From: a virus
Length of the DNA stretch: 34,653 bases
IMG/VR virus record: IMGVR_UViG_3300022213_000002
Reading direction: 5' to 3' (one strand)
Shown: positions 1 through 34,653 of the stretch, one piece after another
Numbering within the stretch: the stretch's first letter is position 1
Layout of the letters: every line of letters starts with the position of its first letter
Notes under the pieces: generated by a model
The model's input: only the letters and a program-made list of their open reading frames with translations
What the model was told of the DNA's origin: nothing
Databases searched by the model: none
Position numbers and translations under genes: made by a program

Positions 1-127
1 CACCCCCCTGGTGGCACAGGCTTGGATCGCCACCATCCCCGGCTTCGATGCCGCGATGGTGGCCGGTGCCCTGCCGGCGGACAACAGCTCGTGGTCCGCG
101 AGCGGGTTCGTGGTGGCGTCGTCGACG
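1..127. repeat. Terminal direct repeat copy 1, identical to 34527-34653 (circular-contig overlap)
   Basis: Bases 1-127 match 34527-34653 letter for letter. One ORF reads in frame across the implied junction. Confidence 0.95.
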
Positions 128-436
128 GTCGGGGGCCTGGTCGACATCGACACCGGGGCGCGTCAGCCGGTCGTGCAGATCTCGTGCTGGTCCTGTAGCC
201 CCGGAGGTGGCCGACCGCCGCTCGGCCTGGCGTACGCCCTCGCGGAGGCCATCGTGGATGCCTGCCGGGACGACGCGCTCACCGCGTGCCGCGCCTTGAC
301 GCTCCCGGGCGCCTGCGGCCAGGCCAGAGTGTTGACCGCTTACCCCGTGGGGCCGCCACCGCGCCGCATACCCGCTGATCCGGCCAGCTATGCGCACATT
401 GTCTTCGATGTCGCGTTCCATTGGATTCCGCTGTAA
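11..436 (+). CDS. 3' part of the same wrap-around gene (tail terminator-like by synteny, immediately upstream of the major tail gene)
   Basis: High GC3 ORF. It sits between an HK97 gp10-like gene and the major tail protein gene. The true start lies before the junction at 34507. Confidence 0.75.
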   Translation: MAQAWIATIPGFDAAMVAGALPADNSSWSASGFVVASSTVGGLVDIDTGARQPVVQISCWSCSPGGGRPPLGLAYALAEAIVDACRDDALTACRALTLPGACGQARVLTAYPVGPPPRRIPADPASYAHIVFDVAFHWIPL

Positions 437-447
437 GGGAGTGAATC

Positions 448-1020
448 ATGACCATGAGCCCAACGTCACTTGCGGCGGGACCCGCGCGGCTGTATGTGGG
501 CCTGTTCGGCGCGGTCGAGCCGCTGGCCGCGGCCATCAACGACGCCCCGGCCGCCTCCGCATGGGTGGAGGTGGGCCTGACCGTAGGTGGCACCACGCTG
601 ACCGTCGAGCGGACATACCTTGAGCTCAAGGCGGACCAGCTGGCCGATCGTCTCGGCAGCAAGCTGACCGGCCGGTCGATCACCGTGGGGACGCAGCTCG
701 CGGAGGTGACCCTCGACAACTACGCCGCCGCACAGGGGTCGGGTGTCGTGACCGACGGGTCCGGCTATGAGACGTTCGAGCCGACCGACGGAGACGTCAC
801 CCCGGACGGCGACGACGCCGCCCCGACGTACGTCGCGCTCCTGCTGGATTCCGTCGGGCCCAACGGCAAGCGGCGACGGGCCGTCGTCCGGAAGGTCCTG
901 GCGACGGCGTCGGTCGGGCTGGCCATGACGATGGACGCGCAGCAGGTCTTCCCGGTCACATGGACCGCGCACTACGTCAGTTCGGCCATCTTCCCCTACC
1001 AGGTGTGGCAGGCGGTCTGA
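448..1020 (+). CDS. Major tail (tube) protein
   Basis: 190-aa ORF with RBS GGGAG upstream. It lies directly upstream of the chaperone pair and tape measure gene. Composition is typical of siphovirus tube proteins. Confidence 0.8.
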   Translation: MTMSPTSLAAGPARLYVGLFGAVEPLAAAINDAPAASAWVEVGLTVGGTTLTVERTYLELKADQLADRLGSKLTGRSITVGTQLAEVTLDNYAAAQGSGVVTDGSGYETFEPTDGDVTPDGDDAAPTYVALLLDSVGPNGKRRRAVVRKVLATASVGLAMTMDAQQVFPVTWTAHYVSSAIFPYQVWQAV

Positions 1021-1022
1021 TC

Positions 1023-1391
1023 ATGGCGGAATCGGAGGGGGGCCGCCCGGCGCCGTTCGCGCCGGTGGTCATCGATCCCGCGGCAGCGCCGGAGGAGCCC
1101 GAGACATTCGAGGTGTTCCGGATCGGCGACCGGAGCTTCCGGGCACCGGTGCGGACCACGGCCAGGATGGCCCTGCGTGCCATGGTGGCCGGGGAAACCA
1201 CGGGGGTGTCCGGCGTGGGGCATTACCTGGTACAGGACGCTCTCGGGGATGAGGCCATGCGCGCCCTGGCCGAATGCCCGGGGGTGACTAGCGACCAGAT
1301 CAGGGAGATCATCGGCAACCTCGGACGGCTGTACCTCGGCCAGGTCGAGGGGGAGGTTCTGGGAAACTCGGACGGCGACTCGCCCAGATAG
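1023..1391 (+). CDS. Tail assembly chaperone (G-like, zero-frame product)
   Basis: ATG at 1023, 3 nt after the major tail stop. Its position before the tape measure gene and the slippery heptamer near its 3' end fit a G-like chaperone. Confidence 0.8.
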   Translation: MAESEGGRPAPFAPVVIDPAAAPEEPETFEVFRIGDRSFRAPVRTTARMALRAMVAGETTGVSGVGHYLVQDALGDEAMRALAECPGVTSDQIREIIGNLGRLYLGQVEGEVLGNSDGDSPR

Positions 1392-1690
1392 GTTGGGTCG
1401 CCCATCACCTTGATGATCTTGACGTCGACTTCCTTCGATTCCTCCACATCGATGGGATCGGGGATGGCGACTTCGGGGCGATGTCCGGTCCGCGCTTCCT
1501 GGCAAGGGCGTGGCGCATGATCGACGCTGGTGGCGCCGTCACCACGGCGGCCCGCCGGCAGGCGGAAGCGGCGGAGGCGCACCAGCGGGCCGCGAGGGTG
1601 GCCCCGCCGGACATCTGCTCCCCGCAGGCGGCCGGTGTCCTGCACGACGAGTGGGGGGCCACGGGGGCTGTGACGTACGTGCAGGCCTGA
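1023..1690 (+). CDS. Tail assembly chaperone -1 frameshift fusion (GT-like product), shift at 1361-1367
   Basis: The -1 frame is open from the heptamer G_GGA_AAC to TGA at 1688-1690 and has high GC3. It ends 18 nt before the tape measure ATG. Confidence 0.7.
1361..1367 (+). promoter_or_regulatory. Programmed -1 ribosomal frameshift slippery heptamer GGGAAAC
   Basis: X_XXY_YYZ pattern (G GGA AAC) in the zero frame of the chaperone gene, 8 codons before its stop. Confidence 0.7.
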
Positions 1691-1708
1691 CGGAAGGGGG
1701 GTGCGGGA

Positions 1709-3829
1709 ATGGCCGATGGTTTCAAGATCGGCGATGGCTACGTTCAGCTCAGACACAGCCTTGACCGGGCTGCGGTCAAGGCTGATGTCGACCGTGTGCT
1801 GGACTCGATCAACGGAAAGATCGGCATCGACGGCCGGTTCAGCCGAGCACAGATCAACCGTGCCCTCCAGGGTGCGCTTGGCGCGGGGGCGCCCGCCCTG
1901 CACCCCCGCGCCGAACTCGACGGCCGGTTCAGTCGGGCACAGGTGGCTCGCGCACTCAAAGAGGCCATGGGGGGGCGCCCCCCCGAGGTGAAGGTCGACG
2001 CCAACTTCAGGACCGCGCAGATCTACGAATCATTCCAGCACGCCACGAACCTCCCGATCTGGCGAATTGACGCCAGGGCGGATGTCGACTTCGGAGGCGT
2101 GTCCCGGGTGCGGAAGATCGCACAGGAGGAGGTGGTCGGGCCGCTGGCGCAGGCGCTTGGCGATCTGGGCGCCATCGCGCCGGAGGTCCGGACGCTCTTC
2201 GTCGGACTCGGCGCCGCCGCGGTCGCCCTGCTGACTCCCGCGATCGGGGCTGCGGTCAGCGGCGGCGTGACGGCCGGCGGGGTGATCGGTGTGGCCGCAC
2301 TCGGCGCGATGTTGCTCAAGGATAACGACCAGGTCAAGGAAGCCGCAGAAGCGCTGAGCAGGACCTGGCTCAGTAACCTCAAGGCTGCGGCCGGCCCGAT
2401 GATCCGACCCCTGAAGGACGCGCTGAAGGACGTTCAGGACGACGCGGACGTCATCGGCCCGAAACTACAAACCTCATTTTCGATCGTGGCGCAGTACATC
2501 GCCCCCCTCGCGAAAGGGCTACGCGGGGCGGTCGCAGAGTTCATCGGTCCGTTCAACGCCGGACTCAAACAAGCAAAGCCAGTCATCGATATGCTCAGTG
2601 ACGAGCTTCCAGAGGTCGGCAGGGCGATCGGCCAGACGTTTCAGATCCTCGCCTCGCACTCCGGCCAGGGGGCGGCCGCGCTCAAGCTCTTCCTGCGCAT
2701 ATTCGAAAACGGACTCAAGACCATAGCAACCGGCCTCGGCCTGCTGGGCGACCTGTTCCAGTACATGCTGGAGCAGGAGCTGCGCTGGCTGAACCTGTTC
2801 GCGAAGCTGCCCGGCAAGGTGGGTGACGCGTTCGAAGCGGAGGCGGATCGCGTTCGCAGGGTCCTCTATGACATGGACCACGCCGGGAGTGCGTTCGCGA
2901 GCACGGGCGACGCCATCAAGAGTCTGGGCAAGGCGTCCAGCGACGCTGCGAGCAAGGTTGACGAGCTCAAAAACGCGTTCGACAGCTTGTTTGGCATCGT
3001 CAAGGGTGTCGATGAAGCGACCATCGGCTACCGGCAGGCCCTGGCCGACATGAAGGAAGCGCTCGCCCAGGGTAAGCGCGGATTCGACGACGCCACGCAG
3101 GCGGGCAGGGACCACCACAACGCCCTCCTGGCCGCCGTCGAGGCGGCTCGGGCCATGTATGACGCCAACGTCGCGTCGGGCATGGGGTCCGACGAGGCCT
3201 CGGCTGCCTACCGTCGCCAGGTCGCCGAGCTCGCGGATGTGCTCCGCGCCATGGGGTATACCGAGGCCGAGATTCAGCGGCTGATCGGCAAATATTACGA
3301 GATCCCGACCAGGGCCGGAACGGTGGTCGTGGTGGAGGGAATCGAACCCGCGGTCCGCCAGATCGAGGGTATGGCGCGAGCGCTGAACAACTTGCACGAC
3401 AAGACCGTGTACGTGACCACCGTCGAGCAGGCCGTTGGCCAGGCCCCGAAGCGGAAGGCCATGGGCGGACTCGTCCGGGCCGCGGCCGGTCGCTTCCTTG
3501 ACGCGAAGGTCGGTGGCACGACGGTGCTCGCGGGTGAGAGCGGCACGGGGGGCGAGTACCTGATTCCCCTGCGGGGAATCTCGGCCGGCCGTGCCCGTTC
3601 CATGGCTGAGGATGTCGGACGCAACTATGGGTTCAGCACCGTGTCCACGGCGGGTACGGATGGCGCCACCGCGGCCGGACCGGTCGAGCTCACCGCGACC
3701 ATCATCATTGGCCAGGAGGTGATCCGGCGGGTGGTGCGTGCCGAGCTCGGTGCCGCCGCACCTCTGGTCGCCACACAGAATGTCGCGGGTGTCCAGCGCC
3801 GGCGGTACCTGAGCTCGGCCAGGGGGTAG
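1709..3829 (+). CDS. Tape measure protein
   Basis: 706-aa ORF after the chaperone pair. It has a Gly/Ala-rich hydrophobic segment and long helical A/L/E/K-rich stretches. Confidence 0.9.
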   Translation: MADGFKIGDGYVQLRHSLDRAAVKADVDRVLDSINGKIGIDGRFSRAQINRALQGALGAGAPALHPRAELDGRFSRAQVARALKEAMGGRPPEVKVDANFRTAQIYESFQHATNLPIWRIDARADVDFGGVSRVRKIAQEEVVGPLAQALGDLGAIAPEVRTLFVGLGAAAVALLTPAIGAAVSGGVTAGGVIGVAALGAMLLKDNDQVKEAAEALSRTWLSNLKAAAGPMIRPLKDALKDVQDDADVIGPKLQTSFSIVAQYIAPLAKGLRGAVAEFIGPFNAGLKQAKPVIDMLSDELPEVGRAIGQTFQILASHSGQGAAALKLFLRIFENGLKTIATGLGLLGDLFQYMLEQELRWLNLFAKLPGKVGDAFEAEADRVRRVLYDMDHAGSAFASTGDAIKSLGKASSDAASKVDELKNAFDSLFGIVKGVDEATIGYRQALADMKEALAQGKRGFDDATQAGRDHHNALLAAVEAARAMYDANVASGMGSDEASAAYRRQVAELADVLRAMGYTEAEIQRLIGKYYEIPTRAGTVVVVEGIEPAVRQIEGMARALNNLHDKTVYVTTVEQAVGQAPKRKAMGGLVRAAAGRFLDAKVGGTTVLAGESGTGGEYLIPLRGISAGRARSMAEDVGRNYGFSTVSTAGTDGATAAGPVELTATIIIGQEVIRRVVRAELGAAAPLVATQNVAGVQRRRYLSSARG

Positions 3830-3831
3830 GC

Positions 3832-4728
3832 ATGGATTGGATCTACTTCGGGACGCCGGGCGACCTGTCCAGGCTGGCGCGCCCCCGGGACGGCATTGAC
3901 TCTCCGCGCGACCAGCGCACCAGCGCGGTGACGCTGGCGGGGGGTGGGGCCGTGGTGCACGCGCTTCGGGGCGGCCTGCGCACCTACACGCTCCGGTGGA
4001 GCAGTCTGGAGGACACCCACGGGACCACCCTGGCCGTCCTTGAGGAGTACGCCTATGGGCTACGGGGGTCGGGGCCATTCGCACTCCTGGACCCCGGCAG
4101 GCTGAACCTGTTGACTACCAATCAGTCGTCAGGCACTGGCGCACTGGCCGATACCACGGGATTCACGGCCAGTGCGGGCACCCTGGCCAGCTCGACGGCC
4201 GTGGCCCGACGTGGTACCCGGTCGTTGCTCTGGACGCTGGCGGCCGGCACCACGGCCACGCTGGCGCTCGATGCCGCGGCATCGTGGTGGCCCGGAACCC
4301 CCGCGATGGAGGGGGTGTCCTACGCCCTGTCCCTGCAGGCGCTGGGCGGCGGGACCGACCTGGTCGTCGAGCTGACCGCCCAGCTGCAGTGGCTGGACGC
4401 GGCCGGCGTCACGCTGAGCACGTCCAGCGGCACGCCGGTGTCGACCAGCGGGGACTGGACGGCCGTCTCGGCGGTCGCCGTCGCGCCGGCTGGCGCGGTC
4501 TACCTGCTGCCGCTGCTGGCGGTTACGGGTGCCACGGTGGGCGCCGGTGCCACGGTGGCGCTCGATGAGCTGCAGTTGGAGTCGGGGGGCGTGGCGTCGG
4601 GCTGGCGGCCGGGGACCGGGGTGTACCCCGTGGCCATCGTGGGCGGCATGGACGAGTCGCAGCCCTGGGCCGATCCCGGGTACCGCGAGGGCGTCACGCT
4701 GATCCTTCAGGAGGTGGGGTCGCAGTGA
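3832..4728 (+). CDS. Minor tail protein (distal tail protein-like by position)
   Basis: 298-aa ORF starting 3 nt after the tape measure stop. Confidence 0.75.
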   Translation: MDWIYFGTPGDLSRLARPRDGIDSPRDQRTSAVTLAGGGAVVHALRGGLRTYTLRWSSLEDTHGTTLAVLEEYAYGLRGSGPFALLDPGRLNLLTTNQSSGTGALADTTGFTASAGTLASSTAVARRGTRSLLWTLAAGTTATLALDAAASWWPGTPAMEGVSYALSLQALGGGTDLVVELTAQLQWLDAAGVTLSTSSGTPVSTSGDWTAVSAVAVAPAGAVYLLPLLAVTGATVGAGATVALDELQLESGGVASGWRPGTGVYPVAIVGGMDESQPWADPGYREGVTLILQEVGSQ

Positions 4729-7238
4729 TCGGGGCGACCGACGAGTTCGGCACCGCGCTGGGCGGCGGCGTGGTGCAGTGGGTGAATCCGATCCTGACCG
4801 CGGACTGGGCTAACGATGGCGTCCCGCCCAGCGGCGGCATTGACGACCTCACGCCGTACGTCGCGGAGGCCTGGGAGCTCGCGGTGGGGCTCGACGACGG
4901 CCTGCCGTCCGAGGTCACCGCACCGAACCAGCTCGGCCCCGCCGAGCTGGCCGTAACCCTCGCGGGTGCCCCGGAGTGGGGCACGCCGGCCGGCCGCTAC
5001 TTCGGGGCCGGTTACGCCAGCTCCCCCCTGGCCGGTTACGCGCGGGACGTGGCCCCGGTCGAATTCAGCGCGGGCGTGCGCACCGCGGCGGGGCCGGAAC
5101 GTCTGGCCGTGTTCAGCGGCACGATGGCCGGCGTCGACGGGGTCGACACGGCGACCCTACATGCCGTGTCGACGGCCCGGGGGAAGCTGGCGGCGCCGGT
5201 CGCGGTTCCGGTCGTGGCCGCCAAGTTGCAGGGGTACCTGTATGGCCTATGGGCCACCTGGCCGATCTCGTATCTGCTGCACCAGTGCGGGGTGTACCCG
5301 TCCCCTCCCGCGCGCGCCGGTTGTATCCTGCACATCCCGTTCCATGGCTCGCTGGTGCCATTCGCCCCGGTCCGGTCGACCGCTGGCGGCCAGCCACCTG
5401 CGTGGGTCTACCGGACCCGGGGCAGTGTGCCGAGCTACACGGTGGCGTCGGAACCCCGCTTCGTCCGTGGTCCGTGGGTGTCGGCGGTCAGCCTGCGCTC
5501 GACCACTGACGAACTCCTGCGGCTGTACATGGTGTCGCTGCACAATTCGAGCACGTTGCAGCTCATGAGCCAGTCCGCGTCGGCGGGCCGGGTCGAATTC
5601 TGGGTCAGGGGGGACGTGGTTGACGCGCCGATCTCCAGCGTGGGCGCACTCGACTACGCCGGTGCGTCAACCACGTTCGGGACGGCCCTGACCGAATTCC
5701 GGTACCGGTGCGACAGTACGGCCAGCGCCATCGTCACGGTGACCGCCAACCGCCACATGGAGGTCGTCCTCGATGACGGGGGCGGCCACACGCTCACCGT
5801 GACGTCGACCGACACCATCCCGGAGGACGGGGGCTGGTACTTCGTCGGGGCCGCCTGGTCGTTCTCCGGCAAGAAGGCGTGGGTCCACCTGGACGGGACG
5901 ACGGACAGCGACACGGACGCGTCGCTGTCGACGGCCGTGCTGTCCGCGACGTACGACGATCTGTCGACCACCATGCCGTCGCTCGCGTCCGTGCTCCCCC
6001 TGGCCGATTTCCAGGTGGGGAACACGAATCCCGATACCGATCCGTGGCTGAGTTCGTACGTGTGGGACCGGGGCGCGGACCTGTATCCGTCCACTCTCGA
6101 CTTGGCCCTGCTCAGCGACGTCGACCCGACCGAGGCATGGTCAGCGATCGCGGACTACCAGCAGGCGGAGACGGCATACGCGGGAATCCTCGCGTCGGGC
6201 ATGTACGTGTACCGCCCCCGCGGGTACTACGCCACCCCATCGGCGATGGCCGCGAACGTGGAGATGTCGTCGGAAACGGACATTATCGACATCGTCGGAT
6301 CGGTTGATCCATCGAAGATTCTCAACAGCATCACCGTGCAGTACACATCAAGATCCGTGAGCGTGGTCAGTTCGACCATCGCCGAGTATGCGGAGTCGCT
6401 GACCGTCGCGGGCGGCGCGACGGTCGACCTGGTCGTGTCCGGCAGCGAAAAGATCGTCTTCGCCAACGTCGGCACGGTCGCCAAGGTCGACAACAGCTCG
6501 GCCAGCCAGCCAGCGGCCCCGTACATCACCCTGTGCACCACCAGTGACGGGGCAGGTGCGTACGTCACGGACTCCTCCGTGACGGTGACGGTGACCAGCT
6601 ATTCGACGACGGCGGTGTTCGTCCGCATCGTCAACACCACACTGACCCCGCTCTATCTGACCAACGACAAGGGATGGTCTGCGTTGGCCCTGGCTGGATA
6701 CGCCGCAGTGAGCTCGTCGGCATCGACGACGGTGTCGGACCCGACGTCGGTGGCGGATCGCGGTCTGCGGTCCCTGTCCGTGAGTCTCAACGCGCCACAG
6801 ACCGAGCGGGCGGCCACCATGGCGGCCACGTGGATTCTGGACTTCCTGTGCAGGCCGCGGGTGTCGTTGCCGACCCTGACCGCCACGTGGGACCCCAGGG
6901 TCGAGCCTGGCGACCTGGCGCACATTGTTGACCCCGTGGTGACGGGGGTGGATGGCAACTGGCGCGTGCTCGGGTTACGGGTCACAGCCGATGGCGCACT
7001 GCATACCGTGGCCGTGACCACCGAGCCTCTGATCGGGGAGCTGGGCGTCGTGGTCCCGGATGCCGCCGCGGAGGGGGCGTATCCGGGCGGCGCGATCGTC
7101 GATCAGACCATCGTCGCCGCAGACGAGCAGGTGCTGACTCCCCGCGGCGCCATCGGGAAGGTGGTGCCGGACGGCGTGCCCGAGGGGTCCTACCCGGGCG
7201 GGGCCATTGTCGACTACACGGTTGTCGCGTCGGGTTGA
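4725..7238 (+). CDS. Minor tail protein (large tail-tip / receptor-binding candidate)
   Basis: 837-aa ORF whose GTG overlaps the upstream stop (GTGA). It has S/T-rich beta-type segments and a duplicated C-terminal motif VVPDxxxEGxYPGGAIVDxTxVA. Confidence 0.85.
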   Translation: MIGATDEFGTALGGGVVQWVNPILTADWANDGVPPSGGIDDLTPYVAEAWELAVGLDDGLPSEVTAPNQLGPAELAVTLAGAPEWGTPAGRYFGAGYASSPLAGYARDVAPVEFSAGVRTAAGPERLAVFSGTMAGVDGVDTATLHAVSTARGKLAAPVAVPVVAAKLQGYLYGLWATWPISYLLHQCGVYPSPPARAGCILHIPFHGSLVPFAPVRSTAGGQPPAWVYRTRGSVPSYTVASEPRFVRGPWVSAVSLRSTTDELLRLYMVSLHNSSTLQLMSQSASAGRVEFWVRGDVVDAPISSVGALDYAGASTTFGTALTEFRYRCDSTASAIVTVTANRHMEVVLDDGGGHTLTVTSTDTIPEDGGWYFVGAAWSFSGKKAWVHLDGTTDSDTDASLSTAVLSATYDDLSTTMPSLASVLPLADFQVGNTNPDTDPWLSSYVWDRGADLYPSTLDLALLSDVDPTEAWSAIADYQQAETAYAGILASGMYVYRPRGYYATPSAMAANVEMSSETDIIDIVGSVDPSKILNSITVQYTSRSVSVVSSTIAEYAESLTVAGGATVDLVVSGSEKIVFANVGTVAKVDNSSASQPAAPYITLCTTSDGAGAYVTDSSVTVTVTSYSTTAVFVRIVNTTLTPLYLTNDKGWSALALAGYAAVSSSASTTVSDPTSVADRGLRSLSVSLNAPQTERAATMAATWILDFLCRPRVSLPTLTATWDPRVEPGDLAHIVDPVVTGVDGNWRVLGLRVTADGALHTVAVTTEPLIGELGVVVPDAAAEGAYPGGAIVDQTIVAADEQVLTPRGAIGKVVPDGVPEGSYPGGAIVDYTVVASG

Positions 7239-7256
7239 CGCGGAAAGGATCATGAG

Positions 7257-7808
7257 ATGACCATCGTCGCGCCAGCCGCGGACCAGTACATTCGCGAGTC
7301 GTGGATCGACGCCATCACGGACGCGGTCAATGGCTACGGGGACCTTCAGCCGTACTACATTCCTACGTGGCGATACCGGACCACCGCGCAGACCGTCACC
7401 AACAGCACGACGCTGGTGGACGATGACGCGTTGTTCGTGACTGGCCTGCCGGCCGGAAGCGTATGGGATGTCCAGTGCCTGATTCGTTACCTTGGATACA
7501 CCTCCAACGACTTCAAGATCGGGTGGAGCGCTCCGGCCGGCTCGACCTTCCTATGGGAGATGAGGGGGGCTGAGTCGGGGGCGACGTCCGGGACCGCTCA
7601 GGGGTACTGGGGAGTCAACACGTTGGCGGGCACGGACACAGCCGGGGCCGTCACGGCCAGTGAGCTACACTGCGCTCCGTCCGGCCTGCTCACCGTCGGG
7701 GGCACCGCGGGCACCTTCCAGTTCCGCTTCGCGCAGGGCACGGCCGGGGCCGCCACCGATGCCAAGTGTCAGCCCGGATCGCGGATGCGACTGCTGCGGG
7801 TGGCGTAG
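7257..7808 (+). CDS. Minor tail / hypothetical structural protein
   Basis: 183-aa ORF with RBS AAAGGA, lying between the tail genes and the lysis genes. Confidence 0.7.
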   Translation: MTIVAPAADQYIRESWIDAITDAVNGYGDLQPYYIPTWRYRTTAQTVTNSTTLVDDDALFVTGLPAGSVWDVQCLIRYLGYTSNDFKIGWSAPAGSTFLWEMRGAESGATSGTAQGYWGVNTLAGTDTAGAVTASELHCAPSGLLTVGGTAGTFQFRFAQGTAGAATDAKCQPGSRMRLLRVA

Positions 7809-7856
7809 CGTCACCGGCCGGAGGAAGATTCAGGCGAGGGAATGGAGGGGGAGGCC

Positions 7857-8654
7857 ATGAGCCGCTGGACCGATCTCGCGACCTGGGTCGGGTCGCCCAA
7901 CCATGGCGGGGCCGCCGTCGAGCAGCGTGGCGTGGTGCTACACATCGCTGAGGGCGCCTATGCCGGCACGTTGGCCTGGTGCCAGAACCCGTCAAGTAAG
8001 GTGTCCGCACACTTCATAGCCGCCAAGGACGGCAGGGCTGCCCAGCTGGTCGACACCGACATTGCCGCGTGGACGCAGGTGGCCGGCAACGGTCGATGGC
8101 TATCGATCGAGTTCGAGGGTCACGCCGGCGACTCGCTGACACAACGGCAACTGGAATTCGCAGGCCGCGTGCTTGCCCGCGCGCATCAGCAGTACGGCGT
8201 GCCGTTGCAGCTGGTGGATAGCCCGACGGGCCGGGGTCTGGGCTGGCATGGCATGGGTGGCACGGCCTGGGGTGGTCACACCGGCTGCCCCGGGGCGCCG
8301 ATCGTGGCGCAACGCGGCCAGGTCATCGGCCTGGCCGAACAGATCATCGACGGAGGGACGATCATGCAGCTCACAGGACCGGACCCGTGGGGCGACGGTA
8401 GCCCCAACGAGCAGGCCGCAGAGCTCCGCAACGTCCATGCAGCCATCATGAGTGGCTACCAGGACGACAAGGCCAAGCCGGAGGGCGTCATCGCGCGTCT
8501 CGGGCGGATCGAGAGCGTGCTGACCGCGGCCGGCGGCAGCCCGGACATCGCTCCGGCCATGACGGCCCTGGCCGGACTAGAGTCCGCGCTGAACCGCATC
8601 GAGACCGCGCTGAAGGCGGCCGGCCAGGCGCAGGCGGGTCCCCTGCGGGGCTAG
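7857..8654 (+). CDS. Endolysin, N-acetylmuramoyl-L-alanine amidase (amidase_2/PGRP-like); alternative start at 7842
   Basis: Motifs VVLHIAEG, SAHF, WLSIEFEG and GGHTGCPG are typical of amidase_2 zinc amidases. GGAGG-rich RBS precedes 7857. Confidence 0.85.
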   Translation: MSRWTDLATWVGSPNHGGAAVEQRGVVLHIAEGAYAGTLAWCQNPSSKVSAHFIAAKDGRAAQLVDTDIAAWTQVAGNGRWLSIEFEGHAGDSLTQRQLEFAGRVLARAHQQYGVPLQLVDSPTGRGLGWHGMGGTAWGGHTGCPGAPIVAQRGQVIGLAEQIIDGGTIMQLTGPDPWGDGSPNEQAAELRNVHAAIMSGYQDDKAKPEGVIARLGRIESVLTAAGGSPDIAPAMTALAGLESALNRIETALKAAGQAQAGPLRG

Positions 8655-8708
8655 TGGCGGGCACCCCCCTCTGATCGGCCGTAAGATCGACCACAGGAGG
8701 GTGATCTA

Positions 8709-9056
8709 GTGAAGCACATTTCGGACTGGCTGGTGGCCGCCGCGGTGACCGCCGCCGCGGCGGCACTACTCGGGAGAATGGTCGTCAAGATGATCGTGTG
8801 GGGTAACCGGACGATGAAGCGGCTCAATCTCTTCCTGGGAGAGTGGCTGGGCGACAAGGACAGCGGCCAGCCCGGTTTTCCGGCACGCCTGGCCGCCGTC
8901 GAGCAGGGCGTCTCCAGCGTCGATCGGATCATCAGGGAACAGCTGCTCCACAACGGCGGGAGCAGCCTGGCCGACCAGATGACGCAGGTGCATCGCGCGG
9001 TGGGCGCCGACGCCGGCCCCGTGGTGCGCAACGGGGGCGCGGGAGGGACCACGTAG
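8709..9056 (+). CDS. Holin-like membrane protein (one N-terminal TM helix, C-terminal helical region)
   Basis: GTG start after RBS AGGAGGG. N-terminal hydrophobic segment WLVAAAVTAAAAALLG. It lies directly downstream of the endolysin. Confidence 0.65.
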   Translation: MKHISDWLVAAAVTAAAAALLGRMVVKMIVWGNRTMKRLNLFLGEWLGDKDSGQPGFPARLAAVEQGVSSVDRIIREQLLHNGGSSLADQMTQVHRAVGADAGPVVRNGGAGGTT

Positions 9057-9077
9057 GGAAGGTCCTGTTCGACATCG

Positions 9078-9116
9078 TTGGAGCGCCCCCACCCTGCACG
9101 GGTGGGGGCGCTCCAA
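9078..9116. terminator. Bidirectional intrinsic terminator hairpin (17-bp perfect stem, 5-nt loop)
   Basis: ttggagcgcccccaccc / tgcac / gggtgggggcgctccaa, between convergent genes ending at 9056 (+) and 9134 (-). Confidence 0.85.
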
Positions 9117-9133
9117 CGTGCAGGGCTGTGCGG

Positions 9134-9610
9134 TCATTCCCGGGTGGTGCGGTTGCCCCGGCGGTCACGGCGATCTGCCCCCAGCTCCGAATCCACCCGG
9201 TCCGCCGACCACATTGCAGGCGCGAAGCCCGGATTGGTGGGGAGGAGTGCGCGGCGCCTGGCCCAGGCGGCGGCGGATCCGAGCCTGGACCGCCGCAGCT
9301 CCGGATCGAGAAGCCCGTCCGGCCCGTACAGGAGCCTGGCCAGGACCGGCGTTGAATACTGGTCTGTGCGGGTGACGGTGGTGCTGCCGCCGCGCCAGAG
9401 GTGCTGCCAGGTGCTGGGCTCGCAGACGAGGCCGTAGTCAGCGAGGGTGTTGACGAGGCAGGATGCGGCGTTGCCGCCGGACGCTGCCGAGGTGCTGATG
9501 AGGTCCAGGCCGAGGTTGACGCGGGCCCGCTGCGTGTCGAGCTCCCGGAGCGTGTAGCCGTTGGGGTCCCATCCGGCGAGGGCGGAGCGGACCCGGTCGG
9601 TGATGTTCAT
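9134..9610 (-). CDS. Hypothetical protein, 158 aa (second gene of the insulated cassette)
   Basis: ATG at 9610 overlaps the upstream stop (ATGA). The R/P-rich N-terminal extension in the track (to 9889) overlaps the upstream gene in another frame and was rejected. No motif recognised. Confidence 0.7.
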   Translation of the reverse strand: MNITDRVRSALAGWDPNGYTLRELDTQRARVNLGLDLISTSAASGGNAASCLVNTLADYGLVCEPSTWQHLWRGGSTTVTRTDQYSTPVLARLLYGPDGLLDPELRRSRLGSAAAWARRRALLPTNPGFAPAMWSADRVDSELGADRRDRRGNRTTRE

Positions 9611-9885
9611 GCCGCGAGCCCGGCGGCGCATTCGATGACCTGCGAGGTGAGCTGCTCCGGCGTGATGTCGTAGAGGGCGTCGTCGTCGACGGTCAGGCCG
9701 AGGGCCGCGGCGATGGCGGCCATGGCCTTGTCGACCACGTCGAGCTGCTCGCTGGTGGGCTCGCCGTGGAGGATGGCCCGGTCGCCGGTGATTTCTGCGC
9801 GGAGGGCGCCGCTGATGGTAACGAATCCGCTGGTCCAGTCGGGGTTGGCTGGGAGGCTGGCGATGGCCTGGGCTGCTGTTGTCAT
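9607..9885 (-). CDS. Hypothetical acidic protein, 92 aa (first gene of the insulated cassette, apparently leaderless)
   Basis: ATG at 9885 lies 6 nt downstream of a -10-like hexamer. High GC3. No motif recognised. Confidence 0.7.
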   Translation of the reverse strand: MTTAAQAIASLPANPDWTSGFVTISGALRAEITGDRAILHGEPTSEQLDVVDKAMAAIAAALGLTVDDDALYDITPEQLTSQVIECAAGLAA

Positions 9886-9891
9886 GCATCT

Positions 9892-9921
9892 ATAATGCGT
9901 GAGGGTCACGCAGTATGTCAA
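9892..9921 (-). promoter_or_regulatory. Sigma-70/SigA-type promoter: -35 TTGACA (9921-9916), 18-nt spacer, -10 CATTAT (9897-9892)
   Basis: Read on the minus strand. The predicted transcription start coincides with the A of the ATG at 9885, giving a leaderless mRNA. Confidence 0.6.
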
Positions 9922-10011
9922 GGTGGGCACCACTTCCGGGTCGGCCAGGTCTACGGACGGGCGACCCGCAGAGCGCGGGCCTGGCCGATCTGCGCGGAGC
10001 GCAGTAGACTA

Positions 10012-10031
10012 CAGTCGACATCAGTCGACAT
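10012..10031. promoter_or_regulatory. Tandem 10-bp repeat CAGTCGACAT x2 (each contains the palindrome GTCGAC); operator-like
   Basis: Two exact adjacent copies one helical turn apart, 17 nt upstream of the GTG at 10049. Confidence 0.5.
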
Positions 10032-10048
10032 CAACCAGGGAGGGCACC

Positions 10049-10258
10049 GTGGGCCAGCACTCAGGCGGCGGCACAGCGGATCACGGCAAGGTCGATCGGC
10101 AGTACAGCGGCAAGCACCGGCACGGACAGGCCGCGGGCACGCGGGCGCAGCGTGACGCGGAGGCCCGTGACGCCGATTCGGCGTCACGGGGCGGGTACGC
10201 GCTCGGCAATCGGCCCGATCGCCCGCACTCGCCCAACGGGTGGGATTCGGGCCGATAG
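10049..10258 (+). CDS. Hypothetical small basic protein, low complexity and likely disordered, 69 aa
   Basis: GTG start 5 nt after RBS AGGGAGGG. GC3 about 80 percent. G/R/H/D/Q-rich. Opposite in orientation to the surrounding arm. Confidence 0.6.
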   Translation: MGQHSGGGTADHGKVDRQYSGKHRHGQAAGTRAQRDAEARDADSASRGGYALGNRPDRPHSPNGWDSGR

Positions 10259-10283
10259 GCCGGCCGGGCACACTGACACGACA

Positions 10284-10315
10284 GAGCCCCCCATTCGACA
10301 TCGGGTGGGGGGCTC
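10284..10315. terminator. Bidirectional terminator hairpin (10-bp stem gagcccccca/tggggggctc, 12-nt loop)
   Basis: Lies between convergent genes ending at 10258 (+) and 10343 (-). Confidence 0.7.
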
Positions 10316-10342
10316 CGTCGTGAGCAACCAGGTGGCGCCAGC

Positions 10343-10945
10343 CTACCAGCGGTGCGGCAGGCCGGACGTGTTCTGGCCGTGGTGATACCAGTTCCAGGTC
10401 CGAGCGGGCAGGTGGGAGATCCTCGCGCCCGCGGCCAGGCAGCGCTGCGTGAAATCCCAATCCTCGCCGGCGTAGAGCCGATCTGGCGAGGTGAGCGTCT
10501 CCGGCGCAACGGTACGGAACCCAACCGCCTGCGCCAGCTCGGTGCGGACCAGCACGGTGATGGTGGTCTGCACGGGATGCTCGGGATCCCACGGCTGGCC
10601 GAACACCTCCGGCCGCGGATCGGTCCCGCCGATCACGTGATACCACGGGTAGACGTAGTCCGCTCCCGTGGTTTCCGCATGGACCAGGCACATGTCCAGG
10701 TGTCCGGGCAGGAACTCGTCATCATCGTCAAGGAACGCCGTCCACTCCGTCTGGGCCCCGTCCAGCGCAGCCTGCCTGGTCGCCGCAGCACCTCGCCGCT
10801 CCGCGTCGAGCGAGAGGGACGACATAACCGGCACGGTGTCCGCGACCGTTTGCGACATCACGGACCGTACAGCCCGGTTGAGCAGCATGGAGCGCGGAGG
10901 GATGGTGGGGATGCAGACGGTGATCCCTGGCCGAAGTCCCGTCAT
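10343..10945 (-). CDS. Glycosyltransferase, family 2-like (GT-A fold)
   Basis: N-terminal ITVCIPTIP motif and acidic DxD-type motif FLDDDDEF. ATGA overlap with the upstream gene. Confidence 0.8.
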   Translation of the reverse strand: MTGLRPGITVCIPTIPPRSMLLNRAVRSVMSQTVADTVPVMSSLSLDAERRGAAATRQAALDGAQTEWTAFLDDDDEFLPGHLDMCLVHAETTGADYVYPWYHVIGGTDPRPEVFGQPWDPEHPVQTTITVLVRTELAQAVGFRTVAPETLTSPDRLYAGEDWDFTQRCLAAGARISHLPARTWNWYHHGQNTSGLPHRW

Positions 10946-11697
10946 GACTGCTCCCCCTCCTGCTCCTTGCGCATGCGCTCAACTTCGGCCAGCTCGGCCA
11001 GGCCCCGCTCCCCGGCCGGCACGCGTGCCAGCACGCGCCGCACCGCGTAGTAGTGCGGGTCGGTAACGCTCATGAGCTTGCCGCAGTCCGGGCATGCACC
11101 GTATTGCCTACCGGTGGACGCGGCGTGGTCGCACAGGCACACGCGGTGCGCGTTCTGGATCATGCTGCATCCGTGGTGGTACAGACCGGGCTCACCCCGC
11201 CACCAGCGCTCCCGGGGGGCGTCCCATTGGTGCGAAACGTTGACCGGGTCGCCCTTACGGTGCCGGCCACCGCACCAGGAGCAGCGGGTGAGCAGCGTGC
11301 GGCGTAAGGACTGGAGCGGCCCGACCTGAATCCGCCAGTGGTGGACGTGCCACTGCCAACCATGCAGGACCCTGGTCCGGTAGGTGCCATCAGGCTGCGG
11401 TACTCGGACGTAGTGCCTGCAGACGTCGCCGGAGTCGCGGCCGCCCGGCTCGCGGTGCCAGACCGTGATCATGCTCGGCCAGTAGTAACCGCGACCGGCC
11501 AGCGTCCAGAACGGCGTCCACGACCGCGGGCGCCACCAGGGGAACGGGTTGGCGCCGTGGTCACGATCGCAGTCCGGTACGCAGTCGTGGTGCAATCGGA
11601 ACCGCCACCGCGCCCGCCCCGGCTTGGCGTCATGCATCCTACTGCGCTGCGGCCAAGGGCGCCGGATCTCAAACGCCACCACCAGGGGGTCATGCAC
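10942..11697 (-). CDS. Hypothetical Trp/His/Cys-rich protein, 251 aa
   Basis: Translationally coupled at both ends inside the glycosyltransferase operon. Cys clusters CSWCGG and CPDCGK. No family recognised. Confidence 0.75.
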   Translation of the reverse strand: MHDPLVVAFEIRRPWPQRSRMHDAKPGRARWRFRLHHDCVPDCDRDHGANPFPWWRPRSWTPFWTLAGRGYYWPSMITVWHREPGGRDSGDVCRHYVRVPQPDGTYRTRVLHGWQWHVHHWRIQVGPLQSLRRTLLTRCSWCGGRHRKGDPVNVSHQWDAPRERWWRGEPGLYHHGCSMIQNAHRVCLCDHAASTGRQYGACPDCGKLMSVTDPHYYAVRRVLARVPAGERGLAELAEVERMRKEQEGEQS

Positions 11698-12358
11698 GGC
11701 TGTTGATCCTCTCAGCTAGAACGACCTGGAACACCATGTCGGTGCCCGGTGCCTTGACGGTCCTGTGGACCAGGGGGTCCCACCCGGACCAGTGCAGCAG
11801 CGCGCGGTACGCGCCAATGGACCAGGCCCAGGCGTGGCAGGCGTCCGCCGTCCGGATCGTCTCGCTGGCCGGCGAGGAGCACACCAGATATCGAGCCCGA
11901 GGGCGTTGCGCCAGCCGGTGCAGCACCTCGCCAGGCTCGGCCAGGTGTTCCAGCACCTCCGTCATGACGTAGATCTCCGCGTCCGGCAACGTGCTGCCAT
12001 GGATGCTGCACCGGCCACTGAGGAGCATTTCGACAAAATCGCCCGCGATCGCGGGTACTCTGCGCTCCCGCCATCCCTCGCGGTTGCTCGGCTGGAAATC
12101 GATTCCGATGATCGACACCCGCCCATCCCGCAGCAGCTGCAGGAGTCCGCCGTCACCGCATCCGAGGTCAACCAGCAGCGGCGCGTAGTCGGACGGCGCG
12201 TCCTCACGGAGGTACCCGACCGCAAGACGGACCATGTCGCGTGCGGCGTACAGGCGTGGCCGATGCGCGTCCTGCTCAAGGTGCGGGGCCCGTTCGCGGC
12301 CGGCGTGAAACTCGCGGGTCGAGACGTGCTCGCGACCGGGCACGCGGTACTCATCCAC
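11690..12358 (-). CDS. Class I SAM-dependent methyltransferase
   Basis: Motif I LLVDLGCGDGG, followed by an acidic residue after a beta strand (IIGIDF). GTG start overlaps the upstream stop. Confidence 0.8.
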   Translation of the reverse strand: MDEYRVPGREHVSTREFHAGRERAPHLEQDAHRPRLYAARDMVRLAVGYLREDAPSDYAPLLVDLGCGDGGLLQLLRDGRVSIIGIDFQPSNREGWRERRVPAIAGDFVEMLLSGRCSIHGSTLPDAEIYVMTEVLEHLAEPGEVLHRLAQRPRARYLVCSSPASETIRTADACHAWAWSIGAYRALLHWSGWDPLVHRTVKAPGTDMVFQVVLAERINSRA

Positions 12359-13106
12359 CAGACATCACACCCTTGATGATCTCGACGTCGGTCCTGAGCT
12401 GCCCGGCCTCGTACGCGTGCCAGGCGTGCTGGTCCCGGCCCGACAGTGCGTCCACACGGTCGTAGCCGGCGTCCCGCGGCGCCTTACCCACCAGCGGGTG
12501 CATGTGCTCAACGAGCACCTCCGGCAGGTAGGTCAGGCAGTCCGCCTGCTGCCCCCACGCAAGCCAGGCGTTGTCCACGTACAGGTGCTGGAGCACGGGC
12601 GGGGCCATGCACCCGAGCGCACGCACCAGGGACGACCGGATCACAACCTGCGTCGGGAGCGCGGCCCCGTGTACCCCGTCGTTCCCGTAGGCGATGGCGC
12701 GGCCCGGCTGCGTCACAGCGTCCAGCAGCTGCCGGTCCCATCCGGCGGTCCGGGGCCGGTGGTCGTCGCCCATGAACATCAGGGCCTCCGGGGCCCACGG
12801 GGTCGCGCCGGTCGTCAGGTATCGCGCCATGGCGTTGAGCGGATCGACCATGCCTGGCCGGCCGTCCGGAGGCGCGACATGTAGCCCGACCCACCAGCAC
12901 TCCGCGACCACATCGTGATACTGATGCGCGTCCGGGTCGTTGGCGTCGAGCACGAGCACCAGCCTGGTACTCGACATCCCGCGGGTGAGCGCCATCTTTC
13001 TGACCAGCTGCCGCACACTGTCCGGCCGGCCACGGGTCGGCACGATGACGCACAGGCCGCCACGTTCCCCTGTCAGATCCATGCTTCCCTCCATGTCCCC
13101 CTCCAT
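12351..13106 (-). CDS. Glycosyltransferase (GT-A-like); start uncertain among three close ATGs
   Basis: CVIVPTRGRP motif near the N-terminus and LVLDANDPD acidic motif. Repeated GGAGGG-ATG units at the 5' end. Confidence 0.75.
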   Translation of the reverse strand: MEGDMEGSMDLTGERGGLCVIVPTRGRPDSVRQLVRKMALTRGMSSTRLVLVLDANDPDAHQYHDVVAECWWVGLHVAPPDGRPGMVDPLNAMARYLTTGATPWAPEALMFMGDDHRPRTAGWDRQLLDAVTQPGRAIAYGNDGVHGAALPTQVVIRSSLVRALGCMAPPVLQHLYVDNAWLAWGQQADCLTYLPEVLVEHMHPLVGKAPRDAGYDRVDALSGRDQHAWHAYEAGQLRTDVEIIKGVMSGG

Positions 13107-13134
13107 CCCTATCTAATGATGAGTTGTGTCCACA

Positions 13135-14205
13135 CTACAGCCTGGCGTCACGGATGGCCATGGCCCGGCGGTACGCCCGCTCCCACGCGAACCAGTGATC
13201 CCCGACGAGGCACCCACGCGCCCACGCAAGCCCCCGAATGCGGAGGGATGTGAAGTCGTTGCCGGAGTACGCCAACTCGATCCTCGACCGCACGGCCACC
13301 CTCCAGCCGAGGGGCGATCCGGCCCCGGGGATGCGCATCCCCGGGGCCGGACTGGTCTCGTACGGCCCGACGCCGGAGGCGATCCACGGGATACCGAGTG
13401 CCGCATACTCAAGGATCTTGATGTCGGACTTGCTCCGATTGAACGCATTGTCGACTAGGGGCGCCAACCCGATGGTGAAATCGATGCGCCGAAGATGCGC
13501 CGCGGTGGTGTGCAGCCAGCCGGATTCTCGCAGGCCGGGGACCTTGTGACCGGCCAGCACGCTGCGTGCCCCCTGGCCGATCAGGTGGAGCCCGGCCGCA
13601 CCCCGCCGCATCGCGTGCGCGACCCCTGCCGCGGCGCCACTGCCGCGCCAGTCCGCCAGGTGGGTCGGGCTGCCGGCCCACCCGACGATCGGAACGTCGA
13701 GCACGGGCTGGGCGAGGCGGGCGTCCCCGATGTCCACCAGCCAGGATGGCACGCAGTTGGGTAGCACCACCACATTCGGGTTGTACCGACGCGCGACTTC
13801 GGCCAGGGGGTACGTGGACACGGTGACCAGGTCTGCAGCAGCCAGATTGCGCTCGAAGTTGGCGCGCTGCGCCCGGAACTCGCCGTACGCGGGGTTGTCC
13901 GGCGGCACGCTGAACGGATCGTCGTCGATTTCGTACACCAGGGCCGGCCTCATTGGCCCCGGTCGCGCGGCCAGGGAGGACCAGAGGGCGGACGGCCCCG
14001 GCAGGTGGACCCTCTGGCCGATCAGCACGTCCGGCCTGTCTGGCGCGGCCTGGCCCCACCGCTGATCGGCCAGGTTGGTCCCCATGGTGATCGTGTGGCC
14101 GTGCTGCCGTAGTTGCTGCAGCGGGAGGGCGATGCGGTACCACCCGCACCCCTGTTCATCCGCCATCCACCCTGTGATCCTCATGGGTCGCTGGAACACG
14201 CTCAT
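13135..14205 (-). CDS. Glycosyltransferase (GT-B-like, family 1/4-type architecture)
   Basis: 356-aa ORF from the ATG at 14205 after RBS GAAGGTGGA. Two Rossmann-like halves, with a VGWAGSPTH motif in the C-terminal half. Confidence 0.7.
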   Translation of the reverse strand: MSVFQRPMRITGWMADEQGCGWYRIALPLQQLRQHGHTITMGTNLADQRWGQAAPDRPDVLIGQRVHLPGPSALWSSLAARPGPMRPALVYEIDDDPFSVPPDNPAYGEFRAQRANFERNLAAADLVTVSTYPLAEVARRYNPNVVVLPNCVPSWLVDIGDARLAQPVLDVPIVGWAGSPTHLADWRGSGAAAGVAHAMRRGAAGLHLIGQGARSVLAGHKVPGLRESGWLHTTAAHLRRIDFTIGLAPLVDNAFNRSKSDIKILEYAALGIPWIASGVGPYETSPAPGMRIPGAGSPLGWRVAVRSRIELAYSGNDFTSLRIRGLAWARGCLVGDHWFAWERAYRRAMAIRDARL

Positions 14206-14224
14206 TGATCCACCTTCAGATGGG

Positions 14225-14266
14225 GCGACGCGCCCCACGGTGAGGTCAGACCATGGGGCGCGTCGC
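14225..14266 (-). promoter_or_regulatory. 13-bp-stem hairpin between the DPF-motif gene and the glycosyltransferase operon (attenuator, terminator or processing site)
   Basis: gcgacgcgcccca ... tggggcgcgtcgc are perfect complements with a 16-nt loop, just upstream of the RBS for 14205. Confidence 0.5.
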
Positions 14267-14296
14267 TGATGCCGTTCGCGTAGGGGACGGATCAGG

Positions 14297-14875
14297 TCAC
14301 GCGAACGGGTCCTTGGCGGCCAGGAAGTGCTGCCAGTAGGTGCGGGCGATCGCCTTCTCCTCCGGCGTACTCACGGCCAGGAAGTACGGCGGGTTCTTCT
14401 GCGGATCCGCAGCCTGGCCGATGGACAGTCGCCCAACCACCATCGAGCCGGCGGTCTGGCCGGCGGCGCGCCGCTTGAGCGCCTCGCGGCACTGGTTGAC
14501 GACGCCGACCGCGGACAGGTACATGGCGTCGATCCGGTAGGGGATCTGGCTGACCTGCGTGTGGGGGATGGCGGGGCGCTTGTTGGGCGCGCCGCCCCAA
14601 TGCAGCGGACCACCATCGAGAACCACAACATCGGCCGTCATGCGATCGACCATCTCTCCCGGCCGCTGGTACGCCGGAACGGTCTCGATCCTGCTCGGGA
14701 TGATGAGCAGCAGGCGGCCGGCGTCGCTCACGCCGTCCGCCCGGTCGTACAGGTCGCCCATCCGGGGGCGGTTCGACTTGGGCGCCGGATCGCTGAACGG
14801 GTCATCTCCGCTGGGCGCCGCAAATGGATCACTGGCCGGGCTGGCCTGCGTCCGTGCTGCAAACGGGTCGGTCAT
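14297..14875 (-). CDS. Hypothetical protein with three N-terminal DPF motifs and a C-terminal DPFA
   Basis: 192-aa ORF with RBS AGGAG 7 nt before the ATG. Begins MTDPFA..SDPFA..DDPFS and ends KDPFA. Confidence 0.8.
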   Translation of the reverse strand: MTDPFAARTQASPASDPFAAPSGDDPFSDPAPKSNRPRMGDLYDRADGVSDAGRLLLIIPSRIETVPAYQRPGEMVDRMTADVVVLDGGPLHWGGAPNKRPAIPHTQVSQIPYRIDAMYLSAVGVVNQCREALKRRAAGQTAGSMVVGRLSIGQAADPQKNPPYFLAVSTPEEKAIARTYWQHFLAAKDPFA

Positions 14876-14886
14876 CGAGTGCTCCT

Positions 14887-14913
14887 GTCGAGTACGAGTG
14901 TCGAGTGTCGAGT
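14887..14913 (-). promoter_or_regulatory. Clustered heptamer repeats ACTCGAC (minus-strand sense) abutting the RBS of the 14875 gene
   Basis: gtcgagt occurs 3 times, plus one acgagt variant, within 27 bp immediately upstream of AGGAG. Confidence 0.45.
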
Positions 14914-14928
14914 AGGTGGGGCCGGGTG

Positions 14929-14983
14929 GGGTGGGGCATTCAGCAACCTAGGGCGACCAACCGGCCATCGCCATGCCCCACCC
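14929..14983 (-). ncRNA. Long hairpin (11-bp stem GGGTGGGGCAT/ATGCCCCACCC enclosing a 5-bp nested stem)
   Basis: Perfect complementary arms at 14929-14939 and 14973-14983. Nested GGCGA/TCGCC stem inside the loop. Confidence 0.5.
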
Positions 14984-15084
14984 TCTTGCCTGCCGTGCGA
15001 CCCGCGCCTCCGGCCGCGCGAACCGGAGACTTGCACCTGTGATCTTGCCTGGTAGTCACGGCCGGTACCCCGCCGCTCTATCCG

Positions 15085-15184
15085 TGCCCCGGTCGGGATT
15101 TGAACCCGAATCCTGCTGTCATTGTTCACCGCATGACGAGCGGTGGTTGCGCAACGCCACTCTTCCCATTTGAGCTACCGGGGC
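15085..15184 (-). tRNA. tRNA-like module S1 (100 nt), non-canonical: normal acceptor, D and T arms but an oversized central region
   Basis: Acceptor GCCCCGG/CCGGGGC, U8, D arm GCTC-AAATGGGAA-GAGT, T arm TCGGG-TTCAAAT-CCCGA, discriminator A. There are 49 nt between the D and T arms instead of about 23. Best central stem-loop is CACCGC-TCGTCAT-GCGGTG. Confidence 0.5.
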
Positions 15185-15187
15185 TCC

Positions 15188-15263
15188 TGGTGACGATACC
15201 GGCCAGCCAATTGCGGGTCGCCAGCGCCGATGCCGTCCCGCGGGACGGCCGGCCGGTATCGCC
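15188..15263 (-). ncRNA. Structured module S3 (76 nt, ends ACCA): 13-bp terminal helix plus an internal 7-bp/4-nt-loop hairpin
   Basis: GGCGATACCGGCC pairs with GGCCGGTATCGTC (one G-U pair). Internal hairpin GCCGTCC-CGCG-GGACGGC. It abuts S2 (0 nt gap) and S1 (3 nt gap). No T arm. Confidence 0.4.
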
Positions 15264-15356
15264 GTGGGCGGGCGGGAATCGAACCCGCGTCGGGCGGGTA
15301 GCGTTCGCCCGATCCCCCCAGGGAGCCGCTCTAGCCAGTTGTGCAACTGGCCCCAC
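15264..15356 (-). ncRNA. tRNA-like module S2: perfect T arm plus two long hairpins, no canonical cloverleaf
   Basis: T arm GCGGG-TTCGATT-CCCGC followed by CCGCCCA-C. Hairpins TCGGGCG-AACGCTACC-CGCCCGA (15290-15312) and GCCAGTT-GCAC-AACTGGC (15334-15351). Confidence 0.4.
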
Positions 15357-15388
15357 CCCACTCCCGCGCCGCGAACCGCCGGAGTGGA

Positions 15389-15413
15389 ACACCGCGAACG
15401 CTACCCGCGGTGT
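15389..15413 (-). terminator. 8-bp-stem hairpin just after the exonuclease stop; its 9-nt loop is complementary to the loop at 15297-15305
   Basis: ACACCGCG-GGTAGCGTT-CGCGGTGT (minus-strand sense), starting 9 nt after the TGA at 15425-15423. Confidence 0.5.
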
Positions 15414-15422
15414 CCAGTCATG

Positions 15423-17066
15423 TCAACTCGCCGCGGGGGCGGGCACGAATCCGCGCGCGCGATGCGCTTCCGCGTACGCCTGCAACTCGACTGACCAGGC
15501 GCCGCGCGCCGCCGCGTCGTGCCAGATCCGCGACAGGTCCGCCCGCTCGCGTGCGGTGTCGATGCGCCCGCGCCAGTCATCGGGCGCGGGCTCGGGCTCG
15601 GGCGCGGGCTCGGGCGCGGGCTCGGGCGCGGGCGGGGGGGCGGGTACCCGCGTCGCCCGCCTGCCCGTGGGCGCATCGGGCGCGGGCGCATCGCACGTGG
15701 GACAGATGCCCGCGCTCGCGGGCATGCCCGCTCCGCACCAGATGCACTGCCCGCTACCCGCCTGCGCGGGCATGGGGGCGAGCGCGGCGTTGAGTCCGCA
15801 CTCCGGGCACAGGGTGCCGGCTGCCCCGACCCCCGGCCGCACCCCGCACTGCGGGCACTGCGCGCTCGCCTGTCCTGTCTGCGCGGGCACTGCGGCGGGC
15901 ACTGCGGCGGGTACCCGCTCGTCGCCCGCGCACGCGGGACAGCGACCGGTGCCGTTCATGTCGCCCGGATTGGTCAGTTCGCCGCACCCCGTGCACCGCT
16001 TGCGCTTGCGCGCGCGCGGCGGGCGGGTGTCCATCGGCGCGGGCACGGGCGTGAGTATCGGATCGATCGCGCGCCTAAGGGGGAGTGCCTCCGCGATGAA
16101 TGCCTGCGCGGCCGCCTCAATGTCAGGGGGGACCGTGGACGCTGAGACCGGTGCGGCTCCGGCTGTGTCCGCCCCAGCCGGTTCCGGCCGGAGCGGCGCG
16201 CCGATCAGGCCCGCCTTGCGCATGTTGCGCACCTCGACCGCCCGCACAGCCGCCATCCGACCGGCCCTGATGTCGACCGGGTAGAGCGCGAAGTTCTGCG
16301 GCTCGCCCGCCGGCGCGTGCAGGACGTAGGCAACGTCAGAGCGGGTTGGCGCCGCCTCGATGTACTCGTCGCCTACCCACCAGTGTCGCATCATCTGGTA
16401 GATGGCAAGCTGGACCGACACGTAGAGACCCATGTATCGCAGGTTCTTGCCGGTCTTGATGTCGATGATGGCGCGACTGGCGTCACCACCGAGCGTCCCC
16501 ACGCGGTCGACGGTGCCCGCAGTGCCGCCACGGGGGTTGGCTGCGGTCAGATCGGCATCGAGCGTGGGCACGACACCGATGCGCTCGATACCGCCCGGTT
16601 CGAAACCGATCCGGTGTTCGGCCAGCAGTGCCCGGTACCGGTCCAGGTCGGGCTGGAAGCGCGGCGGGCACGCGACATCGGCTGCAGCCTCGCCCTGCTG
16701 GTCGTTGATCTGGTAGAGCTTGTGCATCGCGGTGCCCAGGTCGCGCCGCTCGTTGGCGCCGGCCGCGTGCTGCGCCGCGGCCACGATCTCGTTGAAGCGA
16801 TCCTTGTCGGTGGCGTAGTCCGTGGTGGACGCGGACAGGTACAGGCTGGGCGTGAGCGCGATGCCCCGGACTGCCATGGCCGCCTGCCACGCGGACAGGG
16901 AGTAGGTGTCGTCGAGCGTCTTGGCCAGGGTCGTCGCCCTGGTCCAGGAGACCAGCCGGCCGGTCTCCGGGTGCGGCAGGAGGTAGCGTCCCCACCGGTC
17001 GCGCTGGATCTTGCCCTCGGCGCCCTCAAGTGGCGCCCCGGGGTCGCCGAGTGGATCAAATGTCAT
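15423..17066 (-). CDS. PD-(D/E)XK (RecB/Cas4-like) exonuclease fused to three zinc ribbons, a PAPE linker and a small C-terminal domain
   Basis: Nuclease motif AIIDIKTGK with an upstream GTVDRVG. Three CxxC...CxxC pairs (CTGCG..CPAC, CPQCG..CPECG, CIWCG..CPTC). PAPEPAPEPAPEPEPAP linker. Confidence 0.8.
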   Translation of the reverse strand: MTFDPLGDPGAPLEGAEGKIQRDRWGRYLLPHPETGRLVSWTRATTLAKTLDDTYSLSAWQAAMAVRGIALTPSLYLSASTTDYATDKDRFNEIVAAAQHAAGANERRDLGTAMHKLYQINDQQGEAAADVACPPRFQPDLDRYRALLAEHRIGFEPGGIERIGVVPTLDADLTAANPRGGTAGTVDRVGTLGGDASRAIIDIKTGKNLRYMGLYVSVQLAIYQMMRHWWVGDEYIEAAPTRSDVAYVLHAPAGEPQNFALYPVDIRAGRMAAVRAVEVRNMRKAGLIGAPLRPEPAGADTAGAAPVSASTVPPDIEAAAQAFIAEALPLRRAIDPILTPVPAPMDTRPPRARKRKRCTGCGELTNPGDMNGTGRCPACAGDERVPAAVPAAVPAQTGQASAQCPQCGVRPGVGAAGTLCPECGLNAALAPMPAQAGSGQCIWCGAGMPASAGICPTCDAPAPDAPTGRRATRVPAPPPAPEPAPEPAPEPEPAPDDWRGRIDTARERADLSRIWHDAAARGAWSVELQAYAEAHRARGFVPAPAAS

Positions 17067-17184
17067 CGCCGTTCCTCCGATCGTCGTGCCGGTGCTGGCC
17101 GTGCGCCAGGATGTGCAGGCATGCCGCCGCGATGATGGCCAGCACCAGCATGCCCAGCAGTCCGAGCCCGTTCATGTGGATCAT
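17056..17184 (-). CDS. Micro-ORF, 42-aa single-TM membrane peptide
   Basis: MIHMNGLGLLGMLVLAIIAAACLHILAHGQHRHDDRRNGDDI. High GC3. Its end overlaps the exonuclease ATG by 11 nt. Below the length cut-off of the ORF track. Confidence 0.55.
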   Translation of the reverse strand: MIHMNGLGLLGMLVLAIIAAACLHILAHGQHRHDDRRNGDDI

Positions 17185-17221
17185 GAATGTCCTCTAATGT
17201 CCTCACGGTGAAGGTACTGCC
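17164..17221. repeat. 58-bp direct repeat copy A (53/58 identical to 17800-17857)
   Basis: Contains GAGGACAT twice, then ATGATCCACATGA (minus-strand sense), that is an RBS plus the first four codons MIHM. Confidence 0.9.
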
Positions 17222-17820
17222 CGCCCTCCGTCCCCATCGACCCGGGCGTCCCCGCTGACCCGGGCGCTCCCGCTGACCCGGGCGTCCCCGCTGACCCAGG
17301 CGTCCCCGCTGACCCGGGCATTCCCGCTGACCCGGGCGTCCCCGCTGACCCAGGCGTCCCCGCCGACCCAGGCGTCCCCGCCGACCTGGGCATTCCCGCT
17401 GACCTGGGCGTCCCCGCCGACCCAGGCGTCCCCGCTGACCTGGGCATTCCCGCTGACCTGGGCGTCCTCGCCGACCCAGGCGTCCCCGCCGACCCAGGCG
17501 CCCCCGCTGACCTGGGCATTCTCGCTGACCTGGGCATTCTCGACGACCCGGGCGCCCCCGCTGACCTGGGCATTCCCGCTGACCTGGGCGTTCCCATCGA
17601 CCCAGGCGTCCCCGGTCTGCGACAGGTTGTCCGGGCCGGCCACGATGCCGCCCAGGTGACCGGTCTTTACGTCGTCCCCGATGTCCCGCAGTGCCCGGAG
17701 TCGGAACAGGCCGCTATCCCCGTCCGCGATCAGCTCGTACTTGTCGATCATTTGCACTCCCAGCCTGGTTGCCAACGTCGCGTCCGCGGCGCCCCGGGCG
17801 AGCCCGGTCATGTGGATCAT
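17203..17820 (-). CDS. Hexapeptide-repeat (left-handed beta-helix type) protein
   Basis: N-terminal non-repeat domain ([43 protein letters not shown]) followed by about 20 units of [GS][DN]A[QWR]V[SG]. Confidence 0.8.
17236..17600. repeat. Tandem 18-bp DNA repeats (about 20 units, e.g. gacccgggcgtccccgct), the coding repeats of the hexapeptide protein
   Basis: Contiguous imperfect 18-mers with no spacers. All three minus-strand frames stay open through the array. Confidence 0.9.
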
Positions 17821-17857
17821 GAATGTCCTCCGATGTCCTCACAGCGAAGGTACTGCC
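17800..17857. repeat. 58-bp direct repeat copy B
   Basis: Aligned by eye to 17164-17221 with 5 mismatches and an offset of 636 bp. The two copies bracket the hexapeptide-repeat gene. Confidence 0.9.
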
Positions 17858-17987
17858 TGCCACGGGGACAGGCAAGCTGATCGCAGGGGAGGTCGTCCGC
17901 CAGGAAGTGCAGTCCGATGGCGCAGGGCCACCGCGGCTGGACGAATCGCCACCTGAGTCCAGCCGCGGTGCGTCGAATCTTGATCAC
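17817..17987 (-). CDS. Micro-ORF, 56 aa with four Cys (possible small zinc-binding protein)
   Basis: GTG overlaps the helicase stop (GTGA) and its TGA overlaps the next ATG (ATGA). Sequence [56 protein letters not shown]. Confidence 0.5.
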
Positions 17988-19666
17988 CTGGCGCTCCCGC
18001 GGTCGAGGAGACGACTGGCGTCGTGGATGGAGATCTCGTTGGACAGCTCGCCCTTACTGAGACCGTCCGGGGTGATGCCGAGGCGGAGCGCGTGGGCCAG
18101 CTGGGCGTCCGACGGAGCACGGCGCCCCTGGCGCCAGCTGGCCGTCCGACGCGCTGTGGTGCCCGCGGGGTCGAGATCGTCTGCGAGATCCTCAGCGAGG
18201 CTCATCGCCAGCTCGATGGGGAGGTTCCGGTGGTGCCACTCGCCGCGCCCCACCGAATAGACCCCACACGACCCAACCCGCCAGGCGCCCGCCTGGCCGT
18301 CCGGTCCGAATTCGGGCCACACGAAGATGGTGCGTCCCTCCGGGCGTCCCGCCACCTGAATGAACCAGTGCCCGGCACGGGTCTGCAGCCAAGCAGAGTG
18401 GCTCTGCTCAAACAGGTCGACAGCAGCCATGCTCTTGAGGCGGCCACCCATGACAGCGTCGCTCGGCCCGGTGTCGCCGATGCCGTTGCCGTCACCGAGC
18501 TCCTCCAGCTCGGCGCGCTCGATAGCCTCGACGAGAGTCTCGTCGTCGGTGATGGTGATGGGCGTGGTCGACAGGTCGGCCAAGGTGGCCAGTTTGAGCC
18601 GGCCGGCGATACCGGCGAAGTCGAGTGCCAGGGCGTTCTCCTTGCCCGCCCATGGGCGCAGGACACGTCCCACCATCTGGATGAACAGCGCCTTGGAGGT
18701 GGTCGCGCGCGCGATAGCCGCAACCTCCGCCCATGGCGCATCGAACCCCTCGGTGAGCACCATACAGTTGACCAGCACCCGGGACGCGCCGGTGCGGAAG
18801 CGCTCATAGGCTGCCTGGCGCTCGTCGGTCGGGGTGTCACCCACGATGACGTCACAGGCGATGCCGGCGGCACGCAGATCGATGGCGAACCGCTCGGCGG
18901 TTTCGACGGTGGGCGTGAACAGGATGGTGCGTCGGATCAGCCCGTCCGGCCCCATGGCCTGGTCGTGCAGCGCCTTGGCGATGGCCGCGCCGGCGTCGAC
19001 GGCCAGCAGGGCCTGCGACAGTGACCCCTCCCGGTACTCGCCCCCGGAGGTCTTGACCTTGTCCAGATCGAATCCCTCGATCTGGACCGTCCTGGCCTTG
19101 ACGTCGCACAGGTACCCGTGCCGGATGCCGAACCTGATGTCGCGGGCGTAGACGATGTCTTCCCAGACGTCGCCGAGCCCCCGCCGGTCCTCACGGCTCA
19201 TCGTCGCGGTGAATCCGACCGCCCGGACGCCGGAGCCGGACTCGAACGCGCCGAAGTACTCCAGCGTGTCCAGGTAGCTGTCCGCCGCCGCGTGATGGCA
19301 TTCATCGACGACGATACGTGTGAATCCGCGGGGGTCGACCCGCCTGCGCCTGCTCTCCCGGGCCAGGGTCTGCACGCTGGCAACCACCGCGTCCGCGTCG
19401 CCGTGCTCGTCGCGCTCCGCCTTGACCAGGCCGGTGCTCATGTCCGGGGCGATGGCCCGGAGCTTGGCCAGGGCCTGCTGCGCCAGCTCGTCGCGGTGAA
19501 CCAGGATGAGCGAGCGACCACTGACGGCACGCTCGCGCTTCGCGGCGGTCGCGAAGATGACGGTCTTTCCGAGGCCGGTGGGCAGCAGGATGGCGGGCCG
19601 CTGCAACGGACTCTCGTTGATCGCAACGATGGCCTGCTCCTGATAGGGGCGCAGCTTCAGGCTCAT
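17984..19666 (-). CDS. Superfamily 2 DEAD/DEAH-box DNA helicase
   Basis: Motif I LLPTGLGKT, motif II VVDECHH, and conserved helicase C-terminal motifs (VNCMVLTEGFDAP, QMVGRVLR). Confidence 0.9.
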   Translation of the reverse strand: MSLKLRPYQEQAIVAINESPLQRPAILLPTGLGKTVIFATAAKRERAVSGRSLILVHRDELAQQALAKLRAIAPDMSTGLVKAERDEHGDADAVVASVQTLARESRRRRVDPRGFTRIVVDECHHAAADSYLDTLEYFGAFESGSGVRAVGFTATMSREDRRGLGDVWEDIVYARDIRFGIRHGYLCDVKARTVQIEGFDLDKVKTSGGEYREGSLSQALLAVDAGAAIAKALHDQAMGPDGLIRRTILFTPTVETAERFAIDLRAAGIACDVIVGDTPTDERQAAYERFRTGASRVLVNCMVLTEGFDAPWAEVAAIARATTSKALFIQMVGRVLRPWAGKENALALDFAGIAGRLKLATLADLSTTPITITDDETLVEAIERAELEELGDGNGIGDTGPSDAVMGGRLKSMAAVDLFEQSHSAWLQTRAGHWFIQVAGRPEGRTIFVWPEFGPDGQAGAWRVGSCGVYSVGRGEWHHRNLPIELAMSLAEDLADDLDPAGTTARRTASWRQGRRAPSDAQLAHALRLGITPDGLSKGELSNEISIHDASRLLDRGSAR

Positions 19667-19727
19667 GGTCGAGGCATCCTTTCGCGGTGAACGTCTTCGG
19701 ACTTGATCCTAGTGGACATGTCAAGAC

Positions 19728-19777
19728 ATACGCAAGCGCCAGACCACGCCGCGCGGCGTGGTCTGGCGCTTGCGTAT
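19728..19777 (-). terminator. 50-bp perfect palindrome (23-bp stem, GCGC loop) immediately after a stop codon
   Basis: atacgcaagcgccagaccacgcc gcgc ggcgtggtctggcgcttgcgtat. It is followed on the minus strand by TTGACA (19724-19719) upstream of the helicase gene. Confidence 0.8.
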
Positions 19778-19915
19778 CTATCTGGACGTCCGTGAATTCA
19801 CCCACGCGTCGAACGCGACCATCGCGAAGCCGCACATGAACACGAGCGCGGCAAGGAGCATGAGCCAGGCGAGCAGGTTGGCCATGCGATTGCGTGGCTT
19901 CGGGTAGATCCTCAC
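19778..19915 (-). CDS. Micro-ORF, 45-aa single-TM membrane peptide
   Basis: GTG overlaps the upstream TGA (GTGA). An internal ATG at 19885 gives MANLLAWLMLLAALVFMCGFAMVAF. Confidence 0.55.
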   Translation of the reverse strand: MRIYPKPRNRMANLLAWLMLLAALVFMCGFAMVAFDAWVNSRTSR

Positions 19916-20337
19916 GCGCTCGTTCCCTTCGGGCGCCAGGCGACCCTGACGTAGCGGGACCAGTAGCGGGTCCTGTACACCCTTCCGTGCCTGTCGGCCA
20001 GGGTGACCCACGAATACGGCGCGCTCTGGTCGCTCTCCTGCGGGTCAACACCCATTTCGATCACATCGAAGGCGCCACCCGCGAAATCGAAGACGACGTC
20101 GCCGACTTGGATCTCACTGCCCTCCCGGTCGAGCACGGGCTCCGCTACGACCTGGCCGAGCGGCGGGCGGTCTGCGTGAACGTCGACGTAGGTGTCGGAC
20201 TCCCCCCCGACGCGCGGTGCGGGGATCGGAACCTGGCCGGTCAGGTGGCCGGGGACCATGCAGTCGAACGGCCGGTAGTTACAGGTGCAGGGCCGACGGT
20301 CGTCAGTCGCTTCGGCCTTCGTGACGGTGCGGATCAT
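19912..20337 (-). CDS. Hypothetical protein, 141 aa
   Basis: ATG at 20337 after RBS GGGAGG. The upstream part of the 218-aa track ORF lies in the divergent promoter region and was rejected. Confidence 0.7.
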   Translation of the reverse strand: MIRTVTKAEATDDRRPCTCNYRPFDCMVPGHLTGQVPIPAPRVGGESDTYVDVHADRPPLGQVVAEPVLDREGSEIQVGDVVFDFAGGAFDVIEMGVDPQESDQSAPYSWVTLADRHGRVYRTRYWSRYVRVAWRPKGTSA

Positions 20338-20375
20338 GTTGACCTCCCTGTAATGATGACCTGACGACCGAAAGT

Positions 20376-20387
20376 ATGGCATGCCAT
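20376..20387. promoter_or_regulatory. 12-bp perfect palindrome ATGGCATGCCAT in a divergent intergenic region (operator candidate)
   Basis: Centred between the ATG at 20337 (-) and the ATG at 20446 (+). Confidence 0.45.
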
Positions 20388-20445
20388 GTCGCTCCGCGTC
20401 CAGTCGGCTGGCGTCGAGAGGCCCTACGTGTCTAGGCTGGTCCAC

Positions 20446-20661
20446 ATGACACGTGGATACATGCCGCCGGACGGCTGGCTGACCAGGCATGGCGCGGCGA
20501 CATATCTCGACCGTTGCATCAAGACCGTCGATCGATACATCGGGTCGGGGGACCTGACGGTGGCCCACGCCGGACCGAGGAGCGGGCGCGTCCTGGTGTC
20601 GATCGAATCGCTACAGGCGCTCAACGAGATCCTCAACCCACCCGCACCCGGGAGGGGTTGA
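20446..20661 (+). CDS. Excisionase/MerR-type helix-turn-helix DNA-binding protein, 71 aa
   Basis: WLTRHGAATYLDRCIKTVDRYIGSGDL resembles the HTH_17/Xis-family signature. GC3 about 75 percent. Its orientation is opposite to the surrounding arm. Confidence 0.65.
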   Translation: MTRGYMPPDGWLTRHGAATYLDRCIKTVDRYIGSGDLTVAHAGPRSGRVLVSIESLQALNEILNPPAPGRG

Positions 20662-21469
20662 GTCCCGCCAACCGGAGCTCCTCGATCGCCCCGCCGTCCC
20701 ACCGGCCGGCGAGGGCGCGGCGGACCGGCTGGCGGGGGTTCAGATCATCCGTCTCGCGGACCTGGCCCGGGTCGGCAACGGCGCACACTCGGGCACGCGG
20801 CAGCGCGACGTCAAGGACCCGCCAGCCCCGGCCGCCCCCGTCAATGACGTCTCCGGGTTCGACATCGAGCCAGGTGACGGTCTCGACTCCGGGGCCGCCG
20901 GGGGGCGCGCCCCCGTCCACCCGCCGGCGGGAGCCGAGCCAGACTCCCACCGGCACGCCAGCCAGGGGATCACGGGAAGTGTGCCCCACGCGAGCATCGT
21001 GACCGCGATCAGCAGGTTGAGGCTTGGAGTGATCATGCGGGTGGTCCTCCCGGAGTAGTGCACTGTGGATGGTGCGAGTGGGCAGGCAGCATCCCGGCCG
21101 CCATCGGTACGCACATTCGGCGAACCAGGTTTCCACGTCGTCGCGACGCGCCCAAACCGCCACGAAACGGTCGCCGGACCGCCGCCCCCGGACCGACACG
21201 GCCCGCCCGGGCCGAACCGACCGCCCCGTGGCACTGACCAGCCAGCCACCGGACAGCACGCAGTGCACCCGCCAGCCGCCGGCGGTCGCCCGGTTGGCGA
21301 CCAACCGCGCACCCGTTGCCCCGATGCCCGCCAGTTCGGCCAGGGCGAGGCGGCGAGGCGGGAAGCCCCCGGGTGACGTGTGTGCCCGGGGGGGCGGCTG
21401 GTGGCCGACGGCGACCGGCCAGGTGCGCACCGGCCACCAGAGCGGAGTCGGGTCACGGTCGCTCGTCAT
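20633..21469 (-). CDS. Hypothetical protein(s); 278-aa open frame that is probably composite
   Basis: GC3 supports this frame at 21469-21040 and about 20900-20633. Between them the +1 frame carries an RBS (GGGAGGA), an ATG at 21036 and a TM helix with high GC3. Confidence 0.5.
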   Translation of the reverse strand: MTSDRDPTPLWWPVRTWPVAVGHQPPPRAHTSPGGFPPRRLALAELAGIGATGARLVANRATAGGWRVHCVLSGGWLVSATGRSVRPGRAVSVRGRRSGDRFVAVWARRDDVETWFAECAYRWRPGCCLPTRTIHSALLREDHPHDHSKPQPADRGHDARVGHTSRDPLAGVPVGVWLGSRRRVDGGAPPGGPGVETVTWLDVEPGDVIDGGGRGWRVLDVALPRARVCAVADPGQVRETDDLNPRQPVRRALAGRWDGGAIEELRLAGLNPSRVRVG

Positions 21470-21741
21470 GACCGGGGGCGCTCGTATTCGCCACAGAGGT
21501 CGCCCAGCCGCTCGAGCAGGGGACGGAGATCCTTGGCGAGGGGCCCCCTGCCGCCGCGGAGGCTGATGGCATCCTCGATCACCCCGGCGATCTCGTCGAA
21601 CAGGTCGAGCGCATCCTCCACTCGTTGGTAGTAGGCGGCATCCGCGTCATCAGCCAGTAGGAGGAAGGCGTCGGCGGTCGGGAGCCTGCCGACGACGGCG
21701 CACTCGGCAATGGAGCGCTCAAATGATGTGCGGTTGGTCAT
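21466..21741 (-). CDS. Hypothetical acidic protein, 91 aa (first gene of the leftward arm)
   Basis: ATG at 21741 (MTNRTSFERS...). ATGA overlap with the next gene. Confidence 0.7.
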   Translation of the reverse strand: MTNRTSFERSIAECAVVGRLPTADAFLLLADDADAAYYQRVEDALDLFDEIAGVIEDAISLRGGRGPLAKDLRPLLERLGDLCGEYERPRS

Positions 21742-21812
21742 GTCCGCACCGTACACCATGTTGGGCGCCATAGCATGCAGCGTGGTGTACGGTTCTTGAC
21801 CATGACCAACCG
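21731..21812. promoter_or_regulatory. Palindromic divergent switch region: outer 12-bp arms include both start codons, inner 11-bp arms carry TACGGT -10-like hexamers
   Basis: cggttggtcatg (21731-21742) pairs with catgaccaaccg (21801-21812). accgtacacca (21748-21758) pairs with tggtgtacggt (21783-21793). Confidence 0.6.
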
Positions 21813-21996
21813 ATGGGTGCGCACGCTCGCGCTGGACCCTCCCGCCGAGCCGCCACAGCTGAGTAGGCCGGAGATCGCGCGCCGCGCGGCCGCGGCCAGC
21901 GCCGCGGCACGGCGGCTGAACAAGCAGCACCGCTGGGCGGCAGAGATGATTCAGGACGGCTGGCGATGCGTCCCGCCCACGCCGGCGGGACGATGA
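21802..21996 (+). CDS. Hypothetical protein, 64 aa (first gene of the rightward arm); alternative start at 21775
   Basis: ATG at 21802 (MTNRWVRT...) mirrors the divergent gene's start. Confidence 0.6.
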   Translation: MTNRWVRTLALDPPAEPPQLSRPEIARRAAAASAAARRLNKQHRWAAEMIQDGWRCVPPTPAGR

Positions 21997-22075
21997 TCAT
22001 GAGGGGGAGGGGCGCGCCGTCCCGGCATACATCAGGGCTTCGGCGCGCCCCCGGAGGGGATCGGAGGACGATCCT

Positions 22076-24151
22076 GTGACGGATCGTACACGCGCCGAGC
22101 ATGATCTCTCGGTGGCACGGAGGCTGACCGAGGCCGGCGTGCCGTTGTTCCTGGCCGCCCCGGACGGGGCCGGTGGGTGGCACCTGCCCATGGGCTGGGA
22201 GCAGACCCCGGTCGATGCGGCTGCGGTCGATCGGTGGCGCCCCGGCATGGCGCTGTGTGCGGTCATGGGGCACGTGCTGGACGTGCTCGATGTCGACCCC
22301 CGCAACGGCGGCATGGACGGGCTGACGACGCTACAGAATGCGGGCGAGTGGCCGGAGCACCTCGGCGTCGTGTCGACCCCGTCGGGTGGGGAGCATTACT
22401 GGCTCCCCGTGCTCGGCCAGCGCAAGGGGAAGGCCGCGGCCGGTGTCGATTATCAGGGTGGCGCCCCGGACGGTCGGGGGCGCGGGTTCGTGTTCCTGCC
22501 ACCCACCGTGGCGCGCTCCAAGGTCGACGGCCAGGGGCGGCGGTATGCGTGGATCACTGATCCACGGCTCGACGCGCTTGCGTCGCGGGCCCCCGGGGCC
22601 GCCGCGGTCAAACTGGCGGCCCGCCTGGCCGAACGGGACGTCGCCCGGCCGGGCGGGGTGCCCGCGGCGGTCGTCGACGACGATCCGCTCTGCGACCCGG
22701 GGGGCATCGTCGCGGCCGGGGAGGGTGCGGTGCTGGCGCACGTGCGGCAGCTGGCCGAGCAGCTGGCCGATGCGCCGGAGGGTGAGGGCAACGACACGGC
22801 GGCCAGGCTGGCCTACATGGCCGGCCAGTATGTGGGCGCGGGGCAGCTGGACGCGCACGAGGCGCGCGACGCGCTCATGGCCGGCGTCGGGGGATGGTCC
22901 TGGCGTCGGCCGGAGGACGCCCGGGGGATGCGGGACACGGTCACAGCCCAGATCCGCGCCGGGGCCCGCAACCCGCGGGCGTGGACGGAGGTCGTGACCG
23001 CGAATCACGGAATCACGGATGACGTCACGGCATCCGTGATTCCTCCCGTGACCGCGCCGATGTGGCTCCGGCCGCTGACCTATGCGGATCTCGCGGCCCG
23101 GCCGCGGCCGCGGCCGCTCATCCGCCGGGTGCTCAATCTGGATTCGGACGCCTGGCTCATCGGGGCGTCGGGGACGGGCAAGAGCTTCCTGGCCCTGGAC
23201 TGGGCGCTACATGTGGCCACGGGCCGCCCGTGGGACGGCAGGCAGGTACGGCAGGGACGGACGTTGTATGTGGCCGGAGAGGGCGTATCCGGGCTCTGCC
23301 AGCGCATCGACGCGTGGGCGGGGGAGCATGGCGAATCCATCCCTGATGATTTTCTGGTGGTCGACCGGGCGATCCAAGCCGGAGATCCGGAGCAGTGGGG
23401 CGCGCTGATCGCGCTCGTCCGCGAGATCGAGCCGGTCCTGATCGTGCTGGATACGCAGGCCAGGATGACGCTCGGCATGGAGGAGAACAGCAATTCGGAC
23501 ATGAGTCGATTTGTCGAACAGGTCTCGCGCCTGCGCCGGTCCTGCGGGGCCTGCGTGCTGGTCGTCCACCACACCGGCCGTTCCGGAGGGGACGCGCGCG
23601 GCGCCTCCGCCATCGACGGGGCGCAGGACATGGAGTGGACCGTCGAGCGGCTCAACGACGGGCCGGACGGGCTGCGACGCGTCAGGCTCACCTGCTCAAA
23701 GAGCAAGGACGGCCAGGACGGGGAGGCCCTGATCCTGGACATGCCGAAGGTCGACCTTGGGGTGGACGCGGAGGCCGGGCCGCTGTCCAGCCTGGTGATT
23801 CGCGTGCAGGGTCCGTGGACGCCGGCCACGGAGGAAGCGCCGAAGGTAGACCTTCCGGCTGTGCAGCGCGAGGCATATGACGTGCTGCGGAACATCGCGC
23901 CATCCGACGGGGTGACCATGGCGGAGCTCAACAAAATGATCAACGAGAAGCGCAAGGAGCGCGCGGGCGAGGGCAAAAAGTTCCGGGAGCTACCCCGCGC
24001 CACGCTCACGGAGGCGGTCGCCGGGGTCGGTGGCAAGGTGAGCAAGGACGGCCAGGGGGGACTGGTGTCGACCGGGCTGCTCGCTCGGAACGGGACAAAG
24101 TACGCGGACGCGGATCGGTTCGAAAAGTGGCGTGAAAGCCACGCTTCGTAG
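22076..24151 (+). CDS. Bifunctional primase-polymerase / RepA-DnaB-like ATPase replicase
   Basis: N-terminal prim-pol-like region (LDVLDVDPRNGG). Walker A GASGTGKS and Walker B VLIVLDT in the central ATPase domain. C-terminal wHTH-like tail. Confidence 0.85.
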   Translation: MTDRTRAEHDLSVARRLTEAGVPLFLAAPDGAGGWHLPMGWEQTPVDAAAVDRWRPGMALCAVMGHVLDVLDVDPRNGGMDGLTTLQNAGEWPEHLGVVSTPSGGEHYWLPVLGQRKGKAAAGVDYQGGAPDGRGRGFVFLPPTVARSKVDGQGRRYAWITDPRLDALASRAPGAAAVKLAARLAERDVARPGGVPAAVVDDDPLCDPGGIVAAGEGAVLAHVRQLAEQLADAPEGEGNDTAARLAYMAGQYVGAGQLDAHEARDALMAGVGGWSWRRPEDARGMRDTVTAQIRAGARNPRAWTEVVTANHGITDDVTASVIPPVTAPMWLRPLTYADLAARPRPRPLIRRVLNLDSDAWLIGASGTGKSFLALDWALHVATGRPWDGRQVRQGRTLYVAGEGVSGLCQRIDAWAGEHGESIPDDFLVVDRAIQAGDPEQWGALIALVREIEPVLIVLDTQARMTLGMEENSNSDMSRFVEQVSRLRRSCGACVLVVHHTGRSGGDARGASAIDGAQDMEWTVERLNDGPDGLRRVRLTCSKSKDGQDGEALILDMPKVDLGVDAEAGPLSSLVIRVQGPWTPATEEAPKVDLPAVQREAYDVLRNIAPSDGVTMAELNKMINEKRKERAGEGKKFRELPRATLTEAVAGVGGKVSKDGQGGLVSTGLLARNGTKYADADRFEKWRESHAS
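23003..23041. repeat. Intragenic cluster of the 9-mer AATCACGGA / TCCGTGATT (2 direct, 1 inverted, 2 degenerate copies)
   Basis: aatcacggaatcacggatgacgtcacggcatccgtgatt, in the linker between the prim-pol and ATPase domains. Confidence 0.8.
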
Positions 24152-24490
24152 TCACGGACAGTCGGAGAGTAATCACGGATGATCTTGCCAAAAACAAGAT
24201 CATCCGTGATGAATCCGTGATTGGTTTCGTCGATGTCAACGGAGAATCACGGAATGGTCCGTTATTTGATCATGGCTCTGACCAGCGACTTTGTGGCAAA
24301 TCACGGAGCCTCCGTGATTTTTCCGTGATTCCCGGTCCCCGCGAGGGGCCAATCACGGAGATAACGGGCCCCCTTAGGGGCCCGTATCCGTGATTGGCCC
24401 CGCGACCGCAGAATTTGATCTTGGTAGTTACGAGAATTTGATCTTGACGGTCGCGGGGGCCGGGTGTGGCCACACCCGGCCGAACCCTCG
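24151..24490. promoter_or_regulatory. Putative replication origin: about 10 iterons AATCACGGA/TCCGTGATT, nested palindromes, AT-richer tracts
   Basis: Forward copies at 24171, 24245, 24299, 24351. Reverse copies at 24203, 24214, 24311, 24322, 24387. 16-bp inverted repeat at 24172-24210. Direct repeat agaatttgatcttg x2. 24-bp palindrome at 24458-24481. Confidence 0.65.
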
Positions 24491-24522
24491 TCGTCGACGA
24501 CATGGGTGGACGAGGGGCGGTA

Positions 24523-24945
24523 ATGATGGGGTATGGTGGCGACATGACGAGACAGCGGGCGCCCCGAGCGGGGACACCGGAGGCCGAGCGGGCCGAGCGG
24601 ACCAACCTGGCCCTGGCCGCCCTGGCCGATCCCGAGCAACCGCCGTGCTGGCGCAATCCGCGGACCGGCACGTTCGGGGGCCTGCCCCTGAGTGCTGAGC
24701 GCCTCGGCCCCGCCTGGCGGGCGATGTGGCGGGTGCTCTGCCAGCCGGGCTGGCACCCGCAGTGGGAGCTCATCGCTGCGGTGCCGGTCGACCTCGCCCT
24801 GGCCGAAGTCACGATGACCAACATGCTGGCCGAGGCTCGGCGTAGCGGGCTCATCGTCCCGGACGTCCGCCGGGGGGCGGGGCCGCGCGTCAGCCGCCAG
24901 CCGGCCGCGGCGTACCGGGCACTGGGGACGGGGGCGGAACTGTGA
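24523..24945 (+). CDS. Hypothetical protein (possible winged-helix DNA-binding protein); start uncertain (24466, 24523 or 24544)
   Basis: RBS GAGGGG 5 nt before the ATG at 24523. First ORF after the iteron region. Confidence 0.6.
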   Translation: MMGYGGDMTRQRAPRAGTPEAERAERTNLALAALADPEQPPCWRNPRTGTFGGLPLSAERLGPAWRAMWRVLCQPGWHPQWELIAAVPVDLALAEVTMTNMLAEARRSGLIVPDVRRGAGPRVSRQPAAAYRALGTGAEL

Positions 24946-25520
24946 CCCGCCGCGCGACGACGCGCACCAGCGAGGTGCACCCGGACATCGGGTCTGCGCA
25001 CCAGTGGTTGGTGCGCGGCACGCCACGGCCCAAGGGATCACTTCAGGTGGTGGATGGCGAGCGTGGGTATGTCCGGGATTCGGAGGCGTCCTGCCGCTGG
25101 CGCGGGACCATGGCCGCGGCCATGGTCGAGACTGCGGCTGTGACGCGGAGGCGTCCGGGTGGCCGGGTGAAGGTGTTCGAGGTTCGGCCAGGGTGGCCGC
25201 TCCAGTGCCCTGTGGTGGTTGCTGCCGAGTTTGGCTTCCTCCGGCCGGGGTCGGTGCACCCCGGGTCGGATGCGGCGCCCGTGGGGGCTCGGGAGCCGGA
25301 CGTCGACAAACTCCTGCGCAACGTGCTGGACGCGATGGTGGACGCTAAGATCATTCAGGATGACGGCCTGGTGGTGATGGCGGCCGGGTGGAAACGCTAC
25401 AGCCCCACGGAGGGCGCGCTCATCTCGCTGGGTGTCCCGTCCGCCGCGTACGGGTCGGACGCCTGGCTGGACGGGCTCCGCGCCCACTGGGCCGAGGTGA
25501 ACGGGGGCCCGTTCAGCTAA
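24942..25520 (+). CDS. rusA: RusA-family Holliday junction resolvase
   Basis: GTPRPKGS near the N-terminus and EPDVDKLLRNVLDAMVDAKIIQDDGLVV, matching the RusA D-x-D-N/K...DD signature. GTGA start overlap. Confidence 0.8.
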   Translation: MTRRATTRTSEVHPDIGSAHQWLVRGTPRPKGSLQVVDGERGYVRDSEASCRWRGTMAAAMVETAAVTRRRPGGRVKVFEVRPGWPLQCPVVVAAEFGFLRPGSVHPGSDAAPVGAREPDVDKLLRNVLDAMVDAKIIQDDGLVVMAAGWKRYSPTEGALISLGVPSAAYGSDAWLDGLRAHWAEVNGGPFS

Positions 25521-25525
25521 ACCGC

Positions 25526-25573
25526 CGCAAATGTCCCATTTGCGATAAATTTTGTAAATTGGAGGGGGTCTCG
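25526..25573 (+). promoter_or_regulatory. Hairpin CGCAAATG-tcc-CATTTGCG followed by an AT-rich stretch (ataaattttgtaaatt): terminator/promoter at the start of the packaging-structural block
   Basis: 8-bp perfect stem at 25526-25544. This is the most AT-rich 30 bp in the neighbourhood and sits directly before RBS GGAGGGGG. Confidence 0.5.
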
Positions 25574-26065
25574 ATGGCAGGGGGGTTCCAGCCGCCGGCG
25601 GATCGCGACGAGCGCAACGCCATGATCTGGATCGACCATGTCCGTGGGATGACCGGGCGCGCCATCGCCCGCAAGTACCGACTGTCAGAGGCGGCGATCT
25701 CCATCATTCTGGCTGACGAGCGCCGCAAGCGCCCGAAGTTCGACCGGGACGATGAGATCGAGCGCATGGCCGAATCGCTTCGGGACATGCGGGAGCGGCT
25801 GGGTGAGCTCTCCCTGGCCGAACTTCCGCCGGCGTACTCCAACGGCCGGATGATGGTCGACGGCGACGGCGCGCCGATCCTTGACGCGGGGCCGCGCGTT
25901 GTCGCGCTACGCCAGGTCGCGGCGCTTGAGGCGCAGCTGGCCACGCTACGCGGGCTCAACGCCCCGACGCAGACCCGTGTCGAGGTGACGACCGGCGAGC
26001 CGGAGGCCGCGGCCGCCCTGGCCGAACAGGCTGTGGCGCTGTTGCACGGGGGCGAAACGGAATGA
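25574..26065 (+). CDS. Terminase small subunit-like protein (N-terminal HTH, C-terminal coiled coil)
   Basis: GMTGRAIARKYRLSEAAISIIL is an HTH-like segment. Lies upstream of terL. Helical E/R/L-rich remainder. Confidence 0.55.
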   Translation: MAGGFQPPADRDERNAMIWIDHVRGMTGRAIARKYRLSEAAISIILADERRKRPKFDRDDEIERMAESLRDMRERLGELSLAELPPAYSNGRMMVDGDGAPILDAGPRVVALRQVAALEAQLATLRGLNAPTQTRVEVTTGEPEAAAALAEQAVALLHGGETE

Positions 26066-26090
26066 TCAAGGGAACTACGGAGGACGGATC

Positions 26091-26978
26091 ATGAGAAAGA
26101 TGCTGATTTGCGTCAGCGCCGCGTTGCTGCTGCTCGCTGGCTGCCGGGGTGAGCCCGACGTCCCACCGCGACGAGCTCCGGCGCCGAGTCCGGTCGCGGT
26201 GCAGGAGTCGATGGGGCTCGCGCCAGCCACCGTCGTGCCGACCGCCTGCCCGGACATCGTGCCCGCGCAGCAGCCGGCCGGTACGCCGCTGACCATCGTC
26301 GCGGTGGGGGACAGCATCACGCACGCCTGCCGGTGGCAGGTCGAGTACTCGCGCCTGCTGGCCACGGCCGGCGTGCCGCATCGGATCGTCACGTACGCCG
26401 TGAGTGCCACCGATTGTACATATTGGACCGGTCGGATCGGCCAGGTGTTGAGCCAGACGCAGCCTGATGTCGCGGTGCTCTACTGCGGCACAGGCGACAA
26501 ACCGGACGAGCAGTGCTATGGGGAGCCGTGCACGGCATGGGCGTACCGGTTCCTGGTGGAGGCGATCCACGGCAGCCGGCCCGCGGCTCCACCGCTGATC
26601 GTCCACACGGTGATCGGCGTGTCCGATCCCATGCTCGCGCCGATGGACATGTGGAATGACTCCGAGCCGCGGACCATCGACATCATGTGGAGTCAGATGT
26701 TGCGCTATCCGACGGACTGGTACGCGGGGGTCGTGCCGGTCGACCGCATGCCGGCCACGGCCACCTATCTGGACGGCGAGGGATGTGATCCCAGCGTGAG
26801 CGTCTGTGGCATCCACCCCAACGAGCACGGGTACGTGACCATCGGACGTCTGATGTACGACGGGACGCAGGCTCGGATGGGCTGGCCCCTGGCGACGGCC
26901 CTCGGGGAACCTGTCCTGTGCGGCATGTCCGGCCATCGGCGCGGGTACCCGCGCCCGTCCTACGTTCCGTGCCCGTGA
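26091..26978 (+). CDS. Secreted lipoprotein with SGNH/GDSL hydrolase domain
   Basis: Signal peptide MRKMLICVSAALLLLAGC with lipobox LAGC (Cys18). Block I VAVGDSIT. Block V-like GIHPNEHGY. Confidence 0.75.
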   Translation: MRKMLICVSAALLLLAGCRGEPDVPPRRAPAPSPVAVQESMGLAPATVVPTACPDIVPAQQPAGTPLTIVAVGDSITHACRWQVEYSRLLATAGVPHRIVTYAVSATDCTYWTGRIGQVLSQTQPDVAVLYCGTGDKPDEQCYGEPCTAWAYRFLVEAIHGSRPAAPPLIVHTVIGVSDPMLAPMDMWNDSEPRTIDIMWSQMLRYPTDWYAGVVPVDRMPATATYLDGEGCDPSVSVCGIHPNEHGYVTIGRLMYDGTQARMGWPLATALGEPVLCGMSGHRRGYPRPSYVPCP

Positions 26979-26993
26979 GCGGGCAGGGCAACG

Positions 26994-28553
26994 ATGGCCC
27001 GATGGGATGACGCCTGGCTCCGTCGGCTCGCGTCGATCCTGGTGGATCTTCCGTTTCGCGAGCCGACGGAGCGGCGCGCGGTCCGACGGGCCCTGGCGTC
27101 CGATCCGGTCGCATTCGCAGTGATCTACCTCGGAAAGCACATCACTGCGGCAGACGGTTCGATCACCCTGGCCGCTGTCCACAGGGCGTGGGCCCGGACC
27201 GCGGAGGAGCGCATCGCTGAGCGCTCCCCGGAGCCGGGGGTTGATCGGCTTGTTGAGGTGGCGCCGCGCGAGACCGGCAAGACCACCTGGTGGTTCCTGA
27301 TCATCCCGTTGTGGGCCGCGGCCAACCGGCACACGCGGTTCTTCGCCGCGTTCGCCGCGGCGGCCAGCCAGGCTGAGGGACATCTGGCGACACTCAAGGG
27401 TGAGTTGGACACCAATCCGCTCCTGCGTAACGACTATCCCGAACTCTGCCTGCCACTGCGACGCGCCACCGGCGCGTTGGTGGCGGATCGCCAGGGGATG
27501 CTGCACATGATGGGCGGCATGGTGTTCGCGGCCAGGGGCATCGATTCGTCGGTGCTCGGCCTGAAGGTCCGTGAGCGCAGGCCGGATCTGATCGTGTTGG
27601 ACGATATCGAACCTGACGAGGCGAGCTACTCCCCCGAGCTGGCACGCAAGCGCCTCGGGACGCTGCGGGATGCCATCCTGCCGCTCAACGTCTACGCGTT
27701 CGTGGCGCTGGTGGGCACCGTGACCATGCCGGGATCCGCGGTGCACCAGGCCGTGCAGCACGCTGCCGGCACCCGGGAGAGCGAGTGGGTAGCGGAGGAC
27801 CACTGGACGGTTCGTCATCACCAGGCGATCGTCCGGGACGCGGATGGCGCGGAGCGGTCCCTATGGGAGCGCAAGTGGCCGATCGCCTGGCTGCAATCCA
27901 TCAGGCATACCCGCTCATATGCGAAGAACTACGCAAATGACCCGATGGGCCGCGAGGGACAGTACTGGCGCGGGGAGGACTTCCGGTACGGCCAGCTGGC
28001 GGGCGTCACGCGGGTGGGGCTGTGGGTCGACCCCGCGGTGACCACCGGTGAGCGCAGCGACTTCACGGGGCTGGCGATCGTCGAATGGGTGCCGCCGGCC
28101 AGGACGGATGCTGACCAGGCACTGCGCCGGCGGGACCCGGGCCAGTGCCTGGTCAGTTACGTGCGGGAGGTCAAGCTCACGGGCCGCCCCCTGCGGAAGT
28201 TCGTCCTGGCCCTCCTGGCCGAACGCCAGGACGTGCGCCTGGTCACGGTGGAGACCAATCAGGGCGGCGACCTGTGGCGTGAGGTGTTTGACGACTTCCC
28301 CGTGCGGGTGCGCACCCACCATGCAACGCTCCCGAAGGAGGTGCGTTTCGCGCAGGCGCTGGAGTACTACCAAGGCGGCCTGGTGACGCACACGCAACAC
28401 TGGCCGGATATGGAACTGGAGGCTGTGAGCTGGCCGCTCGTGCCTCATGATGACGGGCTGGACGCCACGGTGGCGGGGGTGCGGCACTTCCTCGCGCCAC
28501 CCGATGATGGCAAGATTCAGGTGCGGCGCACCACCGGCACGATCGCGCGTTAG
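26994..28553 (+). CDS. terL: Terminase large subunit
   Basis: Walker A-like PRETGKTTW, Walker B LIVLDDIEPDE, C-terminal nuclease-type acidic motifs. Lies upstream of the portal gene. Confidence 0.9.
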   Translation: MARWDDAWLRRLASILVDLPFREPTERRAVRRALASDPVAFAVIYLGKHITAADGSITLAAVHRAWARTAEERIAERSPEPGVDRLVEVAPRETGKTTWWFLIIPLWAAANRHTRFFAAFAAAASQAEGHLATLKGELDTNPLLRNDYPELCLPLRRATGALVADRQGMLHMMGGMVFAARGIDSSVLGLKVRERRPDLIVLDDIEPDEASYSPELARKRLGTLRDAILPLNVYAFVALVGTVTMPGSAVHQAVQHAAGTRESEWVAEDHWTVRHHQAIVRDADGAERSLWERKWPIAWLQSIRHTRSYAKNYANDPMGREGQYWRGEDFRYGQLAGVTRVGLWVDPAVTTGERSDFTGLAIVEWVPPARTDADQALRRRDPGQCLVSYVREVKLTGRPLRKFVLALLAERQDVRLVTVETNQGGDLWREVFDDFPVRVRTHHATLPKEVRFAQALEYYQGGLVTHTQHWPDMELEAVSWPLVPHDDGLDATVAGVRHFLAPPDDGKIQVRRTTGTIAR

Positions 28554-28562
28554 GGGAAGCGG

Positions 28563-28751
28563 ATGGCTCGGCAGAAGCGTGGGGGCATGCCCGGAGGGTT
28601 CAAGTCCAAGGCGCAATGGCGCATGTTCTTCGCAAACCCGAAGTTGCGCAAGTATGCAAAGAAAGAGGCACGTAAGGTGATCGCGCGGGCGGGTAAGGTG
28701 ACCGGGTTCCGGTCACTGCCTGCGCGCAAGGGCGTTCGGAGGCGTACATGA
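28563..28751 (+). CDS. Small basic protein, 62 aa (KSKAQWRMFFAN motif, DUF3008-like from memory)
   Basis: ORF between terL and portal, with ATGA overlap to the portal start. Confidence 0.6.
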   Translation: MARQKRGGMPGGFKSKAQWRMFFANPKLRKYAKKEARKVIARAGKVTGFRSLPARKGVRRRT

Positions 28752-30232
28752 TCCCGGAGCAGGATGACCTCTTGACCGCTGTCAATGAGATCGTTGACAG
28801 CGACGGGGGGTACGCCGAGGCGCTGGAGTACTTCAACGGCGACATTGAGGAAGTGTTCGCCACGCCGTTCATCCGCTCCCTGCTGCGTCAGACCAGGCTG
28901 CGGCATCCGTTTGTGGTCGCGCGGACCCCGGTCACCTCCATGGCTGCCCGCCTGCGTCTGGCCGGCGTCACGGGGGCGGATGATGCGCAGACGCGTGCAG
29001 TCGACGACCTGCGGACCCGTGAGCGGATGCCACTGCTCGAGCCGTACCTGGAGGAGCGTGCCCTGACCTTCGGGGACTGCTATGCCCTGGTCTGGCCGGA
29101 CGAGGACACCGGCAGGGCGACCATCCGGTACCGGTCCCCACGGCTGGTCCGGATGGTTTACGAGGATGGCAATCCCCTGGGGGCCATGTACGCGATCAAT
29201 CGCTGGCGCGTGGGTAACCGCTGGCGGGCCGACCTGTACTACCCGGACTACGTGATGCGCTGGATCAGCCTGCCGGATGTCAGGGATGGCTGCGATGCTG
29301 CGGACTGGATTCCGTTTTCTGATGACGGGGCCGATCCCGAGCTCGCCAACGAGTATGGTGCGCTGCCGTTCTTCCATTTCCGGACCGGCCTGCCGCACGG
29401 GCGTCCCGTGCATGCGGACGCCATGGGGCCACAGGATGCGATCAACAAGCTGTTGTCACTGGTGGTGGTCAGTGCGGACGAGCAGGGGTGGCCGTACCGG
29501 TACGAGCTGGTGGACCCCAAGGGTGTGCTTGACCAGAATGGGAATGATCCAGATTGGGACGATGACGCGGAGGGTGCGCAGGACGTCGGCGCGCTCGGTA
29601 GGCGCACCAGCCGGCGGGGTGGTCCCGGGGTGGTGGACACCTTGCAGGGGATTACCGAGGTTGGGCAGCTCGAGCCTGGCGCGTCCGACAACCTCACGGG
29701 GCCGGTCGAGCAGTTCTTCCGGGTCGCCGCCCAGGCGACCACGACGCCGCTGCACTACTTCTCCCCGCAGGGCGACGCGCCCAGCGGGGAGAGCCTACGG
29801 GCGGCAGACGCTCCGGCGGTCGACCTGGCGCGATCGATCCAGCGACTCTATGGTGCGACATACAGTGACATGTACGAATTCGCTCTGAGGATTGACGGTA
29901 TCGAAGGCGCGTCCGTCGCCTGCGAGTGGGCGCCGCTCGTCCGCATCGACGATGCCGCCGGGTGGGAAGCGGTGCAGGCGCGCCAGACGGCGGGCGTGCC
30001 CGCCGATGTCACGCTGCGGGAGGCCGGATACACCGAGAGCCAGGTACGGCAGTGGGCTGGCGCGCAGCCTGGCGACCTGTCGCTGACCCGGCGGATCGAG
30101 CTCATCGGCCAGGTGGGCGGCATGGCTGCGGACTTCGCCGCCGCCGGCGACCTGATCGACCAGGGTGCGGCCAGGGATGTCCTGGGCTCCCTGCTGGCCG
30201 AGCTTGCCGCCGGCGGCGGGTTGCCGCTGTGA
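28748..30232 (+). CDS. Portal protein (SPP1 gp6-like)
   Basis: 494-aa ORF immediately after the terminase genes and before the MuF-like gene. Confidence 0.85.
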   Translation: MIPEQDDLLTAVNEIVDSDGGYAEALEYFNGDIEEVFATPFIRSLLRQTRLRHPFVVARTPVTSMAARLRLAGVTGADDAQTRAVDDLRTRERMPLLEPYLEERALTFGDCYALVWPDEDTGRATIRYRSPRLVRMVYEDGNPLGAMYAINRWRVGNRWRADLYYPDYVMRWISLPDVRDGCDAADWIPFSDDGADPELANEYGALPFFHFRTGLPHGRPVHADAMGPQDAINKLLSLVVVSADEQGWPYRYELVDPKGVLDQNGNDPDWDDDAEGAQDVGALGRRTSRRGGPGVVDTLQGITEVGQLEPGASDNLTGPVEQFFRVAAQATTTPLHYFSPQGDAPSGESLRAADAPAVDLARSIQRLYGATYSDMYEFALRIDGIEGASVACEWAPLVRIDDAAGWEAVQARQTAGVPADVTLREAGYTESQVRQWAGAQPGDLSLTRRIELIGQVGGMAADFAAAGDLIDQGAARDVLGSLLAELAAGGGLPL

Positions 30233-31272
30233 CGCAGCCCGCGCCCGCGGCCCGACCGGTCACCGATCCCTATGCGCAGCCCCTGCTGGACGCACAGGCC
30301 CTGGCGCTGGAGCTGGCGGCCGCCGCAGCGGTAACAGCCACGCTGGTAGCGGGTGTCGCTACCAGCGTGGCTCTGCTGCGGGCGGGTGACCCCCGCGCTG
30401 CGGCTGCGTCGCTCCTGGCCCTGGCGCGCCGCGGCGCGCCGGCTACCCGCCTGGCCGTGGCACTTGAGACGCGCCTACCGCAGGCGCGCCAGCTCGGCTG
30501 GGAGCATTCGCGCGCCGTGCTCCGGGCGCAGCGCATGCCCGTCGACGAGCTGCCGCCCGCGTGGTCGGACGTCAAGGACGAGATCCTCGGCGAACCCTGG
30601 TCGGATATCACGGACCATGTGCTGGAGACGATCGACGACCGGGCGCGGGAGGATCTCGGGCTCGCCGCGGTTGAGATCCGGCGAAGTGACGGCGCGGCGA
30701 CCGACGAGCTGATCGTCAAGATGCAACGCCCGGCGGGCCGGGCGGGTGCGGCTGTGCGCGAGGCTGCCAACGCGACGATCAACGCGGGGGCGCAGGATGC
30801 CGCGCGGGTGGCGGACGTGCCGTTGGTATGGGTTGCCGAGCGGGACGCCTGCCTGACATGCCTCGCGTTGTCCGGCCAGGTGGCCGCCCCTGGCGGGATG
30901 TTTGCCGATCTGACGTTCGACGACCAGCCGTTGCGGTGGTCCGGCTGGTCCGGCGGACCGCCACCGCGACACCCGCGCTGCCGCTGCCGCGCCTGGCCGT
31001 ACGACGGCGGGCCGCCGGTGCTGGCTCGGAGCGTGTCCGGCGCGGGATACTCCACGGCCCTGGCCCGGGAGGCGCGACGCTCGGTAGCCAGGGGCTGGAG
31101 TGGCTCGGCCGGGCTGCAGCGGCGCCTCCGGGCTGCCGAGCGCATGATCGGCCAGGGTACGGCTGCCCTGCCCCGCACGGTGGTCGACCGTGCCCGGCGG
31201 GATGTCGCGCGCGGCGAATTCAGTGATCGACACGCACGGAAGGTGCCCCGACTCCGGGGCGGCACGCGATAG
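30229..31272 (+). CDS. MuF-like head morphogenesis / minor capsid protein (SPP1 gp7 family)
   Basis: GTG at 30229 overlaps the portal stop (GTGA). Signature VAERDACLTCLALSGQV. The longer track ORF from 29926 overlaps the portal gene. Confidence 0.75.
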   Translation: MTQPAPAARPVTDPYAQPLLDAQALALELAAAAAVTATLVAGVATSVALLRAGDPRAAAASLLALARRGAPATRLAVALETRLPQARQLGWEHSRAVLRAQRMPVDELPPAWSDVKDEILGEPWSDITDHVLETIDDRAREDLGLAAVEIRRSDGAATDELIVKMQRPAGRAGAAVREAANATINAGAQDAARVADVPLVWVAERDACLTCLALSGQVAAPGGMFADLTFDDQPLRWSGWSGGPPPRHPRCRCRAWPYDGGPPVLARSVSGAGYSTALAREARRSVARGWSGSAGLQRRLRAAERMIGQGTAALPRTVVDRARRDVARGEFSDRHARKVPRLRGGTR

Positions 31273-31287
31273 ATCGGAGGAAATCCA

Positions 31288-31986
31288 ATGGCAGGCAAGG
31301 ATGACAACGACCAGGGACGCAAGGATGACGATCGGGGACGCAAGGACGAAGATCGGGGCCGCAAGGACGAAGACCGGGGTCGCGAGGACGGCGAGGACGA
31401 TGAGGACGACGAGGACGACGAGGACGACGATGGTGATGAGGGTGCGCCACCGACCCGTCGCGAACTCGACGAGCTCAAGGCGCAGCTGGAGCGCAAGACC
31501 GGCCAGCTGCGGGCGGTACGTAAGCGCCTGAACGAGCGGCAGCGCTCGACTCGCCGGCCAGCATCCGGCGACAAGGACGGCCGGGATCGGGATCGGGATC
31601 GGGATCGGGGCGACGACGCGGACGATCGGGGTCGCGAGCGGGACCGGGCGGACGACTCCCGCGTGTTTCTCGCGGAGGGCGCACTCGCACTGCGTGACGC
31701 GGTGCCGCATCTGTCGAGCGGGGAGGCGCGCCGCCTGGCCGGTCTGATCGACCGGGGCGATGTGCATGACGATGGCGATGGTCGGTGGGACTTTGAAGAC
31801 GCGATCGAGGCTCTCCGCAAGGACATGCCGAGCCTGTTCCGGGCTGGCAAGGGCGAAGATGATGACGAGGACGACCGGCCCGGCCGGCGACCGGGCCACC
31901 GTCCCGAGTCCCGGGGGCGCGACACCGGCCGCCGGAAGTCCGACTCGTCCGCGATGCGGCTGTTGAAGCAGGCGGGGTACGCGTGA
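31288..31986 (+). CDS. Scaffolding protein (highly charged, repeat-rich)
   Basis: D/E/R/K-rich sequence with GRKD(D/E)DR x3, a DEDDEDDEDD run and DRDRDRDR. Central coiled-coil segment. Lies directly upstream of the capsid gene. Confidence 0.7.
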   Translation: MAGKDDNDQGRKDDDRGRKDEDRGRKDEDRGREDGEDDEDDEDDEDDDGDEGAPPTRRELDELKAQLERKTGQLRAVRKRLNERQRSTRRPASGDKDGRDRDRDRDRGDDADDRGRERDRADDSRVFLAEGALALRDAVPHLSSGEARRLAGLIDRGDVHDDGDGRWDFEDAIEALRKDMPSLFRAGKGEDDDEDDRPGRRPGHRPESRGRDTGRRKSDSSAMRLLKQAGYA

Positions 31987-32204
31987 GCGGCATGGTGATC
32001 GTGGTCGGTCAGCGGAGCCCGGTTGCCGACGTGCTGGTGGCTCGCTACAACCGGTCCGCCCTGGCGGACCTGTATGTGGAGGCCGGCTCGATTCACCGGC
32101 TGGCGGCCAGGATGGGGACCAGCTACGGCACGGCGCGCCGGTGCCTACCGATACACCGGATCCCGTTGCGATCAAGAGGTGGCCACCGGAAGTCGACTCC
32201 CTGA
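31983..32204 (+). CDS. Small helix-turn-helix protein, 73 aa
   Basis: GSIHRLAARMGTSYGTARRCLPIHRIPLRSRG resembles actinobacterial HTH proteins. GTGA overlap with the scaffold stop. Confidence 0.6.
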   Translation: MSGMVIVVGQRSPVADVLVARYNRSALADLYVEAGSIHRLAARMGTSYGTARRCLPIHRIPLRSRGGHRKSTP

Positions 32205-32230
32205 TCAGGGGGTGAATTCCCATGTATCAT

Positions 32231-32259
32231 GGGGGCGCAGGATGATCACCTGCGCCCCC
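32231..32259 (+). terminator. 11-bp-stem hairpin GGGGGCGCAGG-atgatca-CCTGCGCCCCC upstream of the capsid gene
   Basis: Perfect stem in the 124-bp gap between the HTH gene and the capsid GTG. Confidence 0.6.
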
Positions 32260-32328
32260 TGCGCGTGATGCGCGACTCCCGCGCGATGCGGACCAACATC
32301 CGTCATCGACATGTGGAGGTGAACGCTC

Positions 32329-33291
32329 GTGGCACGCGAGACGTTCGAAGACTGGATCCCTGTTGAGGTGGGGTCCGGCGTCATCGAGGCTGTGGCGCAG
32401 ACCAGCGCCATCGAGGCGTACGGTCGCGAAGAGACGATGGCCAGTGACGAAAAGGACGTCCCCCGATCGGGAGACTTCGATATCGCCACGGTGGCCAAGG
32501 GTGCGCCGTACGGCGAGACGACCGGCACCAACGACAAGGTGACGCTCAACGCCCGCAAGATGGGCGGCGTTGCCAGGATCGCCGAGGAAGACCTCACGGA
32601 CACGACCGTCGGTGAGGCTACCCTCCTGGTCAAGCAGCGGGCCGCGGCCCGCAACATGGCCAAGTTCTACGACAATGCGGGTCTGGCCTGCTCGGCTGCG
32701 TCCAACGGCACCACCATCCCGTTCTCCTCGCTGTACTACCAGCTCACGAACGAGGACACCTCGACCGGGTACGGGGCCAACGATCACGTGCTGACCCTGA
32801 CCGCGGCCAACATGACCACCGGTGGCACAGCCGCGTATACGCCGTTCAACAACCTGCTCGGCCTGTACGAGGACTCTGAGTGGTTCGACGAGATGGAGAC
32901 GCTCGTCATCGCCAGTCCGGCGTTCAAGAAGCTCTTCCGCGGCGTGCTCGACGAGAACGGTCGGCCCATCTGGGTGGAGGGCGTCAGCGGCAACCCGGAC
33001 ATGTTGTTCGGTTACCAGGCACGGTGGAGCATGGGGGCGCGGGTCTCGGCGACGGCGACGGCCACGCCGACCGGCAACCCGCTGATGTTCGTCGGTAACC
33101 GTCAGCTGCTCATCAAGGGCATGGCGCGCCTGAGCCCCAACATCACGGCCGGCAACCCCGGTTACCAGCTGCAGCGGGCGGGCTCCGGCGTCGGGTTCCT
33201 GACCGACGAGGCCCTACTCAAGGCCGCGATGCGGCGCGGGTTCAACGTGGGCAACCCCTACGGTTGGGCCGTGCTGGAGTACACCGGCTGA
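32329..33291 (+). CDS. Major capsid protein (HK97 fold)
   Basis: 320-aa ORF with RBS GGAGGTG and a GTG start. N-terminal region and overall composition are typical of HK97-like capsid proteins. Follows the scaffold gene. Confidence 0.9.
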   Translation: MARETFEDWIPVEVGSGVIEAVAQTSAIEAYGREETMASDEKDVPRSGDFDIATVAKGAPYGETTGTNDKVTLNARKMGGVARIAEEDLTDTTVGEATLLVKQRAAARNMAKFYDNAGLACSAASNGTTIPFSSLYYQLTNEDTSTGYGANDHVLTLTAANMTTGGTAAYTPFNNLLGLYEDSEWFDEMETLVIASPAFKKLFRGVLDENGRPIWVEGVSGNPDMLFGYQARWSMGARVSATATATPTGNPLMFVGNRQLLIKGMARLSPNITAGNPGYQLQRAGSGVGFLTDEALLKAAMRRGFNVGNPYGWAVLEYTG

Positions 33292-33316
33292 TGACGATCG
33301 AGGTGGAGGAGACGCC

Positions 33317-33754
33317 ATGACCACGTGGGCAACCCTGGCCGATGTCGTGTCGGTGACCGGCGTCTCCTCCGTCTCGGCCGAGCAGCTGGCGATGGCGGTC
33401 GGCACGATCGAGATCTACGCCAACCGGACCACCGACCTGCCCGAGGACGCGATCTCGCGGCGGGACCTGGCCTGGCTCAAGCGGGCAGTCTGCTGGCAGG
33501 CGGCCTGGCTGCCCGGCCAGCCGGACTATACGGGACGCCAGCTGGCGGACTCGGTCAGCTCGGACGGCCAGGCGGTGTCCCGTGGTGCGGAGTACTACGC
33601 CACGCTGGCACCCCTGGCCGCTCGCGCGCTGCGCAACCTGTCCTGGGTCGGGGCGCGTACGCAGCGCGTCCTGCGGGAGGGCCAGTTGGCCGGGGGGATC
33701 GACTTCACTAACGAGTCCAGCGACGATTTCGGCGAGTGGCGGCCGCTGCCATGA
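33317..33754 (+). CDS. Head-tail adaptor (connector) protein
   Basis: 145-aa ORF after the capsid gene with RBS GGAGGAG. Confidence 0.7.
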   Translation: MTTWATLADVVSVTGVSSVSAEQLAMAVGTIEIYANRTTDLPEDAISRRDLAWLKRAVCWQAAWLPGQPDYTGRQLADSVSSDGQAVSRGAEYYATLAPLAARALRNLSWVGARTQRVLREGQLAGGIDFTNESSDDFGEWRPLP

Positions 33755-34086
33755 TCGCGTTGGCGAACACGTGGGTTGACGTCTATCGATCGACGCTGGA
33801 CAGTGGGTATGGCGACACGATCGACGACAACAGCGGCACCCCGCTCTCTGCTGGCATCCCCATCGCTCTGAGCGAGTCCTCACGCCTGGTTAATCGGCCG
33901 GATTCGGACACGCCGAGGATCGTGCGCACCGTCACGGGGCGGGTCACGGGCGGGACCGACATCCGGGCCGGGGACCGGTTGCGGACGTCGGCTGGCCGCT
34001 GGCTCCTGGTGGATGCCGCGTTCGCCGCGGAGGGCGTCGCGCTGGCGCCGGATCTGCGCCTCGGCCTGCGGCACGTGACATACTGA
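33751..34086 (+). CDS. Head closure / head-tail joining protein; alternative GTG start at 33736
   Basis: ATGA overlap with the upstream stop. 111 aa beginning MIALANTWVDVYR. Confidence 0.7.
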   Translation: MIALANTWVDVYRSTLDSGYGDTIDDNSGTPLSAGIPIALSESSRLVNRPDSDTPRIVRTVTGRVTGGTDIRAGDRLRTSAGRWLLVDAAFAAEGVALAPDLRLGLRHVTY

Positions 34087-34153
34087 TCTCGGAGGCGGCC
34101 GGGTAGACCGGCCGGCACGGCGACACCGACACCCGTAAAGGGGGGCGGCCTGC

Positions 34154-34513
34154 ATGGGTGGATTCGTCTGGGATCCTGAGGGCGAAAGGAAGCTGCTCGC
34201 CCTGGCCGATCGCGCGGTTGCGTTGATCACTCACGCGGTCGCTGAAGACGCGCGTCGGGGTTGCCCGATCGACCAGGGGGATCTGCTGCGCTCCATCCGC
34301 GAGGATCGTGCGGCCGGCCGGGTCACCGTCGGGACTGACCACTGGGCGCCCACCGAGTATGGTTCGGCGCCGCATGTGATCCGGTCACGTGGCCCGTGGC
34401 CACTGCGGAATGCTGAGACCGGCCAGGTGTTCGGCCAGGAGGTCATGCATCCGGGAACGCCGCAGCAGGCGTTCATGCGGCCTGCGCTCTACCGCCGGCG
34501 GACGTCATGGTGA
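34154..34513 (+). CDS. HK97 gp10-family neck / tail-completion protein
   Basis: CPIDQGDLLRSI ... VGTDHWAPTEYGSAPH matches the gp10 signature (DTG-L--SI ... Y---vE-G) as I recall it. Confidence 0.75.
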   Translation: MGGFVWDPEGERKLLALADRAVALITHAVAEDARRGCPIDQGDLLRSIREDRAAGRVTVGTDHWAPTEYGSAPHVIRSRGPWPLRNAETGQVFGQEVMHPGTPQQAFMRPALYRRRTSW

Positions 34514-34653
34514 GTCCGCGTCCCAACACCCCCCTGGTGGCACAGGCTTGGATCGCCACCATCCCCGGCTTCGATGCCGCGATGGTGGCCGGTGCCCTGC
34601 CGGCGGACAACAGCTCGTGGTCCGCGAGCGGGTTCGTGGTGGCGTCGTCGACG
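34507..34653 (+). CDS. 5' part of a wrap-around gene (tail terminator / neck protein by position); continues at 128-436
   Basis: ATG at 34507 (or GTG at 34510) overlaps the stop of the upstream gene (ATGGTGA). It is in frame with the ORF listed as 11..436 once the 127-bp overlap is collapsed. Confidence 0.7.
   Translation, partial: MVSPRPNTPLVAQAWIATIPGFDAAMVAGALPADNSSWSASGFVVASST
34527..34653. repeat. Terminal direct repeat copy 2, identical to 1-127
   Basis: Same 127-bp string as the window start. The unique genome length is therefore 34,526 bp. Confidence 0.95.

Follow-up and report, generated by a model that had tools for sequence, protein, structure and literature searches.

The p92–p158 gene pair of an uncultured phage, together with its promoter and a hairpin, is replaced as a unit by unrelated DNA in a nearly identical sister phage. 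We lean towards reading this segment, 9077–9957, as an accessory operon that regulates itself and occupies an exchange hotspot where gene arms converge. The window is the whole stretch of DNA that was analyzed (34,653 nucleotides, IMGVR_UViG_3300022213_000002); it represents a complete 34.5-kb genome in circular assembly with a 127-nt terminal overlap. The initial annotation had described a cassette of three genes, p92, p158 and the divergent orf69, between two hairpins. Only 9077–9957 is swapped, and orf69, the tandem repeat upstream of it and hairpin 2 belong to the backbone. The proposed autonomy holds for the p92–p158 pair, which has its own promoter and its own hairpin and is swapped in the sister phage, but not for the trio.

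Table 1 Features of the exchangeable segment and its surroundings, in window coordinates.
Feature	Position	Strand	Description
Amidase and small membrane-protein genes	latter ends 9056		left neighbors
CGACATC core, copy A	9068–9077	+	TTCGACATCG; touches left breakpoint of the swap
Hairpin 1	9076–9118		perfect 19-bp stem, 5-nt loop; in swapped module
Exchangeable module	9077–9957		hairpin 1, p158, p92 and promoter; from blastn against L035
p158	9134–9610	−	pI 9.7; GC3 0.88; codon score 0.25, within range of the genome's genes
p92	9607–9885	−	pI 4.05, net −10; GC3 0.89; codon score 0.48, within the genome's gene range
Sigma-70-type promoter	9892–9921	−	−35 TTGACA (9921–9916), 18-nt spacer, −10 CATTAT (9897–9892)
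17-bp palindrome	9896–9912		TGCGTGA-ggg-TCACGCA; fills promoter spacer and covers first two −10 bases
TAGACT, possible orf69 −10	10005–10010	+	read by eye, uncalled by scan; identical in L035
Tandem CAGTCGACATC x2	10012–10032	+	10-nt period; between putative −10 and orf69 ribosome-binding site
orf69 ribosome-binding site	10037–10044	+	AGGGAGGG; 4 nt before GTG
orf69	10049–10258	+	GTG start; 69 aa, basic (pI 10), Gly/Arg/Asp/His-rich; called by gene finders
Three CGTGACGC copies	10150–10190		within orf69; include palindrome with 13-nt arms (10164–10190)
Hairpin 2	10277–10322		22-nt arms, 86% complementary; backbone feature
GT2 glycosyltransferase gene	ends 10343		right neighbor; last leftward gene

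The exchangeable segment and its breakpoints

Comparison of the window with the sister phage L035 by blastn gave 98.1% identity over 3675–9076 and 96.5% over 9958–11655, with no match between. The unmatched stretch between near-identical flanks delimits the exchangeable module, 881 bp whose place is taken in L035 by an unrelated 677 bp. A contig from a different sample, L036, carries the L035 allele. In both L035 and L036, whose flanks are 98.1% and 96.5% identical to the window, the module is replaced at a fixed position. In line with the swapping for which a survey of relatives had been proposed, the sister has at this position another operon of two genes arranged in the same way, and the slot is therefore an exchangeable accessory site for a two-gene unit. 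Since only two alleles are known, that of the window and that of L035, the word hotspot rests on a single exchange. The GC content of the module is 0.70 vs 0.69 for the genome, and its codon scores fall inside the range of the other genes.

The initial annotation correctly placed the region at the convergence point of two gene arms, between the amidase and membrane-protein genes on one side and the GT2 glycosyltransferase gene on the other. p92 and p158 are read in the orientation of the leftward arm. The cumulative GC skew has its maximum at this region; such a peak is expected where convergent arms meet, which makes a replication origin here unlikely. A 10-nt direct repeat, TTCGACATCG at 9068 and 10294, was considered as a target-site duplication around a 1.2-kb insert and rejected, because the right breakpoint is 9957/9958, which leaves the second copy within the backbone.

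In IMG/VR, the 251-aa neighbor has 13 relatives, none with other genes in common, the single relative of the amidase is distant and not syntenic, the tail protein has no relatives, and the exact backbone pattern is absent. The contig was binned by NCBI with a Gemmatimonadota MAG. No integrase, recombinase, partition or excisionase family was found among the called genes of the complete genome. The possibility that a 547-aa zinc-ribbon protein was an overlooked serine integrase was rejected, because phrog_466 (E 5e-61) identifies it as an exonuclease. No signature of a toxin, of defense or of lysogeny came up.

Hairpins at the two ends of the region

Two strong bidirectional hairpins, first placed at 9078–9116 and 10284–10315, are present with corrected limits (Table 1). 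They fold on either strand with −43 to −54 kcal/mol and z = −5.6 to −7.7, equaled in none of 200 shuffles; for hairpin 1 the values are −54.5 kcal/mol on the plus strand and −50.8 on the minus strand (z about −7). The terminator scan calls neither of them, as both are without a U-tract. Both alleles have a strong hairpin within the replaced stretch, likewise uncalled and without a U-tract. Hairpin 1 is a probable factor-independent stop for the p92–p158 transcript and the converging late operon. Hairpin 2 would in the same manner probably serve as the stop for orf69 and the leftward arm. It is kept in L035, where the change of A to G at 10283 mends a stem mismatch, and its loop holds copy C of the CGACATC core (TTCGACATCG, 10294–10303).

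Promoter, predicted start and palindrome in the two alleles

The promoter annotated ahead of the ATG at 9885 proved to be the genome's best sigma-70-type match (10/12), with just one other site at 9/12. The segment thus contains its own promoter at the sequence level, as does the L035 allele (9/12). The −10 hexamer ends with a T 6 nt ahead of the A of the ATG, and p92 is the sole operon-first gene that has no GGAGG-type ribosome-binding site. As both alleles combine the absence of a Shine-Dalgarno sequence with a short distance from the −10 hexamer to the ATG, a leader of 0–2 nt is expected. Transcription is predicted to start on the A of ATG 9885, which would make the p92–p158 mRNA leaderless.

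The 17-bp palindrome in the promoter spacer appears as a candidate operator for p158. Palindromes with 7-bp arms have a chance rate of ~0.09 per 30 nt in this genome. Neither this palindrome nor a p158-specific motif was found at other promoters of the genome, including the divergent region at ~21.8–22.1 kb. The palindrome is allele-specific and swaps together with the second gene, while the TCGACATC repeats are unchanged.

Both alleles are built to one design of acidic gene, basic gene, sigma-70-like promoter, palindrome and hairpin (Table 2). The putative HTH of the L035 69-aa protein is suggested by a sequence pattern and weak matches.

Table 2 The two alleles of the slot compared.
Element	Window	L035
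First gene	p92, pI 4.05	131 aa, pI 5.1, Cys-rich
Second gene	p158, pI 9.7	69 aa, pI 9.5, HTH-like motif
Gene overlap	4 nt	14 nt
Promoter	TTGACA-18-CATTAT	GTTACA-18-TATACT
ATG after −10 hexamer	6 nt	7 nt
Shine-Dalgarno sequence	none	none
Palindrome in spacer, next to −10	TGCGTGAnnnTCACGCA	CTTCACnGTGAAG
Hairpin after second gene	yes	yes

The p158 and p92 families

The initial annotation recognized no motif in the three proteins. This stands for family libraries, as none of the three matches a structural, housekeeping or other family in Pfam, PHROGs, PADLOC and NCBIfam, but it does not extend to p158, a probable DNA-binding regulator. Searches with tblastn of all three proteins against 50,697 phage genomes and plasmids gave nothing, and in a word-index search of 5.8 billion proteins p92 and p158 each retrieved only itself.

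Nine remote homologues of p158 were found. AF2 with their alignment gave a model with pLDDT 89 and pTM 0.77, whereas the single-sequence model (pLDDT 39) was of no use. Residues ~1–83 are modeled as an alpha/beta domain with a conserved S-x-A-x-G-G-N-A-A loop, and residues ~84–150 as a MerR/excisionase-like winged helix in the order strand-helix-helix-strand-helix, followed by a basic tail (GNRT). p158 itself has no HTH or RHH match in Pfam, PHROGs or NCBIfam and stays below every MerR/HTH_17 threshold. Foldseek of the model against the PDB gave nothing significant, and BFVD gave weak matches to small phage HTH/excisionase proteins (TM about 0.5, all E > 0.09). The homologue P0011 has MerR_1 at the position aligned to the C-terminal half of p158, with 23.4 bits (Pfam cut-off 21.6), and in P0009 the N-terminal domain is joined to weaker winged-helix matches. 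PHROGs yields weak MerR-like, excisionase and regulator matches for members of the family, and hhalign between its two C-terminal types gives 75.6% probability. Based on the AF2 model, the MerR_1 match of P0011 and the hhalign comparison, p158 is a probable DNA-binding regulator with a C-terminal MerR/excisionase-type winged helix.

P0005 consists of the p158-type C-terminal domain by itself, which indicates that this domain is an independent module. P0006 shares with p158 the N-terminal domain only; its C-terminus looked like a ribbon-helix-helix by eye, which Pfam did not confirm. The N-terminal alpha/beta domain is previously undescribed and has no PDB match. In a set of 1.8 billion representative proteins it accounts for about ten clusters, and it is always attached to some DNA-binding module. 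Neither a profile search nor Foldseek against the PDB gave an antitoxin fold for p158, HicB-like or other.

The minus-strand pair was found as annotated, with clear coding signal in both the acidic p92, the first gene of the operon, and p158; the ATGA overlap at 9607–9610 suggests translational coupling. p92 is acidic, as DNA-mimic inhibitors are, a resemblance only. It was also considered as a paralogue of the p158 N-terminal domain and rejected (BLASTP E 0.22, hhalign probability 0.5%). The sole p92 homologue found, at L025 236–517, is 41% identical over 88 residues, with N-termini aligned from Met1. It stands two genes upstream of P0006 in an operon preceded by a terminator and a long inverted repeat. 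Both known p92-family genes are found beside a p158-family gene, and p92 appears to be genetically tied to the N-terminal domain of that family.

The expectation that the trio would co-occur in relatives was not borne out. Among about eight other loci with a p158 homologue, a p92 homologue is found only in L025 and an orf69 homologue in none; the loci at L003-5, L022-24, L026/27, L028, L029, L030, L032 and L033/34 are without p92. Because most p158 homologues lack p92 and several precede other genes instead of following them, the cargo-then-regulator order is not general for the family. The homologues are found in extended same-strand runs of small genes, as is typical of early regions, one of them near an integrase, and none of the window's motifs is conserved near them.

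orf69 and the CGACATC repeats

The divergent 69-aa basic, low-complexity frame with its ribosome-binding site is present as annotated, except that it starts at GTG 10049 and not at 10050; the tandem repeat ahead of it was likewise found. The divergent spacer between p92 and orf69 measures 163 bp. The coding status of orf69 is uncertain: its codon score of 0.15 is the best of six frames and lies at the bottom of the gene range. It is 98% identical in L035, with four differences (1 synonymous, 3 non-synonymous). Homologues elsewhere were found neither in Pfam, PHROGs, PADLOC and NCBIfam nor by tblastn against phage genomes, and in large protein collections it was looked up as its own 90% cluster. 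Its low-complexity sequence contains no HTH and is probably disordered.

The core TCGACATC occurs in four plus-strand copies in non-coding DNA of a 1.27-kb region, and an 8-mer with four such copies arises in 36 of 2000 dinucleotide shuffles; the remaining ten copies lie inside genes on both strands. Both phages retain CGACATC at each of the four sites, although bases close by are substituted. At copy A it is retained in L035 though 6 of the 21 surrounding bases differ. The tandem CAGTCGACATC x2 is 100% conserved in L035. As L035 has no p158, the tandem TCGACATC direct repeats were rejected as excisionase-style operators of this protein. The cluster of CGTGACGC copies within orf69 with its 13-nt-arm palindrome was considered as an operator or RNA element. 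It has no Rfam match and is probably not constrained, because two uncompensated changes break the left arm in L035.

Discussion

In the accessory-operon reading that we favor, host RNA polymerase would begin at the near-consensus promoter, on the ATG of p92, and give a leaderless mRNA. This single message would yield p92 and, through the ATGA overlap, p158, and hairpin 1 would end its transcription. p158 would act as a two-domain DNA-binding protein, with an N-terminal alpha/beta domain, a C-terminal winged helix and a basic tail. A p158 dimer would most likely bind the 17-bp spacer palindrome and in this way limit the expression of its own operon, and p92, small and very acidic, would be the payload or a partner. 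The logic would be like that of acr-aca operons, in which a small novel effector is expressed from a strong early promoter until a regulator encoded downstream switches that promoter off. Similar counter-defense loci follow this logic too. The reading predicts that transcripts start on ATG 9885, that p158 binds 9896–9912 and that p92 contacts the N-terminal domain of p158.

Several functions had been put forward for the cassette. Immunity is unlikely, as the complete genome has no integrase, partition or lysogeny gene, and the toxin-antitoxin candidate is weakly disfavored. Among the candidates, we infer that an anti-defense or host-modulating cargo with its own regulator fits the layout best; such a role is our preferred guess, though one with well below even odds. 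A wider reading, which we regard as rather unlikely, takes the slot for a counter-defense hotspot in a lineage of uncultured phages with high GC, p92 and the L035 131-aa protein for new inhibitors of host immunity, and p158 for the founder of an Aca-like class of autoregulators. p92 might then be an acidic DNA mimic, and the N-terminal domain of the p158 family would be combined with interchangeable MerR-like, possible ribbon-helix-helix, or N-terminal HTH domains.

A pair of small overlapping genes with one acidic and one basic product, behind a palindrome-bearing promoter, would also suit a toxin-antitoxin-like, abortive-infection or exclusion pair, in which one product harms the cell or a rival phage and is neutralized by the other, which also represses the operon. 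Modules of this type are frequently swapped at hotspots. The joining of the p158-family N-terminal domain, the partner side, to varied DNA-binding domains recalls antitoxins, and p92 and this domain are similarly diverged (41% and 45% identity) in L025, the only other locus with both. We nevertheless consider the pair improbable as a system of this kind: no toxin, antitoxin or defense model matches (Pfam, NCBIfam, PADLOC), profile search and Foldseek against the PDB reveal no HicB-like or other antitoxin fold, and a basic DNA-binding protein beside a strongly acidic putative toxin reverses the usual pattern. The partnership is moreover not obligatory, as about seven other p158-family loci have no p92 homologue. 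An ordinary phage-internal regulator pair of the core program, for example in middle or late gene timing, would account for the resemblance of p158 to a transcription factor, for a composition and codon usage equal to those of the genome, and for the early-type same-strand arrays of its homologues, one near an integrase. To this we assign little probability, since a phage with 96–98% identical flanks has unrelated genes instead of both, and the palindrome or p158 motif is absent at the genome's other promoters.

The region might also hold nothing more than a pair of orphan genes closing the leftward arm, with chance motifs, hairpins of the kind that commonly stops convergent operons, and an orf69 that is spurious in a GC-rich genome. 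The direction of p92–p158 is that of the leftward arm, a 9/12 promoter match is expected about once per 17 kb, the coding statistics of orf69 are weak and its composition is that commonly seen in false ORFs, and the palindrome within it is not conserved. Against this, promoter, genes and hairpin are precisely replaced together, and an independent allele repeats the promoter geometry and the palindrome position. The distance from the −10 hexamer to the ATG suits a leaderless start in the absence of a ribosome-binding site, and CGACATC survives nearby substitutions at every site, so that we hold this account to be quite unlikely. Least probable to us is a lysogeny or immunity switch with p158 as repressor, the divergent orf69 as a Cro-like antagonist and the repeats as shared operators. 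Divergent units with repeats in the 163-bp spacer would fit such a switch, and so would the leftward gene if it is leaderless as predicted, as several actinophage repressors are leaderless. The complete genome, however, is without an integrase, recombinase, partition or excisionase family; orf69 has no HTH, looks disordered and heads no operon, because hairpin 2 comes directly after it; and the tandem repeats are identical in L035 with no p158 there.

What began as three orphan genes between hairpins has become a slot of 0.9 kb with precisely defined breakpoints, filled in nature by two alleles of the same plan. A two-allele exchangeable slot is the signature that revealed anti-defense and host-interaction genes in cultured phages. 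If the counter-defense reading is true, a p158-family gene could be a marker for further anti-defense genes in such phages, and guilt-by-association would be extended to phages of a lineage without cultured relatives. Otherwise, the slot is still a clean case of modular exchange in phage genomes. The p158 N-terminal domain is in addition a new domain family with a confident structure model.

Comparison with known systems

In cluster A mycobacteriophages, repressors bind stoperators, short asymmetric sites that share one orientation and lie in intergenic DNA. Like the stoperators, the CGACATC repeats have an asymmetric 7–8-nt core that occurs four times in one orientation, in non-coding DNA near transcript ends or starts. 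They differ in being confined to one 1.3-kb region instead of genome-wide, in the ten other copies of the 8-mer in genes on both strands, and in that p158 is excluded as the cognate binder by their persistence in L035. With MerR/HTH_17 phage proteins p158 shares the predicted strand-helix-helix-wing order of residues ~84–150, a homologue (P0011) above the Pfam MerR_1 cut-off at the aligned position, and a candidate operator in a longer-than-optimal (18-nt) spacer. Unlike in MerR, the winged helix is C-terminal, after an unrelated alpha/beta domain, there is no long coiled-coil or MerR-type effector domain, and the spacer is 18 nt rather than 19–20 nt.

The two-gene overlapping operon with a promoter palindrome is similar to type II toxin-antitoxin systems of the HicAB, HigBA and MqsRA types, as is the second product, whose N-terminal domain is globular and whose C-terminal DNA-binding domain differs from one relative to another. 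The module differs in having no sequence or fold match to a toxin or antitoxin family and in its strongly acidic first product. The obligatory co-occurrence of such partners is not seen, p92 being absent at most loci of the family. Hendrix and colleagues are said to have defined a moron as an additional gene that carries a promoter and a terminator of its own and separates genes lying side by side in related phages. The module likewise has its own promoter and terminal hairpin, follows the end of the late/lysis operon and precedes the next backbone feature, and differs between two phages that are otherwise 96–98% identical. Unlike a moron, it is replaced rather than present or absent, its composition is not distinct from that of the genome, its hairpin is without a U-tract, and it contains two genes, one of them a regulator.

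In acr-aca operons, a strong promoter is followed by the gene for a small, often acidic orphan protein and then by that for a DNA-binding regulator (PMC6765145, PMC13551039). The Aca regulators, of HTH or RHH type, bind inverted repeats overlapping the promoters of acr operons (PMC13551039, PMC6765145). p158 differs from them in belonging to no HTH family (Pfam, PHROGs, NCBIfam) and in having an extra undescribed N-terminal domain. The regulator is here swapped with the cargo, whereas acr loci typically retain the aca gene, and the p92–p158 mRNA is predicted to be leaderless. The likeness is one of layout, as seen in the sequence. It comprises an orphan protein, p92, encoded directly upstream of the putative DNA-binding protein p158 in one operon, an inverted repeat over the promoter (9896–9912, with a different one in L035; chance rate about 0.09), and alternative cargoes at a fixed place between conserved phage genes.

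Genome context of the p92–p158 locus

Bases 1-127 of the window recur unchanged as bases 34527-34653, and the same contig is deposited in ENA in rotated form. Therefore we regard the sequence as a complete circular genome of ~34.5 kb. It has a GC content of 69% and the gene content of a tailed phage. NCBI bins the contig in a Gemmatimonadota MAG despite its being a complete circular phage genome, and this may not be the true host. No DNA-level relative of the genome and no relatives of the tested phage proteins are present among 50,697 deposited phage genomes, and no integrase, recombinase or partition gene is found among the genes of the complete genome.

Called genes and family matches define two arms. 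The rightward arm encodes an AAA_25 protein, a RusA-like protein, a GDSL lipase, the terminase, portal, MuF, capsid and tail genes, and it ends with an Amidase_2 lysin and a small membrane protein. The leftward arm encodes a helicase, an exonuclease, three glycosyltransferases and a methyltransferase. The region of the minus-strand gene pair p92 and p158 is placed exactly at the convergence point of the two arms.

Several other features of the arms were recorded. The end of the leftward arm consists of the three glycosyltransferases, the SAM methyltransferase and a Cys/His/Trp-rich 251-aa protein, relatives of which occur in 13 otherwise unrelated IMG/VR contigs; the glycosyltransferase block resembles the virion-glycosylation clusters of actinophages. 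One of these glycosyltransferase genes contains a perfect palindrome with 17-nt arms, and a perfect 50-nt palindrome (25-bp stem) lies a short way upstream of the gene for the helicase. A tRNA-like sequence is present in the 548-nt gap that separates the exonuclease gene from the one that follows. The Rfam tRNA model matches it over its full length (42.6 bits), stretched over 100 nt, with a second T-arm-like stretch, GGGTTCGATTCCCGC, ~100 nt upstream; ARAGORN calls no tRNA in this gap. These sequences may be tRNAs with insertions or introns. A 205-aa protein of YdcK-type beta-solenoid repeats (E 4.5e-22), which also has bactofilin-like and hexapeptide matches, is encoded among the replication genes, an unusual place for such a protein.

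Features of the window and of related contigs (L-numbers)
Feature	Contig	Coordinates	Strand	Remarks
Rightward arm	window	~22.1 kb through window end to 9056	+
Amidase_2 lysin	window	7842-8654		rightward arm
Small membrane protein	window	8709-9056		last gene of rightward arm
CGACATC, copy A	window	9069	+
Hairpin 1	window	9076-9118		perfect 19-bp stem
p158	window	9134-9610	-	clear coding statistics
p92	window	9607-9885	-	clear coding statistics
Spacer palindrome	window	9896-9912		TGCGTGA-nnn-TCACGCA
Sigma-70-type promoter	window	9921..9892	-	TTGACA-18-CATTAT
Tandem repeat	window	10012-10032	+	CAGTCGACATC x2
CGACATC, tandem copies	window	10015, 10025	+
orf69	window	start GTG 10049	+
Hairpin 2	window	10277-10322
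CGACATC, copy C	window	10295	+
Leftward arm	window	~21.9 kb down to 10343	-
End of leftward arm	window	10343-14205	-
Palindrome, 17-nt arms	window	13318-13351
Gap with tRNA-like sequence	window	14875-15423	-
Rfam tRNA match	window	15085-15184
Beta-solenoid protein	window	17203-17820	-
50-nt palindrome	window	19728-19777
GDSL-type lipase	window	26091-26978		just upstream of terminase
CGACATC sites	L035	5417, 6158, 6168, 6439
Zinc-ribbon protein	L003	1090-1581
Zinc-ribbon protein	L026	4882-5385
Zinc-ribbon protein	L032	4159-4566
GDSL-type lipase	L028	8221-9030
P0005	L033	2643-2993

Organization of the locus

All elements listed in the initial annotation are present in the sequence, with small changes of coordinates. 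The two strong bidirectional hairpins it described are both among the five strongest of the genome and fold on both strands far better than shuffled sequence; neither has a U-tract, and a terminator scan does not call them. The ATGA overlap of p92 and p158 was confirmed. The consensus-type promoter proposed for this pair proved to be the best sigma-70-type match in the genome, with six bases between its -10 hexamer and the A of the p92 ATG at 9885. No ribosome-binding site precedes this ATG, whereas a GGAGG-type site is found at nearly every other gene. The p92 start codon is supported because the alignment with its only known homologue begins at Met1. For orf69, the putative divergent plus-strand gene, the strong ribosome-binding site stands and the coding score is low; no relatives occur outside its own 90% cluster. 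The tandem repeat reported ahead of orf69 is also there, and its 8-nt core recurs at copies A and C, every copy being on the plus strand in non-coding DNA. Four copies of any 8-mer arise in 1.8% of region shuffles.

Exchange of the gene pair in a sister phage

The 90% cluster of orf69, which holds variants from other samples, led us to L035, a 7.8-kb JGI contig of a sister phage, and to L036, a shorter copy of it from a different sample. L035 shares 98.1% identity with the window over 3675-9076 and 96.5% over 9958-11655. Between these flanks, the 881 bases at window 9077-9957 are replaced in L035 by 677 bases that show no similarity to them. Because the similarity breaks exactly there, the exchangeable unit consists of hairpin 1, p158, p92 and the promoter. 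A three-gene cassette between the hairpins, as originally annotated, was not upheld: orf69, its tandem repeat and hairpin 2 are backbone in L035 too. orf69, its upstream region and hairpin 2 are 98% conserved; the gene itself has only four differences (one synonymous, three non-synonymous), and no change affects the tandem repeat, a putative -10 TAGACT or the ribosome-binding site.

The L035 insert has the same plan as the window module: acidic gene, basic gene, promoter, palindrome and hairpin. Its first gene encodes a Cys-rich acidic protein of 131 aa (pI 5.1) and overlaps by 14 nt the second gene, which encodes a basic protein of 69 aa (pI 9.5) with a weakly supported helix-turn-helix-like motif. 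The promoter reads GTTACA-18-TATACT, its -10 ends 7 nt before the ATG, and no ribosome-binding site is found at this first gene. A palindrome, CTTCAC-n-GTGAAG, lies in the promoter spacer directly adjoining the -10 and has its counterpart in the spacer palindrome of the window. The short hairpin lies 3' of the second gene.

Both sister phages retain the CGACATC core of the TCGACATC repeats at each of its four sites, in one orientation throughout and in non-coding DNA, although 6 of the 21 positions surrounding copy A differ between them. Of the four copies, A adjoins the breakpoint on the left, the tandem pair belongs to the orf69 5' region and C occupies the loop of hairpin 2. We excluded p158 as the binder of these repeats because they are unchanged in L035 although the second gene is exchanged; their reader would be encoded by the backbone or the host. 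The spacer palindrome differs between the alleles along with the second gene while the repeats stay constant. This pattern leads us to infer that the protein made from the second gene of each allele recognises the palindrome in that allele's promoter.

The p158 protein

Pfam, PHROGs, PADLOC and NCBIfam gave no family match for p158, p92 or orf69. Nine remote relatives of p158 were recovered when 1.84 billion representative proteins were searched exhaustively with HMMER. With their alignment, AlphaFold2 gave a confident model of pLDDT 89 and pTM 0.77 (pLDDT 39 without alignment). In this model, an alpha/beta domain (helix, two strands, helix, strand, helix, strand) spans residues 1-83, and conservation within it is strongest in a loop, S-x-A-x-G-G-N-A-A, where the long helix begins. 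Residues 84-150 form strand, helix, helix, strand, helix, and the basic tail after residue 150 carries a GNRT motif common to most relatives.

No significant PDB match for p158 came from Foldseek or from a profile search against PDB sequences. When predicted viral structures were searched, the better local matches were to small phage proteins that carry an annotation as HTH DNA-binding protein or excisionase (TM ~0.5 normalised to the target, E > 0.09). The stretch of the homologue P0011 aligned to the C-terminal half of p158 scores above Pfam's own MerR_1 threshold, and another homologue, P0009, has weaker winged-helix matches. The two C-terminal types of the family match each other with 75.6% probability in a profile comparison. 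P0006 shares only the N-terminal domain with p158, followed by a different C-terminus that by eye looks like a ribbon-helix-helix plus zinc ribbon; Pfam confirmed neither fold, the sole match being a DZR_2 zinc ribbon at 16.2 bits (cut-off 27). In P0010 the N-terminal domain is preceded by an N-terminal extension. P0005 is a 116-aa protein made of the C-terminal winged-helix domain and basic tail alone, encoded directly after a 287-aa gene. Judged from sequence and model, p158 is probably a DNA-binding regulator that combines a new N-terminal domain with a divergent MerR/excisionase-type winged helix.

p92 and the loci of p158 relatives

p92 is highly acidic, with a pI of 4.05 and a net charge of -10. 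Its one known relative, 41% identical over 88 residues, has 93 aa and is encoded on the JGI contig L025. The gene for this relative lies two genes upstream of P0006 and is the first one downstream of both a terminator and a long inverted repeat. Both known members of the p92 family thus lie beside a p158-family gene, and the part of p158 common to both loci is the N-terminal domain. At about seven other loci no p92 relative is within reach of the p158 relative. These loci look like phage or integrative-element DNA: L028 has tail genes and a GDSL lipase, and L032 has a tyrosine integrase. The p158 relative is often downstream of a terminator-like hairpin or palindrome. L028 is an unrelated phage contig that carries both a p158 homologue and the lipase, which is encoded among tail and lysis genes and is 29% identical to the GDSL lipase of the window. 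At three loci, a ~165-aa protein that has a membrane-like segment and ends in a zinc ribbon is encoded one or two genes upstream of the p158 homologue. The L003 and L026 copies are 78% identical, and the L032 match is weak. This protein, absent from the window, may represent a second gene that repeatedly accompanies the p158 family.

Proposed function

On balance, we lean towards the locus being an exchangeable, self-regulated accessory operon with p158 as its regulator. Host RNA polymerase would transcribe p92 and p158 from the near-consensus promoter into a leaderless message, and the two proteins would be made together. p158 would then bind the spacer palindrome and turn the promoter down. 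p92 would be the payload, or a partner acting through the p158 N-terminal domain; a counter-defence or host-modulating protein is our preferred guess for such a payload, at low confidence.

A toxin-antitoxin-like pair is a weaker explanation, as neither a toxin nor an antitoxin signature is found, the charges of the two proteins are the wrong way round and their partnership is not obligatory. A core phage regulator pair would hardly be replaced in a sister phage, as this one is. The reading as an immunity switch is likewise weaker in a genome with no lysogeny genes, where orf69 has no DNA-binding fold and the operators stay constant while the regulator changes. The parallel design of both alleles speaks against pure chance, also a weaker account.

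The self-regulated accessory operon fits an exchange hotspot between conserved phage genes, for which only two alleles are known. With its clear-cut boundaries, the p92–p158 slot is a candidate host-interaction locus in a phage lineage that has no cultured relatives. Its parts are new: p92 and p158 belong to no described family and the p158 N-terminal domain has no structural match. Elements of this kind, exchangeable accessory operons that bring their own promoter, stop and regulator, are already known. In acr-aca operons, HTH or RHH regulators bind inverted repeats overlapping a strong promoter (PMC6765145, PMC13551039). The p92–p158 operon would follow the same logic, with p158 as the predicted regulator at the promoter palindrome.

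Follow-up and report, generated by a model that had tools for sequence, protein, structure and literature searches.

The window, a 34.65-kb contig (34,653 nucleotides) from an uncultured soil actinophage, carries at positions 10343-14205 a block of five genes, all on the minus strand, which makes up 11% of the contig. In order these encode a GT-B glycosyltransferase, a GT-A glycosyltransferase, a methyltransferase, a basic protein rich in tryptophan, histidine and cysteine (W/H/C) and a GT2 glycosyltransferase; the open reading frames span 13135-14238, 12351-13106, 11690-12358, 10942-11697 and 10343-10945 respectively, and the GC3 of each (0.82-0.87) is similar to that of adjoining genes. An earlier note on this DNA had proposed this order, with four of the genes chained by overlaps of 4 to 8 nt. 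All five frames are present as described, and the GT-A, methyltransferase, W/H/C and GT2 genes are linked by overlaps of 8, 8 and 4 nt read directly at the junctions (GTGGATGA, GTGCATGA and ATGA, the last preceded by GGAGGGGGAG). With an alternative GTG start at 12343, the methyltransferase gene would be separated from the GT-A gene by 7 nt instead of overlapping it. The W/H/C start at the methyltransferase junction is settled, because the N-terminus MHDPLVVAFEIRRPWP is conserved in the family. Judged from the sequence, the most likely start of the GT-B gene is ATG 14205, as the note had it, which lies behind a ribosome binding site (GAAGGTGGA), and the GT-A gene, 28-40 nt further on, may start at ATG 13094 behind GGAGGGGG. 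A G+C-rich hairpin of 10 bp (10284..10315, minus strand; GAGCCCCCCA, a 12-nt loop, then TGGGGGGCTC) was read directly 28 nt past the GT2 stop codon and is likely to mark the end of the transcription unit; it was not called by a consensus terminator scan because it has no T tract.

Every glycosyltransferase and methyltransferase assignment passed a profile or fold test, and the motifs reported previously (VDLGCGDGG, DDDDE and the CxxC pairs) were all found in the translations. The GT-B protein (13135..14205, minus strand; 356 aa) is a GT4-like, retaining-type enzyme matching phrog_7162 (1e-47); it scored only 16.3 bits against Pfam Glyco_trans_1_4, below the cut-off of 27, and its family profile (A2) matched MshA (8.5e-8) as well as TreT, GlgM, PimA and PglA-type enzymes. 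This family shares invariant residues D94-D96 and E266 as well as an invariant FN..K motif. The GT-A protein (12351..13106, minus strand; 247-251 aa, GT2-like) had no match in a Pfam search; it matched phrog_14945 (5e-38), and its AlphaFold2 model (pLDDT 91.1, pTM 0.89) was assigned by Foldseek against the PDB, with probability 1.0, to WrtF, AvpGT, SpsA, TarP, TarS and RmlT, with 319 matches to GT2-type GT-A structures at E<=1e-3. Its invariant positions are P23, R27, P28, D54 and D114-D115, the last within a DxD-type GDDH motif. The GT2 protein (10343..10945, minus strand; 200 aa), an inverting-type GT2-family enzyme of GT-A fold with the DxD motif DDDDE, matched PF00535 (36.9 bits, cut-off 23.3) and phrog_14775 (1e-49), its nearest solved relative being the PglI-type enzyme 9jma (8.5e-6). 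The methyltransferase (11690..12358, minus strand; 222 aa, or 217 aa from GTG 12343) is a class I SAM-dependent enzyme of the O-/small-molecule type with motif I VDLGCGDGG. It matched PF13489 (34.7 bits, cut-off 27), PF08242 and PF08241; its nearest solved relatives are the UbiG O-methyltransferase (4e-4) and the Hen1 2'-O-methyltransferase, and no DNA-methylase family was among the matches.

A search for transmembrane segments found none in the GT-B protein, which is soluble, or in the other cassette enzymes. Given that these enzymes are soluble and co-transcribed, it is fair to infer that they assemble a methylated glycan. Four of the five genes would then provide a soluble cytoplasmic set for glycan building, in which the GT4-like GT-B protein, likely the initiating or core enzyme, probably puts the first sugar onto the acceptor, the two GT-A/GT2 enzymes would lengthen the glycan and the O-type methyltransferase would cap it. 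The phage has no nucleotide-sugar enzyme of its own and so would probably draw on nucleotide sugars of the host as donors.

The remaining protein (10942..11697, minus strand; 251 aa) has no sequence match in Pfam, PHROG, NCBIfam or the PDB. Its composition (W 6.0, H 7.2, C 4.0 and R 13.9%; pI 9.7) stands apart from that of eleven other window proteins (W 2.0, H 1.6, C 0.7 and R 7.3%), and it has two CxxC pairs (C139xxC142 and C202xxC205). Its 719 homologues fall into 450 clusters at 50% identity and share invariant residues W80, H81, E83, P84, C93, W114, H117, H120, C139, W141, C142, H174, C177, C187, C189, C202 and C205, from which we infer that the protein probably binds zinc, as a basic protein with multiple putative zinc sites. 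The fold is confidently predicted (pLDDT 84.6), with no Foldseek match at E<0.1 in the PDB or BFVD. The earlier note had singled out this protein as the novel element of the cassette; it belongs instead to a large family that is widespread in actinophages and mostly occurs without glycosyltransferases. A glycosyltransferase lay within 10 kb in 12 of the 83 family loci sampled (about 85% being without), no further off than 6 kb in these 12, and directly beside the W/H/C gene in three of them (the window, L006 and L043). Neighbours are otherwise highly variable, with TerS, TerL or portal within 5 kb downstream in at least 19 of 73 loci; in Arthrobacter phages the gene lies beside RusA and MazG, without a glycosyltransferase.

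The W/H/C protein could still have a working role in glycosylation, as a zinc-dependent sugar-tailoring enzyme replacing an epimerase, an acceptor-presenting adaptor or a regulator of the cassette, although we regard this as doubtful. Its gene is translationally coupled at both ends, a sister contig retains the W/H/C-GT2 pair, the family members in L006 and L043 also directly adjoin sugar clusters, and in the closest cassettes (L103, L128 and L164) its slot is held by an NAD-dependent sugar epimerase/dehydratase. Having a glycosyltransferase neighbour is a state found in at least four separate branches of the family tree, gained or lost at least four times, and such juxtaposition exceeds a crude expectation, although the pre-terminase region is favoured by both kinds of gene. 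From the sequence, the invariant H81-x-E83 and H117/H120 might together constitute a catalytic metal site. However, the basic, arginine-rich composition (14% Arg) suits nucleic-acid binding more than sugar chemistry, the model matches the fold of no sugar enzyme, and besides the predominance of loci without a glycosyltransferase, homologues of the window GT-B and GT2 proteins were absent from all 17 cultured phages with a W/H/C gene (Arthrobacter and Gordonia), Sakai having no annotated glycosyltransferase within 5 kb. Conversely, the W/H/C gene was present in just 2 of 80 GT-B loci, and Zukovirus keeps the GT-MT-GT2 order without it. The gene is most likely a mosaic passenger within the cassette and not a member of the pathway, having presumably landed in a variable slot separating the methyltransferase gene from the GT2 gene.

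The cassette itself is not unique; the same combination of GT-B, GT-A/methyltransferase and GT2 families occurs in Streptomyces Zukoviruses, 194-kb Arthrobacter phages, Actinoplanes phage phiAsp2 and many IMG/VR contigs. In KimJongPhill, gp109, gp108 and gp107 are the glycosyltransferase, methyltransferase and GT2 proteins, with the GT-B protein gp6 encoded next to TerS; in Atuin the cassette genes are gp165, gp169 and gp170; and in phiAsp2, pas33, pas34 (GT-A fused to an O-methyltransferase) and pas35 come straight after the tail genes. Among 80 IMG/VR GT-B loci, GT2 was found in 30, GT-A/methyltransferase in 18 and UDP-glucose dehydrogenase in 16, and methyltransferase homologues follow the GT-A gene in L054, L103, L110 and L128. 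The cassette is carried by phages with homologues of the window TerL, portal, capsid and tail tube, in which it often lies beside packaging genes, mostly abutting the terminase gene.

Glycosylation of the virion is the best reading of this locus, and by analogy and gene neighbourhood we would give it about an even chance. At least one virion protein of the phage itself would most likely serve as the acceptor, and the product would be a methylated O-glycan coat as in a few mycobacteriophages; as the enzymes are unrelated to the mycobacteriophage ones, the acceptor site probably differs, and none could be named from the sequence. The window capsid ends in EYTG and its tail tube in VWQAV, which counts against a virion target; in relatives these proteins end in EVLA and DEAD. 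The cassette here lies in the replication-gene arm, away from the structural genes, an arrangement that also counts against such a target. Of the earlier interpretation, the three glycosyltransferases, the methyltransferase, the putative methylated glycan and the low likelihood of a DNA target are retained, and the W/H/C protein as a dedicated element is not.

Prophage-encoded TarP or Gtr enzymes modify host receptors or wall, and the cassette might likewise act on a glycopolymer of the host envelope, or on a lipid-linked precursor at the inner membrane face, altering receptors or wall during infection. Among the structures most similar to the GT-A protein are three wall-teichoic-acid enzymes, TarP (prophage-encoded), TarS and RmlT; the GT-B profile matches PimA and PglA-type enzymes, which use lipid-linked acceptors, and the nearest solved relative of GT2 is PglI-type. 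We nevertheless consider an envelope target unlikely: the block has no flippase, polymerase or membrane protein and no transmembrane segments, in relatives the cassette accompanies the head and tail module, and there was no integrase or repressor match among ORFs >250 aa, which leaves lysogenic conversion without a basis in this phage.

Action on a small molecule or cytoplasmic polysaccharide (a host anti-phage metabolite or a polymethylated storage-type glycan) would suit the solubility of every cassette enzyme, the small acceptors used by the GT4 relatives MshA, TreT and GlgM and the resemblance of the methyltransferase to UbiG-type small-molecule O-methyltransferases, but is quite improbable, since it leaves the conservation alongside the structural module unexplained and we know of no phage precedent. 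Glycosylation of phage DNA at a hypermodified base against restriction, which the earlier note had thought less likely, is very improbable indeed: the block shares the leftward arm with helicase and exonuclease genes, one GT-A family member had a non-significant match to a TET-associated glycosyltransferase (E 0.23) and phrog_2675, one of the profiles matched by the GT-A protein, bears the label 'DNA methyltransferase', but that name goes back to phiAsp2 Pas34, for which the original annotation reads O-methyltransferase, and the window methyltransferase is itself of the O-/small-molecule type. Known DNA glycosylation requires a hydroxyl handle from a thymidylate-synthase homologue or TET/JBP (PMC13326640), and no ThyA-like or TET/JBP genes were found in the phage, nor any for a DNA polymerase or dNTP-pool enzymes. 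The PDB matches listed for the GT-B profile at E<=1 are GT4-type, with the T4 alpha- and beta-glucosyltransferases not among them.

Compared with known systems, the GT-A protein shares its fold with Staphylococcus aureus TarP and TarS, and both it and TarP are phage-borne GT2 enzymes; TarP, however, works on wall teichoic acid from within a lysogen, whereas no integrase was recognised among the ORFs >250 aa of the window phage, and there are four enzymes in its cassette. In chlorovirus PBCV-1, the virus's own cytoplasmic glycosyltransferases and methyltransferase make a methylated capsid glycan without host secretory machinery, A064R combining two glycosyltransferase domains and one methyltransferase domain. 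The likeness, virus-encoded glycosyltransferases with a methyltransferase for a methylated glycan, is one of function; PBCV-1 is a eukaryotic giant virus with N-linked glycans, and homology would not be expected. For virion glycosylation in actinophages, Freeman et al. (2023), as cited in PMC11600133 and PMC13313380, reported phage-encoded tandem glycosyltransferases and an O-methyltransferase that glycosylate the capsid and tail tube of Che8 and Corndog, with three tandem glycosyltransferases in addition to the O-methyltransferase in Corndog. As here, the glycosyltransferases are soluble, encoded in tandem and accompanied by an O-methyltransferase function; in Che8 they too lie in the non-structural arm and are of similar sizes (391/232/211 aa versus 356/251/200 aa in the window). 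The cassette enzymes have no detectable sequence similarity to Che8 gp108-110, their homologue searches returned no Mycobacterium phage, and the proven mycobacteriophage acceptors end in GS or DS, unlike the window capsid (YTG) and tail tube (QAV). The annotated, uncharacterised cassettes of Zukovirus (KimJongPhill gp4-6 and gp107-110), Atuin/Mimi/Racecar (gp165 and gp169-171) and phiAsp2 (pas33-35) differ in having their own UDP-glucose dehydrogenase and nucleotidyltransferase and no W/H/C gene, and the Zukovirus methyltransferases have no detectable similarity to that of the window. They are nonetheless true homologues, with identities of 30-38% for GT-B, 35-37% for GT-A and 42-51% for GT2 (51% to Zukovirus gp107 and 42% to Arthrobacter phage Atuin gp169), and the GT-MT-GT2 order in Zukovirus is identical.

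The cassette on the minus strand of the window (10343–14205) encodes three glycosyltransferases (GTs) and one O-type methyltransferase (MT), coupled on one strand, together with a 251 amino acid protein rich in tryptophan, histidine and cysteine (W/H/C protein; 10942–11697). Direct reading of the junctions bore out the five open reading frames, gene order, motifs and overlaps described in an earlier note on this DNA: the GT-A (12351–13106) and MT (11690–12358) genes meet at GTGGATGA, the MT and W/H/C genes at GTGCATGA, and the W/H/C and GT2 (10343–10945) genes at ATGA. GT-B (13135–14205) starts at ATG 14205 with a good ribosome binding site ahead of it; the GT-A start is probably ATG 13094. 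The W/H/C start was fixed at GTG 11697 (251 amino acids) because the N-terminus MHDP..VAFEI.RPWP is conserved family-wide; the database copy of 231 amino acids, which begins 20 codons later at Met21, is therefore probably mis-called. A 9 bp G+C hairpin (CGCGCCCCA, a 16 nt loop, TGGGGCGCG) is present at 14229–14262 (minus strand), inside the 91 nt gap from gene 14297–14875 to the GT-B start, and encloses the GTG at 14238, with which the longest GT-B reading frame begins. This hairpin may act in attenuation, or in transcript processing, to separate the replication genes from the cassette.

The assignment of three of these proteins as GTs, as proposed earlier, is supported in each case by profile or fold evidence. 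GT2 matched PF00535 at 36.9 bits, above the gathering score of 23.3, and its DDDDE motif maps to residues 73–77. The Pfam match of GT-B to Glyco_trans_1_4 (16.3 bits) was under the cut-off of 27; a profile of ten family members (A2) matched MshA (8.5e-8), plus TreT, GlgM, PimA, PglA and BshA, placing the similarity in the GT4 nucleotide-sugar-binding domain, and T4 DNA glucosyltransferase was absent among the listed matches of this profile at E ≤ 1. The GT-A protein of the window had no Pfam match and 4 of its 14 relatives had a weak one to PF00535; its model (pLDDT 91, pTM 0.89) matched the GT2-type GT-A structures SpsA, WrtF, TarP and TarS with a Foldseek probability of 1.0, D114–D115 are invariant, and an invariant GDDH provides the DxD motif. 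The MT scored above the cut-off for Methyltransf_23, and the solved structures nearest to it are UbiG-type O-methyltransferases and Hen1. A DNA methyltransferase identity was rejected for this protein: Methyltransf_23/12/11/25 were the only Pfam families matched, and neither DNA C5 nor N6/N4 methylases were among them. No membrane segments were found in any of the five cassette proteins. For the four enzymes, the earlier interpretation that they would assemble a methylated glycan is a reasonable one.

The window is a phage genome of 34.65 kb in permuted order. Its plus strand encodes the terminase (26994–28553) followed by the portal, the capsid (32329–33291), the tail tube (448–1020) followed by the tape measure and minor tail proteins (3832–7238), and the lysin (7842–8654) and a holin-like gene. 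The five cassette genes are part of a long leftward arm on the minus strand, which also includes a helicase (17984–19666) and a PD-(D/E)XK exonuclease (15423–17066) and ends at a G+C-rich hairpin (10284–10315) adjoining the lysis genes. Genes for an integrase, a DNA polymerase, a homologue of thymidylate synthase or dNTP-pool enzymes were not recognised in the window. Directly upstream of the large terminase is a gene (26091–26978, plus strand) for a 295 amino acid GDSL/SGNH-type hydrolase (PF13472, 39.3 bits), which could be an esterase on acylated wall or glycan substrates. Megablast of the cassette block against 50,697 phage records gave no match, and the cultured phages include no close relative in DNA sequence. 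From a different sample comes a sister contig (L173), which is 96.6–98.1% identical to the window and keeps the W/H/C–GT2 pair. Just downstream of the cassette, a stretch of about 0.8 kb (window 9076–9958; L173 1700–2378) is wholly different between the two, with flanks at 96.6–98.1% identity.

The GT4/GT-A/GT2 plus MT cassette is not unique to the window and adds to a kind already known. The three GT families occur together in Streptomyces Zukoviruses and in four Arthrobacter phages of about 194 kb; in the Zukovirus KimJongPhill, a GT (gp109), an MT (gp108) and a GT2 (gp107) are encoded at one genome end, with a UDP-glucose dehydrogenase, an MT and a GT-B adjoining TerS at the opposite end. 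The families are present in part in Actinoplanes phage phiAsp2, in which a fusion of a GT-A domain with an O-methyltransferase is encoded immediately behind the tail genes. This fusion, pas34 (L009 5992–7782), carries the PHROG/RefSeq label 'DNA methyltransferase'; the depositor's note on Pas34 gives O-methyltransferase. It is because of the fusion that the phrog_2675 label is misleading, and it can misdirect the annotation of related phage genes.

The GT-B family was found on at least 499 stretches in IMG/VR, and the best 80 of these loci included GT2 in 30, GT-A/MT in 18 and UDP-glucose dehydrogenase in 16. The cassette is present on contigs with TerL, portal, capsid and tail tube proteins 30–48% identical to those of the window, where its usual place is adjoining the terminase gene or divergent from it; given this recurrence, it is an old companion of that structural module. 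Two features set the window phage apart from these relatives: relocation of the cassette to the far end of the replication arm, and the lack of any phage-encoded sugar-nucleotide gene. On two other IMG/VR contigs (L054 and L072; 3300046829_000092 and 3300046517_001709), GT-B, GT-A, MT, W/H/C and GT2 genes occur in the same order on one strand (2101–16287), spaced over 14 kb with other genes between, an arrangement that suggests an old synteny of the whole arm and not a compact operon.

The W/H/C protein is 6.0% tryptophan, 7.2% histidine, 4.0% cysteine and 13.9% arginine, with a pI of 9.7. One search returned 719 homologues and another 450 clusters at 50% identity, all unnamed, from Micromonospora, Streptomyces, Actinomadura, other actinobacterial genomes and soil viromes. 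The protein had no match in Pfam, PHROG or NCBIfam, nor in the PDB by single sequence or family profile; no Pfam domains were present in ten longer or rearranged family members; and its confident model (pLDDT 84.6) had no structural neighbour in the PDB or BFVD. About 105 residues make up the conserved core; there are members of 113 amino acids, and others have a helical insert of about 100. Seventeen positions are invariant, including C93, H117, H120, C139, C142, H174, C177, C187, C189, C202 and C205, and from this pattern the invariant cysteines and histidines suggest two or three zinc sites. The GC and GC3 of the gene gave no mark of foreign origin. An HNH or beta-beta-alpha-metal nuclease was rejected, the best nuclease-like fold match being T4 EndoVII at E 6.8 and the histidine after the CxxC (H156) not being conserved; a deaminase (HxE...CxxC) was also rejected, as the HxE lies where a strand ends and not where a helix begins, its spacing does not fit and no fold match was obtained. 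The spacing of H81-x-E83...H117/H120 is compatible with the HxD/E...H triad of 2OG-Fe(II) dioxygenases and TET-JBP proteins, with no profile match and no cupin or DSBH structures among the Foldseek matches of the model.

The W/H/C protein had been singled out as the novel element of the locus, and it proved instead to belong to a large orphan family and not to be a part specific to this system. Across 73 metagenomic loci its neighbours were very variable; it usually followed replication or methylase genes, and at 19 or more of the loci TerS, TerL or portal was encoded no more than 5 kb further downstream. Cultured Arthrobacter phages have the gene adjoining RusA and MazG, with no GT; in phage Sakai the homologue is gp84. 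A GT homologue was within 10 kb at only 12 of 83 family loci, any enrichment over expectation being only roughly judged; reciprocally, a W/H/C gene occurred in only two of the best 80 GT-B loci in IMG/VR. The closest cassettes harbour an NAD-dependent epimerase/dehydratase in the slot between MT and GT2 where the window has W/H/C, and in Zukoviruses MT and GT2 are adjacent with nothing in the slot. At two family loci (L032 6425–9169; L027 6060–8459), the large genes adjoining W/H/C contain domains of LAGLIDADG type (probable inteins or homing endonucleases), the host gene at L027 being an N6/N4 DNA methylase.

In the simplest reading, the W/H/C gene came in by mosaic insertion and encodes an unrelated zinc protein that probably binds nucleic acids. 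A less likely alternative, a working part of the cassette, draws on the direct adjacency of the gene to sugar genes in the window, L006 and L043, whose arrangements are unrelated, and on the family tree, where the GT-neighbour state needs eight changes, at least four of them forced by well-supported branches. A shared preference of W/H/C and GT genes for the pre-terminase region may explain their adjacency. We regard as improbable a new zinc- or metal-dependent fold working with glycosylation cassettes, either as a sugar- or acceptor-modifying enzyme that replaces the epimerase of related cassettes or as a GT-targeting factor; such a partnership, if true, would account for the four or more separate occasions on which the family has come to lie beside sugar genes. 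The W/H/C proteins are a large conserved phage group without annotation or structural neighbour, usually encoded between the replication and packaging modules, and learning what they do would supply an annotation for hundreds of genes in phages and prophages.

Virion proteins are our best guess, made by analogy, for the target of the enzymes: experiments on other actinophages set a precedent, the cassette is associated with the genes for head and tail, and the phage is without recognisable lysogeny genes. Modification of the host envelope is possible, as is action on a small-molecule target. Glycosylation of phage DNA, already thought less likely in the earlier note, is unlikely because every known route requires a hydroxylated base (PMC13326640) and the enzymes that make one are absent from the window. 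A serine/threonine-rich acceptor signature was sought in the capsid and tail proteins of the window; only modest patches were present, those of the minor tail proteins being the richest, and the SATATATPTGNP stretch of the capsid shows partial conservation in relatives and seems to belong to the fold. In the glycosylation of serine-rich-repeat adhesins, a bacterial cytoplasmic protein O-glycosylation, a GT4-type enzyme initiates. By analogy, GT-B would initiate the glycan, the two GT-A enzymes would extend it and the MT would cap it.

Phage self-glycosylation has reportedly been demonstrated for only a few mycobacteriophages. The system reported for Che8 and Corndog (Freeman et al. 2023, as cited in PMC11600133 and PMC13313380) combines tandem GTs with an O-methyltransferase function, and the three GTs and O-type MT of the window resemble it in this respect. 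In sequence there was no similarity: BLASTP against Che8 gp108–110, the virion glycosylation enzymes, gave best E-values of 0.30, 0.09 and 0.33, and no Mycobacterium phage was found by tblastn with the three GTs. [quoted passage not shown] By contrast, those of the window end in ...EYTG and ...VWQAV, and those of its cassette-bearing relatives in ...EVLA and ...DEAD; if the virions of the window phage are glycosylated, the acceptor is a different one from that in Che8 and Corndog. The cassette enzymes are unrelated to the proven mycobacteriophage ones, and the cassette is widespread, including in cultured Streptomyces and Arthrobacter phages; should it likewise coat virions, shielding by glycans would be both common among actinophages and convergent.

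Follow-up and report, generated by a model that had tools for sequence, protein, structure and literature searches.

The leader between the exonuclease and DPF genes

The window (the whole 34,653-nt stretch of viral DNA that was analysed, IMG/VR record IMGVR_UViG_3300022213_000002) contains, at 14876–15422 on the minus strand, a non-coding 5' leader of ~0.5 kb in an uncultured soil actinophage. The exonuclease gene ends at the 5' edge of this locus, and the first gene of the operon, the DPF gene (phrog_870), lies directly downstream with its ATG at 14875. Codon periodicity in a frame-specific GC plot is strong in both flanking genes (spread 0.3–0.5) and absent over 15420–14880 (spread ≤0.17), confirming the original prediction that the locus is free of ORFs. 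The ORFs listed inside it have no frame-specific GC signal and were rejected as high-GC artefacts. Features of the leader are given in Table 1.

Table 1. Features of the leader in the order of the minus strand, 5' to 3'.
Feature	Positions	Strand	Description	Basis
Putative sigma-70/HrdB-type promoter motif	15398–15426	minus	TTGACA 15426–15421, 17-nt spacer, TAGCGT 15403–15398	Motif
Inverted repeat	15389–15413	minus	ACACCGCG / CGCGGTGT around the -10 hexamer	Read from sequence
Predicted 5'-terminal hairpin of the leader RNA	15358–15387	minus	CCACTCC...GGAGTGG	RNAfold
S2	15264–15359	minus	96-nt class-II-shaped tRNA-like RNA	Folds and homologues
S3	15185–15263	minus	Branched 17–18-bp hairpin (15263–15192), then ACCA (15191–15188) and GGA	RNAfold, -52.3 kcal/mol
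S1	15085–15184	minus	100-nt tRNA-like RNA	Rfam tRNA model match
Two hairpins straight after S1	15008–15083	minus	15083–15051; CTCCGG...CCGGAG 15028–15008	RNAfold
Long hairpin	14929–14983	minus	11-bp outer stem GGGTGGGGCAT...ATGCCCCACCC, no U tract	RNA fold
C/A-rich, G-poor leader	14876–14921	minus	Four CTCGAC(A) copies, then RBS AGGAG 14886–14882	Composition, repeats

Two points were missing from the original prediction, namely the promoter motif at the 5' edge and the status of the array as the leader of the DPF operon. The motif was spotted by comparing loci; a simple sigma-70 scan missed it because TAGCGT fits just three of the six positions of TATAAT. Its TTGACA overlaps the exonuclease stop codon, and the predicted transcription start is at ~15391. 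The pattern TTGAC-N18-TANNNT has a single match on the two strands of the 34.6-kb window (0.03 expected; 0.00 for the exact TAGCGT form). TTGACN-17-TAGCGT occurs at the same place in three related loci (L005, L036, and L038), and the counterparts are TTGCCC-17-TAATGT/TAGCCT in L032 and L035 and TTGCGC-17-TAGCGT in corynephage BFK20. By its consensus, the motif would function as a host-type promoter, and no promoter-like sequence was seen between the RNAs and the DPF start. The inverted repeat around the -10 hexamer may be an operator or a hairpin ending the exonuclease transcript; inverted repeats overlapping or 3' of the -10 are also found in L032, L035, L036, and L038. These same four loci have a small ORF between the promoter and the tRNA-like element, which places the element inside a polycistronic unit. 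The last 2 nt of the 5'-terminal hairpin are the first 2 nt of S2.

Downstream of the tRNA-like modules, a hairpin beginning 1–6 nt past the discriminator is present in all related leaders. The 11-bp hairpin noticed originally was recovered, with analogous long hairpins before the leader in L005, L028, and L043. No intrinsic-terminator-like site was found. CA-rich leaders equivalent to that of the window, with CGACAC or CAACG repeats, precede the gene in L005, L028, L032, L035, L036, and L038.

Anatomy of the tRNA-like modules

The original prediction described three abutting tRNA-like modules, spaced 0 and 3 nt apart and none of them a canonical cloverleaf. The spacings are as stated, and ARAGORN with default settings finds no genes in the window. 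S1 and S2 proved to be genuine, non-canonical tRNA-like modules in head-to-tail order from which standard tools yield no ordinary tRNAs. Both retain an acceptor stem and a T arm whose loop has the form TTCRANY, S1 also retains a D arm, and hairpins foreign to tRNA replace the anticodon arm. The sequence GGTTCRANYCC occurs four times in the window (0.34 expected), and two of the four occurrences are S1 and S2. The T-loop motif at 28597–28607 lies inside a short basic ORF, lacks a T stem, and was rejected as a chance match.

S1 has a perfect acceptor stem (GCCCCGG/CCGGGGC), U8-A9, a D arm with GG, the T arm TCGGG-TTCAAAT-CCCGA, and discriminator A. In a search against Rfam, it was the sole match above the gathering score in the whole window: the tRNA model (RF00005) scored 42.6 bits against a threshold of 29, and the acceptor, U8-A9, D arm, and T arm all aligned. 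This score exceeds the threshold only since local alignment skips 39 nt, these being the residues in the anticodon-arm region, where the model expects 13. An irregular, elongated arm of 43 nt takes the place of the anticodon arm. The predicted 6-bp stem with loop TCGTCAT is present and carries C at position 33; it is the sole 7-nt loop of S1, and the arm that bears it is roughly double the usual length. A 5-bp anticodon stem with a 7-nt loop, U33, and purine 37 at the canonical distance from the elbow was not found.

S2 has the acceptor GGGGTGG/CCGCCCA, in which a G1·A72 mismatch is followed by six pairs, and discriminator C. Its 5' end was originally placed at 15356 and was moved to 15359 because the homologues in L005 (C·A) and L050 (U-A) fix the register. 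The other elements that had been predicted are all present: a perfect T arm (GCGGG-TTCGATT-CCCGC), a 7–8-bp hairpin with a 4-nt loop at the D position, and an extra arm of 7 bp with a 9-nt loop. The centre has two mutually exclusive folds, one a 4-bp stem with a UGGG tetraloop and the other a 4-bp stem with a closing mismatch and the loop GCGGCUC. Free and constrained folds concur. Folded together with L003 and L005, S2 gives an RNAalifold consensus of 30 pairs, eight with compensatory changes, and the full five-helix design is retained in L005. No tRNA (RF00005) match was listed for S2, and a 5-bp anticodon stem with a 7-nt loop was not found. Its best anticodon-like loop has C33, a pyrimidine (U) at 37, and a mismatched closing pair.

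S3 begins at the first base past S2. Its originally described length of 76 nt and ACCA end stood; the helix is branched and 17–18 bp long, not 13 bp. It has no tRNA features, no match to tRNA-clan models up to E 10, and is not conserved in L005, where three unrelated hairpins (147 nt) occupy its place, so its description as tRNA-like was dropped. Its tail in L003 is GCCA. S3 is better described as a spacer hairpin module than as a tRNA mimic.

This anatomy largely refutes the reading of S1 and S2 as atypical tRNAs that still decode, whether through an intron, an enlarged anticodon loop, or a recoding design like that of tRNA-Sec or allo-tRNAs, and we consider it very unlikely. ARAGORN reports S1 only with the intron option, as a forced tRNA-Arg(GCG) with a 9-nt intron; this model requires an unstructured variable region of 24 nt, and bacteria are not known to have a splicing system for short tRNA introns. 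Default ARAGORN calls are obtained for relatives of S2, namely tRNA-Thr(GGU) for the L005 homologue and a tRNA with a 2-nt anticodon for the L003 copy, but orthologues disagree on the would-be anticodon (window GGC, L005 GGU), neither U33 nor purine 37 is present in the window copy, and homologue bodies range from 43 to 110 nt. The tRNA-Sec model (RF01852) gives S2 a weak score of 26.6 bits (E = 0.007; 18 bits for L005) against a threshold of 47; with neither a UCA loop nor an 8/5 design, S2 was rejected as a tRNA-Sec. Allo-tRNAs divide their 12-bp acceptor branch 8/4 or 9/3, carry a genuine anticodon loop, and are also reported in phages (PMC5389517). S2 resembles these and tRNA-Sec in its long D-type hairpin with a 4-nt loop and its long extra arm. 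Unlike the allo-tRNAs, it is split 7/5, has a terminal 1-72 mismatch in the window and L005 (U1-A72 in L050), and has no canonical anticodon loop.

The modules could also be parts of a larger known RNA, such as a permuted two-piece tmRNA, a YrlA-type Y RNA, or the GOLLD/ROOL-like ornate RNA suggested originally, which we regard as highly improbable. At an 80% threshold, ARAGORN draws a permuted tmRNA over S2–S1. Cluster-M mycobacteriophages have tmRNA genes whose 3' ends share 93% identity with the final 28 nt of S2. These phage tmRNA ends nearly equal the T arm and 3' strand of S2 (GACGCGGGTTCGATTCCCGCC..CAC); neither encodes a CCA, and CG follows in each case. S2, however, supplies its own 5' strand and forms a closed unit of 96 nt. 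No pairing joins the 3' strand of S2 to the proposed 5' tRNA domain, S1 has a perfect acceptor stem of its own, and the position of the tmRNA G3·U70 pair is G3-C70 in the window. Credible tag frames and pseudoknots are lacking, the proposed tag peptide ending in ...GWSP and being marked as not identified by ARAGORN, which with default settings reports no tmRNA. The models that ARAGORN builds under relaxed or intron settings (the tRNA-Arg interrupted by 9 nt, tRNAs on both strands with introns of 60–341 nt, and the permuted tmRNA) overlap one another and were rejected as forced products of loosened thresholds. Models of the tmRNA family, GOLLD, and ROOL had no match at the gathering score in the window, and none was listed at E ≤ 10 within 14700–15600. 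Two weaker tRNA-clan matches, hidden by clan competition, score below 42.6 bits.

Some YrlA RNAs occur in mycobacteriophages. The YrlA model links the S2 T arm with the D arm of S1, at a score (22.1 bits) that falls short of its threshold of 69. YrlA Y RNAs are Ro60-bound tRNA mimics that are reported to be widespread in bacteria (PMC4201824). The likeness lies in a non-decoding RNA that mimics the T and D arms. In the Rfam model structure, the acceptor-like stem of YrlA is closed by a loop and opens at the anticodon side, whereas the modules here have an open acceptor whose 5' and 3' ends are free. A Pfam scan of ~24 window proteins, a set not complete for small ORFs, detected no Ro60/TROVE protein.

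Comparison with related phages

Related loci are given L-numbers. In IMG/VR, a single-sequence protein search found nothing and alignment-based searches succeeded; the exact S1 D-arm pattern had no match there. A DNA similarity search of 50,697 phage records with the locus gave no match, and tblastn of phage records with the DPF protein and with a diverged family member also gave nothing. In a genome collection, just one MAG contig matched, and the element is absent near its gene. The phage is known from metagenomes only, with no cultured relative carrying the locus. An AF2 model of the DPF protein (pLDDT 78.7) had no significant match in the PDB; it matched only uncharacterised actinophage proteins and gave no clue to a link with the RNA.

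Elements like S1 and S2 are found at the same place upstream of the DPF gene in L005, L011, L028 (two), L031, L032, L035, L036, L038, and L043. Most have a perfect 7-bp acceptor, a perfect 5-bp T stem, and a TTCRA loop; in L005 and L011, six of seven acceptor positions are paired. Their acceptor sequences are mostly unlike, and their bodies (71–108 nt) share no design. A strict scan for top-half elements in the window and non-redundant related loci found 12, compared to a mean of 0.2 and a maximum of 2 in 100 dinucleotide shuffles, the shuffle test being the independent statistic. With the exception of the window's own S1, the strict elements all lie on the orientation strand of their loci. 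Pairs were counted on a trimmed construct (9 nt, an A10 linker, and 30 nt) because MAFFT left the 5' strands of full-length elements unaligned. Pairing extends over 97.5% of the cells of this alignment, with double changes at 11 of the 12 pairs; these figures are partly circular as the elements were selected for pairing. The pattern would fit selection on the top half only.

The window and L003 differ at 6 of 547 locus positions and 6 of 520 positions in the adjacent coding DNA, a similar density that indicates no extra conservation among close relatives. Four of the six locus substitutions are clearly unpaired and two lie in local hairpin loops yet are paired in the global MFE fold, too few to count as evidence. 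In L006, L007, and L010, which include closer and more distant relatives, the exonuclease gene abuts the DPF gene with no RNA locus between them, and the element is therefore dispensable.

Near-canonical tRNAs also occur at this position, including a tRNA-Gln(UUG)-like RNA in L031 (46.5 bits) and L043d (59.6 bits, with a 6-nt anticodon loop), and a tRNA-Asn of 65.9 bits lies beside mimics in L043. The L031 and L043d tRNAs suggest a graded series from tRNA to top half only, which, with the absence of the element from several relatives, would fit decaying tRNA genes, one of the original hypotheses, which would then be functionless relics of a former phage tRNA cluster. Neutral loss, however, should strike the acceptor and T stems as often as other parts, and yet each of the 12 strict elements has all 12 of these pairs, with compensatory changes at many of them. 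Stems remain paired while sequences change in about a dozen diverged elements, bodies have been swapped for stable new hairpins, and S2 has its eight compensatory pairs relative to L005. Decay is a poor fit and in our judgement unlikely.

Integration offers another source of tRNA pieces. Integrases that target tRNA genes duplicate the T arm and 3' acceptor strand, and the modules might be copies of host tRNA 3' ends in an attP. Fragments of tRNA genes are common beside integrated elements (PMC9897764). Each element here carries a matching 5' acceptor strand 70–100 nt upstream, which an attP does not need; no integrase was found among the scanned window proteins, and the locus lies in a replication/recombination module downstream of the promoter motif. 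An attP origin is extremely improbable.

Two families of top halves recur with nearly the same acceptor sequences. Bodies that differ by 40–110 nt carry the S1 half (GCCYCGG/CCGGGGC-A) once each in the window, L005, and L052 and twice in L051; the S2 half (NGGGTGG/CCRCYCA-C) recurs in the window, L005, and L050. Of these loci, L050, L051, and L052 are phage contigs without a DPF gene.

Possible processing modules or trans-acting RNAs

The explanation that we favour, with moderate confidence, is that tRNA-derived, non-decoding units serve as t-element-like processing modules in the DPF-operon leader, and maybe also as free tRNA mimics. RNase P, 3'-end nucleases, the CCA-adding enzyme, and T-loop modification enzymes all recognise the coaxial 12-bp acceptor/T half of a tRNA, T loop included. 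What follows on transcription, cleavage, RNA stability, and any function of the products is inferred. Host RNase P would cut the 5' ends of S2 and S1, and possibly also that of S3, the hairpin followed by ACCA. With spacings of 0 and 3 nt, a cut at the start of one module would at the same time end the module before it. A cut or trimming past the S1 discriminator would free the downstream mRNA, which would then start with hairpins and the CA-rich leader. The predicted products are two stable, tRNA-shaped RNAs of ~100 nt and a matured DPF-operon mRNA, the logic being that of plant mitochondrial t-elements and of tRNA-mRNA co-transcripts.

Plant mitochondrial t-elements are the closest likeness. 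They were found via GGTTCRANYCC, form non-canonical cloverleaves in mRNA leaders or trailers, and are cut by RNase P/Z to make mRNA ends, with small RNAs accumulating (PMC1920247); they are CCA-tailed and base-modified and are not aminoacylated (bioRxiv 10.1101/2024.09.09.612099). In T-arm motif, non-canonical body, and leader position, S1 and S2 resemble t-elements. This is an analogy rather than homology, the present case being a bacteriophage of a high-GC actinobacterium. Unlike in t-elements, two modules and a hairpin module abut here. In the present case, S1 and S2 acceptor sequences are kept across unrelated contexts.

Other systems join tRNA-shaped units to longer transcripts. In the tufB operon of E. 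coli and in the tRNA region of T4, which also yields the stable species 1/2 RNAs, tRNA units are cotranscribed and released by RNase P. These phage tRNA clusters and tRNA-mRNA co-transcripts resemble the leader in having tRNA-shaped units with protein genes; the window units differ in being non-decoding, with the top half alone conserved. The tRNA-miRNA transcripts of the gammaherpesvirus MHV68 carry tRNA-like handles that are cut by RNase P/Z. In MALAT1, mascRNA is a tRNA-like cleavage handle (PMC8457004). Both resemble the leader in placing a tRNA-like unit directly beside stable hairpins or a long RNA, but they belong to eukaryotic or viral nuclear systems. The mascRNA model gave the best Rfam matches for the L005 homologue of S1 (21.9 bits) and an L051 element (29 bits), below its threshold of 42.5 and without family membership.

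The preservation of sequence, as opposed to pairing, sets a limit on the processing explanation. A pure processing signal should need no fixed acceptor sequence, and the keeping of this sequence in L050–L052 points towards a sequence-specific, possibly trans-acting, role. Retention of the whole S2 architecture likewise goes beyond the needs of a cutting signal alone. It is possible, at a lower probability, that the excised anticodon-less RNAs are themselves the functional product, binding or titrating a host factor that reads the acceptor/T half, with the leader position merely a route to early expression. Such a factor might be an acceptor-end-modifying toxin (MenT/AbiEii type), an aminoacyl-tRNA-dependent transferase, a synthetase, the CCA-adding enzyme, or EF-Tu. 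The recurring S1 and S2 halves, their presence without a DPF gene, and the conserved S2 architecture are consistent with such a role, and the position of the locus behind the window's only strong host-type promoter motif would suit an abundant early RNA. Against it, other DPF-upstream elements have unrelated acceptors and discriminators A, G, U, and C, so that the elements share no one identity; a scan of ~30 window proteins yielded neither a tRNA-related enzyme nor a partner gene; and this reading names no target and needs the same processing steps as the favoured explanation.

Extended to soil actinophages in general, the trans-acting reading becomes more tentative. These phages might carry families of anticodon-less tRNA mimics, with two or more kinds of top half (GCCYCGG...CCGGGGC-A and NGGGUGG...CCRCYCA-C). 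Host tRNA processing would release the mimics from early leaders, and they would act in trans, possibly as decoys or sponges for acceptor-reading host factors or defence toxins, with the variable body as payload on a tRNA scaffold. The original idea of decoy or non-canonical tRNAs may hold in this form. An anticodon-less mimic is, however, ill-suited to countering anticodon nucleases or to recoding, the uses first suggested for it.

ARAGORN with default settings overlooks these elements or mislabels them, as "tRNA-???" or as a tRNA-Thr whose extra arm is long. Pipelines that annotate actinophages and viromes would therefore lose them or file them wrongly. The usual explanations for phage tRNA genes are codon usage and the replacement of host tRNAs destroyed by defence systems. 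Here, a phage lineage retains the half of a tRNA recognised by processing enzymes and drops the decoding half, in an operon leader behind a conserved host-type promoter motif. If the retained half is a processing signal, bacterial viruses would have their own equivalent of the plant mitochondrial t-element and of tRNA punctuation, and the tRNA scaffold used by RNA engineers would have a natural version. If the RNAs act in trans, they would represent a new class of phage non-coding RNA, possibly with a role in counter-defence.

Genomic setting and promoter-proximal layout

The window comprises nearly all of a 34.7-kb metagenomic contig (ENA ERZ27296339 k141_2168993; G+C 69%), and its source looks, from the sequence, like a siphovirus-type actinophage. 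Genes for a tape measure, minor tail protein, terminase, portal, major head protein, helicase, primase-polymerase, RusA, amidase, and glycosyl- and methyltransferases are present. A 205-aa protein built of repeats, YdcK beta-solenoid/bactofilin-like, is encoded between the helicase and exonuclease genes, and a second repetitive ORF overlaps its gene. The apparent terminase-portal gap holds a short, very basic reading frame (MARQKRGGMPGGFKSKAQW...), in which the T-loop-like GGTTCAAGTCC lacks a T stem and was dismissed as a chance match.

The RNA locus lies on the minus strand in the replication and recombination module. The upstream gene encodes a Cas4/RecB-type exonuclease (phrog_466) with ~30–35% identity to exonucleases of Gordonia, Streptomyces, Mycobacterium, and Corynebacterium phages; the downstream DPF gene belongs to a function-unknown family (phrog_870), and relatives of its protein carry long P/Q-rich extensions. 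Among cultured phages, a search of phage records found no similar DNA and tblastn detected no DPF homolog. A structure model of the DPF protein (pLDDT 78.7) best matched uncharacterized actinophage proteins, including gp39 of corynephage BFK20, which likewise adjoins an exonuclease gene. The model had no significant match in the PDB and gave no link to RNA, and other matches were weak and SSB/Whirly/DUF669-like only. The DPF protein may be a recombination partner of the exonuclease.

The pattern TTGAC-N18-TANNNT occurs once on the two strands of the window (0.03 expected), at the promoter motif with which the locus opens and whose sequence and position are shared by three relatives (L005, L036, and L038) and closely resembled in L032, L035, and BFK20. 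The -10 hexamer TAGCGT is conserved as far as BFK20, which has the same helicase-exonuclease-gp39 synteny and lacks the tRNA-like element. Together with its inverted repeat, the segment 15426-15389 may form an early promoter that is regulated through an operator. Downstream of S1, the window and its relatives share one layout: hairpins, a long hairpin with an 11-bp stem and no U tract, a CA-rich leader, AGGAG, and the DPF start. The leaders of all relatives carry three to four tandem short repeats before the DPF ribosome-binding site (CTCGACA in the window, CACCCGA in L005, CAACGT in L036 and L038), possibly a translational enhancer or protein-binding site. Because no second promoter-like or terminator-like site was seen in the locus, transcription of the DPF operon has to pass through the RNA array. 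In L032, L035, L036, and L038, a small D/E-rich ORF (~45–80 aa) takes the position held by S2 and S3 in the window and L005; it lies between promoter and tRNA-like element, making the element internal to a polycistronic unit.

Coordinates of features in the window and in compared loci (L numbers)
Feature	Sequence	Coordinates	Strand	Description
Basic reading frame	window	28563-28748	+	
205-aa repeat protein gene	window	17203-17820	-	
Second repetitive ORF	window	17181-17597		
Promoter motif TTGACA-17-TAGCGT	window	15426-15398	-	-35 hexamer overlaps exonuclease stop codon
Inverted repeat ACACCGCG/CGCGGTGT	window	15389-15413	-	brackets -10 hexamer
S2	window	15359-15264	-	
S3	window	15263-15185	-	
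S1	window	15184-15085	-	
G-poor CA-rich leader, repeated CTCGAC(A)	window	14876-14921	-	directly before DPF ribosome-binding site
DPF gene	window	14297-14875	-	protein with DPF motifs at both ends, disordered N-terminus, beta-rich core
Promoter motif with TAGCGT	L046 (BFK20)	~3466-3494		
Leader repeats	L005; L038	3955-3990; 2765-2795		
Acidic ORF	L032; L035; L036; L038	~2400-2606; ~2403-2594; ~2421-2564; ~2372-2603		
Three-tier hairpin	L031; L032; L035	100-140; 2737-2775; 2762-2802		downstream of tRNA-like element
Four tRNA-shaped elements	L043	725-1255 and 2216-2287		
S1-type elements	L051; L052	5484-5621, 6072-6211; 244-387		138–144 nt; two copies in L051
Cluster of three tRNA-like genes	L050	3718-4152	-	two are ARAGORN tRNA-???, anticodons CAGG and UCGG

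Non-canonical tRNA-like modules

Codon periodicity (frame-specific GC) is clear in both flanking genes and absent across 15420-14880, in agreement with the original prediction of an ORF-free locus; the numerous ORFs listed there were discounted as high-GC noise. The hairpins, spacings, and loop sequences described along with its three proposed tRNA-like modules are also present, except that the 5' end of S2 belongs at 15359 and the S3 helix is branched and 17–18 bp long. The sole Rfam match in the window at gathering thresholds is S1 as a tRNA (42.6 bits), aligned over the whole model except the anticodon arm, in which 39 nt stand in place of 13. With thresholds relaxed, S2 (15361-15264) scored 26.6 bits against tRNA-Sec (threshold 47) and the locus 22.1 bits against YrlA (threshold 69); S3 had no tRNA-like match, and GOLLD and ROOL had none in the locus. 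ARAGORN found no tRNA or tmRNA at default settings; its intron-containing and permuted-tmRNA models appeared solely at loosened thresholds, overlapped each other, and were rejected. S1 and S2 stand as non-canonical tRNA-like modules, whereas the tRNA-like status of S3 and the suggested GOLLD/ROOL-type large RNA do not hold.

By their predicted folds, S1 and S2 cannot decode. The single 7-nt loop of S1, UCGUCAU, has C33 and caps a bulged arm of ~12 bp, about twice the normal length. The center of S2 folds either as a 4-bp stem capped by a UGGG tetraloop, in which two pairs are compensatory relative to L005, or as a 4-bp stem whose closing pair is mismatched and whose loop, GCGGCUC, has C33, U37, and a would-be anticodon GGC (GGU in the L005 ortholog). 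ARAGORN's tRNA-Thr(GGU) in L005 is mismatched at 1-72 and within a stem, carries a pyrimidine at position 37 and a class-II extra arm, and had no supporting Rfam tRNA score. The last 28 nt of S2 (15264-15291, minus strand) are 93% identical to the tmRNA 3' ends of cluster-M mycobacteriophages (Aziz, GenevaB15; L048 601-629), several of whose records leave the tmRNA unannotated at that spot. This match hints at where the top half (acceptor stem plus T arm) may have originated; it is insufficient to make S2 a tmRNA, for which the relaxed Rfam search listed no match at the locus.

Maintenance of the top half among relatives

The comparison covered contigs of ten DPF-protein homologs, 26 metagenome loci, several IMG/VR loci, and one MAG contig. 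L001–L003 and L013 barely differ from the window (at 6 of 547 positions in the case of L003). Of the diverged relatives, L005 alone (53% protein identity; gap 471 nt) shares the S2...S1 arrangement. In L006, L007, and L010, the exonuclease gene abuts the DPF gene, which makes the RNA locus an optional insert. Between window and L005, S2 keeps five helices (30 RNAalifold pairs, eight with compensatory double changes). Of S1, only the acceptor stem (GCCCCGG), the T arm, and the discriminator persist; its body, 66 nt in the window, is 43 nt in L005 and has lost the D arm.

The more distant loci L011, L028 (two elements), L031, L032, L035, L036, L038, and L043 also carry tRNA-like elements shortly upstream of the DPF gene and in its orientation. 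In most of them the 7-bp acceptor and the 5-bp T stem are both perfect, the T loop reads TTCRA, and a discriminator is present (in L011, six of seven acceptor positions pair). Their acceptor sequences are mostly unlike (GGTACCG, AGTCACG, GGGAAGT, GGGGGTG, CGGAGAC, GGGGGGC, and others), and their 71–108-nt bodies share no common design. The L031 element is tRNA-Gln-like (46.5 bits), although position 33 is G, and L043d reaches 59.6 bits despite an anticodon loop of 6 nt. In L035 and L043b, as in S1, the acceptor, D, and T arms are normal and the arm at the anticodon position is greatly elongated. Requiring 7/7 acceptor pairs, 5/5 T-stem pairs, and TTCRA, a strict scan across the window and 173 kb of non-redundant loci found 12 elements, against a mean of 0.2 and a maximum of 2 in 100 dinucleotide shuffles; all but the window's own S1 lie on the oriented strand of their loci. 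In a trimmed alignment, 97.5% of cells are paired and 11 of 12 pairs are changed on both sides, figures inflated because elements were chosen for pairing, so the independent evidence is the shuffle test. With acceptor and T stems intact in shuffle-tested elements whose bodies are unlike, the top half is maintained and the decoding half is free to change or already replaced, which makes the simple tRNA decay suggested earlier unlikely.

The IMG/VR relative L043 mixes decoding and non-decoding tRNA-shaped genes in one genome. Its canonical tRNA-Asn is accompanied by a tRNA whose expanded anticodon arm measures ~35 nt (Rfam tRNA 44.8 bits), by an element with the top half only, and by L043d, 175 nt upstream of the DPF gene. 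Another leader structure, a three-tier hairpin (CCCC..GGC..GAC..GUC..GCC..GGGG) whose internal loops read ACA/ACAG, is conserved with compensatory changes in L031, L032, and L035; the window lacks it.

Proposed processing modules and possible roles of excised RNAs

RNase P measures the coaxial acceptor/T helix together with its T loop, and 3'-end nucleases, the CCA-adding enzyme, and T-loop modification enzymes use the same structure. The favored reading, at about even odds, is that the S2/S1 array is a set of processing modules in the leader, because exactly this half is kept, inside a leader, with neighbors abutting at 0 and 3 nt. RNase P would cut at 15359, 15184, and perhaps the base of the S3 hairpin (S3 has a 3' ACCA), simultaneously yielding the 3' ends of the preceding modules, and a cut after 15085 would release an mRNA starting with the hairpins.

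Pattern searches of IMG/VR recovered the S1-type half GCCYCGG...GGGTTCRAATCCCGG-CCGGGGC-A from two further phage contigs, L051 and L052. These elements, each upstream of a same-strand ORF, look like a distinct long tRNA-like family: the acceptor and T arm are those of S1, a D-like hairpin (CGGCGTGGTGGGAACACGCA) is conserved among them, and their 75–80-nt middles are unrelated. The S2-type half UGGGUGG...CCACCCA-C occurs in L050 in a gene with a shortened anticodon arm (Rfam tRNA 44.9 bits), beside two tRNA-like genes with 8-nt anticodon loops that could be quadruplet decoders or further non-decoding mimics. The DPF gene is absent from all three loci. A cutting signal would not need its acceptor sequence conserved among unrelated bodies and contexts, nor the whole S2 fold preserved, so the RNAs, once excised, may themselves act in a sequence-specific way, an explanation we consider rather unlikely.

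For the processing modules, the closest precedent is the plant mitochondrial t-element, found via GGTTCRANYCC, which has a non-canonical shape and forms mRNA ends through RNase P/Z (PMC1920247); it is CCA-tailed, modified, and uncharged (bioRxiv 10.1101/2024.09.09.612099). Motif and non-canonical shape are common to both; in the phage, processing, like every function of the modules, is what we infer from sequence. The original observation is confirmed and extended, and its interpretation is right in part. The kind of element, a tRNA-like processing or mimic element, is already known; a phage-borne, promoter-proximal, top-half-only family of them appears to be new to the literature searched.
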